From Candidatus Latescibacterota bacterium (GTDB lineage Bacteria; Latescibacterota; UBA2968; GCA-2709665): a stretch of 64,000 nt of DNA. Made by a program: the position numbers and the translations under genes. Every line of letters begins with the position of its first letter. Positions within the stretch are counted from its first letter, which is position 1. Below, one piece after another: positions 1-64,000 of this stretch. The notes below the pieces were generated by a model. The model was not told where the DNA came from. It saw only the letters and a list, made by a program, of their open reading frames with translations, and searched no databases. The DNA is taken from contig OZ244744.1 of assembly GCA_965219455.1 (NCBI GenBank), forward strand, positions 4,576,001-4,640,000, written 5' to 3'.

Positions 1-255
1 AACTGACCGATATCCGTCAGGTCCCACCGCTGATCCATGAGCTTATGCAAACTTAGTACTGTTTCAATTAAGTTTCTTGCGTTCAATTCCACCCGTTACG
101 GACGAAAAGCTTGAGGGGTAGGATTTGGGTGGAATGGATTTCTGATCTCCGGAAAGAGTGGGTGGACTCCGGCAGTGAAATCGGCTGACGTACATCAAGT
201 TAACTGACAGTGAGGTCATCCTTCTGTTTGTCCGGGGAACTGGAAATCGCACATC

Positions 256-345
256 ATATATCACAGCAATTCCCACTGCGCGCCATTCGGCGCTTGGCCA
301 AACGGCACAGCCCTTCGGGCTGTCGGGAATTGTCTAACGTTAACA
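256..345 (+). repeat. attC-like site (variant left core ATATATC)
   Basis: cACatcataTATC-ac-agcaattccc...gggaattg-tctaac-GTTAACA; internal cagcccttcgggctg hairpin. Confidence 0.65.
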
Positions 346-550
346 GAAAGCACGCGCCAAAGTCAAAACAGGCGGCCGTCCCGGCCGCCAGGAAAATCTT
401 TGAACCACTTCTCTTGCTTGATGGATTTGTTCTACAGCGAATGAGCTATACGGAGTTTTTTCGACCAGATTTTTCCGTAAAGGCAAGAGTTGGCGGCGAG
501 AAGACCAATATGAGTGCACAATAAGTGAAAGGCTACCCGGTGACGGTCAA

Positions 551-1426
551 ATGAAGCTACACATTCTCGGTAACGGTGGTCCGCGTCCCAGCCGTATGGG
601 TGAACGCTACGGGTGTTCCTGCATTCTCGAGATCGGTGACGATCGTATCATGGTTGATTGCGGCCCCGGCACCACCTACAAGATGGCACGCATGGGAATG
701 AGTCCTACACAGGTGAATTCGGTTTTCCTAACTCACCATCATTCGGATCATATCGTTGATTTCCCGTGTTTTGCCTTGCTACGGTTCGATCTAGACCCCG
801 GCGATCTTCCTCCCCTCAGAGTCTTTGGTCCGCCTCCGACTGTCGAATTCGTCGATCGCCTTTTTGGCAAGGACGGCGCCTTCCTTTCCGACGTCGTTGC
901 GCGTCGAGAACACCACATCAGCCACCACGGGCACGTGGGGAGAGGCGGAACGCTTCCCCGTCCGGGCATGAAGGTCGATGTATCCGACATCAGTTCGGGA
1001 GCGGTTGTCGAGGGGAAAGGTTGGAAGGCGACGGCTGTACAGGTTCCTCATGTCGAGCCTTACCTAACCGAGCTAGCGTACCGGATCGATACGGATAGCG
1101 GCAGCGTACTCTTCCTGTGCGATGCAGCGGACTGTCCCGAACTGAGGCCATTGGCCAGGGGGGTTGATACATTCGTTACGGGGCTCTCTATGCGCAATTT
1201 CAAGGAGAATGACGAAGATGCTTCGCATCCGATCCGGGGCGTCAGCGCGGACATATCAGAGGTCGTTGACATCGCTAATGAAGCTGGAATATCGAGGGTC
1301 GTGGTCATCCACTGCGGTTCGCCGCGCAGTGAGGACATCGTCGGCAGGCTCCGCCGAGGCTACCATGGGAATGGATATAGCGGTTGTATCGTGCGTCCTG
1401 ACGAGCTTACGACTGTTGAGATATAG
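551..1426 (+). CDS. MBL-fold metallo-hydrolase (RNase Z/AtsA-like)
   Basis: LGNGG start, VDCGPG, THHHSDH metal-binding motif. Confidence 0.88.
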   Translation: MKLHILGNGGPRPSRMGERYGCSCILEIGDDRIMVDCGPGTTYKMARMGMSPTQVNSVFLTHHHSDHIVDFPCFALLRFDLDPGDLPPLRVFGPPPTVEFVDRLFGKDGAFLSDVVARREHHISHHGHVGRGGTLPRPGMKVDVSDISSGAVVEGKGWKATAVQVPHVEPYLTELAYRIDTDSGSVLFLCDAADCPELRPLARGVDTFVTGLSMRNFKENDEDASHPIRGVSADISEVVDIANEAGISRVVVIHCGSPRSEDIVGRLRRGYHGNGYSGCIVRPDELTTVEI

Positions 1427-1688
1427 GTTGTGTAAGAGCGAGGAATCGGCCTTAACCCGGCACGGATAATTGATCTTCGACATTCTACCGTATGTTGGGG
1501 ATTTCTATGGAGCAGCTGTGGCGCCTGGCGCAAGAAACCCAACACCCCCACCCAGAAAATCGCGCACAAGAAACAATAACCACTCCATCCTGATTTCTTC
1601 ACAGCGAATGGATTTACCTCTCGATCTCATTGTAAGCTCTGCGAGCTCACGCGAAGATCAGGGAGTAATTCAATACCAGGAGAAACCA

Positions 1689-3146
1689 ATGACGGACGAG
1701 AAAGCGGCCTTCCTATTCATCGACAATACGTTAATCGAGAATCTCGACGGCGTCGTGCAAGGGGTCGTACCCGCAAAGAAGGCTTCGCAACAGCCGCTGA
1801 TTGAGAAGGATCGGGCCTGGGAAGAGGAGTGGCTGATCGGCGGCTACGTCAACGTCCTGTACGACGACGACGAAGATATCTTCAAGATGTGGTACGGCGT
1901 GGGCCGAAGATTGAGCGAAGCGCGTGGCGACGTGGCGGACGGACTGGCCTACGCCGTGTCCCAAGACGGGATCCACTGGGAAAAACCCGTCCTCAACCTC
2001 GTCGAGGACAGCGGCAGCAAAGAGAATAACCTGGTCTTTCCCTTTTTGAGGTGGGGGGCCGGGACAGGCGTCATGAAAGACCCCATCGAAACAGACCCAG
2101 CCAAGCGCTACAAGATGCTCTTTATGTTCCAGAGCGGAGACATGATATTCGCCGGCATTGTCCAGCCGGTCTGTGTGGCGTATTCTGCCGACGGAATTCA
2201 TTGGAACGTGCCCCAACGCTGGCTCAACCCGGTCATTCCACAGGGCTCGGATACCCACCTGGTCGCATATTGGGATGCAAAAATTCACCGCTACGTCGTT
2301 TATCTGCGGGGCCGGCCTAACGTGCGCATCATTTGCATGGCCGAGAGCGATGATTTCGAAAACTGGACCCCGCGCAAGATCATCGTCGCACCCGATGAGC
2401 ACGATCCCCCGCAGGACCAGGAGTTTTACGGCATGAGTTCGCTGGCGTATCGCGACTTTCGTATCGGCTTCCTGTCCGTGTTTCACACGCTCCACGAGGG
2501 GTGGATCGCCCGAAACCGGATCGAAGATTGGATGCCCGAATGGATGAACCGGATGGACATTCAGTTGACCTACTCGAAGAACGGCCGGACCTGGCATCGG
2601 GCGGGCAACCGTGAACCCATTCTGGAATGTGGCCCCCGCGGTAGCCACGACAGTGGAAATGTCTATCCGTCTCATGCCCCCTTTGTCCGTGGCGACGAGA
2701 TCTGGGTCTATCACAGCTGCTCAAACGAATTGCACGGCGAGGGGACGCGCTACGGCGAAGAATCCCGGCGGGGAATCAATCTGGCAAAGATCGAAAAGGA
2801 TCGGCTGGTCTGTCTGAAGACGGAGGCGCAGGGGGTCGTGACCACGGTCCCGCTGAGTATCGAGCCCAATGCATTGTGGATCAACGCCGATGCGACCGGC
2901 GGGTCACTGCGAGTGGAGATAGTCGATCCGTTTGACCGGGTCGTGCCGGGTTTTGGCAAAGAAGACTGCAGACTCTTCTCAGCGAATGAAACAGAATACC
3001 GGGTACAATGGAAAAGCGATCCGCAAGGCGCAGTCGGGGATAAAGAGGGTGGGCTCGAAGAGAAGATGGTCTCACAGGCACGCGGGGGGGTCAAGGTCAA
3101 AGTGTACCTTGACCGCGCCAAGCTATTTGCTCTTTATGCGTCCTAA
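1689..3146 (+). CDS. Beta-propeller glycoside hydrolase-like protein (GH32/GH43 clan-like)
   Basis: Repeated S-x-DG-x-x-W Asp boxes, FKMWY, RYKM; AGGAG RBS before ATG 1689 (ORF-track start 1470 is over-extended). Confidence 0.7.
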   Translation: MTDEKAAFLFIDNTLIENLDGVVQGVVPAKKASQQPLIEKDRAWEEEWLIGGYVNVLYDDDEDIFKMWYGVGRRLSEARGDVADGLAYAVSQDGIHWEKPVLNLVEDSGSKENNLVFPFLRWGAGTGVMKDPIETDPAKRYKMLFMFQSGDMIFAGIVQPVCVAYSADGIHWNVPQRWLNPVIPQGSDTHLVAYWDAKIHRYVVYLRGRPNVRIICMAESDDFENWTPRKIIVAPDEHDPPQDQEFYGMSSLAYRDFRIGFLSVFHTLHEGWIARNRIEDWMPEWMNRMDIQLTYSKNGRTWHRAGNREPILECGPRGSHDSGNVYPSHAPFVRGDEIWVYHSCSNELHGEGTRYGEESRRGINLAKIEKDRLVCLKTEAQGVVTTVPLSIEPNALWINADATGGSLRVEIVDPFDRVVPGFGKEDCRLFSANETEYRVQWKSDPQGAVGDKEGGLEEKMVSQARGGVKVKVYLDRAKLFALYAS

Positions 3147-3267
3147 AGCCATTTGGGGGTTCAACAATCATCCACGGCGAATAAACTGCATCAAGTTTTT
3201 CGGCTACGAATGGAATATGCCGAACTTTCTACGCAGAATCACAAGTCAGGCCGTACGGAGGTCCACT

Positions 3268-4395
3268 ATGAAGTGGGAACTGCTGCATCCGGACCAGGAG
3301 CAAGCCGAGGATGTACCCTGTAAGCGGGCGGCCTTCGGCGGGATGTTGAGCTACAATGGATGCGTCTACCTGTTCGGGGGGATAAAAGTGATGTACGGCC
3401 GGCCGAAAGGGCCTGGAGATCTTTCCGTCCAGGGCTCATTGAACGACCTGTGGCGCTACGACCCGGGTCGAGGCCGGTGGACGCGGTTGGAAGACCACGA
3501 TGGGCGCATCGGGTTCAGTCCGTCCGATACCAGACCGTGTACTCGGAAGCTCACGACCTGGCTGCCCGTGAACGGCAGGCTCTATCTTTTTGGAGGGTCC
3601 TCGGTGCGGGGCCCCGGCAAAGGGGCGATCAAGCTGAACGATCTCTGGGCCTACGATCCGAAGACAGCCTCGTGGGAGCTGATAGAGCCCGACGACGGGC
3701 GCGCATCAGGAATAACGGCGGATGGGCATCGTCCCGCCGGGTCGGGCGGGATGGGGGCGGCCGTTCTGGGTGATTACCTGTACCTGATGGGGGGACATGG
3801 CGCGATGACGCACGCACAGCTGTGGACCTACAAGGCGCCGGCCGGGAAATGGGAGCACCTGGGGCCTGCGTCGAATGGGCGCAACGGTTGGCCGCCGAAA
3901 CGATACTGTCCCGTGCTGGCCGGCTGGAACGGCAGGCTCTACCTGTGGGGCGGTCGGGACAGTCAGGGTCGAGCGCCGGAGTTCTACAACGATCTGTGGG
4001 AATACGATCCCGACGGAGGCGCCTGGACCTGCATTCAGGAGAACCGGGCAGATGACGTTGCACGGCCTTCCCCTCGGTACGGGCTGGGATACGCTGTGAT
4101 CGGAGATCACCTGTATCTGTTCGGAGGATTTGCAGGAGGGGAAGGGGAGCACCCCCAGCTGAACGATCTGTGGCAGTACGATCTTCGTGCCGGCCGGTGG
4201 GACTGTCTATATCCACACAACGGTGCGGAGGATTGCTCTGCTGGCGCCGAACGTCCCGGTGTCAGGCGAATCCCCGTTATGACAGTGGGGGGCGAGTCCG
4301 TCTATCTCTTCGGGGGGCTGGACCTGGCTACCGGGCCGCACGGGGACGGGCCGCTGGCGGCGTACAACGATTTCTGGCGCGGAACACCGGCCTGA
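3268..4395 (+). CDS. Kelch-repeat beta-propeller protein, copy 1
   Basis: Repeated LYLFGG...NDLWxYD units; GGAGG before ATG 3268. Confidence 0.9.
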   Translation: MKWELLHPDQEQAEDVPCKRAAFGGMLSYNGCVYLFGGIKVMYGRPKGPGDLSVQGSLNDLWRYDPGRGRWTRLEDHDGRIGFSPSDTRPCTRKLTTWLPVNGRLYLFGGSSVRGPGKGAIKLNDLWAYDPKTASWELIEPDDGRASGITADGHRPAGSGGMGAAVLGDYLYLMGGHGAMTHAQLWTYKAPAGKWEHLGPASNGRNGWPPKRYCPVLAGWNGRLYLWGGRDSQGRAPEFYNDLWEYDPDGGAWTCIQENRADDVARPSPRYGLGYAVIGDHLYLFGGFAGGEGEHPQLNDLWQYDLRAGRWDCLYPHNGAEDCSAGAERPGVRRIPVMTVGGESVYLFGGLDLATGPHGDGPLAAYNDFWRGTPA

Positions 4396-4424
4396 CAGGG
4401 CATTTCTTAAAGGAGATTCCGTAG

Positions 4425-4476
4425 TTGCATGCGAAGACCGAAGTCAATCCGATCCAGTTCGAGGTGATCCGCAACG
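4425..4476 (+). pseudogene. Hydantoinase B/oxoprolinase N-terminal fragment (17 codons)
   Basis: AGGAG RBS, TTG start, HAKTEVNPIQFEVIRN, then an abrupt break. Confidence 0.65.
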
Positions 4477-4479
4477 GAT

Positions 4480-4929
4480 GATCATCAAGGTGATGGACGT
4501 TTGCGCCTTGTGGACGACGTGAGGCAGTCGTTCCATGACAAAGTGATCCGTCTGACCATAATCGGGCGAGGTGGGCCATTGCAGGAATTGGAAGGCGCAA
4601 TCAAAACAAGGTGCAATGGTGCGGTGGAGACACATTGCTTCGAGAATTGGTATTCTCCTGGATGGTACTGGTTGACAGTGCACGATGAGAAGGCCACAAA
4701 AGACCAGGCTATTCGCATTGTGATGCGAGAGTGGGGTCTGGAAGGATCAGAGCTAGTGGTGTTCGGAGATGGTGACAACGATATTCGTATGCTTCAAATG
4801 GCTGACCGCGCGATTGTCGTCTCGAATGCAACAGATGAAGTGAAGAGGCATGCCACCGAAGTGATTGGCAGCAACAACGAGGATAGCGTTGCGAAGTTCA
4901 TTCGGGAGGATTGGACAGGGGCTGCCTAA
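4480..4929 (+). pseudogene. Cof-type HAD hydrolase, C-terminal half only
   Basis: KATKDQAI...VFGDGDNDIRML...SNA motifs; N-terminal DxD motif absent; stop TAA lies in the attC core. Confidence 0.8.
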
Positions 4930-5080
4930 CACACGCTGCACCCGACCTGGCTATCGGACTGGCACTCAAAGCACTCGAAGCCGGCCATCGCGTCTACTTC
5001 ATCACCCTTCACGACCTCGTCGCAATGCGCCAATCCGGCTTCCCCGGGCCAGTCCCCTTCGCAGACGCCAAACGTTAGCT
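4924..5080 (+). repeat. attC-like site with an internal IstB-like patch
   Basis: GCCTAAC...gcgccaatccggct...aacGTTAGCT; 3' part matches the 12150-12301 site. Confidence 0.75.
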
Positions 5081-5109
5081 GCAATCAGACTCCGAGCCAA
5101 TCTGACAAC

Positions 5110-5430
5110 ATGAGCCTTCCAGGTTACAGCACGGGAATCCATCCTATTCTCAGCTTGCATTCAATGCGTCGGGGATCCCCTGGGGTCGTCTTGACCATGG
5201 ATACAATATGGCGAGAACTCGAAGGGAAGGATGCGGATAAGTATGGCGAGTTCTGTAGGTTTGCCAGAGAGTATCCGAGGTGTTACAGGTACCCTCTGGA
5301 ATGTGCCGACTTCCGACTAAGGACCATCCACAACCTCTGCAAGTCGGCGCACAAGGGACTTTCAACAATGCAGGAGCCGAAATTTGAGTCCTTTGAGGTG
5401 TCGATCGGCAATGTCAGGGTACAGCGATAA
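5110..5430 (+). pseudogene. Hypothetical cassette ORF, probably 3'-truncated
   Basis: Starts after attC; its stop is supplied by a 69-bp module also found at 35750. Confidence 0.4.
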
Positions 5431-5477
5431 TTTCAGAGCGAGACAAAATTCCAATGGTGTGCGTTGAAGGTCAGCCG

Positions 5478-5577
5478 CTCTAATGCTTCGCTCTATCGGG
5501 GAGCGCTGCTGTCGCGACGCTCCGTCGGCCATTCGGCAACCCGCTACGCGGATGCGCGAGTGGCCAGAAGGTTAGAC
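5478..5577 (+). repeat. attC-like site (left end degenerate)
   Basis: ggccattcggcaacccgctacgcgg...GTTAGAC. Confidence 0.6.
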
Positions 5578-5640
5578 GAAAGGCAGCAATGGCGTCGAGT
5601 CAGGCCCGTGGATTGGGACGCGGGGCAGGATATTTGCGGC

Positions 5641-5666
5641 ATATCGCTTATTACGATATATTATGT
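5641..5666 (+). promoter_or_regulatory. Putative TA operator/-10 region
   Basis: Palindrome atatcg-cttatta-cgatat overlapping TATTAT just upstream of higB. Confidence 0.4.
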
Positions 5667-5668
5667 AG

Positions 5669-5956
5669 GTGCACGTAATCTCACGCAAAGCCCTCCGAGC
5701 GTTTTGGGCACGGCATCCCGAAAGCGAGAAGCCTCTGAGTCGCTGGTTCAAGATCATGCGGCAAACTCAGTTTGGGAGTTTCGCGGCATTGCGCCACACC
5801 TTTCCTTCGGCCGACAAGGTCGGCGAATTCGTTGTGTTCAACATCGCCGGCAGCAAGTAACGTCTTATTGTATCTATACACTTCAACCGGGGCAAAGTAT
5901 ACATCCGTCATGTGCTTACACACCAAGCCTACGACCGTGGAGGATGGAGGACATGA
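5669..5956 (+). pseudogene. higB: HigB-family toxin with an in-frame nonsense codon (TAA 5858-5860)
   Basis: VISRKAL...VFNIAGSK*RLIVSIHFNRGKVYIRHVLTHQAYDRGGW; the frame continues past the stop. Confidence 0.88.
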
Positions 5957-6351
5957 GTGTCATTACCCCACAGCTTCAGCGATCCTGGACGCAAGTGAGT
6001 GCGTTACTCAAGATTCAGAATGAGCAGGAATACGACCTGGCCCTGGCGCGGCTCAACAGCCTGATCGATGAAGTAGGCACTGATGAACGGCATCCGCTTT
6101 ATTCTCTGCTCGATACGTTGGGCACCATTGTCCACGCTTGGGAAGAACAACACCATTCCATGCCCAGGTTGGAGGGCGCCGATCCACTCCGGCTTCTCAT
6201 CGAGGAGCATGAATTGACCCAGTCGGATTTGCCGGAGGTGGGTTCGCAAGGGGTGGTTTCTGAGATTCTGGAAGGTAAGCGAGAGCTAAACGTCCGGCAG
6301 ATACGTGCTTTGTCCAGGCGATTTGGCGTCTCGCCCTCAGTATTCGTATAG
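5953..6351 (+). CDS. higA: HigA-family HTH antitoxin
   Basis: ATGA overlap with the toxin; LTQSDLPEVGSQGVVSEILEGKRELNVRQIRALS HTH. Confidence 0.9.
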   Translation: MSVITPQLQRSWTQVSALLKIQNEQEYDLALARLNSLIDEVGTDERHPLYSLLDTLGTIVHAWEEQHHSMPRLEGADPLRLLIEEHELTQSDLPEVGSQGVVSEILEGKRELNVRQIRALSRRFGVSPSVFV

Positions 6352-6387
6352 GCCAAGGTGTAGGGACATTCTCCGAAACTGCCCGAG

Positions 6388-6470
6388 GTCTAACACCGTG
6401 CCCCCGCCTTCGGGTTTACGCCCGTCCCCCAACCTGCTTCGCAGGTTCACGGCCCGTGAGATCGTTGACT
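6388..6470 (+). repeat. attC-like site
   Basis: GTCTAACaccgtgccccc...aacctgcttcgcaggtt...GTTGACT; close to 31392 site. Confidence 0.8.
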
Positions 6471-6566
6471 GCACGCAAGAAATCAAAGAATGGCACACAC
6501 CGACTACCGTGGGGTTCCTTTTTCGTATGTCATAATAACTTTTTCACAAAGCAATGTGGGGACTGG

Positions 6567-6998
6567 ATGGATGAAACGAAATGTGTTTTCTGTGAGATCG
6601 TGGAAGGAACTAAGAGCGCAAGGATTGTATACGAGACGGACTCTGTCATCGCGATGATAGATCCAAGGCAAGCAATTCCTGGGCACATTCTGGTCATTCC
6701 CAAAGAGCACTTTCAGGACATCTATGCCCTGTCAGAGGAAGCAGGATTCGGGATTATGAAAGCTATGATCCTACTTTCTCAAACCGTCAAAAAAGCATTC
6801 GCGCTTGACGGATTAAGCATATGGCAGAGCAATGGGCCAGGCGCTCACCAGGAAGTCCCCCATGTGCATTTTCATATCCACCCAAGGATGATAGACGATG
6901 GTTTATTGAGAGTTTATCCACGGTGGTTAGATCGTCTACCTGATCAAGAGTTGGATTCATATGCAGAACGGATCAGGCAAGCTCTGATCGACAACTGA
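6567..6998 (+). CDS. HIT family hydrolase
   Basis: CVFCEI, PGHILVIPK, HVHFHI triad. Confidence 0.92.
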   Translation: MDETKCVFCEIVEGTKSARIVYETDSVIAMIDPRQAIPGHILVIPKEHFQDIYALSEEAGFGIMKAMILLSQTVKKAFALDGLSIWQSNGPGAHQEVPHVHFHIHPRMIDDGLLRVYPRWLDRLPDQELDSYAERIRQALIDN

Positions 6999-7012
6999 CG
7001 AACTATGCATAC

Positions 7013-7081
7013 TGCTGGATTTCAAGTGCATTGTCAGCCCGTATAATGTGTATGCCCACGACGGTAATTGGGCTGAGGGAG
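7013..7081 (+). repeat. 69-bp copy of an internal segment of the FMN reductase gene (31201-31269)
   Basis: tgctggatttcaagtgc...ctgagggag, one mismatch. Confidence 0.9.
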
Positions 7082-7306
7082 TATCACGTGTGGAATGATG
7101 ATCCAAGGAAGGCGACTGCCTCCACGGATTTTGTTCATGGCTTTGTAGGACGGGAGGACGCGGTGAGCTATCAAGACAAGGCTCTCGATGATATTGTTGA
7201 ATGGATGCGGTTCGAGTGAGTGGCGATATTTGAGACTTGGGATTTCAGTTTCACGACTAAATTGCTCCCGTTTTTTGTGCCCCAATGGGTTGGCGAAATC
7301 CGATAG

Positions 7307-7567
7307 CACAGGGAGAGGTCGGTACAGACCGCGTTTGACCGGGCTTGCGAGAGAGCGAAAATTGTCCAGCGGATACCGACGCTACGGCATTCCTTTGCGA
7401 CACACCTGCTTGAACGCGGGACGGACCTGCGATATATCCAGGTGTTGCTCGGGCACGTAAGACCAAAGACCACACAGATCTATACTCGGGTGACGAATGG
7501 GGATCTCGCGAAAATCCAGAGCCCGCTGGATGCATTGATGGAAGAAAGGGAGGCAGTTTTTGATTAG
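7307..7567 (+). pseudogene. intI: Tyrosine recombinase (integron integrase-like) C-terminal remnant
   Basis: Not in the ORF track; reads [60 protein letters not shown]...IQSPLDAL; HxLRH has become PTLRH; N-terminus lost. Confidence 0.85.
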
Positions 7568-7583
7568 AGACCCACCATAGGAA

Positions 7584-7697
7584 GCATTCCTGAACATGTT
7601 CGGGCTACAAGCTTCAGCGTGGAATGTTCCCGAACGTTCGCAGATCTTCGGATCAGGTACGCATTACCGTAACTGTTCGGTAATACCGTAGTTAGCA
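7584..7697 (+). promoter_or_regulatory. attI-like site 1, downstream of the integrase remnant
   Basis: Homologous to 27547-27659 up to taataccgtaGTTA, then diverges; bases after GTT pair with the cassette end at 12142-12156. Confidence 0.75.
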
Positions 7698-7826
7698 GAA
7701 ATCGCCCCCACCACCCCCAGAAGAACCGTGATTGCGTGCAAAAATAGCCCCACCCTCCCCACCATCAACACTCGTTCCTATACTTGGATTTATGCGACAG
7801 CGGAGAAATCCCGAGTCAGATCTTCC

Positions 7827-9535
7827 CTAGCGCGGCTTCGCTTTGCTCAGCCGCAACCAAATAGGTGGTAGTCAAGAGCAGATAGTTTTAGGGTATGCAA
7901 AACGGCGTTCATCCCCTATGATGGTGGTACCCACCGCCATCAATGGAAGGAGGAACGCCGTGAAAGACTTCGTGGACCAATGTAGTGAAAAAATCACCGG
8001 AGTGGTATCCTGTTTTGATCGGGTTCTGTTCAAAGGGTACCTGCCGCTGGGATTTGGAACTGCGATGGAGCGGTTCATCAGCAATCAGGGTTTATTGTTG
8101 AAGGACTTCAAGCGTTTTGTGATGACGCATTCCGATACGATCAAAGCCCACGCGGAGGCGATGGCAAACAAGCACGAGCGCCCGTTCATCTATCTGCAAC
8201 GCAACACCATCAGGAAAGAGGACGAAGCGCGACGGTTGGCAAAACACGATGGGATCACGCAAGGCCTGGTCTGTGTGTTTCGGGCCCTGGAAGGCTGCCA
8301 GAGTTTCAAGCTGGTTCCAGGGGAAGGAAGGCCTCGCCTGATCAACGCACAACGGAAATGCCTATGCTACTACTTTTACTGGATTGACCGGGAGTTCGGG
8401 TTGATGCATATCCGCATCCAGTCCTGGTTCCCGCTGGTGGTGCAGATCTGTCTCAATGGCCACGAGTTCTTGGCGCGCAAGCTCGAGCAACACGGCATCG
8501 CCTATGAAAAATCAGACAACGCTTTTCTATGGATTGCCGATGTGGACCGGGCGCAACGCTTTGCCGATCGTTTTGTGGGCAAGAATTGGCCGCGCATTCT
8601 CTCGGCGTTCGCCCGCAAGGTCAACCCCCTGCTCAAAGACCTGCTTTCGGGCATGGACTACTACTGGGTCGTTGACCAAGCCGAGTTCGCCACCGACGTG
8701 ATGTTCCAAAGCCCCCACGCCCTGAAGGTGCTGTATGAAAACCTGCTCAGACACACGGTGCTGTGCTTCTCTCCCCAGGACATCTTGACCTTCCTGGGCC
8801 GCAAACTCCACGGCAATTTTCAGGGCGAAGTCCTCACGGACTTCAAAAACAAACGCCACAAAGGCGCAAGAGTCAAACACCGGATGTGCGAGAACTGGAT
8901 TAAAATGTACGACAAACACGGGTGCGTACTACGCGTCGAAACAGTGATCAACCATCCAAGGCAGTTCAAGGTCCGCCGCTGGGGCATACGGCGAGGACAA
9001 CGCGTGATGGGCTGGTATCCCATGGCCAAAGGCGTGGCCAACCTCTACCGCTATCGGGAAATCTCGTTGACGGCCAACCAACGCTACTTTCAGGCGCTGT
9101 CCGCAGCCCCTGACGCCGCTACCGGACATCAAAGCCTCACCACACTGGCGCGGCCACGCAGGCACAAGGGACGTACCTATCGGGGCTTCAACCCCGCCGA
9201 CCCTGCCGACCTCGCCCTGTTTACCGCTGTGTTGAAAGGCGAACACGCCCTGATGGGCTTCCGCAACCAGGACATCCGAACACACCTCTTCCAACATCCA
9301 GCATCCCTGCTGCAACGCACTCGGCACGCCAATGCCACCAGCCGCCGCCTCAAACGCCTACACGTCCGCGGCCTTATTGCAAAAATCCCACGGTCCAGAC
9401 GGTGGCGCGTCACACCCGAAGGGCACAAAATACTCGCCTTGTCTTTGACCCTTTACCATCAACACCCTACAACTAAACAAGCAGCATGAATAATTATCTA
9501 CGCATTTTGCGTAGAAGTCACACTGTAAGACTCTA
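7827..9535 (+). mobile_element. IS-like element with subterminal hairpins and no terminal inverted repeats
   Basis: gcggct...agccgc(aaccaaa) hairpin at left, tctacgca-ttt-tgcgtaga at right, CTA at both junctions; lies inside a cassette defined by matched ends; boundaries approximate. Confidence 0.6.
7960..9489 (+). CDS. Putative transposase of an unclassified family with C-terminal winged HTH
   Basis: GGAGG then GTG 7960; SCFDRVLFKG, WIKMYDK..LRVETVIN, GFRNQDIR...RLHVRGLIAKIPRSRRWRVT. Confidence 0.65.
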   Translation: MKDFVDQCSEKITGVVSCFDRVLFKGYLPLGFGTAMERFISNQGLLLKDFKRFVMTHSDTIKAHAEAMANKHERPFIYLQRNTIRKEDEARRLAKHDGITQGLVCVFRALEGCQSFKLVPGEGRPRLINAQRKCLCYYFYWIDREFGLMHIRIQSWFPLVVQICLNGHEFLARKLEQHGIAYEKSDNAFLWIADVDRAQRFADRFVGKNWPRILSAFARKVNPLLKDLLSGMDYYWVVDQAEFATDVMFQSPHALKVLYENLLRHTVLCFSPQDILTFLGRKLHGNFQGEVLTDFKNKRHKGARVKHRMCENWIKMYDKHGCVLRVETVINHPRQFKVRRWGIRRGQRVMGWYPMAKGVANLYRYREISLTANQRYFQALSAAPDAATGHQSLTTLARPRRHKGRTYRGFNPADPADLALFTAVLKGEHALMGFRNQDIRTHLFQHPASLLQRTRHANATSRRLKRLHVRGLIAKIPRSRRWRVTPEGHKILALSLTLYHQHPTTKQAA

Positions 9536-9594
9536 AATCCAAAGCTCGAGATAATTATCAACCATTCGATTGACCGAAAACAAGGGAGGCGAGA

Positions 9595-9711
9595 ATGTTC
9601 GGCATAGGTCTTTGGGAAATCCTGCTTGTCCTCCTCTTGGGCATGATAGGTTTCTGGCTGTGGATGCTCATTGAATGTGCAGTTAAGGAACCGTCCACTA
9701 AACTGGGGTAA
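9595..9711 (+). pseudogene. PLDc_N-like small membrane protein, N-terminal half
   Basis: GGAGG RBS; MFGIGLWEILLVLLLGMIGFWLWMLIECAVKEPST; continues at 11470. Confidence 0.65.
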
Positions 9712-9731
9712 CCCCAGAGAGAGGTGACGCG

Positions 9732-11108
9732 ATGGTACCCTGGATCTTCGTGCACAATCCCCTGGAGCACTGGCTGGACGACTACCCGCGCATCTTCGAC
9801 GCGTGGGAGGCGGGAGGGGTGGGCGGCATCGTGGTGGGACGGATGTGGCTCAGGAACGAGGCCGGCATGCCGTTGTGGGGGGACACCCTCACCCCCTCGT
9901 TTGCGGCGGACCCAAAGGTGTACGCCGCGTTCGGCATCAAGCCGCCCCCGGAAACGGCCCGCACCCCCGAGAGGGAGAAGCAGCTCCACGCGCTCCTCGA
10001 CAACGCCGCCTCCCGGGGCTGGCACATCATGATCTTCGACTCCAGAGACGGGCTCCGGCTGCTCTACCAGCGGGGCCAGGGTACCACCAGCGGCCTAGCC
10101 GAGGAGGAGGACCCTTTCGGGGCCATCGAGGTGGCCGCCGGGGTGCACGACCTGGCCAGTGCCTATCCCCAGGCCCACGGCGTCATCCTGGACCAGCCCG
10201 GTGAGACCTTCTACGAACTTGCCTTCCATCGGGGTAAGGCCCTACTGGAACTGGACGGTCGCATGCGGCACCGCTTGGAAGCCATCGGCGCCGATGTGGA
10301 GCGCGTCGCCCGCGGCATGGCGCACCTGAACGAGCGTTTCCACAACCTGACTCCGGATCTGGTGCGCTACCACGCGTCCGGCGGCATGCTGGGGGCACTG
10401 AACCTGTTCGACCTGAACGAGGATGCCCTGTACTGGCTGCGCGCCCGCCGCGAAGCGGCGCGGGGGTTCATGCGCGCCGTGCACGCGCAGATGCAGAGAG
10501 TGGGAGGGAAGGTGGAGCTGGGGGGCATTCCGCGCACCGCCGCTTTCTCGTCACTGACCGGGCACGAATTTGGCGAGATGGCGGAGTACTTCGACTACGT
10601 CTTCCCCAAGCACTACTTCTGGCACCGCGGGAATGACGGCCTCTACGGCACCATGGCCCGCTGGGTGCAGCAGGTCCTGGACTGGAACCCGACCCTGTTG
10701 GAGGCAGACGGCTTCGCCGTGGTCAAGGCCTTCCTGGGGCTGGAGCTTCCCGGGGTGCAGACCCTGGCGGACATGGAACTGGGGTTCCCCGAGGAGTTCT
10801 ACTCGGAGCTGGTGTACAACGAGACGCGCCGAGCGCTGGAGGCCATCGGGGATGTGAACAAGGTGATCGCCTGGGTGTCGACGGGGCGCCGTCCGCACGG
10901 GGGCGAGCCCATGACCGCCCGCGACCTGCACGGCATCCTGACCGCCTCCGAGCGGGCCGGCCTGCAGCGCTTCCTGTTCCAGCCGGACCCTGATCTGAGC
11001 GCCCCCGAATGGAGCGTGATCTCCGACCTGTGCGGCAAGCGCTGGCACCCGAGCCGCGACGGGTACTGGCCCTCGGACTCCAGCAGGCCCGACGCGTTCA
11101 GCAGGTAG
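9732..11108 (+). CDS. Conserved hypothetical protein (possible TIM-barrel/glycoside hydrolase-like), GC-rich
   Basis: 458 aa ORF with GAGG RBS and strong GC3 bias. Confidence 0.75.
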   Translation: MVPWIFVHNPLEHWLDDYPRIFDAWEAGGVGGIVVGRMWLRNEAGMPLWGDTLTPSFAADPKVYAAFGIKPPPETARTPEREKQLHALLDNAASRGWHIMIFDSRDGLRLLYQRGQGTTSGLAEEEDPFGAIEVAAGVHDLASAYPQAHGVILDQPGETFYELAFHRGKALLELDGRMRHRLEAIGADVERVARGMAHLNERFHNLTPDLVRYHASGGMLGALNLFDLNEDALYWLRARREAARGFMRAVHAQMQRVGGKVELGGIPRTAAFSSLTGHEFGEMAEYFDYVFPKHYFWHRGNDGLYGTMARWVQQVLDWNPTLLEADGFAVVKAFLGLELPGVQTLADMELGFPEEFYSELVYNETRRALEAIGDVNKVIAWVSTGRRPHGGEPMTARDLHGILTASERAGLQRFLFQPDPDLSAPEWSVISDLCGKRWHPSRDGYWPSDSSRPDAFSR

Positions 11109-11469
11109 GCATGCGCCCGTTGCGGGACTTATCTGCGGGATTCGTCGCTTCGCCGACTCGGGGAATCGACGTCCCCAGGAACCGGCTAATCACAACGTGA
11201 TTCACCCAATGCGCCGGAAGGCCCGATCCGCCGCGACCCCTTGGCAACGGACGCCACAGGCCCTGATCCCCGGCCGGCGTTTCCTCCCTGGCACATTGAC
11301 ATCAGGAGACCCCTTACGTATCGTTCAGAGAGATATGACACGTAAGGGAGACTTGACCATTTGTTGCCATCCTGGTCCTGTCTTCTCGCGTTTCCTCGGG
11401 TCTCTGATCTGCCCCTGCGAGCGCATCATGCTGTTGCTGGCATTGGGCGCCCGTCAATGTCAGTGGTAG

Positions 11470-11595
11470 CCTGGGCAGAAGTTGGGTTGGGGCATTACAA
11501 TTCTTGGCTCCAATGTCCTTGGTGCTTCTATCTATTTCTTATTTCGAAGACCTAAGCGGATTCGGGAACGCAATCAGGAATCACTTGAGCCGTAG
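11470..11595 (+). pseudogene. PLDc_N-like protein, C-terminal half
   Basis: PGQKLGWGITILGSNVLGASIYFLFRRPKRIRE...; matches the KxxW...GAxIY..RRP pattern. Confidence 0.65.
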
Positions 11596-12149
11596 CGAAC
11601 ATATCGAGCCTCCCATACACTTCGTGCGTGGTGCTCCGAAGTGACGGCCTCGGACATCGACGTAGAAGATCTGTATTGTCGGGCCATGAGCGCCGTCGCA
11701 AAATAAAGCGCTCCTGGACCCACCTCAACACCACTACCCACACATTGGCCTGTGTCACACCGGTTGCTTGATTTTTACACCTATCGAAGTGGCGAAAAGG
11801 CGACGGAGAAAATTGAATATCCGGCGGAATGCACCTTCGTCTTGTCCAAAAGCTCACTTGCTAATGACTTGACTATGCCGAAGGCTGCGCCCCTACCCAG
11901 AGGGCATGCCGCTAAGTTCGGGATCACTTTGCTCGCGTGCCGCTTGGAGGGGCCACTGCCCTTGCTGGTCCTGACGTGAAGGTTTTGGAGAGATGTCGTG
12001 ATCTCTTCGGTATTGCCTAGGGCTAAACCATTTTTTCGAATCGGATCTCAGGTCATCCCAATCAGATGAGAGGAACCAAACCTATGTCGCACGCTGTATG
12101 TACGCGCCGATCTCCAGGACCGAGAGGGGCGCCACCCCGATGCGACTTC

Positions 12150-12301
12150 TGCTAACACGGGCTATTCGCTCCGGTCGCTTCGCTCCCTCCGGCCCTTCGG
12201 GCACATTCCCCTTTGTCACGTCGCTTGCTGAGAGACGCAAGCGCCGCGCCAATCCGGCTTCGCCGGACCGGGGAACGTCGTATAGCCCGGGAACGTTATC
12301 T
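12150..12301 (+). repeat. Long multi-hairpin attC-like site
   Basis: TGCTAACacgggctat...atagcccgggaacGTTATCT with several internal hairpins. Confidence 0.85.
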
Positions 12302-12330
12302 GCAATTGCCCCAGAGATCGCGATGTCTAC

Positions 12331-12870
12331 GTGAAAACACCTCAACCCCCATCGAAGTGTTGGTTGCATAGCGAAGTGGGAGTCCGAAGATCCGAGATTG
12401 AGGGATCCGGTCTTTTCGCTGAGACCTTAATCACTGCCGGCACGAGGATTCTGCAGTTCGGCGGCGAGATTATCTCTCGAGATAACCTGCTGAAGATGAT
12501 CTCCGCAAGAGAAAGCAACCCTGATCTGCCTTACGTTGACAGTATCAGCGTTGCTGAAGGTCTTGATCTGTTCATTGTACCGAGACAGCAAGTCCATTTC
12601 TTGAATCACAGCTGTGATCCGACTGTTTGGCACGTTGATGCCTTCACTCTGGAATCCCGGAGAGACATACTAAAAAACGAAGAGATTTCAGTAGACTATG
12701 CCACGCAGGCGGATAGTTTTGAGTTCGCGATGAACTGCAATTGTGATTCATCCGAGTGCCGCGGTCTGATTACCGGAGAGGATTGGATGTCAACAATCCT
12801 TCGCACTCGGTACGGCGATCATTGGGTTCCGGTTTTACTCGCTCGAATTCGGGCAACCAAAAACGTTTAA
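12331..12870 (+). CDS. SET-domain protein with post-SET
   Basis: GSGLFA, FLNHSCDP, EEISVDY, CNCDSSECRG. Confidence 0.92.
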   Translation: MKTPQPPSKCWLHSEVGVRRSEIEGSGLFAETLITAGTRILQFGGEIISRDNLLKMISARESNPDLPYVDSISVAEGLDLFIVPRQQVHFLNHSCDPTVWHVDAFTLESRRDILKNEEISVDYATQADSFEFAMNCNCDSSECRGLITGEDWMSTILRTRYGDHWVPVLLARIRATKNV

Positions 12871-12931
12871 TAAAAAACACTGAAGACGACTTCGAGATTC
12901 TTAACGCATCGCATTAGCTAGGGACAACTGC

Positions 12932-13019
12932 AGCTAACACGTCGGGCTGCGGCTCCGGCCCTTTCGGGCCTCCGCAGCAACCTGCTGGCGCAGGTTCGCA
13001 GCCCGCGGGAACGTTATAA
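12932..13019 (+). repeat. attC-like site
   Basis: AGCTAACacgtcgggctgcg...cgcagcccgcgggaacGTTATAA. Confidence 0.85.
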
Positions 13020-13209
13020 GCCATGCCAGCGTTCCTCCAAAAGCAGGCGGCCGTCCTGGCCGCCCAAGAGAATCTCACTACGTTCTTCAGTAGCGGAAAT
13101 TTCGCTTGAAGAACTTAATTAAGATATGTAGATTTATAGCAGGTCTATAGGTGACCAATCGCAGCAGAATTGAACCGTCTTTACCATATTAAAAACAATA
13201 TGATATATA

Positions 13210-13695
13210 ATGATTCCTAAGGTCAACATCGAGACATCTATTCCCAGTTTCTATTACGAAACACGTACAGAACCCGAGATGGCTGCAAAGCGGACTTGGA
13301 CACGCCAGTGGTGGGACGAACGGCGTGAGGGTTATGAGATTTTCACCAGTGAAGCGGTTATCGATGAACTCAGTGGAGGAGAGTATCCTAACAAGGACCG
13401 AGTATTGGCCCTGGTTGCTCCTTTGCCACTGCTGCCAATTGAACGAGAAATCGCTGAGATTGTAGAAGCATATATCCAACACCAGATGATGCCTAGTGAT
13501 CCCCTGGGCGATGCACTCCATCTTGCTACAGCCTCTTATCATAAGTGTGAATTTTTGCTCACATGGAATTGCAATCATCTGGCTAACGCGAATAAGTTTG
13601 CCCACATCAAGCGAGTCAACACTATTCTTGGCTTATATGTGCCCACGTTGGTGACTCCGCTGGAACTCCTAGGAGATATTGAAGATGAAAGATGA
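13210..13695 (+). CDS. PIN-domain (VapC-like) toxin
   Basis: IETSIPSFY, SEAVIDEL, DALHLA, LLTWNCNHLAN. Confidence 0.88.
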   Translation: MIPKVNIETSIPSFYYETRTEPEMAAKRTWTRQWWDERREGYEIFTSEAVIDELSGGEYPNKDRVLALVAPLPLLPIEREIAEIVEAYIQHQMMPSDPLGDALHLATASYHKCEFLLTWNCNHLANANKFAHIKRVNTILGLYVPTLVTPLELLGDIEDER

Positions 13696-13855
13696 TCCGA
13701 CCATTCGTAGGATTCGTGAAGTGCGTCATAGGATTTCGGAGCAATGTGATCACGACCCAGAGAAATTGGTGGCGTATTACATAAGACGCCAGAAAGAGCA
13801 TCCTGAGAAGCTGGTGCGGAAAAGTAGAGAAGAATCGGTGAAACGGGAGACATAA
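13685..13855 (+). CDS. Small putative antitoxin partner (56 aa)
   Basis: MKDDPTIRRIREVRHRISEQCDHDPEKLVAYY; overlaps the PIN gene end; below ORF-track cutoff. Confidence 0.7.
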   Translation: MKDDPTIRRIREVRHRISEQCDHDPEKLVAYYIRRQKEHPEKLVRKSREESVKRET

Positions 13856-13974
13856 TCCCTCGTTCTTCTTTCAAGATTTCCGCTGAATAATTCATTTAGC
13901 GGAAATTCTGTTTCAGCGACAAAGCGGCCTTGCCATCCGTGGCAAGGCCGCCCCCGCCCCCCGGCTGGCACAAC

Positions 13975-14058
13975 ACATAACACGTCCGTGCCCGGCTACG
14001 GGCCATACGGCCCTTCGCGCAACCGCTTCGCGGTTCGGGCACGGCGAAAACGTTAGCC
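13975..14058 (+). repeat. attC-like site (main family)
   Basis: ACATAACacgtccgtgcccg...caaccgcttcgcggttcgggcacggcgaaaacGTTAGCC. Confidence 0.9.
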
Positions 14059-14169
14059 GCAATTAATAGAGCATTGATTTCCATACGTAGTTAGACAGCA
14101 CGAGACAGCCTGTCCGCACTTTTACAGTCCAATTGCGACGCAATTCTTACAGCAACACAAGAGGATATA

Positions 14170-15090
14170 ATGAGTATTGCTACTGAACCCTGCCCTGGGC
14201 AGCTACGCCACCACTCTTACGCCGTGGTGCGCGGTTTGTTCGACGCAGCGACGACAAAACGGCTGCGCGAGATCTGTGAGCGAGTGCTGGAACAGTGGCG
14301 GCGCGCTCCTCGCTGTGACAATCCACCGGTGGGGCCCCAGGCCAATTACATGAGGCACCTGAACGACCCGGAATATCACCGCGATCACCCCGACGATCTC
14401 GCCTTTCTGCTCAATGCCATGGGGTCGCCCCAAGTTGTCGAATCGCTGAGCGCAGCCTTGGATGAAGAATTCCTCTTCGCCTTGAGCAGTCTCTACTGTA
14501 ATCCGACCGGAGAAAGCCAGGACGGATTTTGGCACAAGGACAAGATCGGTGCAGAAGCAGACGTATCCCGGAGACCGGAGACCGGAGCCGGGTTGCAGAT
14601 GCAAATCGCATTGGTCCCTACCGACGATCTCGAATTGGTGCCGGGGTCTCACCTGCGTGACTACTCCCCCGAAGAGCACGCGATCTGCGTCGCCGATGAT
14701 GGGATCCACAACCGCTCGAACGATATGCCTGGCGCCGTTCGTCTCCACCAGGAACCCGGTGACGCGGTGCTGTTTACCCAGTTGTGCATTCATCGGGGCC
14801 GCTATCACACCGACAAGCTCAGGCGCTCGTTGATGATCTCGGTAAAAAAACGGGCCGCCGCAGAGTTCACGATGCGCCAGCGGGGGCTGAACTACGCCAG
14901 TGACCAGCCATGGTTTTTGCTGCCGCAATACTTCGATGGCGTCAGTGAGGATGCGCGAGCGTTCTTCCAGGAATTCGTCGGCTTCTACGCCCCGCATTGG
15001 CGCGCCCGGCTGACGGAGGTGTTGAAGTACTCGAGTCTGGTACAAAGCCTGGTGGAAGCCGGCGAGCCGTACCCGTTTTTTGGTGAATGA
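14170..15090 (+). CDS. Phytanoyl-CoA dioxygenase (PhyH) family 2OG-Fe(II) oxygenase
   Basis: WHKD, LVPGSH, PGDAVLF, IHRG. Confidence 0.85.
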   Translation: MSIATEPCPGQLRHHSYAVVRGLFDAATTKRLREICERVLEQWRRAPRCDNPPVGPQANYMRHLNDPEYHRDHPDDLAFLLNAMGSPQVVESLSAALDEEFLFALSSLYCNPTGESQDGFWHKDKIGAEADVSRRPETGAGLQMQIALVPTDDLELVPGSHLRDYSPEEHAICVADDGIHNRSNDMPGAVRLHQEPGDAVLFTQLCIHRGRYHTDKLRRSLMISVKKRAAAEFTMRQRGLNYASDQPWFLLPQYFDGVSEDARAFFQEFVGFYAPHWRARLTEVLKYSSLVQSLVEAGEPYPFFGE

Positions 15091-15169
15091 GAAGTCTGTC
15101 TGAATGAGTTAGCGGCTACATTTTGATACATAAGGCCCCGACAATGAACGGATACGAATTAATCACGAC

Positions 15170-15270
15170 GGCTAACACCGGCTTTACGCTTCGGGGCATC
15201 CGCCCCTCGGCCCTGCGGGCACATGGGCCTTTGGGACTGGCCCACGTCGTAAAGCCAAGAACCGTTAACC
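15170..15270 (+). repeat. attC-like site
   Basis: GGCTAACaccggctttacg...cgtaaagccaagaaccGTTAACC. Confidence 0.85.
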
Positions 15271-15447
15271 GAAAGCGGCGCAAGTGTTCCCAGCCACATT
15301 ACCCCAAAAAATCGCGCACAAAAGGCAACAACCACCTTATTTTGAAGTCTTCCACGGCGAATAAACTGTATCAAGTTTTTCGGCTACGAATGGAATATGC
15401 CGAACTTTCTCCGCAGAATCACAAGTCAGGCCGTGCGGAGGTCCACT

Positions 15448-16575
15448 ATGAAGTGGGAACTGCTGCATCCGGACCAGGAGCAAGCCGAGGATGTACCCTG
15501 TAGGCGGGCGGCCTTCGGCGGGATGTTGAGCTACAATGGATGCGTCTACCTGTTCGGGGGGATAAAAGTGATGTACGGCCGGCCGAAAGGGCCTGGAGAT
15601 CTTTCCGTCCAGGGCTCATTGAACGACCTGTGGCGCTACGACCCGGATCGAGGCCGGTGGACGCGGTTGGAAGACCACGATGGGCGCATCGGGTTCAGAC
15701 CGTCCGATACCAGACCGTGTACCCGGAAGCTCACGACCTGGCTGCCCGTGAACGGCAGGCTTTATCTTTTTGGCGGGTCCTCAGTGCGGGGCCCCGGCAA
15801 GAGGGAGATCAAGCTGAACGATCTCTGGGCCTACGATCCGAAGACAGCCTCGTGGGAGCTGTTAGAGCCCGACGACGGGCGGGCATCAGGAATAACGGCG
15901 GATGGGCATCGTCCCGCCGGTTCGGGCGGGATGGGGGCGGCCGTTCTGGGTGATTACCTGTATCTGATGGGGGGACATGGCGCGATGACGCACGCACAGC
16001 TGTGGACCTACAAGGCGCCGGCCGGGAAATGGGAGCACCTGGGGCCTGCATCGAATGGACGCAACGGTTGGCCGCCGAAACGATACTGTCCCGTGCTGGC
16101 CGGCTGGAACGGCAGGCTCTACCTGTGGGGCGGTCGGGACAGTCAGGGTCGAGCGCCGGAGTTCTACAACGATCTGTGGGAATACGATCCCGACGGAGGC
16201 GCCTGGACCTGCATTCAGGAGAACCGGTCGGATGATGTTGCACGGCCTTCCCCTCGGTACGGGCTGGGATACGCTGTGATCGGAGATCACCTGTATCTGT
16301 TCGGAGGATTTGCAGGAGGGGAAGGGGAGCACCCCCAGCTGAACGATCTGTGGCAGTACGATCTTCGTGCCGGCCGGTGGGACTGTCTATATCCACACAA
16401 CGGTGCGGAGGATTACTCTGCTGGCGCCGAACGTCCCGGTGTCAGGCGAATCCCCGTTATGACAGTGGGGGGCGAGTCCGTCTATCTCTTCGGGGGGCTG
16501 GATCTGGCTACCGGGCCGCACGGGGACGGGCCGCTGGCGGCGTACAACGATTTCTGGCACGGAACACCGGCCTGA
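15448..16575 (+). CDS. Kelch-repeat protein, copy 2
   Basis: Near-identical to 3268-4395. Confidence 0.9.
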   Translation: MKWELLHPDQEQAEDVPCRRAAFGGMLSYNGCVYLFGGIKVMYGRPKGPGDLSVQGSLNDLWRYDPDRGRWTRLEDHDGRIGFRPSDTRPCTRKLTTWLPVNGRLYLFGGSSVRGPGKREIKLNDLWAYDPKTASWELLEPDDGRASGITADGHRPAGSGGMGAAVLGDYLYLMGGHGAMTHAQLWTYKAPAGKWEHLGPASNGRNGWPPKRYCPVLAGWNGRLYLWGGRDSQGRAPEFYNDLWEYDPDGGAWTCIQENRSDDVARPSPRYGLGYAVIGDHLYLFGGFAGGEGEHPQLNDLWQYDLRAGRWDCLYPHNGAEDYSAGAERPGVRRIPVMTVGGESVYLFGGLDLATGPHGDGPLAAYNDFWHGTPA

Positions 16576-16604
16576 TAGGGCATTTCTTAAAGGAGATTCC
16601 GTAG

Positions 16605-16694
16605 TTGCATGCGAAGACCGAAGTCGATCCGATCCGGTTCGAGGTGATCCGCAACGCGCTGCTGAAAGCGACGGAGGAGATGGCGATTGCGCTA
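16605..16694 (+). pseudogene. Hydantoinase B/oxoprolinase N-terminal fragment (30 codons) fused to unrelated sequence
   Basis: VDPIRFEVIRNALLKATEEMAIAL. Confidence 0.7.
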
Positions 16695-16860
16695 CTGGAA
16701 TTCATGCCGAGATCCCATTTCACGGTTGAGGAACTTGACACGTTCGAGGCCAAAGTTGAGCGAGGGAAGCCCTTACTCTCACCCCTGGCCTACAAAGCGA
16801 CCAAGGCAGGAATAGGATCGAAACGCCTTACCATAGCCTCGTAGGGAGAGAGGTGACTTC

Positions 16861-16941
16861 ACATAACACGACCGTGCCCGGCGACGGGCTGCGCCCTTCG
16901 CGCAAACGCTACGCGGTTCGGGCACGGCGAGAACGATATCT
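16861..16941 (+). repeat. attC-like site (right core GAT)
   Basis: ACATAACacgaccgtgcccg...gggcacggcgagaacGATATCT. Confidence 0.85.
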
Positions 16942-17032
16942 TGAAGAGACCAAAATCACAGTATCGGCCTGCAAATCAAGATAACAAGGTTTGTTATCAA
17001 ACACCCGAATTAACAACCGCATGGAGGACCCA

Positions 17033-17230
17033 ATGAGGTACAAAGTTGCCCTTCATAAATCCGACGAAGGCTTTAGCGTTTCGGTGCCTGGCTTGCCAGG
17101 TTGTTGGTCACAAGGAAACACGGAAGATGAGGCGGTTGCAAACATCGAAACAGCAATTCGTGAATATCTTACTGTCGTTGACGATCTGTTAGATGGCGCG
17201 GAGATACGAGAGATCGAGTTGACGGTATAG
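17033..17230 (+). CDS. hicB: HicB-family antitoxin
   Basis: VSVPGLPGCWSQGNTEDEAVANIETAI. Confidence 0.88.
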   Translation: MRYKVALHKSDEGFSVSVPGLPGCWSQGNTEDEAVANIETAIREYLTVVDDLLDGAEIREIELTV

Positions 17231-17231
17231 G

Positions 17232-17303
17232 ATGCCAAAAATTCCAGGTGTCAGCCATTTGAATGCCGTGCGAGCTTTTGAGAAAGCGGGGTTTCGCATT
17301 TGA
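17232..17303 (+). pseudogene. hicA: HicA toxin truncated after 23 codons
   Basis: MPKIPGVSHLNAVRAFEKAGFRI*; the G-x-H motif region is missing. Confidence 0.75.
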
Positions 17304-17643
17304 TGTGTTCAACCCGAGCCTGTCATGGCACCGTCTCGATCCTGACAGGTGGTCCCCGGTCAAGACCATCTCAGATCCACGAACAGGTTATCGGCTCCGC
17401 ATTGAATTACAGGGGCGGTACGACCGTGCGCTTCAGGTAAGTGCAGGCACGTACCGGATTCTCGACGAAGCCGACCAAGAGGTCTCTCGGCATGAGTTGC
17501 GATTAAGAATGCTGTTCCCCGCCGAGCTTGAAGCTCTACTTCACTACAATGGATTTCTCATTGAATCCCGAGTTGGGAACTTCGACGGCGCGGCATTCTC
17601 CGGTAACGCGAGCAAGCAAGTGGTCACCTGCAAGATTCGATAG
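17302..17643 (+). pseudogene. C-terminal fragment of a class I SAM methyltransferase
   Basis: DVFNP...LRMLFPAELEALLHYNGF...GNFDG. Confidence 0.65.
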
Positions 17644-17741
17644 AGAGCAGCGCAACGCCAAATGACTGAGAGCCATTCCAGAGGCACAACGGGCAGAGAG
17701 CCAAAAACCTTTCGGGCGTGCATTGTGTTCCAGCACCCTTA

Positions 17742-17903
17742 GAAGCTGTTTTAAAATCCCCGGTGAGTTCCCGAGCGCAAGCGAAAAGGTATCGGTCCAG
17801 GCGGCCGAATCCGCCCGTATCTAGGGATACGGGCGGATTTGGCCAACGCCGACCGACGCATTTGCAGCCGCGCGAAGACCGCTGGGGGTTTTAAAACAGC
17901 TTC
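17742..17903. mobile_element. MITE with terminal inverted repeats and TTA duplication
   Basis: gaagctgttttaaaa / ttttaaaacagcttc flanked by TTA; internal aatccgcccgtatc hairpin. Confidence 0.8.
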
Positions 17904-18041
17904 TTAGGGCTTGGCCTGAAGGGGGCGCGCCGCAATCGTGTAACACATGGCCCCCGGCTCGCCTCGCTCGACCAAAAGAGCCGTGAGCGAAGAGTTGGCT
18001 GACTGCAAAAACACTGATTTCTTGTCTGATGCACGGCTCCT

Positions 18042-19121
18042 TTGGGGCCATCACCGTTATGCGAAAGTGAGTTCGATTTGTTTAGAGCGGATCTCTTCCA
18101 GGCGCACCTGGAAAACTGGGAACTCATTCTGCAGGAGCGAACCGTTGAAGCCATCGAACGGATCGCGTCTGTTCCTGGCGTTGCGGGTGTGATTCTTGGG
18201 GGTAGCGTTGGGCGAGGAATGGCGTGGCCTATATCAGATATAGACCTCATCTACATTACTACCAGGGCGGCGGACAACAGTCTTCCAAAAGCAGTGGACG
18301 AGCTTGCGTTGTCCATCACAAGGGAGTGGGCTCGGGACACGTGGCCGACGTCTGTTGACGCAGGCCGACTCCATTTTACAGCCGATGAGGCAGACGACTT
18401 GATCAAAGGCAAGCGTCACTTGGATAAGCTGATGGCCAGTGAGAGGACTTTCCATGCGACCGACAAGAGCCACCTCGGTCAATCAGTTCACGCGTCTGAG
18501 GATTGCGATACTCCTGCATTTGTTGTGCTACTTTCCGATGGTCGATTTGACCCAACGGTTGTCCGGGCACGCCAAATCGAGCGAGTCAGACGTGTAACCA
18601 GGCTCGCCCATCGAGTGAAGTCACATCTGCAGGCAGGTCGTCTGATTGAGGCAGGGATCTCTATACAGGAACTCGCGCGTGTTATAATCCCATATCTGAA
18701 GGAAAGGTGGGGGCATGGAGATCGGTCCTTTGGAAGGGTTTTCACTCGTTTTTGCGTTCTGGCTCACGAGCACCAGGAAGAAGGAATTGCGAATCGCCTC
18801 ATTCGACTGTTCTCTCTTACGGCGGATGAGGTAGAAGCAAGGTACGCCAAGGCTCCCGCTAATGTTGAGGAGCGGCACATCACATCGTATCTATCCCGCC
18901 TGGCCGTGGGCGAGGAGATCACGGAGCTCGATGACAAACGCGATGTCCTGTATGCCTATACGTGGTATGCAGTTCGTACTGGTGAAACTGGTTCGTGGCT
19001 CCTCAATGAGGATCTGCACAAGTCTCAACTCAAGTTGTCACTGGATCAAACAGCATCCATATGGGCCGAGGTGGTCTCGAAGGAGCCGGATTGCGTATCC
19101 AGCGAACTCACCTTCGCATAA
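18042..19121 (+). CDS. Nucleotidyltransferase-domain protein
   Basis: GGSVGRGMAWPISDIDL (GS-x10-DxD); start uncertain; stop in the attC core. Confidence 0.75.
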   Translation: MGPSPLCESEFDLFRADLFQAHLENWELILQERTVEAIERIASVPGVAGVILGGSVGRGMAWPISDIDLIYITTRAADNSLPKAVDELALSITREWARDTWPTSVDAGRLHFTADEADDLIKGKRHLDKLMASERTFHATDKSHLGQSVHASEDCDTPAFVVLLSDGRFDPTVVRARQIERVRRVTRLAHRVKSHLQAGRLIEAGISIQELARVIIPYLKERWGHGDRSFGRVFTRFCVLAHEHQEEGIANRLIRLFSLTADEVEARYAKAPANVEERHITSYLSRLAVGEEITELDDKRDVLYAYTWYAVRTGETGSWLLNEDLHKSQLKLSLDQTASIWAEVVSKEPDCVSSELTFA

Positions 19122-19199
19122 CACGTCCGTGCCCGGCTTCGGGCCATTCGGCCATTCGCGCAACCGCTACGCGGTTCGGGCACGGAGAAAACGTCGCAC
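19116..19199 (+). repeat. attC-like site (right core GTC)
   Basis: GCATAACacgtccgtgcccg...gggcacggagaaaacGTCGCAC. Confidence 0.88.
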
Positions 19200-19256
19200 G
19201 AAAAATGAGGGCCTGGTCAATCAATTGGCCGGCACTGTTCACAGATAGCGTGAAAT

Positions 19257-20024
19257 ATGGGTTTAGACGAGCATGTTGCTACATGGAAAGGTGAAGAGGA
19301 ACAACCCTTCTTGGGATGGGACTTTTCCTATCTGGATGGCAGGATGTTAGAAGGGCAAGCTCCATGGTCGTATTCTTCACGGGCTGCCGAGCTCATGCGT
19401 CGATGCTCGTCTGTCATTGACCTGGGAACAGGTGATGGTGAGAGGTTCCTGAACTTACAGGAATTTTGGCCAAAAGTGGTTGTGGCAACGGAGGAATATG
19501 CACCTAACCTCAAGTTGGCAACAGAACGTCTCGTTCCATTGGGAGCGAAAGTTGTAGATGTTCGATTGACTGATTGCGATTCAGTGCCTCTTTTCGATCG
19601 CAAGTTTGATCTCGTTCTAAATCGCCATTCCGCCTTCAATCCCAATGAAGTTGCCCGTATTCTCACGCCTGGCGGTACATTCCTGACACAGCAAGTTCAC
19701 GGGTTATGGGCCTATGACTTACTGGCAGCGTTTGACGCTAAACCGCAATGGCCCGGATCCACCCTTGAAAGGTATGTGGCTCAATTGAGAACGACGGGCC
19801 TGACTATTCTCAATGCCGAAGACTGGTCTGGCCGGCTGGCTTTCGCCGACGTGGGCGCCGTGGTCTATTACTTGAAGGCTGTTCCCTGGCTGGTTCCTGG
19901 GTTTTCAGTCGAAACGCACGTGGAGTTCCTGTTAAGGCTGCAACGCCGTCTTGACAGCGGCGATGGGTTGGCTTTCGCAGCGAGGAAATTCCTGATTGAA
20001 GGGCAAAAGGAGGGGCCAGCTTGA
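19257..20024 (+). CDS. Class I SAM-dependent methyltransferase
   Basis: GWDFS, DLGTGDGE, FDLVLNRH, GGTFLTQQV. Confidence 0.9.
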   Translation: MGLDEHVATWKGEEEQPFLGWDFSYLDGRMLEGQAPWSYSSRAAELMRRCSSVIDLGTGDGERFLNLQEFWPKVVVATEEYAPNLKLATERLVPLGAKVVDVRLTDCDSVPLFDRKFDLVLNRHSAFNPNEVARILTPGGTFLTQQVHGLWAYDLLAAFDAKPQWPGSTLERYVAQLRTTGLTILNAEDWSGRLAFADVGAVVYYLKAVPWLVPGFSVETHVEFLLRLQRRLDSGDGLAFAARKFLIEGQKEGPA

Positions 20025-20058
20025 AAGGCGCCAAATGGTATCGATTGTGATCGTTTTC

Positions 20059-20171
20059 GTGTGACAGCGCGGTGTTGTGCTGCGGCGCGGAGCCTGTCCT
20101 GAGCCTGCCGAAGGGCGCCCTGGCCTTCGGCAACCCGCTTCGCTGGTTCGGCAATCGGTGAGACGTCACAC
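20059..20171 (+). repeat. attC-like site (GAC/GTC cores) containing a REP-like unit
   Basis: GTGTGAC...gagcctgtcctgagcctgccgaaggg...GTCACAC. Confidence 0.78.
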
Positions 20172-20240
20172 GCAAGCGGGGCCAGATATGGTAAGGATAT
20201 GAGTGGTGTGTCCTCCACCGCTTCTGACGGAGGTCTTTTT

Positions 20241-20867
20241 ATGCATGTATACGTAGTCTTCGCGCACCCTACGAGGAGGTCTTTTACCGGGGAGGTTTTG
20301 GACGAATTGTGTCGAGGATTCGACGATGGAGGACATTCATACGAGATCGGGGACTTGTATGAAATGGACTTCAAATGCGAAATGCACCTGGATGAGTACA
20401 CTCGCGAGATGAACGTCCAGGGTAATCGCTCCGCCCTCCCCATACCATCGGACGTGGAAGTCGAACACAGCAAGATCAGCAGGGCAGACGGCCTGGCCTT
20501 TGTTTTTCCCGTTTGGTGGAGCGACTGTCCGGCAAAGTTGAAGGGATGGTTCGACCGGGTTTGGGTCTGCGGATACGCCTACGAGTACCAGTTTGCCAGG
20601 GAGACCTATCCGTTTCCGCGACTCTCAGTCGAAAGGGCTCTCGTTCTCTGTCCGGTGGGTAATACTCTAGAGGGTCTGGAAGAGACTGGTATTGCTGAAG
20701 CCATGAGGCGGTTATACACACATGATCGCCTCCGCCCTGACGCGGGTGTGAAGCATTGTGAGTTCGCACTCCTTCCCGGAATGGCAGATCACTTTGCAAC
20801 ATCGAGCAACAGGGCAAGGAATCTTGAGACCGCGTATCAGTATGGCAGGAACTTCCTGATGAAGTGA
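20241..20867 (+). CDS. Flavodoxin-fold NAD(P)H dehydrogenase (quinone)
   Basis: VFAHP..SFT, FPVWWSDCPAKLKGWFDRV. Confidence 0.9.
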   Translation: MHVYVVFAHPTRRSFTGEVLDELCRGFDDGGHSYEIGDLYEMDFKCEMHLDEYTREMNVQGNRSALPIPSDVEVEHSKISRADGLAFVFPVWWSDCPAKLKGWFDRVWVCGYAYEYQFARETYPFPRLSVERALVLCPVGNTLEGLEETGIAEAMRRLYTHDRLRPDAGVKHCEFALLPGMADHFATSSNRARNLETAYQYGRNFLMK

Positions 20868-20960
20868 AGCAACGTGAAACGCCAGCCTCATTCGATCTGA
20901 GGATGTAGCTGGTTTGCGGCCTCGTCTTCCTGGAAAGCAGCACGATAGTCCCTGGCACGC

Positions 20961-21047
20961 GTGTATCAGCAGCACGTGCGGCTCGGGCCATCCCGGCCCT
21001 CACCCAACTTGCCTTCGGCAGGTTCGCAAGTGCGCGGAACGTAATCG
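20961..21047 (+). repeat. attC-like site (degenerate)
   Basis: GTGTATC...aacttgccttcggcaggttcgc...aacGTAATCG. Confidence 0.65.
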
Positions 21048-21056
21048 GCAATAGTT

Positions 21057-21941
21057 TTGGGGCAGGTCATGATTTATGGCTGCGACGGACTTGAATCGCG
21101 AATAGCGGACCTGACCGGACGAGAAGTGGACCGGCTGCTACCGGTTCAGGGAGGTTACACAAACGCCTGCCGAAGAATCGTGAAATTCCGGGACGGAAAC
21201 ACGGCATTTGCGAAGTGTGCTACGGACCGGCGCACCAGTGGGTGGCTATATTCTGAGATTTCGATCTATCGCCAGCTTTCCGGCGATTTCATGGCGGCCG
21301 TTTTAGCGTGGGATGAGGAGGAACCTCCGTTGCTTCTATTGGAAGATCTGAGCGGGAACCCATGGCCTCCGCCCTGGACTGCTCCTGGTGTCGATATGGT
21401 TCTCGACAGCCTGGCGATGATACATGAAAGCCAGGCGAGTGTGCCCGAATATCGCGAGATCTTCACTCATGGAGGTTGGCACGAAGTTGCGGCGCACCCG
21501 GAGGCCTTCCTGTCGATACGCGTTGCAAGTGAATCGTGGTTGACAACGTGTCTACCCACCCTCCTGGAGGCGCATGATAGCGTTGAACCTGGAGGCAAAG
21601 CGCTTGTCCATCTTGACGTGAGAAGCGATAACGTCTGCTTTCGTGCCGACCGGGCCGTTTTAATCGACTGGAACAACGCCTGCTCCGGCAATCCCGATCT
21701 CGACATTGCCTTCTGGCTGCCCAGCCTTCACCACGAGGGCGGGCCGCCTCCACAGGATATTCTTTCGGGCGCCGGTCACCTGGCGTCGTACGTTACGGGG
21801 TATTTGGCTTCGCGTGCGGGGTTGCCGGACCTGCCTCATACACCGTTGGTTCGCAATCTGCAGAAGGCGCAGCTGAATGCAGGGCTTCAGTGGACGGTTC
21901 AGGAACTTGGACTACCTGAACCGGACATGATGGGAAGATGA
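21057..21941 (+). CDS. APH/choline kinase-like phosphotransferase
   Basis: HLDVRSDN, LIDW; start may be ATG 21069. Confidence 0.85.
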   Translation: MGQVMIYGCDGLESRIADLTGREVDRLLPVQGGYTNACRRIVKFRDGNTAFAKCATDRRTSGWLYSEISIYRQLSGDFMAAVLAWDEEEPPLLLLEDLSGNPWPPPWTAPGVDMVLDSLAMIHESQASVPEYREIFTHGGWHEVAAHPEAFLSIRVASESWLTTCLPTLLEAHDSVEPGGKALVHLDVRSDNVCFRADRAVLIDWNNACSGNPDLDIAFWLPSLHHEGGPPPQDILSGAGHLASYVTGYLASRAGLPDLPHTPLVRNLQKAQLNAGLQWTVQELGLPEPDMMGR

Positions 21942-21977
21942 ATGTCTTTGGCGTGACCCGAACGGGAAGGAGGTAAC

Positions 21978-22754
21978 GTGGCTGGGAAAGATTTCGACAG
22001 GTTTGTCAATCTCGACTCCATCGCGGATGGCTTCTTCAGAGACGCCGTCGTGGGCCACGTCTCGGTGTATTGCGAAGTATTCGCAGAACGGCTTGTCTCA
22101 GTCTATGTGTGGGGAAGTGTTCACCGGAATGAAGCAGTACCCGAAGTTTCCGATCTTGACCTGCATCCGTTTATCCTGGACTCCGTCACCGATGCGGACA
22201 GGTTCCAGTTGCGGGATTCCGAGGCATCCCTTCAAGAGGAGTTCCTCGCGACTCATGGGCTTGTGACACCGCGATCTGTTGACAGGGTATCCGAGGTCGC
22301 AACGCGCCTCCGCTACGACGCCACGCTCGTCTGGGGAGAGGATCTGATTAAAGGGATGGAGATTCCACCCCCCGATCCCGTCGGCGCGTTCCGCGACCCA
22401 CGGGAGCTTGTTCGATATGCAGCGGGATTGCGGGAGGAGAACACAACCGACTTCTCCCTTCCTGACGAGCCCTCATTGCGCCTCCGTAAGCTCGGACGCC
22501 TGGCCGTGCTGGGTGGCGGGTATCTCCTCATGGCAAGCGGAGGCGGGTATTCCCTCAAGGGGTCGGAGGTTCTTCCGCTGCTGGAAGAGGTCTCTCCAGA
22601 TTGGCGAGGATTTCTGAGGAAAACTTCTGAAATCTATGTTCATCCCGTCCAACCGAGCGAGAGCGAGGTAGACGAATATCTGTCTCAACTGGTTGAGTGG
22701 ATGGAATGGATCGAAGATCAACTGCAGGATGAGTCAGCTGTGAGCCGCACCTGA
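21978..22754 (+). CDS. Nucleotidyltransferase-domain protein
   Basis: VYVWGSVHRNEAVPEVSDLDL; AGGAGG RBS. Confidence 0.8.
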   Translation: MAGKDFDRFVNLDSIADGFFRDAVVGHVSVYCEVFAERLVSVYVWGSVHRNEAVPEVSDLDLHPFILDSVTDADRFQLRDSEASLQEEFLATHGLVTPRSVDRVSEVATRLRYDATLVWGEDLIKGMEIPPPDPVGAFRDPRELVRYAAGLREENTTDFSLPDEPSLRLRKLGRLAVLGGGYLLMASGGGYSLKGSEVLPLLEEVSPDWRGFLRKTSEIYVHPVQPSESEVDEYLSQLVEWMEWIEDQLQDESAVSRT

Positions 22755-22820
22755 TCCGCGCCATCATCGCGAATGGGCGATCATTAACACTGAACGAAAG
22801 AGGCTGGCAAGGGCGACTTC

Positions 22821-22909
22821 CGCGAACAAGCAGGACTTCGGCTCCGGCGCATTCGAACGTCCGACCTGACTTGCTTGCGGAAAGTTCGCAGCCCGAGCGG
22901 GCGTTTTCG
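22821..22909 (+). repeat. attC-like site (degenerate)
   Basis: gACttccgcGAAC...gttcgcagcccg...GTTTTCG. Confidence 0.65.
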
Positions 22910-22940
22910 GAAATAGACTCATTCGAGGGAGTTACCAACG

Positions 22941-23708
22941 TTGAGCGAAGACGTCAGACGTTTTTACGATGACTTAGCTGCTGATTACCATCACGTTTAC
23001 GCAGAGTGGGAATCGGCAATCGAACGGCAGTCGTGTGTACTGGATCGGTTGATTCAACGTGAATCGTCAGTAGATGCATCGCTTGTCCTGGACTGTACAT
23101 GTGGAATAGGCACCCAGGCAATTGGCCTGGCGCGGCGAGGATACGAAGTCTTCGCGTCCGATCTTAGTCCGAAGGCGATTGCCAGGGCGAAATCAGAAGC
23201 AGCTAACCGGGGACTGACGGTTGAATTCGCCGTTGCCGATGTTCGTGAGGTGGAATGTGCCTTCGCCCACAAATTTGACGTCGTAATAAGTTGTGATAAC
23301 TCACTACCGCATCTCTTGACTGACGAAGACTTGACCCTCGCTCTCCGAAGCATTCGGCGCACACTTGCGGGTAATGGACTGTTTATTGCCAGTACTCGCG
23401 ATTACGATTGGCTGCTCGCGGAAAGACCGTCGTTTATGGGTGCGAACGTTCAGGATGTACCGGAGCGCGAGGTCATATCGTTTCAGATCTGGGACTGGTC
23501 GAAGGAATCAGATACCTATTTGATTCGGCTTTTCATAATGAGCCAGAAACCGAGTGGATGGCAAGTAAGAGAGGTTAGGACTCGCTACCGGGCGATTCGG
23601 CGCAAGGAGCTCACTCTAGCCCTGGAGTCCGCCGGATTCTCGAAAATCGCCTGGCATACACCTGAACAGTCTGGTTATTTTCAACCCGTTGTGACGGCGC
23701 ATGCCTAA
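22941..23708 (+). CDS. Class I SAM methyltransferase (glycine/sarcosine N-methyltransferase-like)
   Basis: LDCTCGIGTQ, FDVVISCDNSLPHL. Confidence 0.88.
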   Translation: MSEDVRRFYDDLAADYHHVYAEWESAIERQSCVLDRLIQRESSVDASLVLDCTCGIGTQAIGLARRGYEVFASDLSPKAIARAKSEAANRGLTVEFAVADVREVECAFAHKFDVVISCDNSLPHLLTDEDLTLALRSIRRTLAGNGLFIASTRDYDWLLAERPSFMGANVQDVPEREVISFQIWDWSKESDTYLIRLFIMSQKPSGWQVREVRTRYRAIRRKELTLALESAGFSKIAWHTPEQSGYFQPVVTAHA

Positions 23709-23721
23709 TAGAGTCTACTTC

Positions 23722-23810
23722 CGATAACAGCACGTTTTGCGCTACGGCGCTGATCGCGCCTTGGCCTTCGGCAACCGCTTCGCGGTTCCCAAACCGGCAT
23801 AACGTTACAC
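23722..23810 (+). repeat. attC-like site
   Basis: CGATAAC...ggccttcggcaaccgcttcgcggtt...aacGTTACAC. Confidence 0.85.
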
Positions 23811-23907
23811 GCAAGGGCCGTCTTTCCTGAATTGGAGCAAGACAATACCGTGATAACCCTGAAAAACCAACCTGCAACCCGTGACCGAGTGGGGGGAGCC
23901 CTAATCA

Positions 23908-24414
23908 ATGCCTCGTGACATTGGTCCAGGAACTCACCTGTTTTGGTCGGCGAAGTCCGGCCTTCATTCAGGAGCCGTTGTAAGACCTGGGGACTTCCAA
24001 ACCCGTTTAATGCGTCAGGTCCTGATCGAAGTCCAAACGGACTCTCTCGCGGTAACGGTTCCAGATGCCGCCGAGACAGGTCGTGTCATGATGGAACTCG
24101 CGTGGGAGACTGTTCGTCTACGGGAATTTCCCCATAGGCCAAGTCGGTTTGACTGCCTCTTTCTCTGGCCGGAAGCGAGTGCTGCCAGACGATTCGACTC
24201 CCATAGGGAAGCGTGCGAACTGTATGACGTCGAGATTCTTGAATGCTCACGCGCGTTCGCTGCTGATATGAACCTGATAAGTTACTTCGAAGAATTCGAA
24301 ACCCTTCAATCGATGTTCGAGCGGGCGCGACGATACTGGCAGAACGAGAGAAAGGACGAGCACGGGGAGATCCTGTTGGAAGGTACAATTCGGATTCAGG
24401 GGACAATCTTGTAG
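23908..24414 (+). CDS. DUF2441-like protein
   Basis: ELAWETVRLREFPHRPSRFDCLF...ARRYW...EILLEG. Confidence 0.65.
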   Translation: MPRDIGPGTHLFWSAKSGLHSGAVVRPGDFQTRLMRQVLIEVQTDSLAVTVPDAAETGRVMMELAWETVRLREFPHRPSRFDCLFLWPEASAARRFDSHREACELYDVEILECSRAFAADMNLISYFEEFETLQSMFERARRYWQNERKDEHGEILLEGTIRIQGTIL

Positions 24415-24587
24415 ATGAATACCGGGGCAGACTTGCTGTTCTCGAATTGCAGCGTGACCGCGCAGGGCAAGCGATACACATTGTGTGGGGCATCCCGGCC
24501 GGAAATACCTCACCCGCCGTTGTAGTGACGGCCTATCGCCCCAACAGACAGGATTGGGACGAGGGTTTCATCAGGAGGCGAACATGA
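24414..24587 (+). pseudogene. DUF4258-like toxin, C-terminal remnant
   Basis: LQRDRAGQAIHIVWGIPAGNTSPAVVVTAYRPNRQDW; no start; ATGA overlap with the partner. Confidence 0.7.
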
Positions 24588-24799
24588 CGAGCAGAGTGAC
24601 TACGAAACTCGTGCGCGCAGGGGAATATGCTGCGGAAGTGGAAGTGGAGTTGATCGATGGTGACGCGGGATGGCCGCCCAATCTTTCGGTCAGAGATGCT
24701 GAAAAGCTGGATGATGTTCGTGAGGCTCTACGGATCTGTAACCTGGAGCAGGCGGCTCAGATGGCTCGGGTATTCCGGCTGACCCCGATTGAGGCGTGA
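24584..24799 (+). CDS. Putative antitoxin partner of the DUF4258-like toxin
   Basis: KLVRAGEYAAEVEVELI...DAEKLDDVREALR; AGGAGG RBS. Confidence 0.7.
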   Translation: MTSRVTTKLVRAGEYAAEVEVELIDGDAGWPPNLSVRDAEKLDDVREALRICNLEQAAQMARVFRLTPIEA

Positions 24800-24860
24800 A
24801 GCACCTCAACTTCCCGAAGGACATTGTCCATCGCCCGGACATTAAAAGGAACCATATAGC

Positions 24861-25566
24861 GTGAAAGTGGCTCTTGGTGTCCCCCAAGTAAGACTAAACC
24901 GGCAGGATAATCTCTCCGGCTTGATGCAGATGACTGAGGATGCCGCAGACGTCAATGCAGAGATGATTGTTTTTTCCGAAGCGGCGATTACAGGATTTGT
25001 AAATACCGGGGACCCCGATTATGATCTGTCTCTTGGTCAATCGATTCCCGGAGTTGCTTCAGAGGCACTTTGCCAGCTTGCTGCCAGATGCCGAATTTGG
25101 GTGGCAACAGGTTTCTTTGAACGAGTTGAGGATCGCCTCTACACCGATTGGAACCGCTGCCTTTTTGCTTTGTGGCGATCTATTCAATAATACCTGCTTT
25201 TCTCGGTTGAAGGCACTAAATCCGGACTGGTTGTTGTATCCTATGGCTCGCGGGTTTGATGAAGATGTTGCAGATACGGCTATGTGGCATAGACAGGAAA
25301 AGTACCTTTATGCCCGGCGAGCGCGAGAGGCCGGCGTCAATATGATGTTGGTCAATCAGTTGACAGACGACGAAATGGGAGGTTTCTTCGGCGCTGCTTT
25401 ATTTGTCTCAAGATCAGGTGAGATTCTGGGTGAATTTCCTTTAAAAGAAGAAGGCATGTTGCTCATCGATATACCAGAATGTACCCAACAGCACGCACGG
25501 CGGGGCGCGTCAGGTCCGCAGCACGGGATTGTCCCACCTGCCCCAGGAGAGCCGCGCTGCCCATAA
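24861..25566 (+). pseudogene. Carbon-nitrogen hydrolase (nitrilase family) with an internal deletion/frameshift
   Basis: IVFSEA in one frame and FLLCGD in another; the catalytic Lys segment is missing near 25140. Confidence 0.75.
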
Positions 25567-25640
25567 TCTCTTTTTCAGCCCGTTTTCGGCGGACATAGGG
25601 CGTCGGCCACACGCCTCGTGGCCAGGAATAGCAGGTCGTG

Positions 25641-27303
25641 ATGACCAAATCTCTCCTGAATCACCCCACTCTCGAGGTCAATCGCAAACAGGCCAAAGCT
25701 CTCGTTCGGGATTTCGCCGCCGGCATCCCCGAAAGCCATCGCTTGTGTCCCGGAGCAGCTTCCCGGACGTGTGAAACCCATCACGGGACGCGACGCTCAG
25801 TTCGTGATCGCACGGGAGTCCGGTTATCACGGATGGACAGCGTAGAGGTCGGCTACTATGGGCAAATCTGCTGAATTGAAGTGGGCAGTAGAAGCGGCCG
25901 AGAAGGCCATCCACGCCAACGATACCGCTCGCCTGGACAGCCTCCTTGCGGAGCACCCGGGTCTGCTCACGTGGCGCAATCCGGACGACGAGCGCCCCGT
26001 TCTGCTTTACGCTACCACCTCCTACGCCAACTTTCCCGGCGCCGAGAATGAAGTTGTCTTCAACCGGCCCGACTGTGCCCGCCTGTTGATTGAAGCTGGC
26101 GCGGTTATGCATCCCCGGGTCTACTTGAGGGCAATCGACACCGGTGCACACGGCATGCTGGCGCTGTTTGACGAATACGGCGTACTGCCGGAAAACCTGC
26201 GTACGTTGACCGCGAGGGGCGATCTCGATAGGGTGCGGGGATGTTTCGACCCTGCCGGCGTCCTGCGCAACGTCGGTCGCCCGGAGGCGGAACTGCGCAC
26301 CGGGTACACCGGCGCCGAGGCGGACTGGCCCGATCCCGCGGATGATCGGTTGATCGTCGCCGACGCGTTTCTCTACGCCTGCCGGCTGGGTCATCGCGAC
26401 ATCGCGCATTTACTGATGGATCGTTGCCTTCAGCTCGACGACAATCTTCGGACGCGCGTGGCGGCATGGCAGGGGAAAACGGCCTTTGTCGATTACCTGC
26501 TGGAGAAGCGGCCAGAGGGGGGAAGACAGGCGCGTTCCTACCGGGAGGCGAACGACGACCCCGGTCTGATCTGGCGTCGGGCCGTGGAACTGCGCCTGCT
26601 CGCCGCCCTGGACGAGGGCAACGCGGAATCCATCCGCGATCTGCTCGCGACCGAATCTTTCCTCCTGGGCCCCCGCTATCTCGAGACCCAGGAAATGATG
26701 CTTGCAGCCGCGGCCTGCTCCGAGGGAAAACTGCCGGTAATCGAAGCCGTGATCACGGCCGGCGCGGCCATCGCCACGGTGGATGAACCGCCGGTGTCTC
26801 GCGCCGTCCTCTATGCTCTCGAATACGGGAATGCCGACTACGTTCCGGCCTTGTCGCAAATCTGGCCCGTGCCTGACGATCTGCCCCACGCTGCCGGTCT
26901 GGGCAACCTGGAGGCAGTCGAAAAGAGGTTCGCCGACGGCTATCCGCAGTTGGGCGATCCATCCTTGTATGCCTGCCCACCCGGGGAATCACCATTGGCC
27001 AGCGTTCAGGAGATCGTCGATAGGGCTTTGGCCTGGGCGGTGCAGAACGGGAACTACCAGATCGCGGACTATCTCCTGGATCACGGCGCGAATATCAACA
27101 CGAGATGGAGTACCCACGAGCCGGCAAGCATCCTGCACGAATGCGTCTTCGCCGGCCGCATGGAACAGGTCGTGTATCTCGTTCGCAAAGGGATCGACGT
27201 GACCCTCAGGGATCATCGACACGATGCCACCCCGGAAGACTGGGCACGGCACGCGGGACAAAAGGAAGTCGCCGAATATCTGGCGGGATTGAAAGGTACG
27301 TGA
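25641..27303 (+). pseudogene. Ankyrin-repeat protein; N-terminus disrupted (intact ORF 25858-27303)
   Basis: PTLEVNRKQAK...DAQFVIARESGYHGW N-terminus broken by a frameshift and a TAG; ALAWAVQNG, LLDHGANIN, ILHEC ankyrin motifs. Confidence 0.75.
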
Positions 27304-27460
27304 TCTGCGGTTTCGTTTGCCCTGTTTAACAAGCTCATCCGGCGGACTGTGGAGAATCCCGGCTGTTTCGACCAGCCTTGACGGGGGTGAAGCTGAGTCA
27401 AATTCAAATTACATGCGCCGGCATCGGGAAATAACCTTCATGTTGGGCAATTCTGCATAC

Positions 27461-27527
27461 GGATCTCGCAAGAACCCAAAGGCACCTTGATGTAATAATG
27501 AATGAGAATGAAGCAGAATGCGATTAA
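27461..27527 (+). pseudogene. Second, highly eroded integrase 3' end
   Basis: DLARTQRHLDVIMNENEAECD* aligns codon for codon with [21 protein letters not shown] at 7502-7567. Confidence 0.7.
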
Positions 27528-27546
27528 GGACGGTAGCTGATTAATT

Positions 27547-27659
27547 GCATTCCTGAACATCTTCGGCTACAAGCTCCAACGTAACATGCTTTCGAACGTT
27601 CGCAGATCCTCCGACCAGATACGAATTACCGTTGCTGTTTTGTAATACCGTAGTTATAG
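27547..27659 (+). promoter_or_regulatory. attI-like site 2
   Basis: gcattcctgaacat...ggctacaagct...cgaacgttcgcagatc...taataccgtaGTTATAG; homologous to 7584-7697. Confidence 0.75.
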
Positions 27660-27669
27660 GAAATGCCAA

Positions 27670-28335
27670 ATGACCCCAAGCGACGATGCTTCTTACGGCG
27701 ATTCCTCGGTGTGGGATAGCCGCTTCAAACGCGAAGGTGATTTGGATTGGGGAGGGTTCTGGATAGATCCTTTTGTGGACACTTTAGCCGAGAGCAATTG
27801 CAGGAAGGTTCTGGATCTGGGATGTGGGTCGGGGAACGACGTACGTCGTCTTGCAAATTTAAACCTCCAAGTCACGGGTCTGGATTTTTCGAAAATAGCG
27901 CTAGACATCGCCCGTTCGCAGCGGAATCCGAGAGCCGGTTTTGTGAGGGCTGATATGGCTAGGGGGCTTCCGTTTCTCAAACGGTGCTTCGATGCCGTCT
28001 TTTCGAACGTGGCGCTTCACATGTTCGACGACATGATGACGAGGGCTGTCATTCAGGAGGTAAAGCGCATTCTCCGCCCCTCAGGGATTTTTGTCTTTCA
28101 CGTGAACTCAGTTGATGACCGTGAGCTACGAGCACGCCGGAGGCAGGTATCCGAGAAACTGGGGCCGAACCGGGTGCGTGAAGCGGATGGCCAGACAGTT
28201 CACTTTTTCTCTCAATCCGAGCTTGAAGGTCACTTTCAAGAGTGGACGCATCTTGAGATCGAGCACCTATTCGTACCTGATGGAATAACAGGAAAGCCTT
28301 TCAAAGCCGTCTGGCGAGGATGTGCGCGGAATTGA
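27670..28335 (+). CDS. Class I SAM-dependent methyltransferase
   Basis: VLDLGCGSG, GLDFS, FDAVFS. Confidence 0.9.
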   Translation: MTPSDDASYGDSSVWDSRFKREGDLDWGGFWIDPFVDTLAESNCRKVLDLGCGSGNDVRRLANLNLQVTGLDFSKIALDIARSQRNPRAGFVRADMARGLPFLKRCFDAVFSNVALHMFDDMMTRAVIQEVKRILRPSGIFVFHVNSVDDRELRARRRQVSEKLGPNRVREADGQTVHFFSQSELEGHFQEWTHLEIEHLFVPDGITGKPFKAVWRGCARN

Positions 28336-28369
28336 GATTGCTGTGGCAAGGAAAAAGGTTTAGCACTAG

Positions 28370-28452
28370 CTATAACGCGTCCGTGCCCGGCTGCGGGACA
28401 TTCGGCCCTTCGCGCAACCACCGTGCGGATCGGGCACGGCGAGACGTTAGCT
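28370..28452 (+). repeat. attC-like site (main family)
   Basis: CTATAACgcgtccgtgcccg...cgggcacggcgagacGTTAGCT. Confidence 0.88.
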
Positions 28453-28519
28453 GAGAATAGCCGCGAAGACATTCTCTTCCTCTTTTTCATTGCAGGCAAT
28501 GCGTGAATCGGAGACCAGT

Positions 28520-29572
28520 ATGATATTTACCAGACGTATATGGCCCATGTTGGCGGTATTATTTATGGCATCGGACGCCAAGGCCAATGGCTTCGCCATG
28601 GGTCATCGCCATGTTCCAATAGTGGTGGACGTAGACGTAACCCTTCACACCGGGGAAACCGTGCGCTTGCGAGCTGGTCAGCCCATCTACGTTAACGACG
28701 AATTCCGGACGTATTATCGCGAACAACCTGTCGAGATCCCTTCAAGTGCCCTGCCGGCATCACTCGATGGATACCGTCTTTATAGACAAAGGAGCTTGAA
28801 ACGGAGCGCCAGCCTACTTTCGTTGGAGGCCTCAGAGGAGGCAAATCCGATTGCGAGGACATGGCTATACCTCTTGGCCGGGCACTCATATGTAATAGGT
28901 GGCGGCTTTACCGACAAGAGAGCAAATGAGGCTTACCAAAGGGCAACCGAGCCGCCATTGAACGTGTACAGTCCATACGGTCTATTCTTCAACGCAAAGC
29001 TTCTCGCAGGCAATAGGGACTATCGAAGGGCGAAGCGGGTGCTGCGGCGAATCAGGGAGAAGTTTGGTGAAGACGCAATTGATGCAGTTGGATCGACAAA
29101 GAGTGTCATGCTATTCACGACCTATACTCATGGATCTGCCATAACCGAGGGATATTTTAGGGGATTTCGCGGTCTCAGTTGGTCGATCCAAATTTTGGAT
29201 AGACTGCTTAAGGCACAGCAGAAATATCAAATGGGCGATCAAAGGGTTGAGTCTGAGGATTTGTGGAAGTACTTCCCTCCGAAAGCATCCTTGGGAGTCC
29301 CAAAGCCTGATGAGGCGCAGGAGTTGCTCCGACGTATTGTCACAGAATACCATGCGTCGGACGTGGCACCCGTGGCCTACTTCCGGCTCCTGACTTACTA
29401 CGAGGCTCCTTATGAATTCAATGGGGACGACATTGCCAGATACCGATTCGAATTTTGCCAAATGACGAAGTTCCTATCGAAGTATCCAGACAGCAAAATA
29501 AGCGATGATGCGCGGAAGAGACTGGCCAAGGCGGGGAAGTTCTTGAAGGACAGAGGAATCCTGCCAAGGTAG
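28520..29572 (+). CDS. Exported hypothetical protein with TPR-like helices
   Basis: Signal-peptide-like N-terminus; FLSKYPDSKISDDAR-type motif. Confidence 0.65.
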   Translation: MIFTRRIWPMLAVLFMASDAKANGFAMGHRHVPIVVDVDVTLHTGETVRLRAGQPIYVNDEFRTYYREQPVEIPSSALPASLDGYRLYRQRSLKRSASLLSLEASEEANPIARTWLYLLAGHSYVIGGGFTDKRANEAYQRATEPPLNVYSPYGLFFNAKLLAGNRDYRRAKRVLRRIREKFGEDAIDAVGSTKSVMLFTTYTHGSAITEGYFRGFRGLSWSIQILDRLLKAQQKYQMGDQRVESEDLWKYFPPKASLGVPKPDEAQELLRRIVTEYHASDVAPVAYFRLLTYYEAPYEFNGDDIARYRFEFCQMTKFLSKYPDSKISDDARKRLAKAGKFLKDRGILPR

Positions 29573-29601
29573 TCGATACGTATCACCCGGGCGGCAACTC
29601 C

Positions 29602-29687
29602 AGCTTTCACGACGGGCTTCGGCTCCGGCGTATTCGCGCCTTCGCCAATCCTGCTTCGCAGGTCCGCGGCCTGCGAGGACGATATAT
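29602..29687 (+). repeat. attC-like site (right core GAT)
   Basis: AGCTTTCacgacgggcttcggctccgg...cctgcttcgcagg...GATATAT. Confidence 0.7.
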
Positions 29688-29722
29688 AAAATGGGAAGAG
29701 AGAATCAACATAACTTGAGGTA

Positions 29723-30625
29723 GTGACGATGAATGACCAGTTCAGGCTAAACTGCGGGCTGTTACGCTTGTTTGACGAGTTTGACTTGGTTCCAGATGAG
29801 TTGGCGCCTGGCTTCCAATATGAACTCTCACATCCTGAACTCGAGCGTCTGCGCGAAGCATATAGACTTGATCAGGTTGCAGGAGGTGGAGACGAATGGT
29901 CCAGGGTCCTGAACCTAATGCAGTGGATGTCAGAAGGCGTATGCCACAGAGGCGACATTACCAAATCGTTGCCCGAAGTCTGTAAATCCCTGCCCATGAA
30001 CGCTTCGGAACTTCTCAGATATTCGTTCGGCAAAGGTAAGGACTATGGCATCAACTGCTACATGCTGTCTATCGTGCTGACAGAGGCCTGCCTATCTCTG
30101 GGATTGCAGAGCCGAATAGTGTCTCTGAATCCATTGAATCCATACGACTATGACAATCATTTGGTTACGGTGGTTTGGTGTACTTCTCGCTCGAAGTGGG
30201 TGATGGTCGACCCCTCGTACAATGCATATCTATGTGACTCTGAAGGACTGATCCTGAGCCCATGGGAGACCAGGGACCGACTATGCCGACACAAGACCAT
30301 CTTCTGCAACGACGAGCTGAGTTACAATGGAGCCAGGTACAACCCAGAAGACTATCTGACGTACATGGCGAAGAACTTGCTCTACATGCACTCCCCATGT
30401 TTTAACGGATTCGGAAGCGTTACTTCAGGTAAGACGTGGCTCACGCTGGCCCCGAAGCACCTGGACGTTTGCAAGCGAGAGACATACAACATGAAGTGGC
30501 GTGAGGAGGCCGAGAGCGGGAACTGGGAGTACGAAGAACTTCGTAGTAGTCTCGAGAAGCGAAGGCTGGCGGGAGGCCACGCGTACACGTCATCTGTCGC
30601 GTCTTTTGCGCAAGCGCCGAACTGA
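29723..30625 (+). CDS. Transglutaminase-like domain protein
   Basis: GINCYMLS, DNHLVTVVW, KWVMVDPSYN (Cys-His-Asp). Confidence 0.82.
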   Translation: MTMNDQFRLNCGLLRLFDEFDLVPDELAPGFQYELSHPELERLREAYRLDQVAGGGDEWSRVLNLMQWMSEGVCHRGDITKSLPEVCKSLPMNASELLRYSFGKGKDYGINCYMLSIVLTEACLSLGLQSRIVSLNPLNPYDYDNHLVTVVWCTSRSKWVMVDPSYNAYLCDSEGLILSPWETRDRLCRHKTIFCNDELSYNGARYNPEDYLTYMAKNLLYMHSPCFNGFGSVTSGKTWLTLAPKHLDVCKRETYNMKWREEAESGNWEYEELRSSLEKRRLAGGHAYTSSVASFAQAPN

Positions 30626-30669
30626 GCAATACACCGGCAGAGAATTGCCCGAGCGAAAATTCCCACTTT

Positions 30670-30763
30670 ATATATCACGTCCATTTGCGCTGCACGGCAT
30701 ACGGTGCCTGGCGCTTGCGCGCACCCCGCATGCACGGGGTCGCAAATGGTGAGGACTTTAGAG
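30670..30763 (+). repeat. attC-like site (left core ATC)
   Basis: ATATATCacgtccatttgcg...cgcaaatgg-tgaggac-TTTAGAG. Confidence 0.75.
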
Positions 30764-30800
30764 GCCATGCGAAGCAGGCCGATTAAAACGGAAGTTTCAG

Positions 30801-31379
30801 ATGAGGATTTCAGTCGTCAGCAGCAGTCTCAATGCCGATAGTCTCAGCAGGGTGCTTGCCGCCATGTGTCGGACCGCTCTGGAGGACATGGGCATTTCCG
30901 TTGATTTCATCGATCTTCGACAACTTGATCCACCGAATTTCGACGACGACGAGATCTATTCATCCGAGGTGTACCAATCGTGCCACAGGATCATTGCGGC
31001 ATCTGATGCGGTAATATTGGCCAGTCCGGTATACAACTGGGCGTGCTGCTCTGAGCTCAAGAAATTTGTCGAGTATATAGGCTCTACGCCACCAAACGGA
31101 TCGCTCAGAGGAGCATTCTATGACAAGGTCGTGATGTTTGTCAATTCGGGTGGCTTGCCGCACAGCTATATGGCGTTTGCGTCGCTGGCAACGTCCCTTA
31201 TGCTGGATTTCAAGTGCATTGTCAGCCCGTATAATGTGTATGCCCACGACGGTAATTGGACTGAGGGAGGCGAACTCGACGACGCAACTACGGCCAGGTT
31301 AAAGAAGTCACTTTCTGTACTGATTGAGCTTGCGGAGCGACTCAAGAGCCGATCATATGGGTCGAACTGGGAAATCTGA
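30801..31379 (+). CDS. NADPH-dependent FMN reductase
   Basis: SSSLNADSLS, SDAVILASPVYNW...ELKK. Confidence 0.88.
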   Translation: MRISVVSSSLNADSLSRVLAAMCRTALEDMGISVDFIDLRQLDPPNFDDDEIYSSEVYQSCHRIIAASDAVILASPVYNWACCSELKKFVEYIGSTPPNGSLRGAFYDKVVMFVNSGGLPHSYMAFASLATSLMLDFKCIVSPYNVYAHDGNWTEGGELDDATTARLKKSLSVLIELAERLKSRSYGSNWEI

Positions 31380-31391
31380 GTCGTGTACAGC

Positions 31392-31471
31392 CTATAACAC
31401 CGTGCCCCCGGCTTCGGGCTTACGCCCCTCGCGCAACCGCTTCGCGGTTCGGGGGCACGAAGACGTTACAC
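31392..31471 (+). repeat. attC-like site
   Basis: CTATAACaccgtgcccccg...cgggggcacgaagacGTTACAC. Confidence 0.9.
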
Positions 31472-31545
31472 GACATGGGAAGACTGCGGCCAGAGAGCGC
31501 GCGCCGCCATCCACAACATTTGACAATATCTCGTTCGGGGGCACA

Positions 31546-33384
31546 ATGTCTGATCATCGAATGAATTTCCTAATCAGAGAAATGACAAAAGAGTTTCGAA
31601 ACGTTTGTGCCAGCGTGGCAATGGTTGTCCGTACTGCCCCAAGTCAGACAGTGCGCCTGGTTGTCCTAACGCTAGGCCTCGGGTCAGGACCAGCTGCGAT
31701 CCTGTACATTCAGAAGATAGTCATTGATGAAGTCGTGGAGCACAAGGACTATTCAGTTGATGCATCTTTGTCAGTTGCTCTTATCGTGGGGATGATTGCC
31801 TTTGTTACATGCAATCTTCTGATGGACTCCATCGAGACGATTCAGGGATTCCGAGTGCAGATTTTTGGGCGGGTTGTTGAGGGCAGAATAAAGGAGAGGG
31901 TATATCATAAGGTCGCAACGTTTAACGATATAGCACTTTTTGAGACACCCGAGCTATTGAACGAACTCGAGCTTGCGCTTCGCGGAGTTGGTAGACTAAG
32001 GAGTCTTACCGCCGTAGTTGGGAATCTTTTGATCGGAACGTTCATGGTGATTCCTGTATTGGTTCTGTCAGCTTCGATCGAGTGGTGGGTTCCGATCGTG
32101 ATTTTCGGCCTGATGGTGCCGTCTGTTTGTGTTCAGCTCTATTACGAACAAAAGGCGTGGAACGTAGAGGCGCGACAAGCAAGTCTTCAAAGGCAGGTCG
32201 GGATCTTCGAAAGGATCCTGACTTCGAAGGAATTCGCAAAGGAGCTTCGGTTGTTCGGGATCCAGTCGTTGATCCTCGATCGTTGGAAGGATAAGTTCTG
32301 GTCTGTCTTCAGAGAAAGCTACGAGGTGACGAGGCGTGGAACTTATCAGATTCTATTTTGGTCGCTACTCAGCGTTGTCGGAGTCGGTGCGCCGTTCGTG
32401 TACGTTGTTCTCGCAGTCTTGGATGGGCGTTTTTCGGTCGGCGATTTAGCCCTCTACGTTGGTCTTGTGTACCAGGTACAGCGCAGCATCTTCATCCTGG
32501 TCGACAATACGTCCAGGCTTCGGACTGTTGGGTTAGCTATCGGGCCTATCTTTCGCATTCTCAATCTTGAACCGGAACTGAAGGATCAAGGCGGAGAAAT
32601 CGTTGAACGAGATGAAACAGCCATTGACATTGACGGACTGTCCTTCTCGTATCCCGGTGAGACTCGTCTTGTACTGAAAGACATTAATCTGAGACTGCGA
32701 GCCGGGGAGACAGTTGCAATTGTTGGAGAGAACGGAGCAGGAAAAACCACGCTTGTAAAGTTGCTATGTCGGCTCTTCGACCCTGTGAAGGGATCAATTT
32801 CCTGGAATGGTATGGATATCAGGGAAATTGGCTTAGCGGATCTAAGACGAAGAATCGGTACGGTGATGCAGGACTTCGCACGGTTTCCGCTTTCGGGGGC
32901 AGAGAACATTGGCATCGGGTCAATTGACAACCTGTGTGATAGGGATGCTATTGAAGCCGCAGCCACCGGTGCCGGACTTCGTGAGGTCCTTAAGACGCGG
33001 CCAGGATTTATGGACAAGCACTTAACAAGGGAACTCGATGACGGTATTGAACTATCTGGGGGGGAGTGGCAGCGGGTAGCACTTGCTCGAGCCTTCATGA
33101 GGCTGTCGCGATGCAGCCTGGTAATCCTGGACGAGCCTACTGCGGCCCTGGATCCGAAAACGGAGTATGAAATACACTCCGTTCTGGCAGACATTGCTAA
33201 GGACAAAACTTCCGTGATTATTACACATCGGCTTTCCCTCGCTCGAATTTCTGACAGGATCGTTGTTCTTGAAGATGGTAGAGTCGTGGAGGAGGGCACG
33301 CATGAGGAGTTGATGTCGATCAAGGGCGTGTATTCATCAATGTTCATGCGGCAAGCCATTCGTTACACGGATAATCTGGCATAG
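31546..33384 (+). CDS. ABC exporter, fused permease/ATPase (peptide-exporter type)
   Basis: TM helices, AKELRLF, GENGAGKT, LSGGEWQR, ILDEPT. Confidence 0.92.
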   Translation: MSDHRMNFLIREMTKEFRNVCASVAMVVRTAPSQTVRLVVLTLGLGSGPAAILYIQKIVIDEVVEHKDYSVDASLSVALIVGMIAFVTCNLLMDSIETIQGFRVQIFGRVVEGRIKERVYHKVATFNDIALFETPELLNELELALRGVGRLRSLTAVVGNLLIGTFMVIPVLVLSASIEWWVPIVIFGLMVPSVCVQLYYEQKAWNVEARQASLQRQVGIFERILTSKEFAKELRLFGIQSLILDRWKDKFWSVFRESYEVTRRGTYQILFWSLLSVVGVGAPFVYVVLAVLDGRFSVGDLALYVGLVYQVQRSIFILVDNTSRLRTVGLAIGPIFRILNLEPELKDQGGEIVERDETAIDIDGLSFSYPGETRLVLKDINLRLRAGETVAIVGENGAGKTTLVKLLCRLFDPVKGSISWNGMDIREIGLADLRRRIGTVMQDFARFPLSGAENIGIGSIDNLCDRDAIEAAATGAGLREVLKTRPGFMDKHLTRELDDGIELSGGEWQRVALARAFMRLSRCSLVILDEPTAALDPKTEYEIHSVLADIAKDKTSVIITHRLSLARISDRIVVLEDGRVVEEGTHEELMSIKGVYSSMFMRQAIRYTDNLA

Positions 33385-33443
33385 TTATGAGTATAGCAAG
33401 CTCATCGAAATGACGTACTCGATTTTGATAAAGGGGACATGAA

Positions 33444-33605
33444 ATGAAGACGTATGGACGATGTCACGATCAATTTGTTTCTCAAGAATTTGGAAGCGAA
33501 GGGTTGCTGCTCAGTCTTCAAACGGGGCAATATTTCTCACTGAATCACACTGCTATTGCAGGCACCCAGTTCACGGAGTTTCCACGACCGATTACAGTGG
33601 GTTAA
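33444..33605 (+). pseudogene. PqqD/RRE-like N-terminal fragment
   Basis: VSQEFGSEGLLLSLQTGQYFSLNHTA, then runs into the attC. Confidence 0.55.
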
Positions 33606-33679
33606 TGCTGCGCCGCCTTCAGGCGGCTTGGCCTTCGCCAACCGGCTAAGCCGGTTCACAAACCCACAAAACGTTACCT
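33589..33679 (+). repeat. attC-like site
   Basis: CGATTACagtgggtt...aaccggctaagccggtt...aacccacaaaacGTTACCT. Confidence 0.75.
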
Positions 33680-33719
33680 GCAATGCGCCGCTACGGCCGG
33701 TTCCGGGCCGAGAAAACCA

Positions 33720-34697
33720 ATGGAATCCCGCTATCCCAGATCTAGAGACGAAACGGGCCCACTGCCTGATCAGCCGGAGATCACGGAACTCTGCAAGCGA
33801 TTCTGGGGTCTGGAAGTAACAAACGTCCGCAGGGCGAATTCACGGTGCGTCTTCTTTTGCGACAGTTTGCGGGACGGACTCGTTGTGTTCCGCGTGAATC
33901 CGGGATGGGACGGTTCGACCCATCCCAAAACCATTGTGGAATTCGTTCGACACCTTGCCGATCGCGGCGCGCCGTGCCCTGATATCCGTCCAACCACGGA
34001 TGGCAGCCCCTGCAAATCCGTTCGAGACCTCGTGATTTCGGTCGAGAGCTTCCTGGAAGGAGAGGTTGTAGACCGCGTCGATACGCTCCGCAACGTGGGG
34101 GAGGCTCTCGCACGGGTTCACGATGCGAGCGAAGACTTTCCGATCTACAGTTCAGAAGTCAAAGATGCGCGGCTGTACATCTCGGATGCTCTCGAGTATT
34201 GCGAGAGGACGAGGTTCTCCTCGAACGCGGCAGATGCAGTCACTCGGCTTCGAGCACAGTTGAAATACACACCGAACAAGATGAACGTTCGTTGGCTCTT
34301 CTGTCGTGGAGATGTGCGAAGTTGGAACACGATTGCTTCCCCGTCAGGTGAGGTCCGATTCACCGACTTTAATTCTGCTCACTTCGCTCCGGCGCTTGTG
34401 GATGTGGTGATGGTCCGGATGCAATGGCTGATGGGGACCGTGGGTCGACAGCTTACAGACGAGGAAATGCAGCGGTTCGTGGAGGGGTACTTCTCAGTCC
34501 GGCCTCCCTCAGATGATGAACGTACCGCACTCCCGCTTATCTTCGCGGCCTACTATGCCAGGCGCCTCTGCCAGCTCCACCGGAAATGGGGTCCGAGGTC
34601 GCCTAATCGGAAAACCTGGAAACTGGAAGACCGAATTCTCGCTCTCCCGCATGCGGCGATTCGTATGGGCGAGGCTGCAATCGAAGGCATAGATTGA
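33720..34697 (+). CDS. Phosphotransferase (APH/homoserine kinase type II-like)
   Basis: GEALARVH, RGDVRSWN, TDFN. Confidence 0.78.
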   Translation: MESRYPRSRDETGPLPDQPEITELCKRFWGLEVTNVRRANSRCVFFCDSLRDGLVVFRVNPGWDGSTHPKTIVEFVRHLADRGAPCPDIRPTTDGSPCKSVRDLVISVESFLEGEVVDRVDTLRNVGEALARVHDASEDFPIYSSEVKDARLYISDALEYCERTRFSSNAADAVTRLRAQLKYTPNKMNVRWLFCRGDVRSWNTIASPSGEVRFTDFNSAHFAPALVDVVMVRMQWLMGTVGRQLTDEEMQRFVEGYFSVRPPSDDERTALPLIFAAYYARRLCQLHRKWGPRSPNRKTWKLEDRILALPHAAIRMGEAAIEGID

Positions 34698-34797
34698 AAG
34701 GCAAGAATCAGGCAACCCGATGCTCGCCGACCCCCGAGGCCCGAATTCATCGCGCGCAAAGAACAGAACCATTCCAAACCAAAATGTGAGGTAACAA

Positions 34798-35754
34798 GTG
34801 GCGGCATCCCAAGTGATTGAGCTTGCGGAATTTCGGCGAAAGCTAAGCGCAATTCTACCGGAAAATTGTAGACCTTTTGTGTGTCAAGGGTCACCTTACG
34901 ACTGCAAGGTTTTTGTCGTAGGTCTAAATCCCGCCACCCCAATGAAGGATGTCTTCTGGCAGTATTGGAGTGATTCTACAGGTTTTGACAAAGATTCCTG
35001 GTTCGAAGCCTACAAGATTGAAAGGAAGAGTCGCCCCCTTAAACCAGGAAAGAAGAGCCGTCGTGATGTTGGCACTACTCGGCGCAATTTGAACAAACTC
35101 GCTGATTTAATTGGTACTGACGAAATATTGGAGACGAATATCTATTCGAAGCCAACCGAACATTACACTGAACTTCGGGCTGAGGAGAAGGATACGGTAG
35201 TTTTCGAGTTCCTTATGACTGAAATCAAGCCAAAGTTAATCATTTCGCACGGAAAAGATCCTGCGAGATATTTCGATCGTAAAGTTCGAGAGTTTGGCGA
35301 TTTTGAGATAGAAACGGTCATCAAAAAGGGCAATAGCTATGATATCATGAGTGTGCCACACTTATCAATAGGCTGGTCAACTAAAAAATTGGCAGTATTG
35401 GCTGATATCATATACAATAATATCCGAACTGCGAAGGGCAGCGTTTCCGCGAATTCAATTGTCGAACGTAACCAAGAACCTGTGGGCTTAAACAGCCGCG
35501 ACGTCCTAGATTTTCCCGATTGTTTAGAATACGTCAATGAGAATGGTCATGCGAATTCTATTGCTGCGATCCATAGGAGTAAAGCCAATTTGGATCCAAG
35601 CATATCAATTGAGTATTGGTGGGGCAACGCTGAAACGCCATCAGAGCGCGCAAGATGTATTCGTGGAGCGATTCGTAGAATCTCTGCTGAGCTATTGAAA
35701 GAGGGAAGATGCTCCAAGAATTTCAACGCAACATATCGAGTCGTATCTGGATAA
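34798..35754 (+). CDS. Uracil-DNA glycosylase-like domain protein with C-terminal extension
   Basis: VFVVGLNPA, LETNI, IKPKLIISHG, VPHLS. Confidence 0.6.
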   Translation: MAASQVIELAEFRRKLSAILPENCRPFVCQGSPYDCKVFVVGLNPATPMKDVFWQYWSDSTGFDKDSWFEAYKIERKSRPLKPGKKSRRDVGTTRRNLNKLADLIGTDEILETNIYSKPTEHYTELRAEEKDTVVFEFLMTEIKPKLIISHGKDPARYFDRKVREFGDFEIETVIKKGNSYDIMSVPHLSIGWSTKKLAVLADIIYNNIRTAKGSVSANSIVERNQEPVGLNSRDVLDFPDCLEYVNENGHANSIAAIHRSKANLDPSISIEYWWGNAETPSERARCIRGAIRRISAELLKEGRCSKNFNATYRVVSG

Positions 35755-35839
35755 TTTCAGAGCGAGACAAAATTCCAATGGTGTGCGTTGTAGGTCAGCC
35801 ACTCTAAGGCTTCGCTCTTGATTGGCGCGCGCTGCCATC

Positions 35840-35930
35840 ATTTGACACCGCGTCTGCGCTTCAGTCGCTACGCTCCATCGGCCATTCGGCAACCCGCTTC
35901 GTGGGTTCGCAAGTGAACAGAACGTTATCC
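35840..35930 (+). repeat. attC-like site
   Basis: ATTTGAC...ggccattcggcaacccgcttcgtgggttcgc...GTTATCC. Confidence 0.75.
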
Positions 35931-35933
35931 AAC

Positions 35934-36707
35934 ATGAAAACGCACAGATTTAGTGGTCTTTTCTTTGACCTTTACGGTACAATCCTTGTTTACGGGGACA
36001 TGATAATGGCCTGGGAAGATTGGTTTGACTCCATCCGTGAGTCAATGAAGGAATTTGGAGTGAATGTCGAGAAAGACTGCCTTCGAAAAATCTGCACTGG
36101 ATTTTTCAGCAAACCGGAACCCCCTATGGATGGCGTCAAAGGCCTAACGCCGTATGAGCGACGTATTGGGGCTTTGGGAGACCAGCTTGGAGTCGAATTT
36201 ACAGCGCGAGAGATGTCAGACATTTCGGAAAGGAGTGTACACTCTTGGTCACGACACACCTTTCCCGATCCTCAAGCCCAAAGCCTACTGAACGATTTGA
36301 GGGGCTCGCATCGAATGGCCCTAATCACGAATTTCGATCATCCACCCCATGTACATTCTCGCCTCGCGGAACTGGGACTCAGACAGTATTTCGATGCTGT
36401 TGTTGTATCGGGAGAGGTAGGTTCAAAAAAACCCGATCCAGGGATCTTCACCCTGGCGCTGGACAAGATTGGAATGGCAGCAGAGGACGTTGCGTTCATT
36501 GGCGATTCTATTGAGGACGACATCGGAGGGGCTAAAGCAATTGGAATGACTCCAATTCTGATTGATAGAAAAGGCAGGGGCACCGAGCCGGCCGCCCGAG
36601 ATTTCGGCAGCGAGAATTCTGATAATGAGCCAGGTTCCAGCACAGCATGTATAGATGGCGTACAGATTATTTCGTCGTTAGGTGCGCTTCGAAACATACT
36701 CATATAG
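35934..36707 (+). CDS. HAD-family hydrolase
   Basis: FFDLYGT, ITN, KKPDP, FIGDS..DD. Confidence 0.92.
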   Translation: MKTHRFSGLFFDLYGTILVYGDMIMAWEDWFDSIRESMKEFGVNVEKDCLRKICTGFFSKPEPPMDGVKGLTPYERRIGALGDQLGVEFTAREMSDISERSVHSWSRHTFPDPQAQSLLNDLRGSHRMALITNFDHPPHVHSRLAELGLRQYFDAVVVSGEVGSKKPDPGIFTLALDKIGMAAEDVAFIGDSIEDDIGGAKAIGMTPILIDRKGRGTEPAARDFGSENSDNEPGSSTACIDGVQIISSLGALRNILI

Positions 36708-36721
36708 TTTGTTTTCACGTC

Positions 36722-36797
36722 GGATAACAGCGCGGATTGCGCTGTGGCGCCTTCGGCAACCCCCTGCGCGGGTTCGCAAACCGGCGAAACGTTATGA
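36722..36797 (+). repeat. attC-like site
   Basis: GGATAAC...ccttcggcaacc...ggttcgcaaaccggcgaaacGTTATGA. Confidence 0.85.
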
Positions 36798-36800
36798 GAA

Positions 36801-37565
36801 ATGCCAAAGCAATACTATTGCTTGCCGACAGGGGGTCTCCAGCCCGTGAATAACCAGCCAAACCGCTCACCGATTAGTTGGGACGAGGCGTTCGCACACC
36901 GCTACGTCGAATGGTCCGCTCATATGACCGCGGATGTTGCTTTCTACGTTGAAATTGCGCGCAGGACTGACGGAGCCCTCGTCGAGCTTGCCGTTGGGAA
37001 CGGCCGTGTTGCCATCCCTGTAGCACAGGCGACAGGCCGGAGAGTGATCGGCATTGATTCCTCGCCCATAATGCTCGAACAAGCAAGCGCCCATGCGGCC
37101 GAAGCCGGCGTAGAACTAGACCTGCGAGAGGGCGACATGCGTGACCTGACGCTCGATGAGCCGGCGGCGCTGATCTACTGTCCATTCCGGGCGCTCCTGC
37201 ACCTGCCCACGTGGGACGACCGCCGGCGCACCTTCGAACGGGTCGCCGCGGCGCTGCGGCCAAACGGACGATTCGCTTGGAACGCTTTCGCCTTCGATCA
37301 CCGAATCGCTGCGCGGCTGGATGGCGAACATCAGGACAAGCCCGTCCCGCATATGATCCGTTACGCGGTAGGCGAGAACAGGATCGACATTACGCTCGAC
37401 GACGGCGGGAAGAGCTCCGTCTGGTGGGCAACCAAGAATGAATGGCTCGCGCTCGTCGATGTCGCGGGCCTTCAGGTGGAGGCGCTTTACGGCGGCTTTG
37501 CCCGCGAACCTTTCGGGGACGACAGCACGGAATACGTGTTCCTCGCAACCCCCAGGCCACCTTAG
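36801..37565 (+). CDS. Class I SAM-dependent methyltransferase
   Basis: ELAVGNGRV, GIDSS, GDMR; start may be GTG 36846. Confidence 0.88.
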   Translation: MPKQYYCLPTGGLQPVNNQPNRSPISWDEAFAHRYVEWSAHMTADVAFYVEIARRTDGALVELAVGNGRVAIPVAQATGRRVIGIDSSPIMLEQASAHAAEAGVELDLREGDMRDLTLDEPAALIYCPFRALLHLPTWDDRRRTFERVAAALRPNGRFAWNAFAFDHRIAARLDGEHQDKPVPHMIRYAVGENRIDITLDDGGKSSVWWATKNEWLALVDVAGLQVEALYGGFAREPFGDDSTEYVFLATPRPP

Positions 37566-37725
37566 CAGCCCGTTGAAAAAGTCCATCCGGGCTGCGTCCG
37601 GCCCTTGTGGCCGAATTACTGCGTTGCGCTCCCTCCCCGAATCCCCCGATTCGACGCGGTCGCGCGCCTTGTCTTCGGCCACAATGACTCGGCCTCGCCT
37701 GCAGAGCGACTTTATCAACGGACTG
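37566..37725. mobile_element. MITE (IS5-like ends) with TTAG duplication
   Basis: cagcccgttgaaaaagtc / gactttatcaacggactg flanked by TTAG. Confidence 0.8.
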
Positions 37726-38160
37726 TTAGCGGGCGAAGGGAACCTGAGTGGGCGACACAACTAGCTAGTGAACCGGTCGCCTACGGCATGCATACTACGC
37801 CGTATACATGTCCGCGCAGGCGTGGTTTGCGGCGATGCGACCAGGTGAAATAGTTGACAATCACACAGGCTTATTAAACCTGCTGTCCAATCAGATTCAC
37901 CAGCGTTCCCTGTTTCCAATGCAATGGAATGTGTCGTGTAAAGGCTGTTCAGAACTTTCTTCGATTTCGTTTTTGGGCCATCCCGAAACGGCTCGAATTG
38001 ACGACAGAGTGGAACCCCTATCACGACCCAGCTTAGAATAATTTTGGCCGCGGTTCGGTATGTTGCTATTTGCAACGAGGGATCGGCGTCTAAAGCGAAA
38101 TATTGACGAGTGGAAGAGGCAGCGCAATAGCACACGACTTAGGTGTTCTGACTAATTTCA

Positions 38161-38601
38161 ATGAAAACCCGTCACAGAGCCTACGCCTATATAACCAGCG
38201 GGAGCCGGCTGCTCGTGTTTACGCAACCGGGGGCGCCTGAAGCCGGAATTCAGGTTCCAGCGGGAACGATAGAGCCAGGTGAGAATCCTCGGGATGCGGT
38301 GATGCGAGAAGCAAGAGAGGAGACGGGTTTAGCCGAGCTCAGATGTGAACGGTTCCTGGCCCGGGATACCCGGGACATGCGGGATTGCGGGAGCGATGAA
38401 CTACAGTATCGCTGGTTTTTCCATTTGTCTGTGGAAGGACCAACAGAAGAAACCTGGCGTCATGGAGAATATTCTGAGGAAGGATCTCTCCTCCATCCGT
38501 TCGATTTCTTCTGGGCGGATGTCAGGGCACTTCCCAAGCTCGTTGCCAATTACGACGACAAGATTGACTTACTGGTAGAGTCAATGGACGCTGGCAATTA
38601 G
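38161..38601 (+). CDS. NUDIX hydrolase, copy 1
   Basis: GTIEPGENPRDAVMREAREETGL Nudix box. Confidence 0.92.
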   Translation: MKTRHRAYAYITSGSRLLVFTQPGAPEAGIQVPAGTIEPGENPRDAVMREAREETGLAELRCERFLARDTRDMRDCGSDELQYRWFFHLSVEGPTEETWRHGEYSEEGSLLHPFDFFWADVRALPKLVANYDDKIDLLVESMDAGN

Positions 38602-38611
38602 CGCAATCGTC

Positions 38612-38724
38612 CTATAACAGCCCGGTTTGCGCTGCGTCGCGGAGTTTATCCTGAGCTTGTCGAATGGCGCCCTGGCCTTCGTCAACCAGGCTGCGCCAGG
38701 TTCGGCAACTGCAAAACGTAAAGT
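38612..38724 (+). repeat. attC-like site with REP-like unit
   Basis: CTATAAC...cctgagcttgtcgaatgg...aaaacGTAAAGT. Confidence 0.78.
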
Positions 38725-38825
38725 GCCATGCCGGGGACGAAGTAAGGCAGCCTTCTAAGACCAGGTCATCCCGGATCTGTCGAAGTTCCGACACACGCAC
38801 TGGCAAAACATATAGGGTTTATGAA

Positions 38826-39473
38826 ATGAGCCATCTCTTTCTGTTTGGCGTGCTCACGATTCTACTGGCAGCAACGCCTCGCCACGAAGCGGCCTCAGGT
38901 CCGGAGGACGACTATGGACGGAGCCACCCGGACGGCCTGATCATCCCGTGGCAGTCGCTTCTTCAGGGCAAGGGCCTCGAAGGCTGGCGGGCGACCACGT
39001 CATCCGGAGCGTGGTCGCGCGTCGGTGACACCGTTGTGGGGAAGCTGGATGGCAAACGCAAGTCCCATATGTTCCAGGGCGATTCCAACTGGAAGAACTA
39101 CGAATATTCGCTCTTTGTCACGCTGGAAAAGGGCTCGTGCATGCAGTTCCCTTTCCGCGTTACTGACGACAGAAAGGGTTTCTACTTCGTCGAATTCGAT
39201 TACGCCTGGCAGTCAATTAACGTAACGTTGCGTGAGCCGGACCGTCATGGCGTCACCAAGCTCAGCGTCGTCAACTATCCCCTGGAGAAAGGACGCGAGT
39301 ACCACCTCATCATCTCGGCCAGGCAGCGCTCGCTGACTACCTATATTGACGGGAAGCTCGTCAACCAAGTTACCGATGCCAGGTACGACGGAGGCGGCAT
39401 CGGAATCGCAATGTGGTGGGACACTCGAGCGAAGTACCGCGATCCGAAGATACGGCACTACAAGTGGCCTTAG
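38826..39473 (+). CDS. DUF1080/3-keto-disaccharide hydrolase-like exported protein
   Basis: Signal peptide; GKGLEGW, WKNYE, YIDGKLV, GGIGI. Confidence 0.75.
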   Translation: MSHLFLFGVLTILLAATPRHEAASGPEDDYGRSHPDGLIIPWQSLLQGKGLEGWRATTSSGAWSRVGDTVVGKLDGKRKSHMFQGDSNWKNYEYSLFVTLEKGSCMQFPFRVTDDRKGFYFVEFDYAWQSINVTLREPDRHGVTKLSVVNYPLEKGREYHLIISARQRSLTTYIDGKLVNQVTDARYDGGGIGIAMWWDTRAKYRDPKIRHYKWP

Positions 39474-39694
39474 TGCTCGATCCCGGAAAAAGATCGGCGA
39501 AATCCGGTCGACCGGAAGCAGTGAAGACAGCTATCAGCTCTCAGCCGTCAGCTTGAATCAGTAACCCGATCGGTTGATGTCACCGCCGTGAAGAGGCAGA
39601 TCGAGTACGGGCGCAGAGATTGCACTTCGAAAAGCTCAGCACAAGCAACGCAGCGAGACCGGATGCATGGATGCCCTCAAGTAGAGCACGCATC

Positions 39695-39747
39695 CTGTAA
39701 CTGCACGGACCGCGCTTCGCGGGTTCGCAAACCAGGGTTCGTTAATT
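39695..39747 (+). repeat. Internally deleted attC-like site
   Basis: CTGTAAC...cgcttcgcgggttcgcaaacc...GTTAATT. Confidence 0.6.
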
Positions 39748-40019
39748 GACAGGGCGGTTTGAAAGGCCTATTGGAAAAACTCTGAGGAGTAGAATTGGTA
39801 TCCCACGAGTCCTTATTCGGATTTTGCTTACCGATGCAGATTTCGTTACATTTCCGGAAGGATTTCATCGATAATATCCGCATCGCAAGGAGAACAAAGG
39901 CCTAAAATCTTTCGGTTCTTCGGTAACATCATTCGCATGTTTTTCGAACCGAGAACACAGTGCTATCAGCCAAATTTTCATGCCTATTGTCACGATAACC
40001 TTGCCGTTTACGCTGTGGA

Positions 40020-40303
40020 TCACCGCTGTCCAGGAACGAAGCCGATTTTGGACAGGTGTGACCTTTTGTGTTTTTGTGCCTTTTGTGGCAAATGTTTTTT
40101 CGCGGCAAACTGGTAGAGCGGGACAATAGCCACAAAAAGCACAGAAGGCACAGAAGGACTACAAGCCAAAGGGTGGGTGAAAAAACGTCTGCAGTCCGTA
40201 CGAAATATTGGCGTTTTTCGCAGCTATTCAGTCGTTCACGAAATAAGCTTTTTTGCCTTATGTCACTGTTGTCCAAGAACGAAGCAGATTTTGGACAGGT
40301 GTG
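40020..40303. repeat. 41-bp direct repeats flanking a REP-like inverted repeat
   Basis: tcacYgYtgtccaRgaacgaagcMgattttggacaggtgtg at 40020 and 40263; ccttttgtgtttttgtgccttttgtggc / gccacaaaaagcacagaaggcacagaagg. Confidence 0.75.
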
Positions 40304-40459
40304 GCTGTGGATGACATAGAACTGATCGCAGGGACCTTGCCACGCCGTCAACAACGATTCGTCGAAGCCTGGGCGGAGTTGCATCAGGAGGAGCTACTTG
40401 AAGATTGGGGTCGGCTCCAATCCGGGTATCTTCCCTTGCCGATCGATCCGCTCCGTTGA
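40304..40459 (+). pseudogene. DUF4160-like toxin, C-terminal remnant
   Basis: LIAGTLPRRQQRFVEAWAELHQEELLEDW...IDPLR; N-terminus replaced by the repeat element. Confidence 0.75.
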
Positions 40460-40470
40460 GGGGGTTTAGA

Positions 40471-40776
40471 ATGAGTCATCCAATTTATCGAGTCGTTTCG
40501 TTCGAGATTGTCCAGCCACATCGGATTAAAGTCAGATTCAACGATGAGACGACTCAGGTCATCGATTTTCGACCAGTTCTTGAAGGCGAGTTGTTCGGAC
40601 CTCTGATGGATGAAGTACTCTTCAATCAGGTGCGTATCGATACTGAGGTGCATACACTCGTCTGGCCGAATGGTGCTGACTTTGATCCAGCCACGCTTCA
40701 CGATTGGCCAGTTCATGAGAAAGAATTGAGGAAAATGGCCGGGCGTTGGTCAGAAGCACTGGCAGGAAATGAATGA
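40471..40776 (+). CDS. DUF2442-domain antitoxin
   Basis: VRFND, GELFGPL, FNQVRID, TLVWPNGADFDP. Confidence 0.85.
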   Translation: MSHPIYRVVSFEIVQPHRIKVRFNDETTQVIDFRPVLEGELFGPLMDEVLFNQVRIDTEVHTLVWPNGADFDPATLHDWPVHEKELRKMAGRWSEALAGNE

Positions 40777-40836
40777 AATCAGGGGGTGATCGTTGCCTGT
40801 CGAACTCTACTGTGATTTGACAGACCACCACATCGG

Positions 40837-40880
40837 TTGATACGGCACCTCCGGCAACGGGGGTGCCGAGAATGTTACAG
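40837..40880 (+). repeat. Short degenerate attC-like site
   Basis: cggcacc...ggtgccg-agaat-GTTACAG; GTTACAGGAC pairs with gtcctgtagc at 41365. Confidence 0.55.
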
Positions 40881-40917
40881 GACCTGTGAGACAAGGATCT
40901 CTCCAACCCCAACTCCG

Positions 40918-41358
40918 ATGAAAATCCGCCACAGAGCTTACGCCTATATAACGCAGGGGAGCCGGTTGCTCCTCTTCACTCAACCCGGGGCTCCGGAAGC
41001 CGGCATTCAGGTTCCCGCGGGGACGATCGAGCCGGGGGAGAATCCTCGGGATGCCGTAATGCGAGAAGCAAAAGAGGAGACGGGTTTAACCAAGCTCAAT
41101 TGTGAACGGTTCCTGGCCCGGGATACCCGAGACATGCGGGATTGCGGCAGCGATGAACTACAGTATCGCTGGTTCTTTCATTTGTCTGTGGAAGGACCAA
41201 CAGAAGAAACCTGGCGTTACGGCGAACATTCGGAGGACGGATCTCTCATTCATCCGTTCGATTTCTTCTGGGCGGATGTCAGAACGCTCCCCAGGCTCGT
41301 CGCCGGTTACGATGACAAGATTGACTTATTGATAGTGTCAATGGGCGCACACAAGTAG
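40918..41358 (+). CDS. NUDIX hydrolase, copy 2
   Basis: Diverged paralog of 38161-38601. Confidence 0.92.
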   Translation: MKIRHRAYAYITQGSRLLLFTQPGAPEAGIQVPAGTIEPGENPRDAVMREAKEETGLTKLNCERFLARDTRDMRDCGSDELQYRWFFHLSVEGPTEETWRYGEHSEDGSLIHPFDFFWADVRTLPRLVAGYDDKIDLLIVSMGAHK

Positions 41359-41367
41359 AATAACGTC

Positions 41368-41428
41368 CTGTAGCGGCTAGGCGCCGTAGGCAACCGTTTC
41401 GCGGTTCGCGCGCGGCGAGGACTTGCAC
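41368..41428 (+). repeat. Degenerate attC-like site
   Basis: caaccgtttcgcggttcgc hairpin; both cores mutated. Confidence 0.55.
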
Positions 41429-41470
41429 AGATGATGACCGGCCAGTCCGGTGTCGGAGTGGATAGAAGAA

Positions 41471-42319
41471 ATGACTGAACGAATCAACTGCGATGACTTC
41501 GCCGAGCAGTATTCAGCGATGGCGTCAGATATGGATGCTGGCGGAGATCTTGACCAACGCGATCAGGCAATTCGTACGGAAGCCGATGGACTGCTTGGGA
41601 CAAAAGGCTTGAGAGGTCTACTCAATGACTACGGTACTCCTCATGTCACGGGTAGTTACCCTTAATTCGACAAAAACAGCAACGCGGCGCCGCGACGAAA
41701 CCTTCCGAAACGGGCCGAAAAGGTCGTCCGGAAGGACATTTTTTCCGTTCACGTCCAGTGACCTGAAGTATCCTGGAAATCCGACGTCAAATCGCCTTTA
41801 TTCACTTGCGTATATTCGAATTAAAGTCCCCGAAAAATGTCGAATCAAGGTTACGCTCTGCACTTGATGACCTGGAGGGATCTCGATATCTATCTGGAAC
41901 AGCCAAATCTATCTGTCGAATCGTTCTTTCGTTTGGGAGGCAGGATCGCATCCTGCCTGGCTCCGGTAAGAATGAGTTTTCGCAATGAACGTATTAACCG
42001 GACACCAAACCTACCGTTGGGTCTTTATTGGGGTGTCTATCTCGGGGACGAAAGGAAAGGCGCCTGGAAGATTGATATCTGGGCCGTTGATTCTGAAGAA
42101 TGCGAGCGCCAGCTTCAGTTTAATCGACGACTTGCAGCGGCCCTGACACCTTCATTTCGTAGTAAGATTCTCAGCATCAAACAGGCCTGTTGGAAGGATC
42201 CTGGCTATCGGAAGACGTATACGAGTCAAGACATATACCGTGCGGTGATAGAACAAGGCATTGAGGATGTTGATGGCTTCAAAGACCTCATGGAGGGCAG
42301 GGGAGTGAGCGTCTGTTAA
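41471..42319 (+). pseudogene. Nucleotidyltransferase-like gene interrupted by a MITE
   Basis: PHVTGSY | ALHLMTWRDLDIY rejoins in frame when 41660-41854 is removed. Confidence 0.8.
41660..41850. mobile_element. MITE with IS1380-like ends and TTAC duplication
   Basis: ccttaattcgaca / tgtcgaatcaagg; TTAC on both sides. Confidence 0.82.
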
Positions 42320-42400
42320 CACCATGGCGGCTGCGGGCTTTTCGGTTCTTCGCACAACCGATACGACGGCACATACTCATAGGTTCCGAGAAAGTCACGC
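42314..42400 (+). repeat. Degenerate attC-like site
   Basis: TGTTAAC overlapping the stop; ggctgcgggc...cgcacaaccg; GTCACGC. Confidence 0.55.
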
Positions 42401-42439
42401 GTCACTTGCATTCCGATAATTCATCGCCTCAGGTTTTGC

Positions 42440-43399
42440 ATGACCGCGCCAAAACCTCTGCTTCCATACCAGGAATTCATCGAATATGAAATCTCGTTTT
42501 CGGTGGCGCAGGCTATTTGCTTAAAAGCCGGTATTCCAGAACCGAGGTCGATCCGTCGACTGAGGCGTGGTGAAGTGAATGCGATCTTTTTGCTGGAGTT
42601 GCCCGGTGTTGACTTGCTTGTTTTGAAGATTTGGGTCAGATGTTCAGACGATGAGGTGATGCGAAGCGAAGAAGGCGTTGTCAGAATTGTCCAGCGTGAA
42701 TCTTCGGTGCCTACGCCACCCTGGGTCTACGTCTCATCGGGTGACGCCCTTGTCCCTTATCCTCATGCGCTGATTGAGTACGTGGGCGGCGTCGATGTTG
42801 ACCAGATTTGGAGCGAGATAAACATCGAAGACAAAGAGAAGATTCTTGTTCAATGCGCGTGTCATTTACGGGCCCTCCACTCAATTCCTCTCGGGCCGCG
42901 TGCCGCCGCCATTCTCGGCGACCCAATAAGCGGATATGAGTGGCGGAAGTCTGAGGAGAACAGATTCCAACGGGCAATCGGGCGTCTCCGGAAGCAAGGC
43001 TGGCTTGGGAAAGGCACCCTTGATCGTTGCACCGTTCTATGGGCGGACCATGTCGATTCTCTGGGAGAAACGGAAGTTGACGCCATCGTGCACCATGACT
43101 TTCAGCTGCAGAATCTTCGTTTAGATCCGGGGACCCGGAATCTAATGGCGGTTTTGGATTTTGGAAATGCCGGGTGTGCACCGGCATTCACCGACTCGCG
43201 GGATCTTTATCTCAGCGTCTTCCTCAAAACACCAGAACTATCTGATTGCTTCTGGCGAACCTATGGAATGCTGGGTGCTGATCAAGAACTCGTCCTGAAA
43301 CTCCACTCCCTTGCAAGGGTGTTGGACATCCTCGCCGCATACCAGGGTCCGGCGCCGGCAGGCTGGGACCGAACAACCGTGCTGAAGCTCCTCGAATAG
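42440..43399 (+). CDS. APH-family phosphotransferase
   Basis: VLKI, VHHDFQLQN, VLDFG. Confidence 0.85.
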   Translation: MTAPKPLLPYQEFIEYEISFSVAQAICLKAGIPEPRSIRRLRRGEVNAIFLLELPGVDLLVLKIWVRCSDDEVMRSEEGVVRIVQRESSVPTPPWVYVSSGDALVPYPHALIEYVGGVDVDQIWSEINIEDKEKILVQCACHLRALHSIPLGPRAAAILGDPISGYEWRKSEENRFQRAIGRLRKQGWLGKGTLDRCTVLWADHVDSLGETEVDAIVHHDFQLQNLRLDPGTRNLMAVLDFGNAGCAPAFTDSRDLYLSVFLKTPELSDCFWRTYGMLGADQELVLKLHSLARVLDILAAYQGPAPAGWDRTTVLKLLE

Positions 43400-43408
43400 A
43401 CGGCGGCC

Positions 43409-43481
43409 TGCAAACCACCGCCTTACACGACGGGCCGCGAAATTGGGTGCCGCAATTTCGCACACCGGCAAAACGTCACGC
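43409..43481 (+). repeat. Degenerate attC-like site
   Basis: cgaaattg...caatttcg hairpin; aaaacGTCACGCgacAT. Confidence 0.55.
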
Positions 43482-43484
43482 GAC

Positions 43485-44096
43485 ATGGTAATGGGACATC
43501 GACGAGTAAAACTCGCTTCTCCGAAGCACCGGATCGGTCGGCGGATCCATGTGGTTGGTAATAGTTGCTCTGGAAAGAGCACGCTGGGCAAACAGTTGGC
43601 GACTGCGCTTCAGGTCCCGCTTGTGGAGTTGGATGCACTCAATTGGCGACCCGGCTGGGTGGGGTTGAACGAAACAAACCCGAAGGAACTTGAGAGTCTC
43701 ATAGCGAAGGCGACTGATGGAGATGGATGGGTTGTCGCTGGTTCATATATGAGTTTTTCGCAACGTGTTTTTTGGCCGCGATTGGAGACGGTGGTTTGGC
43801 TGGATTTACCCATGTACCGGCTCGTCTGGCGCGTACTCTCGCGATCGTGGCGACGCTGGCGGTCAAAGGAACTGCTTTGGGGCACCAACTATGAGCGGTT
43901 TTGGCCCGCGCTGAAGATTTGGAACAAGGAAGACTCTCTCGTGTGGTGGATTGTTACGCAGCATGCGCGCAAACGTCGGAACATGCGAGCCTACATTTCA
44001 GAGCCCCGCTGGCAGCACATACAGTTCATGCGTCTTGGATCATCGGCCGAAGTTGCTGCATTTTCTCATGTAAATGGACTTAAGCCTTATACCTGA
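43485..44096 (+). CDS. Adenylate kinase-like P-loop protein (FlaR/topology modulation family)
   Basis: GNSCSGKST, ELDALNW, WVVAGSY. Confidence 0.85.
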   Translation: MVMGHRRVKLASPKHRIGRRIHVVGNSCSGKSTLGKQLATALQVPLVELDALNWRPGWVGLNETNPKELESLIAKATDGDGWVVAGSYMSFSQRVFWPRLETVVWLDLPMYRLVWRVLSRSWRRWRSKELLWGTNYERFWPALKIWNKEDSLVWWIVTQHARKRRNMRAYISEPRWQHIQFMRLGSSAEVAAFSHVNGLKPYT

Positions 44097-44181
44097 TTCT
44101 CGTGTGCAGTGTCCCTCTGAGTGAGCAGAAGCGTCGAAGGGAAACCCCGGCAATGCCTGAGCGGAAGTCACATCCCACAGC

Positions 44182-44345
44182 CTATAACAGCACGGTCTAG
44201 GCTGCGGTCGCGGAGCCTGTCCTGAACTCGCCGAACGGCGTAATGGCCCTCGGCAACCCCTCGAAACGCTTCGACGCTCTTCTATAGGCTCAGAGTTAGG
44301 GCTCAGCGGCCGAGCTCGGCGTTCGCGAAACGGGTACAGTTTATG
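44182..44345 (+). repeat. Long attC-like site with REP-like inserts
   Basis: CTATAAC...gagcctgtcctgaactcgccgaacgg...gccgagctcggc...GTTTATG. Confidence 0.7.
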
Positions 44346-44437
44346 CAAAACTGGCGCACGGCCAAACCACTCCATCCTGGAATTTTCCAAAGTGAGTTGG
44401 CACACATCTTCGGTACAGGCGATATCTGGGCTTGACG

Positions 44438-45061
44438 ATGATCAATCCTTGGCTGAATGTTCCCGTCGCTGATTATAAGATGCACATGGATCATGAGTCG
44501 GTTCGCCAGGGCGAGATGATTCGGAAGCATCTTAATGATTGCCTGATACGGTTTGACCCGAAATCCCTCATGTATTTGGGTGCTGGTATAGGTAACGGTT
44601 TGGAGGGCGCTCAAGCTTCCGGGTTAAGCGATATTCTGGCCGTGGACGTTAATCCTGAGTATCTGGCAATCCTTCGCAAAAGCTATAAGATGCTTACAGC
44701 ATTGCGAACAGAACAATGCAGTTTTCCAGAAGGCTTCAGTGACCCAGGCTGTTTTAATCTGGCTTACGGCGCGTTGTTTTTTGAGTACGTGGATTTGGAG
44801 TCATCGCTGGCAGCTATTGCCGCGCATCTCACCCCAGAGGGTCACCTGGTAGCACTCCTACAGCAGCAATCGGAACAGGGACGAATGGCGAGGTCCGGGG
44901 TGGCTTCTCTTGAAGCGATCCTGCCAATCATGTCGCTTCACACTCCATCTACATTCACGGATATAGCAGACCAGGCTGGTGTGTTCAGGCACGTTTCAAC
45001 GATGCATATTGTGAGCCCCTGTGGAAAGCCGTTCTGTGAAATCACACTTCAAACGGCCTAG
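44438..45061 (+). CDS. Class I SAM methyltransferase-like protein
   Basis: NPWL, YLGAGIGNG, AVDVNPEY; stop is within the CTAG target. Confidence 0.8.
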   Translation: MINPWLNVPVADYKMHMDHESVRQGEMIRKHLNDCLIRFDPKSLMYLGAGIGNGLEGAQASGLSDILAVDVNPEYLAILRKSYKMLTALRTEQCSFPEGFSDPGCFNLAYGALFFEYVDLESSLAAIAAHLTPEGHLVALLQQQSEQGRMARSGVASLEAILPIMSLHTPSTFTDIADQAGVFRHVSTMHIVSPCGKPFCEITLQTA

Positions 45062-46603
45062 GAGCCTGTCGGAATACGTATGGATAAGGGTTTGAATACA
45101 GTGTCGACAGGAGGAATGAGAGGTGGATGGAGCGCGACGACGAGTTACGGCCTCGTCCTATGCGGGACTGGGAAGCCAGTCATGCCGATAGAGCTTCAGG
45201 AGGTTGTGGGTGATGCAGATGAGGGTCCATTCTGCGGTGACTTTTTTGATGCCTCTGAAGGTGAAGCGGTCGAAGCCTCGAAGTTGCTTGATCTGTCCAA
45301 ACACGGGTTCCACGATGTGCTTTCGTTTTGCGTAGGTGCATCGCCCTTTGATGGTGCGTAACTTTCTGGCCATTCTCTCTTTGGGCGTTGCGTTTTTGGG
45401 GATGCGGCCGCGTGGGGGCTTGGGATCCGGGTCTGTGTGTTTGTGTTTTTGGGTGGCAATGTAAGCATCGATGCCTTTGGGTAGCTTCTGTATCTCGTGT
45501 TGGTTGTAGTATCCTGAATCCGCGGTTAGGCGTTTTGGATTCTGGCCCGTATGGGTCTTGATCCGCTTGACCATGGATACCGTCTGATTTTTGTCGTTGG
45601 CGTCCTGGGTAACGTCGGCCGCCAGGATGATCTGCGCCTTCTCATCAACGGCAGCCTGACAGTTGTAGGCTTGCAGGAAGGTGCCGCCCGAAAGCATAAT
45701 CCGTGAGTCCGGGTCGGTGAAATTGCGCTGTTTTTTGGCATCCGGTTCTTTGGAAGGGGGTCTTGGCTTCCTCCCGGGGCGTTTGCGTTTCTCGCGCTTT
45801 TTCAATTTTTCTTCATAGGCCGCCTGTTTGGTGGCATACTCCGCTTGTGCGTCGGCTTCCAGTTCGGCCATCGCCTCGCGGATCTTTGCCAGACGCCCTT
45901 TCCCGAACGCCCAGCCTTCGGCGGGCTCGTCGCCGCGCTTGCCCTTGCCATAAAGCGCATCTTCGGCAGCGTCCGTCGCTTCGGCCTGCGCCAGAAGACG
46001 CTTGACCTCGACCTCGAGTTCTGACGCCTTCTTCTTCATGCGGCCATAGCTCATCGCTTTGTGCTTCGAGGCGTTCGCCTTGACTTTCGTGCCATCCAGC
46101 GCCACGTGTCCCAGTTTGACCAGACCGCCCTTCTGGCAAAGCCCGAGTACCTGAGTGAACATACCGGACAGCGCCTTGAGATGACGCTCTCGAAACGCCG
46201 CGATCGTATCGTGATCCGGATGCTGATCCAAACTCAACACGCGGAACGCCACAGAGTCATACGTGGCATGCTCGATCTTCCGCGAACTCGTGATGCCTTC
46301 ACAATAGGCATACAACAGTAGGCCTACCATCATTCTCGGATCGTACGGCGGTTGGCCACCCTTCGACCCATCATACGACCCATAGATCGACGACAAATCC
46401 AGTTGCCCGACGATGTCTAAAATGAAATACGCCTTGTGCTGGTTCGGAAGCCAGTCCCGTAGATCCGCAGGCAACAGCATCATTTGCTCTGGATGGTATT
46501 CGCGAAAACGCGTGGGAGTGTCCATCACAACCTCTAGTTTAGGGTCCTTGCCGACACTCCTATTATACGAAACTTTTACCCTGTTGGGTACTCCGACAGG
46601 CTC
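45062..46603 (-). mobile_element. IS1182-family element A
   Basis: IRs gagcctgtcggaatac / gtactccgacaggctc; CTAG duplication. Confidence 0.92.
45158..46528 (-). CDS. IS1182-family transposase
   Basis: LLPADLRDWLP, YDPRMM, ALDGTKVKANAS, ADSGY, VEPVFGQIK. Confidence 0.93.
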   Translation of the reverse strand: MMDTPTRFREYHPEQMMLLPADLRDWLPNQHKAYFILDIVGQLDLSSIYGSYDGSKGGQPPYDPRMMVGLLLYAYCEGITSSRKIEHATYDSVAFRVLSLDQHPDHDTIAAFRERHLKALSGMFTQVLGLCQKGGLVKLGHVALDGTKVKANASKHKAMSYGRMKKKASELEVEVKRLLAQAEATDAAEDALYGKGKRGDEPAEGWAFGKGRLAKIREAMAELEADAQAEYATKQAAYEEKLKKREKRKRPGRKPRPPSKEPDAKKQRNFTDPDSRIMLSGGTFLQAYNCQAAVDEKAQIILAADVTQDANDKNQTVSMVKRIKTHTGQNPKRLTADSGYYNQHEIQKLPKGIDAYIATQKHKHTDPDPKPPRGRIPKNATPKERMARKLRTIKGRCTYAKRKHIVEPVFGQIKQLRGFDRFTFRGIKKVTAEWTLICITHNLLKLYRHDWLPSPA

Positions 46604-46607
46604 CTAG

Positions 46608-48241
46608 GAGTCTGCGCCGCAGAAAAATTCATTTCAATGGACAGGTAATGGTAGGTATAATGGGTCGTGCAGTTGAGAAATGTCAAGCAGTAAAGAGGTT
46701 GTGAGTTGTGTCAACGGAGGAAGCTATCGATGCCGACGACCTTTCGTGCGTATCACCCGGACCAGATATTGCTGTTGGCGCCTGATCTTCGGGAGTGGGT
46801 GCCTGAAGGTCATCTGTCGCATCAGGTGAGCGATCTGGTGGATTCACTGGATCTGGGGTCGTTCTACGCGCCCTATGAAGGCGATGGGCGTCGCAACGCG
46901 CCTTATGAGCCATCGATGATGTTGAAGGTATTGATATATGGGTACGCGACGGGTGTGCATTCGTCTCGTGCGATCGCTCGGAAGCTGGAGGAGGACGTGG
47001 CGTTTCGTATGTTGGCGGCAGGCAATTTTCCACAACACCGGACGATCTGCGAGTTTCGCCGTCGTCACCTAAAAGATTTCGGGCGTTTGTTCGTGGAGGT
47101 GGTTGGTGTGGCGCGGGAGATGGGTCTGGTACGTTTCGGGACGCTCTCTTTAGACGGCACGAAGGTACGAGCGAAGGCGAGCAAGCGTAAGGCCATGAGT
47201 TACGAGCGGATGTTGAAGGAACAGGCTCGTCTGGAGAAAGAGATCGAGGCGTTGCTTTCGGGGGCTGTGTCGATTGATGCCGAGGAGGACGCGCGTTACG
47301 GCGCGGATGTTCGTGGCGACGAGTTGCCGGTCGAGTTGCAGCGCAGGCAGGTTCGTCTGGCGGCGATCAGGGCGGCTCGGGAGCGTCTAAAAGCATCGCA
47401 ACGAGCCGTCGACGATGCGCGCGGGCGCAAACCCGGACAGAAGCGCAACCCGAAGGGCGGGCGGCCGTACAAAAGAGCTTATGGCGAGCCCGACCCGAAG
47501 GCTCAGAGCAACTTCACGGACCCCGAGTCACGGATCATGAAGACGAGCGCGGAGGGTTTCCAGCAGTGCTACAACGCGCAGACGGTGGTGGACGCCGAGC
47601 GTCAGATCATCGTGGCTGCGCATCTGGGGTCAGCGGCCACCGATCAGGGCTTTATGCTCCCTTTGCTGGATGGGGTGCAAGAGACATTCGGGGTCAAGCC
47701 CGGTGCGGTTCTGGCGGACGCGGGCTACTGCAACGAGGAGGACTTGGCCACGCTTGAGGAACGTGGCATCGATGGTTACGTGGCGCTGGGGCGGGAGGCC
47801 AAGGAAAGGGTGGACGTCGATTCGGAGACGCTTCCGGCGACGCATCGCATGGGCGAAAAACTGGCCAGCCCGGAAGGTCGGGGCCTGTATGCGAAGCGCA
47901 AGTGGCTCTCGGAGGCGCCCAACGGATGGATCAAGGAGATATTGGGCTTCCGACGCTTCAGCTTCCGGGGTCTGGAAAAGGTGCGTGCCGAGTGGGACCT
48001 GGTCTGCCTGGCGTTGAACGCCAAGCGGATGGCAGCGTTGACGATGTGTTGAGGCATGAGTTAGGGCGTCCTGTGCTTGTGGACTCCACATACGGGAAGC
48101 CACGATCCCTAATACCTCGCCCTCAACACGACTGCCTGCCACGATGACCGCGCTCGAAACTCATCATACCATTCCCAACATAACGCCGAACCCGACACCG
48201 ACACCTATCGCCCTTTGTAAAAACTCCTGCGGCGCAGACTC
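46608..48241 (+). mobile_element. IS1182-family element B
   Basis: IRs gagtctgcgccgcag / ctgcggcgcagactc; CTAG duplication. Confidence 0.92.
46730..48052 (+). CDS. IS1182-family transposase
   Basis: GGAGG RBS; LDGTKVRAKAS, NFTDPESRIM, LADAGY. Confidence 0.93.
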   Translation: MPTTFRAYHPDQILLLAPDLREWVPEGHLSHQVSDLVDSLDLGSFYAPYEGDGRRNAPYEPSMMLKVLIYGYATGVHSSRAIARKLEEDVAFRMLAAGNFPQHRTICEFRRRHLKDFGRLFVEVVGVAREMGLVRFGTLSLDGTKVRAKASKRKAMSYERMLKEQARLEKEIEALLSGAVSIDAEEDARYGADVRGDELPVELQRRQVRLAAIRAARERLKASQRAVDDARGRKPGQKRNPKGGRPYKRAYGEPDPKAQSNFTDPESRIMKTSAEGFQQCYNAQTVVDAERQIIVAAHLGSAATDQGFMLPLLDGVQETFGVKPGAVLADAGYCNEEDLATLEERGIDGYVALGREAKERVDVDSETLPATHRMGEKLASPEGRGLYAKRKWLSEAPNGWIKEILGFRRFSFRGLEKVRAEWDLVCLALNAKRMAALTMC

Positions 48242-48444
48242 CTAGGATCCTGTTCGAATTCGCTTTATTTTCCTGTCCTATAAAGCAGCGAACGCGTCCA
48301 CGCGATCGATCACACAGACGGGTCCAGACGACGTGACGACAACGGATGTCGTTTCGATAAGAATATTCGAGAACTTCCGGCCTGCCTGCTTGCAATTCGT
48401 GAGGATGATGTGCGTCAGTGCAGTGCCTGGGTAGGGAAAACCAG

Positions 48445-49278
48445 ATGATGAAGACGTTGGCGAACAGAGTAGCCGTCGTGACTGGAGCTAGTCGAGGCGG
48501 GGGGAAGGGGATTGCCACTGCGCTCGGCGAGGCCGGCGCGACTGTTTACGTGACGGGACGCAGCATTCGCGGGAACCAGACCACAGACATCCCCAGCGAA
48601 ACCATAGAAGATACGGTCGAAACGGTGGGTGAACGAGGGGGTGTGGGGATTCCTGTCCAGGTAGATCACTCGCAGGATGAGCAAGTTGAAGAACTCTTCG
48701 GTCGAGTAAAGAGAGAACAAGGACGGCTGGATGTGCTTGTGAATAACGCCTGGGGCGGCTACGAGATGGACGACGGATTCTGGGGGCGAAAACGGTTCTG
48801 GGAACTCCCAATGCGACAGTGGGAACTCATGCACGGAGCCGGGTTGAGGTCCCATATGACCGGCGCACGGGGCGCTATTCCGATCATGCTGGAACAGGGG
48901 CACGGTCTGATCGTCAACACCACCTCTGGGCTCACTCCAGACAGCAAATTCCACCCTAATCTGTTCTATGACACCTTTAAGGCCGCGATATATCGAATGA
49001 CAAAAGGAATGGCACGGGAATGCCGGGAGAACGGTATAGCAGTCATCCTGCTGTCGCTTGGCGACGAGCACCTCTACATGCGAACGTGGGAACCGGACGC
49101 GAACACCAAACCTGAAGATCTGGAGAATACTTTTACACCAGTGTACTCGGGCCGGGCGATCGCAGCCTTGGCCGGTGATCCCGAGGTTATGTGCAAGGCC
49201 GAAACGAGACCATATCTTGAGATCCCCGATTTGGCACGAGAATACGGATTTAGAGACGTCGATGGACGACAGCCCTGA
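48445..49278 (+). CDS. Short-chain dehydrogenase/reductase
   Basis: TGASRGGG, LVNNA, YDTFK. Confidence 0.92.
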   Translation: MMKTLANRVAVVTGASRGGGKGIATALGEAGATVYVTGRSIRGNQTTDIPSETIEDTVETVGERGGVGIPVQVDHSQDEQVEELFGRVKREQGRLDVLVNNAWGGYEMDDGFWGRKRFWELPMRQWELMHGAGLRSHMTGARGAIPIMLEQGHGLIVNTTSGLTPDSKFHPNLFYDTFKAAIYRMTKGMARECRENGIAVILLSLGDEHLYMRTWEPDANTKPEDLENTFTPVYSGRAIAALAGDPEVMCKAETRPYLEIPDLAREYGFRDVDGRQP

Positions 49279-49413
49279 CGATTCACTTCGGGAGAGTTGC
49301 ACCAACGCAGAAAGGTCCACCTGCGCTCTATTCGCGGCGTTTATCCTGTTCTTGCCAAAGGGCTACCTTCTTCCTGATTACAGAAATGTAAGTAGAAAGA
49401 GGGAGAAACAGGC

Positions 49414-50250
49414 ATGTGCATCCAGAACGATGTTCCCGAAATGGTGCTGATACCATCCGGGGAATTTCTGATGGGCGCTGTAAATGACGATGATATGGGC
49501 TTCACCGGGGCCTCCCGTGAAGAGAAGCCCCAGCACATGGTCGATCTGGAAGCATACACGATCGATACCCATCTGGTTTCTGTAGAGCGGTATCACAGAT
49601 TCATACAGGCAGTGGACTATCGCCCTGAGAGTTGGCAGGACAACTGGCTGAATGCCCCCTTGCAGCCTGTAAGGAGTATATCATTGTCAGATGTTCTTGA
49701 ATATTGTGATTGGGCGGGAAGAAGGCTGCCCACGGAGGCTGAATGGGAGAAGGCAGCCCGAGGAGGGCTGGTCAACATGCCGTATCCGTGGGGTGACGAT
49801 GCATTTGATGGATCGCAAGCGGCAGATCGCAAGAAAGAAGAAGGCCCTCCGGACGTCGGCATGTTTCCACCAAACGGGTATGGTCTTTACGACGTGGTTG
49901 GCTCCTTGTGGCAATGGTGCAGAGACGACAGGCGACTTTATACCAATGACCGCAGACACCGTCCCGTGGGCCCCCTGGGAGGCGAAACGCGTTCGGCGCG
50001 GGGAGGCCGGACTGGTATTCCAGCCCGTTTCATAAGAGATGCTCCAGGCGGGGGAGTGTGCGTTTGGCAGGTGGGTCGGGCAATCTGGGATTCCGATGTG
50101 TTCGCGACGATCTCAAGGACTGATTGGGCGGCGTTGACGACGTGTCTTTTCGACTTCGGCAAGGAAGCGCTGCAGCAGACTTTATTGCTTGGCTGGAATA
50201 GGAGACGTGGCTATCATATTCCGAGCGTTCACCAGTTTAGCCTCAAATGA
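49414..50250 (+). CDS. FGE-sulfatase (SUMF1) domain protein; C-terminus possibly frameshifted
   Basis: GEFLMG, RLPTEAEWEKAARGG, PNGYGLYD. Confidence 0.82.
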   Translation: MCIQNDVPEMVLIPSGEFLMGAVNDDDMGFTGASREEKPQHMVDLEAYTIDTHLVSVERYHRFIQAVDYRPESWQDNWLNAPLQPVRSISLSDVLEYCDWAGRRLPTEAEWEKAARGGLVNMPYPWGDDAFDGSQAADRKKEEGPPDVGMFPPNGYGLYDVVGSLWQWCRDDRRLYTNDRRHRPVGPLGGETRSARGGRTGIPARFIRDAPGGGVCVWQVGRAIWDSDVFATISRTDWAALTTCLFDFGKEALQQTLLLGWNRRRGYHIPSVHQFSLK

Positions 50251-50289
50251 GGCACGCTCCCATTCCGCCTCGTTTGTCATCCCAGCCCG

Positions 50290-50319
50290 TTGACCCGCTC
50301 GGGCGTCCCGTTGTATGAT
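50290..50319 (+). promoter_or_regulatory. Sigma70-like promoter
   Basis: TTGACC-18 bp-TATGAT upstream of the DUF362 gene. Confidence 0.45.
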
Positions 50320-50362
50320 GGGTCCACACCAGAACCGCCGTTTACGCGAGGAGAGCATAGAG

Positions 50363-51571
50363 ATGAACCATGAATTCAGCGTTCGTGCAGTCCATTGCGA
50401 TCACCGGGCCTCCGATGAGGAGGTCTACGAGAACCTCGTTCGAGCCACCGCCCCCCTTGAGCGCTCCTGGGAGAAGCTGCGGAAGGCGGGCCGCATCGCT
50501 CTCAAGTTCAACATGGGGCATACGAATGTGATTCATTTCGAGGGCCGCCGTCGAGAGCTTGTCGACGACGCTGTCTGCCGCGCCGTCCTTCGGCTCCTGC
50601 GCGAGCGGACTTCATCCACACTTGTCGCAGCCGACACATTCTGCCGGGCCGCGACCGGGGCCGCGACGGACTACTTCAACTACCTTCCGCTGCTCGAGGA
50701 ATTCGACGTCGAGTATGCGGAGTCAAACCTGCCCCCCTTCGCCGAGTACGACGTGCCGGGAGGCGGCTGCATGTTCCAGCGCTACACGCTCAGCCGCTGC
50801 TTCAGCGAAGCAGATGAGGTCGTCTCCGTCGCCAAGATGAAGAACCACCTCTTCATGGGCGTCACGCTTTGCACAAAGAACCTGTTTGGCCTCACGCCCA
50901 CGATCCCGCCGGAGGGACGCGTGCGCACCTATTTCCACCACGCAATCCGGCTGTCCTACGTGCTCCCCGATCTGGCGCGTATTACCAACCCGTGCCTCAA
51001 TATCGTCGACGCCACGACAGGTCAATGGGGTCGTGAGTGGGACGGCGAGGGCCGCCTGTGCAACGCCCTCATCGCTGGCGACCAGATTATAGCCACCGAT
51101 GCCGTCGGCGCCCACCTGATGGGGCACGATCCCGCGTCAGATTGGCCCACGCCACCATTCCGTCGCGACCGCAACCATCTGCTCGTCGCCGCGCAGAGCG
51201 GATTCGGAACGGTCAATCTCGACGAAATTGACTTCAAGAGCGAGGTCGAGGGTCCGTTGAACGAATTCGACTCTGTCGAGGAAGATCCGCCTGCTATCAT
51301 GGCCACGGTAAGGGAAACGGCTTGCGAGCAGGGACTCTTCTATCGCGATCGTATGCAGGCGATGATCGAGGAACACGGAGGGAACTTCGTCTATCTGCAA
51401 GACGGCGAGGTCAAGTGGAGCGGCGAGAACCCGGCGCACATCAGGAGCCATCGCGAGTTTACCGGAAAGAAACCCGGCAGCGCGTTGTTCCTCAAGAAGG
51501 TCGATCCCGAGGAACGCGAAGGAGAGCGCTTTGAAGCCTATGAGGATTGCCTCAGGCGCATTCGCGCCTGA
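50363..51571 (+). CDS. DUF362-domain protein
   Basis: ALKFN, SVAKMKNH..GVTLCTKNLFG, IATDAV. Confidence 0.82.
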   Translation: MNHEFSVRAVHCDHRASDEEVYENLVRATAPLERSWEKLRKAGRIALKFNMGHTNVIHFEGRRRELVDDAVCRAVLRLLRERTSSTLVAADTFCRAATGAATDYFNYLPLLEEFDVEYAESNLPPFAEYDVPGGGCMFQRYTLSRCFSEADEVVSVAKMKNHLFMGVTLCTKNLFGLTPTIPPEGRVRTYFHHAIRLSYVLPDLARITNPCLNIVDATTGQWGREWDGEGRLCNALIAGDQIIATDAVGAHLMGHDPASDWPTPPFRRDRNHLLVAAQSGFGTVNLDEIDFKSEVEGPLNEFDSVEEDPPAIMATVRETACEQGLFYRDRMQAMIEEHGGNFVYLQDGEVKWSGENPAHIRSHREFTGKKPGSALFLKKVDPEEREGERFEAYEDCLRRIRA

Positions 51572-51640
51572 GTCTCCCTCATCCATTTCCTATCAAGGTG
51601 CTTTCGACACATTATCCTGAGCATAGGAGGACCAATTGGG

Positions 51641-52444
51641 ATGGCTCAGAGACACTTCTTACTCCCCTGTGTATTCGTGCTCAGCTTCGCATTGCCAGTC
51701 GTTGGCGAAGTCGAAAGCAAGGGACCAAGTATGACACGTGAAGACATTTTCAAAGCCGTCCAATCTCTTTCAAAGGAAAAAGATCTATTCTCTGCCAGCG
51801 AATTTGTACTCGGACTTAAGAATGAAGCAGAAATTGTTGGGGCTTACAGCAACCTTGTTCTCGACTGCTACCAGAAGGCCAAATCCACGGAGCAGGTGCT
51901 TCACTTTGCAAATGCCGGCATCCACTACTGCCTGGCTCGAGCATCAACGTACGATGGAAAGGATGATGATGCGGCAAAAAAGCTTCGATTTGCTGCCAAG
52001 AGGATGGCGACGAACGCAGCATCTTCTACCTGGACCGGCTGGGAGGAGCCCGGGGTGACGATTTTTCCAGACCAGATGCGACAGGGTCTTGCAATGGCCC
52101 GATATAGCGTTCGGCAATTGCACGAGCTCGATCCGAGCGCTGCTCAGCTGGCGTTCACTTACTGGTTTCTCGGCGTACAACTCATTGCTCAGGAGTCACA
52201 TGGGGAAGCCCTTTTAGTCCTGGTACATGCTCGCGATTACAGCAAGGCGCACGGCACCAGCCCTGATGAACTAGCCATGTTAGAGGGCTATATCGGGCTG
52301 ACAAGGATCCTGAATGGCGAAAAAGACGTCGGCGAATCGGAGTTCGGCTCCTCAGTCTCGGCCCTGGAATCACGCGAGAACCAGGATGCCAAGTTTTATG
52401 CGAAGCAGCTACTGAGTGTACGTGCCTTCTTTGTGAAACAGTAA
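51641..52444 (+). CDS. Exported helical hypothetical protein
   Basis: AGGAGG RBS; signal-peptide-like N-terminus. Confidence 0.7.
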   Translation: MAQRHFLLPCVFVLSFALPVVGEVESKGPSMTREDIFKAVQSLSKEKDLFSASEFVLGLKNEAEIVGAYSNLVLDCYQKAKSTEQVLHFANAGIHYCLARASTYDGKDDDAAKKLRFAAKRMATNAASSTWTGWEEPGVTIFPDQMRQGLAMARYSVRQLHELDPSAAQLAFTYWFLGVQLIAQESHGEALLVLVHARDYSKAHGTSPDELAMLEGYIGLTRILNGEKDVGESEFGSSVSALESRENQDAKFYAKQLLSVRAFFVKQ

Positions 52445-52497
52445 AAAGCAGGACGACGATCGCTTCTTCGATCTTTCGGCTGGAAAAACAACACGGC

Positions 52498-52581
52498 TCT
52501 TAACACGAGCACCCACGGCTTCGGGGCTTCGCCCCTACGCGCAACCGCTACGCGGGTTCGTGGGTGCCAAGAACGTTATGT
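52498..52581 (+). repeat. attC-like site
   Basis: TCTTAACacgagcacccacg...cgtgggtgccaagaacGTTATGT. Confidence 0.88.
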
Positions 52582-53107
52582 GCCCTGGCATTTTTTGACT
52601 GAGCATGCAGGAGAGCGGGGACACAGCAGAACCATTGAGACATTGTGGAGACCCGGAATGGACGATCGTGCGTTTTCAGAGATTCGGGATATGCTGGATC
52701 AAGGGATTGCCATCGAGGAGACGCGGGAGCAGGTTAGCCAGGGTTTTCGGGATGTGGCCGACGCGCTGACCGACTATCATCAGGCTCTCGATGCGATGCG
52801 ACAGTGGCAGCAGTATTACAATCACCAGTGACCGCATTAGACGATTCAGTATCTCTGTCCGATCGACTATTGCCGCGGCGATCCTGCTTCTCGTACCGCA
52901 CAACGCGACCAGAAACTCGTGCAGGGCGCCCAACGTCGCAGGATGTATTGGCAAACCAAATCCGAAATCTCAACCTTACAAACCTCTCACATCCAAAAAC
53001 ACGCCGATTGTCTCACTTTGAAATAGGCAAAACACGTTGTCTCTTGTCGTGTAATTGAAAACTGCATGACCCTGTGTCAGGTATGTCATATTGGGAGCAC
53101 TTTGATT

Positions 53108-53554
53108 ATGGTTGAAATCTCCGTACGACTTGCCACCGATACCGACATGGACTGGTGCAAATATACCCTGACACTCGACTCCGGCTACCCAACTCATCAG
53201 CTCCCCGGTCTGAGTGAGTTGATCGTAGCTGAATCAGATGGCCAATTGGTAGGCGTGTTACACCTTGCGCATTTGTGGCCAGGCCAACAAGGAGGGACCC
53301 CATATATCAGCGGAATCATCGTGATCACGGAATATCAACGCAGAGGAGTTGGAAAGGCGCTTTTAGGTTTTCTGGAGCGTCTTTTGAAAGAACGAGGTCA
53401 GAGGGTTCTGCTGAGCTCGTGTGTTATCAACGAGCATGTACCTCAATCCTGGCATAGGCACGTGGGCTTCAAGAACTGTGGGAATCTGGAGGGAATTCCC
53501 TTTGATGATGAATTGGGAGAGGTGTTCTTCTACAAGCGACTGGATCCGGGGTGA
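53108..53554 (+). CDS. GNAT acetyltransferase
   Basis: VITEYQRRGVGKALL, WHRHVGF. Confidence 0.85.
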   Translation: MVEISVRLATDTDMDWCKYTLTLDSGYPTHQLPGLSELIVAESDGQLVGVLHLAHLWPGQQGGTPYISGIIVITEYQRRGVGKALLGFLERLLKERGQRVLLSSCVINEHVPQSWHRHVGFKNCGNLEGIPFDDELGEVFFYKRLDPG

Positions 53555-53555
53555 A

Positions 53556-53712
53556 TTCTCTTGAGGCGATCCTGCCAATTATGTCGCTTCACACTCCTGG
53601 CGCATTCAGGGATATCGCAGACCAGAGTGGCGGGTTAAGGCACGTTTCCACGACGCACATTACGAGCCCATGCGGGAAGCCGTTCTGTGAAATTACCCTT
53701 CAAAGGGCATAA
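53556..53712 (+). pseudogene. Diverged 3' fragment of the 44438-45061 methyltransferase
   Basis: SLEAILPIMSLHTPGAFRDIADQ...PCGKPFCEITLQRA*. Confidence 0.85.
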
Positions 53713-53806
53713 GAATCTGTCGTAACTCGATTGATTGTTGCATCCTAATCCGTGGCGAACGTGTACAGACGATCTATAGCGTAGATCATTCAGCTCGGAG
53801 AGTGAT

Positions 53807-55048
53807 ATGAACGGGCGAATCCGTATCCTACTGTTGTTGGCAGCACTGTTGTTGAGCGGGGCAACAATCGACGCGAACGAAAATCCAACCTTGAATACCA
53901 ACGTGGAAGAGATCGTAACCGAGGTTGCTCCCGGATTGGTTCGGACGCACATTTCCGCGGACTCGACCAGCGAGGGTCTTCCCCAGAATATTCACGTGGC
54001 GCAGATGGACCTGCGGAAGTACCGATTGAAGTTGGTTATGGCGATGAATCAGATCATCGGGCAGGAGGCGACAAGCGACATCGCGAGGAGATACAACGCG
54101 CTTGTGGCCGTTAATGCGGGATACTCGTTTTCGAACAACCCATGGAACATTTTTCACGGCGACCCAAGCGAATTCTTTGTTCTGGATGGGAAGATCCTTA
54201 GCGAACCAAGAACGCCCGGTCGCAGGAGCGTTGGAATCTGCACGAGGAACGACAGGCAGACCATGATCGTCGCGGAACCACTGCTAAGTGTAGCGGTTGC
54301 AATGGATGGGAGGGAAGAAAACGAGGTGACCGGGATCAACCGGAGACGAAATGAAGTCCGAGGCTGGGATAAAGATGGGGAGGAAAAAGAGGAACTCGAC
54401 AAAAACGACCTCATCCTCTATACACCTGAGTGGAACCGAAGTACATTAACCGACCAGGCGGGTGTCGAGGTGATCGTGCGGGAAGATACGGTTTCAGCCA
54501 TCCACGTGAATGTGGGATCCAGCCTAATCCCCTCCGACGGATACGTCCTTTCCGGATCGGGCAGGTACGCAGCCTGGTTGAAACAGCACGCCCGTGTGGG
54601 CTCAAAGGCGAAGATCAGCCATCAGCCGACCTCCCGAGAAAATCCTGGGAGCCCCCTTCCTCTGGAAGACTGCAGCTATACGAGTGCTGGAACGCTGCTG
54701 ATCCGAGATGGTCGGCGGTTTACTGAGTACGCGAGTGAGGCCTTTGAACCCTGGTTCTTTGATGGAAGACATCCAAGGACGGCAATTGGCATATCGGAGG
54801 ACGGAAACACGCTGTGGCTGATAGTCGCTGATGGTCGTCAGCCCAGTCTGGCCATGGGGATGACCCTACCGGAACTCTCGGATCTCCTTGCAGACCTTGG
54901 CGCGCACAATGCCTATAACCTGGACGGAGGGGGATCCAGCACGATGGTGGTTCGGGGGGAGGTGGTGAACAGTTACTCGGACATTCACCGGGGTGGCGTA
55001 CGCAAGGAACGCCGCCGATGCGATGCAATATTGGTGTTTCCACGATAG
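53807..55048 (+). CDS. Phosphodiester glycosidase (NAGPA-like) exported protein
   Basis: AVNAGY, RHPRTAIG, ADGRQ, NLDGGGSS. Confidence 0.9.
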   Translation: MNGRIRILLLLAALLLSGATIDANENPTLNTNVEEIVTEVAPGLVRTHISADSTSEGLPQNIHVAQMDLRKYRLKLVMAMNQIIGQEATSDIARRYNALVAVNAGYSFSNNPWNIFHGDPSEFFVLDGKILSEPRTPGRRSVGICTRNDRQTMIVAEPLLSVAVAMDGREENEVTGINRRRNEVRGWDKDGEEKEELDKNDLILYTPEWNRSTLTDQAGVEVIVREDTVSAIHVNVGSSLIPSDGYVLSGSGRYAAWLKQHARVGSKAKISHQPTSRENPGSPLPLEDCSYTSAGTLLIRDGRRFTEYASEAFEPWFFDGRHPRTAIGISEDGNTLWLIVADGRQPSLAMGMTLPELSDLLADLGAHNAYNLDGGGSSTMVVRGEVVNSYSDIHRGGVRKERRRCDAILVFPR

Positions 55049-55059
55049 ACAAATGGACA

Positions 55060-55111
55060 GCCCGGCCTGCCACAACCGCTCCGCGGTTTCGGGCACGGCG
55101 ATATGTTTTGC
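55060..55111 (+). repeat. Partial attC-like site (right half)
   Basis: caaccgctccgcggtttcgggcacggcgatatGTTTTGC. Confidence 0.7.
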
Positions 55112-55283
55112 GAAACTGGCGCAAGAGCGAAACCCAACGTCCCCAGCCCGATAACGCCCAAGACCCCAATCCCTGCCCTCACCGAACCAGCTACCATGAA
55201 GTTGTTCTCGTTGAGGATTGTCCTGAAGATGCGATTATCTCCATACTGAGTGTTTTCTGAGAGTCCAGGTTAAGGATATTGAC

Positions 55284-55823
55284 GTGCTGGAATTGAAACC
55301 TTTCGCAAGAGACGATTTTGAACGTCTGATCAATTGGATCCCTTCTCCGGAGCTTCTATTGCAGTGGGGAGGTCCGAGCTTTACTTATCCGTTGGATAAA
55401 ACACAGCTTGAAATGTACATTCGGGAGTCGGAAGGTCATCGGCCTAAAAGGAAGATTTTCAAGTCGGTGGATACCGCTTCCGATTCAGTTATTGGTCATA
55501 TTGAACTTAGCGGCATTGATCTACAGAACAAAAGTGCGAGAGTTTGCCGTGTTTTGGTTGGCGATCCATCCTATAGAGGGAAAGGAATTGGCACTCAGAT
55601 GATGAAGCAAATCCTGGCCCTGGGATTCAATCAGTACGGTTTGCATCGCATCGATTTGGTTGTGTTTGACTTCAATACGTCCGCTATCAAATGCTACGAG
55701 AAGCTTGGCTTCGTAAAAGAAGGGTGTTTCAGAGAATGTCGCAAGATAGGCGACGAATACTGGAGTCTTTATCAGATGAGCATCTTGGAATCTGAGTGGA
55801 GAACATCACTGGCCGAGTCTTGA
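55284..55823 (+). CDS. GNAT acetyltransferase (RimJ/RimL-like)
   Basis: YRGKGIG, FDFNTSAIKCYEKLGF. Confidence 0.9.
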   Translation: MLELKPFARDDFERLINWIPSPELLLQWGGPSFTYPLDKTQLEMYIRESEGHRPKRKIFKSVDTASDSVIGHIELSGIDLQNKSARVCRVLVGDPSYRGKGIGTQMMKQILALGFNQYGLHRIDLVVFDFNTSAIKCYEKLGFVKEGCFRECRKIGDEYWSLYQMSILESEWRTSLAES

Positions 55824-55844
55824 AGGAGAATCGGTTGCACTTAT

Positions 55845-55953
55845 TCTCCGGTCACATCCGGTGAACTCAAGAATTGTCCAATTGTAAAGTCAAATCGCCT
55901 TTGTTCTTCTGGGCAAATTCAAACTAACCTCGCCGAAATATGCCGAATCAAGG
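55845..55953. mobile_element. Remnant right end of the IS1380-like MITE
   Basis: gtcaaatcgccttt...tgccgaatcaagg homologous to 41745-41850. Confidence 0.7.
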
Positions 55954-55976
55954 CTAACGCCTTGAGAGGCTTCTGA

Positions 55977-56879
55977 ATGATCAGATACGAGAGCCGTCCA
56001 ATTATCGTGCTGGGGGTAGAGCGCAGCGGGACCTCTGTCGCTGCCGAGATGGTACATAGATGGGGCGCCTATGCTGGCGCTTCCGAAAGGCTGCACGAAG
56101 CTGATACCCATGCGCCCAGAGGATATTGGGAATATCTGCCGTTATGGGATTTTCTGGCCGAGTTAGGTGACTTTGCTTCCGGAGCGACGTGGTGGGACCG
56201 TGACTTCCAGCAGCGAATAGAAGACAAAGCCACTGAACCAGGGTACAGAATTAAAGCCGTTGAACTGATGTCAGAAATGCATAACGGTGGTCCCTTTTTC
56301 TGGAAGGACCCTGCGCTCGCCCATTTTTTGCCGTTTTGGAAACAGATATGGGAAGAGGCGGTTTATGTAATCACGATTCGCAACCCTCTCGATGCAGCAG
56401 TGTCGTGGCAGAAGTTCATTATGCCGTCCAATGTGAAGGTTCGAGTCTCTTTTGTCGCGTTGAATTTGCTGCGTTGGCAGCGCATGATGACACTGATACT
56501 GCATCACACAGAAGATTCGGCGCACCGGATCTTTCTTGGCTACGAAGACATCATGCTCAAACCACGCGAGCAGGCCAGGAGATTATCAGAATTCCTGAAC
56601 TTGAAGTTTGAGAACCGCCCTTCAAGAATTCAGGCGATGGTTGAGGCAGTTGACCCTCGACTGTGGCGGAATTATTGCAGGATCCCCTTTGAGGAAGTGC
56701 CTGAAGCTACAGATCAACAGAAAGCGCTCTATATCTTTGCAAGGCAGAAAATCATCAATCCATTCGAGCACTTCGACATCGCAGAGTACCCACTCCCGCC
56801 TGGGCATCTTGAGTTCCTGAACGTTCAAGAGGCTCTTCTGAAAGCCTGTCGTGACCTTGAAACGCCAACGAACGCATAA
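55977..56879 (+). CDS. Sulfotransferase family protein
   Basis: LGVERSGTS, WKDP, IRNPLD, YED; stop in the attC core. Confidence 0.85.
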   Translation: MIRYESRPIIVLGVERSGTSVAAEMVHRWGAYAGASERLHEADTHAPRGYWEYLPLWDFLAELGDFASGATWWDRDFQQRIEDKATEPGYRIKAVELMSEMHNGGPFFWKDPALAHFLPFWKQIWEEAVYVITIRNPLDAAVSWQKFIMPSNVKVRVSFVALNLLRWQRMMTLILHHTEDSAHRIFLGYEDIMLKPREQARRLSEFLNLKFENRPSRIQAMVEAVDPRLWRNYCRIPFEEVPEATDQQKALYIFARQKIINPFEHFDIAEYPLPPGHLEFLNVQEALLKACRDLETPTNA

Positions 56880-56953
56880 CTCCGTGCCCCGCGTCGGCGC
56901 AGGGACACCTTAGTTTAACCGCTGCGCGATTCGGTGGCACTGCGACGTTTTAA
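56874..56953 (+). repeat. attC-like site
   Basis: GCATAACtccgtgcc...ggcactgcgacGTTTTAA. Confidence 0.75.
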
Positions 56954-56995
56954 ACTAACGGCAATAAACCGAAGCCTGGCAGTTCGTCGAGAGAT

Positions 56996-57208
56996 ATGGG
57001 AATGGTTGTCCTGGTTACCGGCGCCTTCGGAAAAGCTGCCTTCTCCATCGTAGAGGCACTAAACGAAGGTGGCCACGTTGTTAGAGGATTCGATCTGCCA
57101 GAAACGGACTGTCCCGATTGCACGAGACGTAATCTGAAAAAAACCATACTGGGGAGGGTAGAGAATTTCGGAGAGGTCGAAGTCGCCATCCGCCTGAATA
57201 ATGCATGA
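56996..57208 (+). pseudogene. NAD-dependent epimerase N-terminal fragment
   Basis: VLVTGAFG...GHVVRGFD; only 70 aa. Confidence 0.6.
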
Positions 57209-57305
57209 ACTGTCACGGATTGCGGTTTCACGAAGCAGAGACAGCTTCCGAGCGAATCCCAATGTATAATCCATTCTGGATTTGAATTGTTCAAAACAGA
57301 CGAGA

Positions 57306-57551
57306 CCTACCCCCTATCCCCCTTCCTGAGAGGAAGGGGGAACTGTGTTCGGTTGATGAACGATTGGATAGGATGAAGAGGTCTCGATTGATGAAAAAAT
57401 CCGGGCGAAATATCGTGATTGGTCGGCGAGTTGCGCTTGGAAAGTGACGAGATGGCGTTCTCCAATCAATCAGAGTTTATATGATACAGCATTTACGCAA
57501 CGCTTGGATCAACTCCCCCTCTCCTCGCAGGAGAGGGGGCTGGGGGGAGAG
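57306..57551. repeat. Pair of G/C-rich REP-like hairpins
   Basis: tcccccttcctgagaggaaggggga and ccccctctcctcgcaggagagggggctggggggagagg. Confidence 0.65.
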
Positions 57552-57632
57552 GTTCGTGCAGGTTAAACGCTTGCACCAGGAACCCGCAGCCTTTGGAGCC
57601 GAGCACAATAATAACACAGGAGGTGGAGAGCG

Positions 57633-58028
57633 ATGGCCCGAGAGATCATTCATCCGGCGAGTGTCCACTCGACGGCGGGGGTGGGTTACTCTCACGTAGC
57701 GAAGGCCGGCGACACGGTCTACATCGCCGGTCAGATTGCGCTGGACGCGGACGGCGCTCTGGTAGGGAGAGGCGATATCGAGGCGCAGACTCAACAGGTC
57801 TACGCGAATCTTCAGGCCATCCTGGAGGAACTCGGAGGTGGTCTGAAAGACATCGTCAAGTTAACCACTTATCTGACCGAACGCAGCCATCTGGAGGCCT
57901 TTCGTCGTGTCCGAAACCGCTTTTTCAGTGACGCTTTCCCCCCGAACACGCTGTTGTTCGTCAGCGGCCTCGCTCATCCCGATTACCTCGTTGAGATTGA
58001 AGCCGTAGCATTCCTTCCAGGCAGTTAA
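57633..58028 (+). CDS. RidA/YjgF family protein
   Basis: GYSHVAKAGDTVYIAGQ, LVEIEAVA. Confidence 0.92.
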   Translation: MAREIIHPASVHSTAGVGYSHVAKAGDTVYIAGQIALDADGALVGRGDIEAQTQQVYANLQAILEELGGGLKDIVKLTTYLTERSHLEAFRRVRNRFFSDAFPPNTLLFVSGLAHPDYLVEIEAVAFLPGS

Positions 58029-58049
58029 AACGATTGGTGGATTAAAGAT

Positions 58050-58994
58050 ATGGACACTTTGGCGATTGCTCCCTGGAACGACGAAGATCTGGAGCCGGTG
58101 ATCGACCTCTGGCAGCGGGTGTTTGCAGACCGGAAATATGATTTCCATATGGATGAAGCGGGGTTTCGGCAGCGCGTCTTGGCTCATCCGGATTTTGATC
58201 CGGAGGGGGCGTTAATTGCACGGATGGACGCAAGGGTTGTCGGGTTTGTTCTGGCGGTGGCGCCAGGACCAGGGGAGACGGGCTACCTGAGCGTGTTGAT
58301 GGTGGATTCCGGTTTTAGGCAAAAGGGGATTGGGGGCATGCTCCTGGATGCAGCGGACGGATATCTGGCGGGTCGCGAAAAGAGCGAGATGCGGATCGGT
58401 TACAAGGGCAATCCAATCTCATTTGCAACAGGTGTCGACATGAAGACGCCGGCCTACACGTTTTTCCTGAATCGCGGATTCCGCAACCGCGGGTCGGCGA
58501 GTCTGTTTATGGAAACGACGTTTGCGGAGTTTGAGCTTCGGGAGGAGATCGAAGGATACATTGAAAATAACCGATCTCGAGGCATCCTGTTCGGGATGTG
58601 CGAAGCCGGACATCGGGAGGCGCTGTGTGGGTTTATGAAGGCACTGTTCCCGGGCGGTTGGGAGGCTTCTGTGAAAGGATGTATGGACGGAGATCCACCA
58701 TATCCCGTGCTGATCGCCACGGACGGGCCGACAGTGGTGGGTTTCGCCGGGCCGGCCCACGTGGGCAAGGATGGAAGCGGCGGCTTTACCGGGATCGGGA
58801 CACATCCGCACTACCGGCGGGGCAAGATCGGTACGGTGCTGTTCAACCTGATGTGCGCGGAGTTCAAGAAAGGTGGTGTGGCACGCAACACGCTCCATAC
58901 GGGACTGAATAATCCGGCTCAGGAGATCTATTTCGGCGCCGGGTATCGTGTGCGGCAGTTGGTGGATTATGGTCTGGTAAAACGCTTGGGGTAA
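58050..58994 (+). CDS. Tandem-domain GNAT acetyltransferase
   Basis: FRQKGIG and YRRGKIG motifs. Confidence 0.85.
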   Translation: MDTLAIAPWNDEDLEPVIDLWQRVFADRKYDFHMDEAGFRQRVLAHPDFDPEGALIARMDARVVGFVLAVAPGPGETGYLSVLMVDSGFRQKGIGGMLLDAADGYLAGREKSEMRIGYKGNPISFATGVDMKTPAYTFFLNRGFRNRGSASLFMETTFAEFELREEIEGYIENNRSRGILFGMCEAGHREALCGFMKALFPGGWEASVKGCMDGDPPYPVLIATDGPTVVGFAGPAHVGKDGSGGFTGIGTHPHYRRGKIGTVLFNLMCAEFKKGGVARNTLHTGLNNPAQEIYFGAGYRVRQLVDYGLVKRLG

Positions 58995-59212
58995 TATGGT
59001 TTCACTCAGAGGAGTTGCATTCGTTGAGACGTTGGAGGATATATGCCTTCTGTGGCGTTTTTTTGACGTAAATCTTTGTTTTAATAAAGTTATAGTATAT
59101 ACAACAGGCTTAATGGGGACGGTGCAGGGGCGCCTCACATGGTGGATCGAGATGCCCGGCCTTTCGGCCAGTAACGGGCCGCTCCACCTCCCATAACCCT
59201 TCGGATGAAAAA

Positions 59213-59683
59213 GTGCACAGAAACTGTCCGTTTTCCGGTGGGTGTCGGTGCGGAGATGCGCGTTACGGACTTCGGAACCCGCCTCTCTTCGTTCATGCAT
59301 GTCATTGCCTTGACTGTCAGAAAGCTTCGGGTTCTGCCTTCGGGATTACAACCATTGTCCTGGAGAGCGATCTCACGTACGATCAGGGGAAAATTGTCGC
59401 GAAGCCTGTCGCGTCGCATCGAACGACGTTCGTCTGCGAATCCTGCGAGGATGTAATCTACAGGACTGTTGCTCATCACCCTGGCACCGCGCTACTCAGG
59501 TCGCAGACGTTGGACGACATGAGGGAACTTGAGATAAATGCGCACATCTGGACCAAAGAAAAGCACGCCTGGCTCGAGCTGCCGGCACATATTCCTCAGT
59601 TTGAAGAAGGATACGACAGGAACAAGGTCTGGCCTCAAGAGAGCCTGGACCGACTGGGCAATGAACTGCGAAAAACAACCTGA
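59213..59683 (+). CDS. GFA/CENP-V family protein
   Basis: GGCRCG, CHCLDCQK, FVCESC, HIWT. Confidence 0.85.
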   Translation: MHRNCPFSGGCRCGDARYGLRNPPLFVHACHCLDCQKASGSAFGITTIVLESDLTYDQGKIVAKPVASHRTTFVCESCEDVIYRTVAHHPGTALLRSQTLDDMRELEINAHIWTKEKHAWLELPAHIPQFEEGYDRNKVWPQESLDRLGNELRKTT

Positions 59684-59711
59684 ATCGCCGGAGTCGGCGG
59701 GCTGCACAGGC

Positions 59712-59796
59712 CGCCAACCCGACGGTGCGCGGCTCGGTACATTCGCACCCTCGCCCCACTGTCCTCGGCAGCGCACGCACTGCGGTAATGTTCGAT
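59712..59796 (+). repeat. Degenerate attC-like site
   Basis: CGCCAAC...gtgcg...cgcac...GTTCGAT. Confidence 0.55.
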
Positions 59797-59880
59797 GACA
59801 CGGACTAAGCGAGTTGGGAAAACGAAATGCGGGCCATTCTTTTCAATCCATATGAAACGTTGAAAACGGAATACAATCCT

Positions 59881-60000
59881 GATCGACACAGTTTGCGCTT
59901 CGACACCCCTCGACAAGCTCATAGCAAGGATCAGAGAACTGGCTCCGGGTGCCGGCTTACCGGCCGAGCTCGGGGTTCGCAAACCGTGGAAACGTTATGG
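59881..60000 (+). repeat. attC-like site with REP-like insert
   Basis: GATCGACacagtttgcg...tcgacaagctca...cgcaaaccgtggaaacGTTATGG. Confidence 0.75.
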
Positions 60001-60042
60001 GCATGCCGTAAAAATTGAATCTGATTCACGAATACTTACTCT

Positions 60043-60375
60043 ATGAAGTTGCCTAACGGAATAAATGCGGCCATCCCTACCGAGAAAGTCAAGCAATATC
60101 TGCTTTCCGATGTACATGCCGTAGGTCGAGCAAAAGCGAAATTCTTCCGTGGTTTTGGGTATGGGCAGGAGGACCCCTCTGTCATCAAAGCTGATTTAGC
60201 ATCCATTGCGCGAAATGAGTAAGTCTCCGAAGCCATAGAGACACGTCATGGCACCAAGTATATCTTGGATGGTCGTGTGAAAACCCCATCGGGTTCGAGT
60301 GTTCGGATTCGGATGGTCTGGATAGTAGAATCTGGTTCAGATAGGCCTCGTCTGGTGACAGCCTATCCAGCTTGA
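60043..60375 (+). pseudogene. DUF6883-like toxin with an in-frame TAA at 60220
   Basis: MKLPN...KVKQYLLSDVHAVGRAKAKFF...RNE*VSE...HGTKY...WIVE...PRLVTAYP. Confidence 0.8.
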
Positions 60376-60390
60376 TCAAGGAGGATTGAA

Positions 60391-60624
60391 ATGACTGAAT
60401 TGGATATGGTGGTTCTCAAGGAGTCGATTGTAGAGCACGGTCTGGTGGCCGGAGATGTGGGCACGGTGGTACATAGATATGCGGACGACGAGGCGTCGGA
60501 GGTAGAGTTCGTGGATACTCAGGGCACCACCATTGCAGTTCTGACTCTGGAAGATTCAGCAGTACGCCCTCCCCTGGCGGGTGAGATCTTACATGTTAGA
60601 GACGTGTCACCTGCCACCTCCTGA
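60391..60624 (+). CDS. DUF4926-domain protein (putative antitoxin)
   Basis: ELDMVVL...GLVAGDVGTVVH...EVEF. Confidence 0.85.
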   Translation: MTELDMVVLKESIVEHGLVAGDVGTVVHRYADDEASEVEFVDTQGTTIAVLTLEDSAVRPPLAGEILHVRDVSPATS

Positions 60625-60655
60625 ATTTTCAATGAGCGCTATTGCGTGCCACGGT

Positions 60656-60748
60656 CCATAACAACACAGTGTTGCGCTGCGGCGGCTTTTTCCGCCCCGG
60701 TCTTCGACAACCCTCTGCGCGGGTTCGCAGCCCACGGGAACGGACGGC
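60656..60748 (+). repeat. attC-like site (right core eroded)
   Basis: CCATAAC...gcgctgcggcgg...caaccc...gggttcgcagccc. Confidence 0.7.
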
Positions 60749-60861
60749 GCAGGATTTCGAGCATCGCACGTTCCTTCCTTGTCCGCATTTCTGTTACCCT
60801 GGTCGTCGCAGTCGTTGCGCTCGAAACGCCCGGCGCGAACCCGATAGAGGAGAAGAAAATA

Positions 60862-61932
60862 GTGTCCGAATCGAAGCGCGAGCATCTGAGCAAGGTTCTG
60901 GACGTCGAAAGGACGCGTGTCTGGACCCGTATCATCAGCGCGTTTCACGACATGCTTCGGGCGCCGGGTCAAACGGAATGGTCGCCCGCGCGGCTTCAAG
61001 GCGTGCTGGGCAATGCCTTCAGTTTCGAAATGAAGAAAGGCGGCGGGGACGTCTGGCAGGAGGGGAACCTGGACTGGTGGCTGGTCTTCGAGACCCGCCC
61101 GGAAGAGGAACTGGGCTGCCGAATTCAGCGCTTTCAGACGCGCCAGGGGGATACGGACCCCGACGAAAGCAGGAAGATCAAGGCTGCCGCCTGGGACGCC
61201 GTTCGGGCAAGCATCGACCGCGGGATACCGGCGGCTGCGTGGGCCCCTATGTATCCAAAAGAGGACCCAGCCCGCGATTGGGGTCTCCTGGTGGGTTACG
61301 ACGAGGCGGACGAATCCTACATCGTTCGCCGTCGCGGCGGGGAATTCGGTGTTCGCTACGACGCGATCGGAGACGTCGGCCCTCCCGAAGATTTTTGTGT
61401 GCTCGTCTACGATGGATCGGAGCAGGTGGACGTGCCGAGCACCCACGTCAAGGCACTAAGGAACGCGGTCGCGTTTGCGAACGGGACTCGATACGATACG
61501 GACAAAGCCCCAATCAAAGTGGCTGCTCGGGGCCTCGCCGCCTTCGAACTCTGGCGGGACGCCATCGCATCGGGAGCGAGTCCCGATCCCGGTCAGCGGC
61601 ATCCGAGGAGCCACGGAATCGTTAAGGATACTCAAAGCCACGCAGGAGTACTGACGTCACTCCGCGGATACGCCGCTGCTTATCTGCGGGACCTCACCGA
61701 TGTATTCCCGGTGGCCGCCTCCGAACTCGAATCAGCAGCCGGTCACTACGATCGCGTCGCCGAAGCGTCTGGTAAGCTCTATTCGGTCTGCGAGCGCTCC
61801 AGGGATGCGGACGAATTTACCGATGACGCGCGCGCCGAGGTGAGCAGGCTCATTTCGACCGCGCTCCAGGCGGAACGAGACGCAATTGCCAGTGTCAAGG
61901 CGGCACTCGCGCTTATCGAAGCGACCGAGTAG
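60862..61932 (+). CDS. Hypothetical protein (start uncertain; possibly exported)
   Basis: Long GC-biased ORF; its nominal 5' part overlaps the attC. Confidence 0.65.
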   Translation: MSESKREHLSKVLDVERTRVWTRIISAFHDMLRAPGQTEWSPARLQGVLGNAFSFEMKKGGGDVWQEGNLDWWLVFETRPEEELGCRIQRFQTRQGDTDPDESRKIKAAAWDAVRASIDRGIPAAAWAPMYPKEDPARDWGLLVGYDEADESYIVRRRGGEFGVRYDAIGDVGPPEDFCVLVYDGSEQVDVPSTHVKALRNAVAFANGTRYDTDKAPIKVAARGLAAFELWRDAIASGASPDPGQRHPRSHGIVKDTQSHAGVLTSLRGYAAAYLRDLTDVFPVAASELESAAGHYDRVAEASGKLYSVCERSRDADEFTDDARAEVSRLISTALQAERDAIASVKAALALIEATE

Positions 61933-62338
61933 GTGCAATCGCATAGAAATTGTAGGTATCTGCACGTGGCACGCCCGCCAACATGACCGCGCGGCGGAAA
62001 CGTCAGCGTATATGTATAACGCCTATAGGTCGAATAAAGACCTGGGTTGGAAGAATAGCCAGAAGATCCCACGATCACTGCTTATTTAGATGACCATCTC
62101 CTGGAAACAACCTGTTCGTCTATGCGGCTGCTACGCCGCCACGGTCTTCCGTAAACCTGGATGGCGCCACGCAAGGTGATCTGAAGACGGTCCAATTGCA
62201 ATTAGATGGTAGTTCAGGTCTTCTGATCGAGGAAGACAAAAAACTCCAATACTAATTGCAACGGTATTGAATAGTGGCTATCTTTGATGCGTTGGAAAGC
62301 ATCTTTGGAGGGAATAGTCGATAGTCGGGGACAGCGAA

Positions 62339-62560
62339 ATGAGCAATATCAAATTCAGGGTACTCATCGAGCAGGACGAAGACGGCATTTTTGTGGCCGA
62401 GGTTCCCGCTTTACCAGGGTGCATTTCGCAAGGGTCTACTCGAAAGGAAGCCCTGGAAAATGCGCAGGAAGCGATGGAGCTCTTTATTGAGAGTCTGGAA
62501 GCCCATGGGGACCCGATTCCTCCCGCGATTACGGAAGAAATCATCGAGATTAAAATTTGA
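62339..62560 (+). CDS. hicB: HicB-family antitoxin
   Basis: IEQDEDG.FVAEVPALPGCISQGSTRKEALENAQEA. Confidence 0.9.
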   Translation: MSNIKFRVLIEQDEDGIFVAEVPALPGCISQGSTRKEALENAQEAMELFIESLEAHGDPIPPAITEEIIEIKI

Positions 62561-62781
62561 GCCCGCTCCCGGTTGTGTCCGGTCGCGATGTTGTCAGCGC
62601 ATTGGGAAAGATCGGCTATGAGTACGATCGTCTACGCGGAAGCCACAACGTATTACGACTGAATCGAGAACCCTATCGCCGTATCGTAGTTCCCAACCAC
62701 AGGCAGGTAGCCAAAGGAACTCTTCGAGCGATCATTCGCGAGGCCGGTTTGACCGTGGAAGAATTCCGAGCCCTGATGTGA
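62557..62781 (+). CDS. hicA: HicA-family toxin
   Basis: LPVVSGRDVV.AL...RGSH...VVPNH...GTLRAII. Confidence 0.88.
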   Translation: MSPLPVVSGRDVVSALGKIGYEYDRLRGSHNVLRLNREPYRRIVVPNHRQVAKGTLRAIIREAGLTVEEFRALM

Positions 62782-62920
62782 ACTGATTTCCAACATCGTC
62801 TACGGCAAAATTGGTACGCCTATCAGGAAAAAAACACGAAACGGGGTGATGACCGCCCCGTTGTTTCTTTTGATGATCTTTCAGATTCACGTCTCTTCCA
62901 ATGCATCCACTTATGCTAAG

Positions 62921-63037
62921 GTGACCGAAGACAAGGCGCGCTCCCTCCCCGAATCCCCCGATTCGGGGAGGGAGCGCAACGCAGTAATTCGGCCACAAGA
63001 GCCGGCCGCAGACCGGATGGACTTTTTCAACGGGCTG
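62921..63037 (-). mobile_element. Partial inverted copy of the 37566-37725 MITE
   Basis: ggactttttcaacgggctg-ctaa end; shared internal sequence. Confidence 0.8.
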
Positions 63038-63052
63038 CTAAGGTCGGTAGAA

Positions 63053-63113
63053 AGCCAACAGCTCAGCAGGCCTGTTAACGTTGCGCGGTTCGTGGTCACG
63101 GACGACGTTTTCT
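63053..63113 (+). repeat. Degenerate attC-like site
   Basis: AGCCAAC...gcgcggttcg...acGTTTTCTgcaAT. Confidence 0.55.
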
Positions 63114-63151
63114 GCAATAAAATGACTTCCCTGACACGGGAGGCAAGCGGC

Positions 63152-63964
63152 ATGGTCAACACAAATCTGCCGGTGATTACACGAAGCAGGTTGGTATCAG
63201 ACTTATCGAAACTGGGGCTTGCCGCTGGCGACACCTTGATGCTGCATGCTTCTGTCAAGGCAGTCGGCTGGATCGTAGGGGGCCCTGAAATGGTGCTTCG
63301 GGCGATCCTGGACGTGCTCGGTTCAACGGGGACCTTGATGATGTACGTGAAGTGCGAGGAGCCGTTGAACGAAATCGAAGATTGGCCGGAGGAATGGCAG
63401 AAAGCCTATCTGGAAGAATGTCCGCCATTTGATCCTTCCCGGACTCGCGCATTTCGTGAGTGGAGCATCCTTACAGAGTACCTGCGCACGTGGCCAGGGG
63501 CACGTTGCAGCGCCCATCCCGAGGCACGAGTGGCAGCAGTTGGCGCGAGGGCGGATTGGATAACGTCAGACCATCCGCTTCAGTTTGGTTACGGCGCGGA
63601 TTCCCCCCTCGAGAAGTTGTGCGAAGTTCGGGGGAAAATACTCCTGCTTGGACAGCTTTTCGATAGCCTCACCATTCTCCACTACGCGGAACACATTGCT
63701 GACGTGCCCAACAAGAGAACAGAGCGCTATCGATGGCCGGTTTTGCGCGGCGGCACGTGCGAATGGATAGCGTTCGAGCAGTTCGATACTTCCAATGGAA
63801 TCGTTGACTGGCCCGATGGCAGCTATTTCCAGTCCATTTCAAAAGAGTATATGGCTCGCGGACGCTACGCGGAGGGGCGGGTTGGAGCCGCAGACTCGTA
63901 TCTGTTCGACGCCCGGGATCTGGCAGACTTCGCGATCGCATGGATGGAAGAACAGTTCGGTTAG
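63152..63964 (+). CDS. aac(3): Aminoglycoside 3-N-acetyltransferase family protein
   Basis: LGLAAGDTLMLHASVKAVGWIVGG, PPFDP, SAHP, TILHYAE. Confidence 0.88.
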   Translation: MVNTNLPVITRSRLVSDLSKLGLAAGDTLMLHASVKAVGWIVGGPEMVLRAILDVLGSTGTLMMYVKCEEPLNEIEDWPEEWQKAYLEECPPFDPSRTRAFREWSILTEYLRTWPGARCSAHPEARVAAVGARADWITSDHPLQFGYGADSPLEKLCEVRGKILLLGQLFDSLTILHYAEHIADVPNKRTERYRWPVLRGGTCEWIAFEQFDTSNGIVDWPDGSYFQSISKEYMARGRYAEGRVGAADSYLFDARDLADFAIAWMEEQFG

Positions 63965-64000
63965 CCGTGGTCAGGGTGTGCGCTGCGGTCGACCTCACGG

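Follow-up and report, generated by a model that had tools for sequence, protein, structure and literature searches.

Complementary variants of the core triplets in a CALIN-like cassette array of Candidatus Latescibacterota are consistent with stem-preserving states of mobile cassettes

The 64-kb window (the whole stretch of DNA analysed) lies within an array of co-oriented cassettes that extends over more than 120 kb of the + strand, and 62 of the 68 attC matches in this genome (G000) lie between 4.55 and 4.68 Mb. No intact integron integrase was found in the 5.84-Mb contig of this genome, where the best match to TIGR02249 scored 88.9 bits (cut-off, 265). The locus thus has the composition of a CALIN, with at least two attC sites and no integron integrase nearby, and it lacks the IntI-type integrase beside attI that characterizes a complete integron. 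Pseudogene fragments of a Xer-like recombinase gene are located within and near the array. One of these, inside the array at 7313..7561 (+ strand), retains only the C-terminal part of a tyrosine recombinase gene and corresponds in a tblastn search to residues 248-332 of a 333-aa protein of a relative (85% identity). In the genus, the only array-linked recombinase is Xer-like, with a length of 333 aa, and lacks the insertion typical of integron integrases; it is broken in this genome, and because one copy sits within a cassette, it may be cassette cargo. A standard integron integrase (464.5 bits) is present in one relative from the same bacterial family. An Rfam search of the window returned no match. 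Sequencing runs containing small shares of the sampled words are labelled as sponge, coral, or unspecified metagenomes, labels from which we assign no habitat.

The attC covariance models R1 and R2 find at least 30 + strand attC sites in the window. The RNAalifold consensus built from the repeats of the window contains 22 pairs, seven of which have changes on both sides. The sites form the attC hairpin, an imperfect inverted repeat (R''-L''...L'-R') with a variable centre, and a one-base bulge in L'', which may correspond to the extrahelical bases that mark the bottom strand in the R''-L'' arm, was readable in several sites when they were read individually. Other approaches were less useful: nhmmer profiles of whole or right-half attCs recovered only about half of the sites, a sliding minimum-free-energy scan produced 124 candidates, mostly in coding sequence, and was abandoned, and RNAalifold gave no structure on a mixed MAFFT alignment and only a poor structure on the second attC type.

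The crossover is located at G|TT, so that each cassette opens with bases complementary to the R'' of its own attC. The flank of R' (bases 4-7) was the exact complement of the R'' flank of the next attC in 62 of the 243 consecutive pairs and matched at three of the four bases in a further 46, whereas a match at all four flank bases between both arms of one chromosomal attC was seen in just 5 of 255 sites. Where the array is well kept, in its proximal part, R' and its own R'' matched over the full 7-mer (7/7) for most cassettes. A cassette opens with the distal half of its own R' box, so that this opening pairs with the left core once the cassette is excised and folded. The two are therefore the arms of one hairpin stem and not independent sites 1 kb apart, a relation that is textbook cassette anatomy.

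Cassette A illustrates this arrangement. The sequence GTCGCACGAAAA at 19193-19204 has a near-complement, TTTTCGTGTGAC, at 20054-20065, with one mismatch in the flank, as established by direct reading and from the covariance-model table. The former belongs to the attC of the cassette upstream (19113..19202, + strand; R2, 93.6 bits, E = 6.5e-25), with R'' GCATAAC at 19116-19122 and R' GTCGCAC at 19193-19199; the G of this R' is the upstream cassette's, and TCGCAC constitutes the first six bases of cassette A. Cassette A (19194..20165, + strand) consists of a methyltransferase-domain ORF (19257-20024; Pfam Methyltransf_11/25) and its own attC (20056..20174, + strand, with the bottom strand folded; R2, 26.8 bits, E = 3.3e-5), in which R'' is GTGTGAC (20059-20065; triplet GAC at 20063-20065) and R' is GTCACAC (20165-20171). 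The cassette start, G|TC, and the triplet of its own R'', GAC, thus form a paired variant, with a flank complementary at three of four bases (7/8 when eight bases are considered), and in this genome cassette A has GTC at each of its two boundaries. The original prediction had placed this cassette at 19193-20164; the sequences that it gave for the two ends are correct, but its end is not, because TTTTCGTGTGAC marks the start of the attC and the cassette ends about 100 nt further on, at the G of 20165. The next cassette, B (20166..21041, + strand; flavodoxin-like ORF at 20199-20867), starts with G|TCACAC, and its attC (20958-21050, + strand; R2, 49.1 bits) has R'' GTGTATC at 20961-20967 (triplet ATC), so that the flank is complementary at 4/4 bases but the triplet is not.

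The other paired variant follows a cassette whose own triplet is unpaired. Cassette D begins at the R' GTTAGCT (28446-28452) of the attC at 28367..28455 (+ strand; R2, 77.1 bits). In its own attC (29599..29690, + strand; R2, 71.5 bits), R'' is AGCTTTC (29602-29608), with a flank matching at 4/4 bases and a triplet, TTC, unpaired with the canonical start, and R' is GATATAT (29681-29687). The latter opens cassette C (29682..30757, + strand), which comprises a 300-aa ORF at 29723-30625 that matches no Pfam family, together with its own attC (30667..30766, + strand; R2, 50.1 bits), with R'' ATATATC at 30670-30676 and R' TTTAGAG at 30757-30763, in which the first base has changed from G to T. The start of cassette C, G|AT, and the triplet of its own R'', ATC, form a paired variant that is conserved in relatives; when this attC was folded, an outer stem of at least eight pairs formed only if the start of its own cassette was attached. 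This genome has a further, more distant copy of cassette C at 4565449-4566486.

Several further sites in the window carry variant triplets. The attC at 253..348 (+ strand; R2, 56.6 bits) combines R'' ATATATC (256-262) with a canonical R', GTTAACA (339-345); the cassette start matching it, situated upstream of the window, was not found. The attC at 16858..16944 (+ strand; R2, 77 bits) has a canonical R'', ACATAAC, and R' GATATCT (16935-16941), for which a downstream search found no matching R'' ending in AGATATC. The attC at 42311..42403 (+ strand; R2, 41.2 bits) has R' GTCACGC (42394-42400) and is followed by a weak attC at 43417-43484 (+ strand; 15.7 bits), with an unpaired R'', GCCTTAC, and R' GTCACGC (43475-43481). 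All of the variant sites quoted in the original prediction (GATATAT at 29681-29687, ATATATC at 30670-30676 and 256-262, GAT at 16935, and GTC at 20165, 42394, and 43475) were confirmed. They are not assembly errors, a concern that the prediction had itself raised, since the same paired triplets occur in independently assembled relatives. Two stretches, 19156-20326 and 28218-29958, recur without a single difference in contigs of run X15, possibly the source sample, and contigs of other studies (X1 and X19) cover the sites, with no difference there among the matches listed.

Across 12 genomes of the genus, 255 attC sites were collected, with matches in G000 taken at E values up to 5 with filters off and those in relatives at E values up to 0.05 with default filters. 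GTT was found in 167 of the 255 R' boxes and AAC in 183 of the 255 R'' boxes, indicating that these triplets are conserved as majorities and are not invariant, as had been supposed; GTC was read in 35/255 R' boxes. The variability differed by position, at 4.7% for G1, 11.0% for T2, and 24.7% for T3 in R', and at 6.3% for C3', 12.5% for A2', and 14.9% for A1' in R'', which matches the results of experiments with IntI1. In the window alone, AAC was present in 21 and GTT in 23 of 35 sites. Proximally in the G000 array (4.550-4.576 Mb), the corresponding numbers were 15 and 14 of 16, and the non-canonical sites there were a GAT/ATC pair and one weak match reading GTC.

To count paired and unpaired variants, cassettes were validated with the four-base flank rule; 135 of the 243 consecutive pairs dropped out of the count because of missed attCs. 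The 108 validated pairs of a cassette start and its own R'' comprised 77 canonical, 6 complementary variant, and 25 unpaired cases. At the family level, 4 of 80 states were complementary variants, compared with 0.80 expected (mean of 100,000 shuffles; P = 0.004), and 24 of 80 were unpaired variants. A strict set (flank 4/4, cassette of 3 kb or less) contained 3 paired variant states among 49, compared with 0.47 expected (P = 0.007). In contrast, the arms of the same chromosomal attC yielded 3/255 paired variants, compared with 3.76 expected (P = 0.75). The excess is therefore specific to own-cassette arms, and paired variants exceed chance modestly. There are only three or four independent paired families, and the statistics rest on few events. 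The original prediction had called paired changes about 1 kb apart unlikely under neutral decay and had proposed this count; its framing overlooks that both ends belong to one hairpin stem. As unpaired variants outnumber paired ones, pairing is not under strong enforcement in this array. Clustering the cassettes by their end strings over-merged them and was replaced with BLAST clustering, in which one 13-member cluster chained through multi-cassette spans remains. A fuzzy partner search with 8-nt flanks was swamped by chance matches and re-found only the pairs 19193/20054, 29681/30666, and 20165/20957. Among the mismatches, there was no excess of bottom-strand G·T wobbles (8 bottom vs 6 top).

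Both G000 copies retain the GAT/ATC pair, as do those in G013, G012, G006, and G004, and the overall identity across six genomes was 85-95%. These cassettes are preceded by at least four different attCs and followed by three different cassette starts. The retention of the pair in six genomes with different neighbours indicates that the cassette moved as a paired unit. Among the relatives with both ends readable, none carrying GTT/AAC was found, so that a two-step compensation is undemonstrated for this family, which may have been born with that stem; the copy in G003 starts with GTT and has lost its attC. The GTC/GAC pair was kept in G000, in G002, and in two copies in G004, again beside neighbours that differ between genomes, and an unrelated GTC/GAC cassette occurs in G008. 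In the cassette A family, five of the nine copies in the genus are mismatched or decayed (GTC/AAC, GTT/GAC, GTA/GAC, GTA/AAC, and TTC/GAA), and the sister copies in G001 and G012 (support 100/100) both have GTA and differ at R''. The order of these changes was unreadable from the star-like tree, which had one supported fork only. Proteins more distantly homologous to that of cassette A (60-71% aa identity), in Chloroflexota-labelled MAGs (Anaerolineae, Anaerolineales, Dehalococcoidia, and Thermoflexales) and in other groups, had no adjoining R2-type attC.

We consider it probable (roughly 0.75) that the paired triplets are stem-preserving states of mobile cassettes in a CALIN-like array and that the unpaired ones represent decay. 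With a crossover between G and TT of R', the linear cassette opens with the final six bases of its own R' and ends with R''-L''...L'-G, and in the excised circle, as in the folded single strand that serves as the integrase substrate, the start and the left core form one short stem. A change at the second or third position of the triplet (T2 or T3, with partners A2' and A1') would break this stem, and a second, complementary change would restore it. Cassettes in which the stem is kept would stay mobile, whereas mismatched cassettes would be left behind; GAT/ATC and GTC/GAC would thus be stem-preserving states, and the many unpaired variants would reflect decay in an array that has lost its integrase. 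What is observed here is the anatomy, the pairing of R' with R'' of the same cassette, the paired excess, the conservation, and the changing neighbours; that selection for mobility kept the pairs is suggested by published IntI1 assays. The paired variants are a real feature and are mostly explained by known biology.

Alternatively, the array may simply be dead, with the integrase lost, mutation unconstrained, and the pairs due to coincidence or to the shared ancestry of duplicates. Such neutral decay is consistent with the lack of an intact intI (88.9 bits vs 265 for TIGR02249), with the low proportions of AAC (just 21/35) and GTT (23/35) in the window, with 25 of 31 variant own-pairs being unpaired, and with the paralogy of the two GAT/ATC cassettes in this genome. 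We nevertheless regard it as unlikely, considering the family-level excess (P = 0.004-0.007), the retention of GAT/ATC at 85-95% overall identity in different contexts in six genomes, and the two- to fivefold better conservation of G1 and C3' compared with positions 2 and 3, a contrast that uniform decay would not produce. Inverted repeats are substrates for template-switch mutation, and one arm could have been copied from the other by quasi-palindrome template switching or by mismatch repair in the folded cassette, as the original prediction also proposed; conversion within the excised circle is possible, and no canonical or intermediate state having both ends intact was found in the GAT/ATC family. 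Beyond this, nothing direct points to such concerted change, which appears very improbable: nearby arms on the chromosome belong to different cassettes and show no paired excess (3/255 vs 3.76 expected), the cassette A family has mismatched, single-change states in relatives, which are expected from stepwise mutation and which conversion would skip, and the sister copies in G001 and G012 share GTA and differ at R''.

The variants might also be fully normal sites for a lineage-specific recombinase with an altered or relaxed reading of positions 2 and 3, to which GAT, GTC, and GTA would be equally acceptable. The variation of T3 at 24.7% of sites, the 35/255 R' boxes with GTC, and the Xer-like protein without the IntI insertion as the sole array-linked recombinase in the genus would fit this explanation, but the Xer-like gene is broken here and one copy may be cassette cargo, the well-kept proximal array is almost all GTT/AAC, and a relative within the bacterial family has a standard integron integrase (464.5 bits), all of which make it highly unlikely. 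More tentatively, the GAT/ATC and GTC/GAC cassettes may have moved, and perhaps still move, as normal substrates, with only the G/C pair constrained in nature; the enzyme may then read positions 2 and 3 unlike classical integrases, and the array-linked Xer-like recombinase would be the candidate.

The reading of the paired triplets as stem-preserving states agrees with assays of IntI1. In those described by Frumerie et al. (2010, PMC2811028), attC sites with GAT, GTC, or GTA and a complementary change recombine with wild-type attI1 at approximately the wild-type level, and GAT somewhat better, whereas a non-complementary GTT/ATC site drops from 2.2e-3 to 6e-6. According to the same assays, identity between the partner sites is required at the first base only. 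Recombination between GTC x GTC partners was, however, 150-fold lower, and cleavage of a GTC site was not seen in vitro (PMC2811028), which counts against this reading for cassette A, flanked on either side by GTC in this genome. Together with the different neighbours across genomes, the assays of paired sites support the proposal in the original prediction that the recombinase accepts other paired triplets. When we searched the literature for attC sites that naturally deviate from GTT, primer tables were all that came up. The paired triplets reveal no new mechanism and provide a natural example of a tolerance already demonstrated in the laboratory (PMC2811028). They give natural, evolutionary support to the result that stem complementarity and first-base identity are needed, and not GTT itself. 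In practice, attC finders and boundary callers that are strict for GTT/AAC will miss or misplace about one-third of the sites in such lineages, and the pairing of R' with R'' of the same cassette is a simple test for distinguishing live-looking from decayed cassettes.

In comparison with known systems, the sites resemble integron cassettes and attCs in their imperfect hairpins with covarying stems and AAC...GTT boxes, and in their co-oriented units of an ORF and an attC whose first bases are complementary to their own R''. Unlike in usual integron attCs, about one-third of the sites in the genus are non-canonical and some complementary pairs are kept across genomes. The array resembles a CALIN in having many attCs without an intact intI in the replicon; in the figures cited from Cury et al. 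(2016, PMC4889954), most CALINs have fewer than 6 sites and the largest has 114, whereas this genome has 68 matches, with 62 of them in 4.55-4.68 Mb. The engineered attCaadA7 and attCVCRd mutants, as presented in the assays (PMC2811028), share with the natural sites the triplets GAT, GTC, and GTA with a complementary R'', the requirement that the two arms of the attC be complementary, and the special role of G1, but they were made in the laboratory and assayed with a class 1 integrase, whereas the sites described here are natural and belong to an uncultured lineage. Finally, the genomic insertion sites of IntI1/2/3, which have the motif 5'-GWT-3' in common according to a preprint (10.1101/2022.09.11.507474), likewise show GAT accepted beside GTT as a cleavage triplet, although as reported there, these are double-stranded genomic targets, unlike the folded attC partner considered here.

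The noncanonical triplets of the original prediction were all located at their positions, both by direct sequence reading and in the table of attC sites (R''-L''...L'-R', with AAC in R'' and GTT in R' as canonical triplets), and the overall observation of paired variants at these sites is real. On the + strand, cassette A (19194..20165) has GTC at 19193 and GAC at 20063–20065, within TTTTCGTGTGAC (20054–20065), and cassette C (29682..30757) has GAT at 29681 and ATC at 30674–30676; the other variants are ATATATC at 256–262, GAT at 16935, and GTC at 20165, 42394, and 43475. The string TTTTCGTGTGAC had been taken as the end of cassette A (given as 19193–20164); the string is there, but it is the left end of the attC, approximately 100 nucleotides before the last cassette base.

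The integron crossover point separates the G of R' from the TT, and therefore the next six bases are part of the cassette that follows; once that cassette has been excised as a circle, these six start bases adjoin its own attC. When only the four bases beyond the triplet were compared, so that the test was blind to the triplet, the R' flank was the exact complement of the R'' flank of the next attC in 62 of 243 consecutive pairs from 12 genomes and matched at three of the four bases in 46 more, whereas the two arms of one chromosomal attC matched at all four in only 5 of 255 sites. In the proximal array of the genome under study (G000), the full 7-mers of most cassettes pair 7/7. The changes described as lying about 1 kb apart are thus indeed paired, but they are not separate: they are the two arms of one stem. 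In fold predictions, the bottom strand of the cassette C attC joined to its own start formed an outer stem at least eight pairs long, which was missing from the chromosomal hybrid site.

The window (G000:C1:4576001-4640000) lies on one contig of 5.84 Mb and is packed with ORFs on the + strand; downstream of each lies an imperfect palindrome (80–120 nucleotides) starting with ..YAAC and ending with GTTR.... Six near-alike attC copies could be folded into one shared hairpin (22 pairs, with changes on both sides in 7). The covariance model built from them (R1), rebuilt on 20 window sites (R2), had 39 matches in the window (E up to 5, filters off), of which 35 were full-length + strand sites. Genome-wide, 68 full-length R2 sites remained after filtering, 62 of them within 4,550,736–4,676,886, and smaller attC groups occurred at 4.735 Mb and 2.54 Mb. 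The cargo across 19193..30676 is typical for cassettes: methyltransferases, a flavodoxin-like protein, an APH-family phosphotransferase, and an ankyrin-repeat protein according to Pfam, with several ORFs lacking a Pfam match. The APH phosphotransferase family protein (PF01636, 33.9 bits) is encoded in one cassette at 21057–21941. A cassette-sized segment occurs twice, at 3168–4395 and 15348–16575 (12.2 kb apart; 98% identity over the first 300 nucleotides), and its internal repeats, with a period of about 50 amino acids, suggest that it may encode a beta-propeller-like repeat protein. Two stretches are attC-free by R2 and may be insertions or fused cassettes: 6474–12146 (5.7 kb), with two large ORFs without Pfam matches (548 and 458 amino acids) alongside a recombinase fragment, and 43485–52494 (9 kb), with a 456-amino-acid ORF on the − strand. 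A 69-nucleotide repeat (99% identity) lies outside attC sites at 7013–7081 and 31201–31269, 24 kb apart.

Triplet variability was assessed in G000 (E up to 5, filters off) and in eleven further members of its genus (E up to 0.05, default filters); of the 268 hits in these 12 genomes, 255 were retained, the exclusions being 8 whose ends were truncated or gapped and 5 minority-strand hits. The triplet, supposed to be invariant, was GTT at only 167 of the R' sites (GTC, 35; GTA, 11; GAT, 10) and AAC at only 183 of the R'' sites (GAC, 17; ATC, 13; AAT, 9; TAC, 7). Variability by position was 4.7% (G1), 11.0% (T2), and 24.7% (T3) in R' and 14.9% (A1'), 12.5% (A2'), and 6.3% (C3') in R'', so that the G/C pair was far better conserved than the other two. 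Along the G000 array, attC preservation followed a gradient: the proximal 26 kb (G000:C1:4550736-4576348) was nearly canonical (AAC at 15 and GTT at 14 of 16 sites, the exceptions being one GAT/ATC pair and one weak GTC match), whereas the window had AAC at 21 and GTT at 23 of 35 sites. Several window attCs were truncated or had no R'' (e.g., 5495–5580 and 55048–55114). At two boundaries, the first base of R' was altered or lost: 30757 reads TTT, and 41422 reads ..GGAC|TTGCAC, apparently through deletion of the G. By analogy with IntI1, recombination at either junction would be expected only with a partner that has the same first base.

After 135 consecutive pairs were dropped, 108 passed the flank test (three of four bases or better); 77 were canonical at both ends, 6 had complementary variants (GAT/ATC in four and GTC/GAC in two), and 25 were unpaired, with a change at the start only (12), at R'' only (9), or non-complementary at both ends (4). 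Unpaired triplets occurred even with perfect flanks, as in cassette B (20166..21041; start GTCACAC, R'' GTGTATC) and cassette D (R' start 28446–28452, attC 29599..29690; start GTTAGCT, R'' AGCTTTC). Because orthologous cassettes recur across genomes, they were grouped by BLAST clustering; the resulting 64 families comprised 80 distinct states, of which 52 were canonical, 4 paired variants, and 24 unpaired. Shuffling the R'' states among families gave a mean of 0.80 paired variants, with at least four in 0.4% of 100,000 shuffles; in a strict set (flank 4/4, cassettes ≤3 kb), 3 of 49 states were paired versus 0.47 expected (P = 0.007). Paired variants in these 12 genomes thus exceeded expectation, whereas comparing the arms within each chromosomal attC, as a control, gave no excess (3/255 versus 3.76 expected, P = 0.75). 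There is thus a real, small excess, and it is restricted to arms brought together only by excision of the cassette. The majority of triplet variants in the G000 array represent uncompensated decay.

Three origins had been considered for the paired variants: assembly errors, template switching or conversion that copies one arm onto the other, and a recombinase that accepts other paired triplets. The same variants recur in independent assemblies of the relatives, which argues against assembly errors; contigs of metagenome run X15, which may be the source sample, reproduce 19156–20326 and 28218–29958 with zero differences, and contigs from other studies (runs X1 and X19) span the variant sites with no difference there among the matches listed. 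Arm copying would yield paired states, yet the cassette A family does not fit it. Its start/own R'' combinations are GTC/GAC in G000, G002, and G004 (two copies), GTC/AAC in G006, GTT/GAC in G008, GTA/GAC in G001, and GTA/AAC in G012, with a decayed member in G014; its tree is star-like, the one supported fork joining G001 and G012 (100/100), which have GTA in common and differ in R''. The single-change states fit stepwise mutation with occasional compensation, and nothing points to template switching. An unrelated cassette in G008 is likewise GTC/GAC, with a 4/4 flank, and close homologues of the cassette A protein occur in MAGs labelled Gemmatimonadota and Candidatus Latescibacterota.

Acceptance of other paired triplets fits both the tolerance published for the integrase IntI1 (PMC2811028) and the changing neighbours of the GAT/ATC and GTC/GAC units. 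Homologues of cassette C (85–95% identity) occur in many genomes of the genus; GAT...ATC is retained in both G000 copies, G013, G012, G006, and G004, whereas the G001 copy has GAT with a decayed R'', the G003 copy starts with GTT and is missing its attC, and the G014 copy has decayed. Upstream, the attC varies in its R'' box (AGCTTTC, GTGTAAC, GTATAAC, TTGCAAC, and two unrelated types), and the downstream cassettes differ in their starts; therefore, the unit, itself carrying G|AT, was placed among different neighbours. The neighbours of cassette A also change between genomes. Among the matches listed, contigs from two other studies (runs X19 and X20) match the upstream attC as far as 19194, where they switch to different sequences starting TAG...; different populations therefore have different cassettes attached to the same attC, as expected from cassette exchange at G|T. 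Similar departures were noted at 20150 and 23775 among those matches.

No intact integron integrase was found in the G000 genome with the TIGR02249 profile (best score 88.9 bits versus a cut-off of 265, apparently from XerC/D-type genes elsewhere on the contig), and only recombinase gene fragments occur in and near the array, which is a very large CALIN, a cluster of attC sites lacking an integron integrase, as defined by Cury et al. 2016 (PMC4889954). The sole recombinase linked to such arrays in the genus is a 333-amino-acid Xer-like tyrosine recombinase, intact in G013 (locus L045, 1171–2172, − strand) about 5 kb beyond that genome's array and present in G000 only as three broken copies (window 7313–7561; G000:C1:4556559-4557161; G000:C1:4547348-4547655). 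In an alignment with a standard integron integrase from the same bacterial family, the protein has no IntI-specific insertion, and it scores 214 bits with TIGR02249 (cut-off 265) and 218.6 bits with a XerA-type model (cut-off 220). The copy at 4556559-4557161, which is missing residues 150–277, sits within a cassette whose R'/R'' pair matches perfectly (7/7), and the gene may therefore be cargo instead of the array's enzyme.

Our literature search turned up no description of non-GTT attC pairs in nature; its returns were partly primer tables only, so such reports may exist. The mildly new element is that GAT/ATC and GTC/GAC cassettes occur naturally, are conserved, and are apparently mobile in an uncultured lineage. 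According to Frumerie et al. 2010 (PMC2811028), GTT was present in all integrons characterised up to then, and the triplets of attCaadA7 and attCVCRd were mutated along with their complementary positions: GAT, GTC, and GTA sites recombined with wild-type attI1 at approximately wild-type frequency (GAT rather better), a non-complementary GTT/ATC site fell from 2.2e-3 to 6e-6, and identity between partners was needed only at the first base, with GTC in both partners costing 150-fold and the GTC site remaining uncleaved in vitro. A later preprint (10.1101/2022.09.11.507474) gives 5'-GWT-3' for the genomic insertion sites of IntI1, IntI2, and IntI3. The pairing is best read as ordinary cassette anatomy plus published integrase tolerance. 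The conservation profile by triplet position also echoes the laboratory data: as in the results of Frumerie et al., G1/C3' is well conserved, the second and third positions vary more freely, and complementary variants appear still to move.
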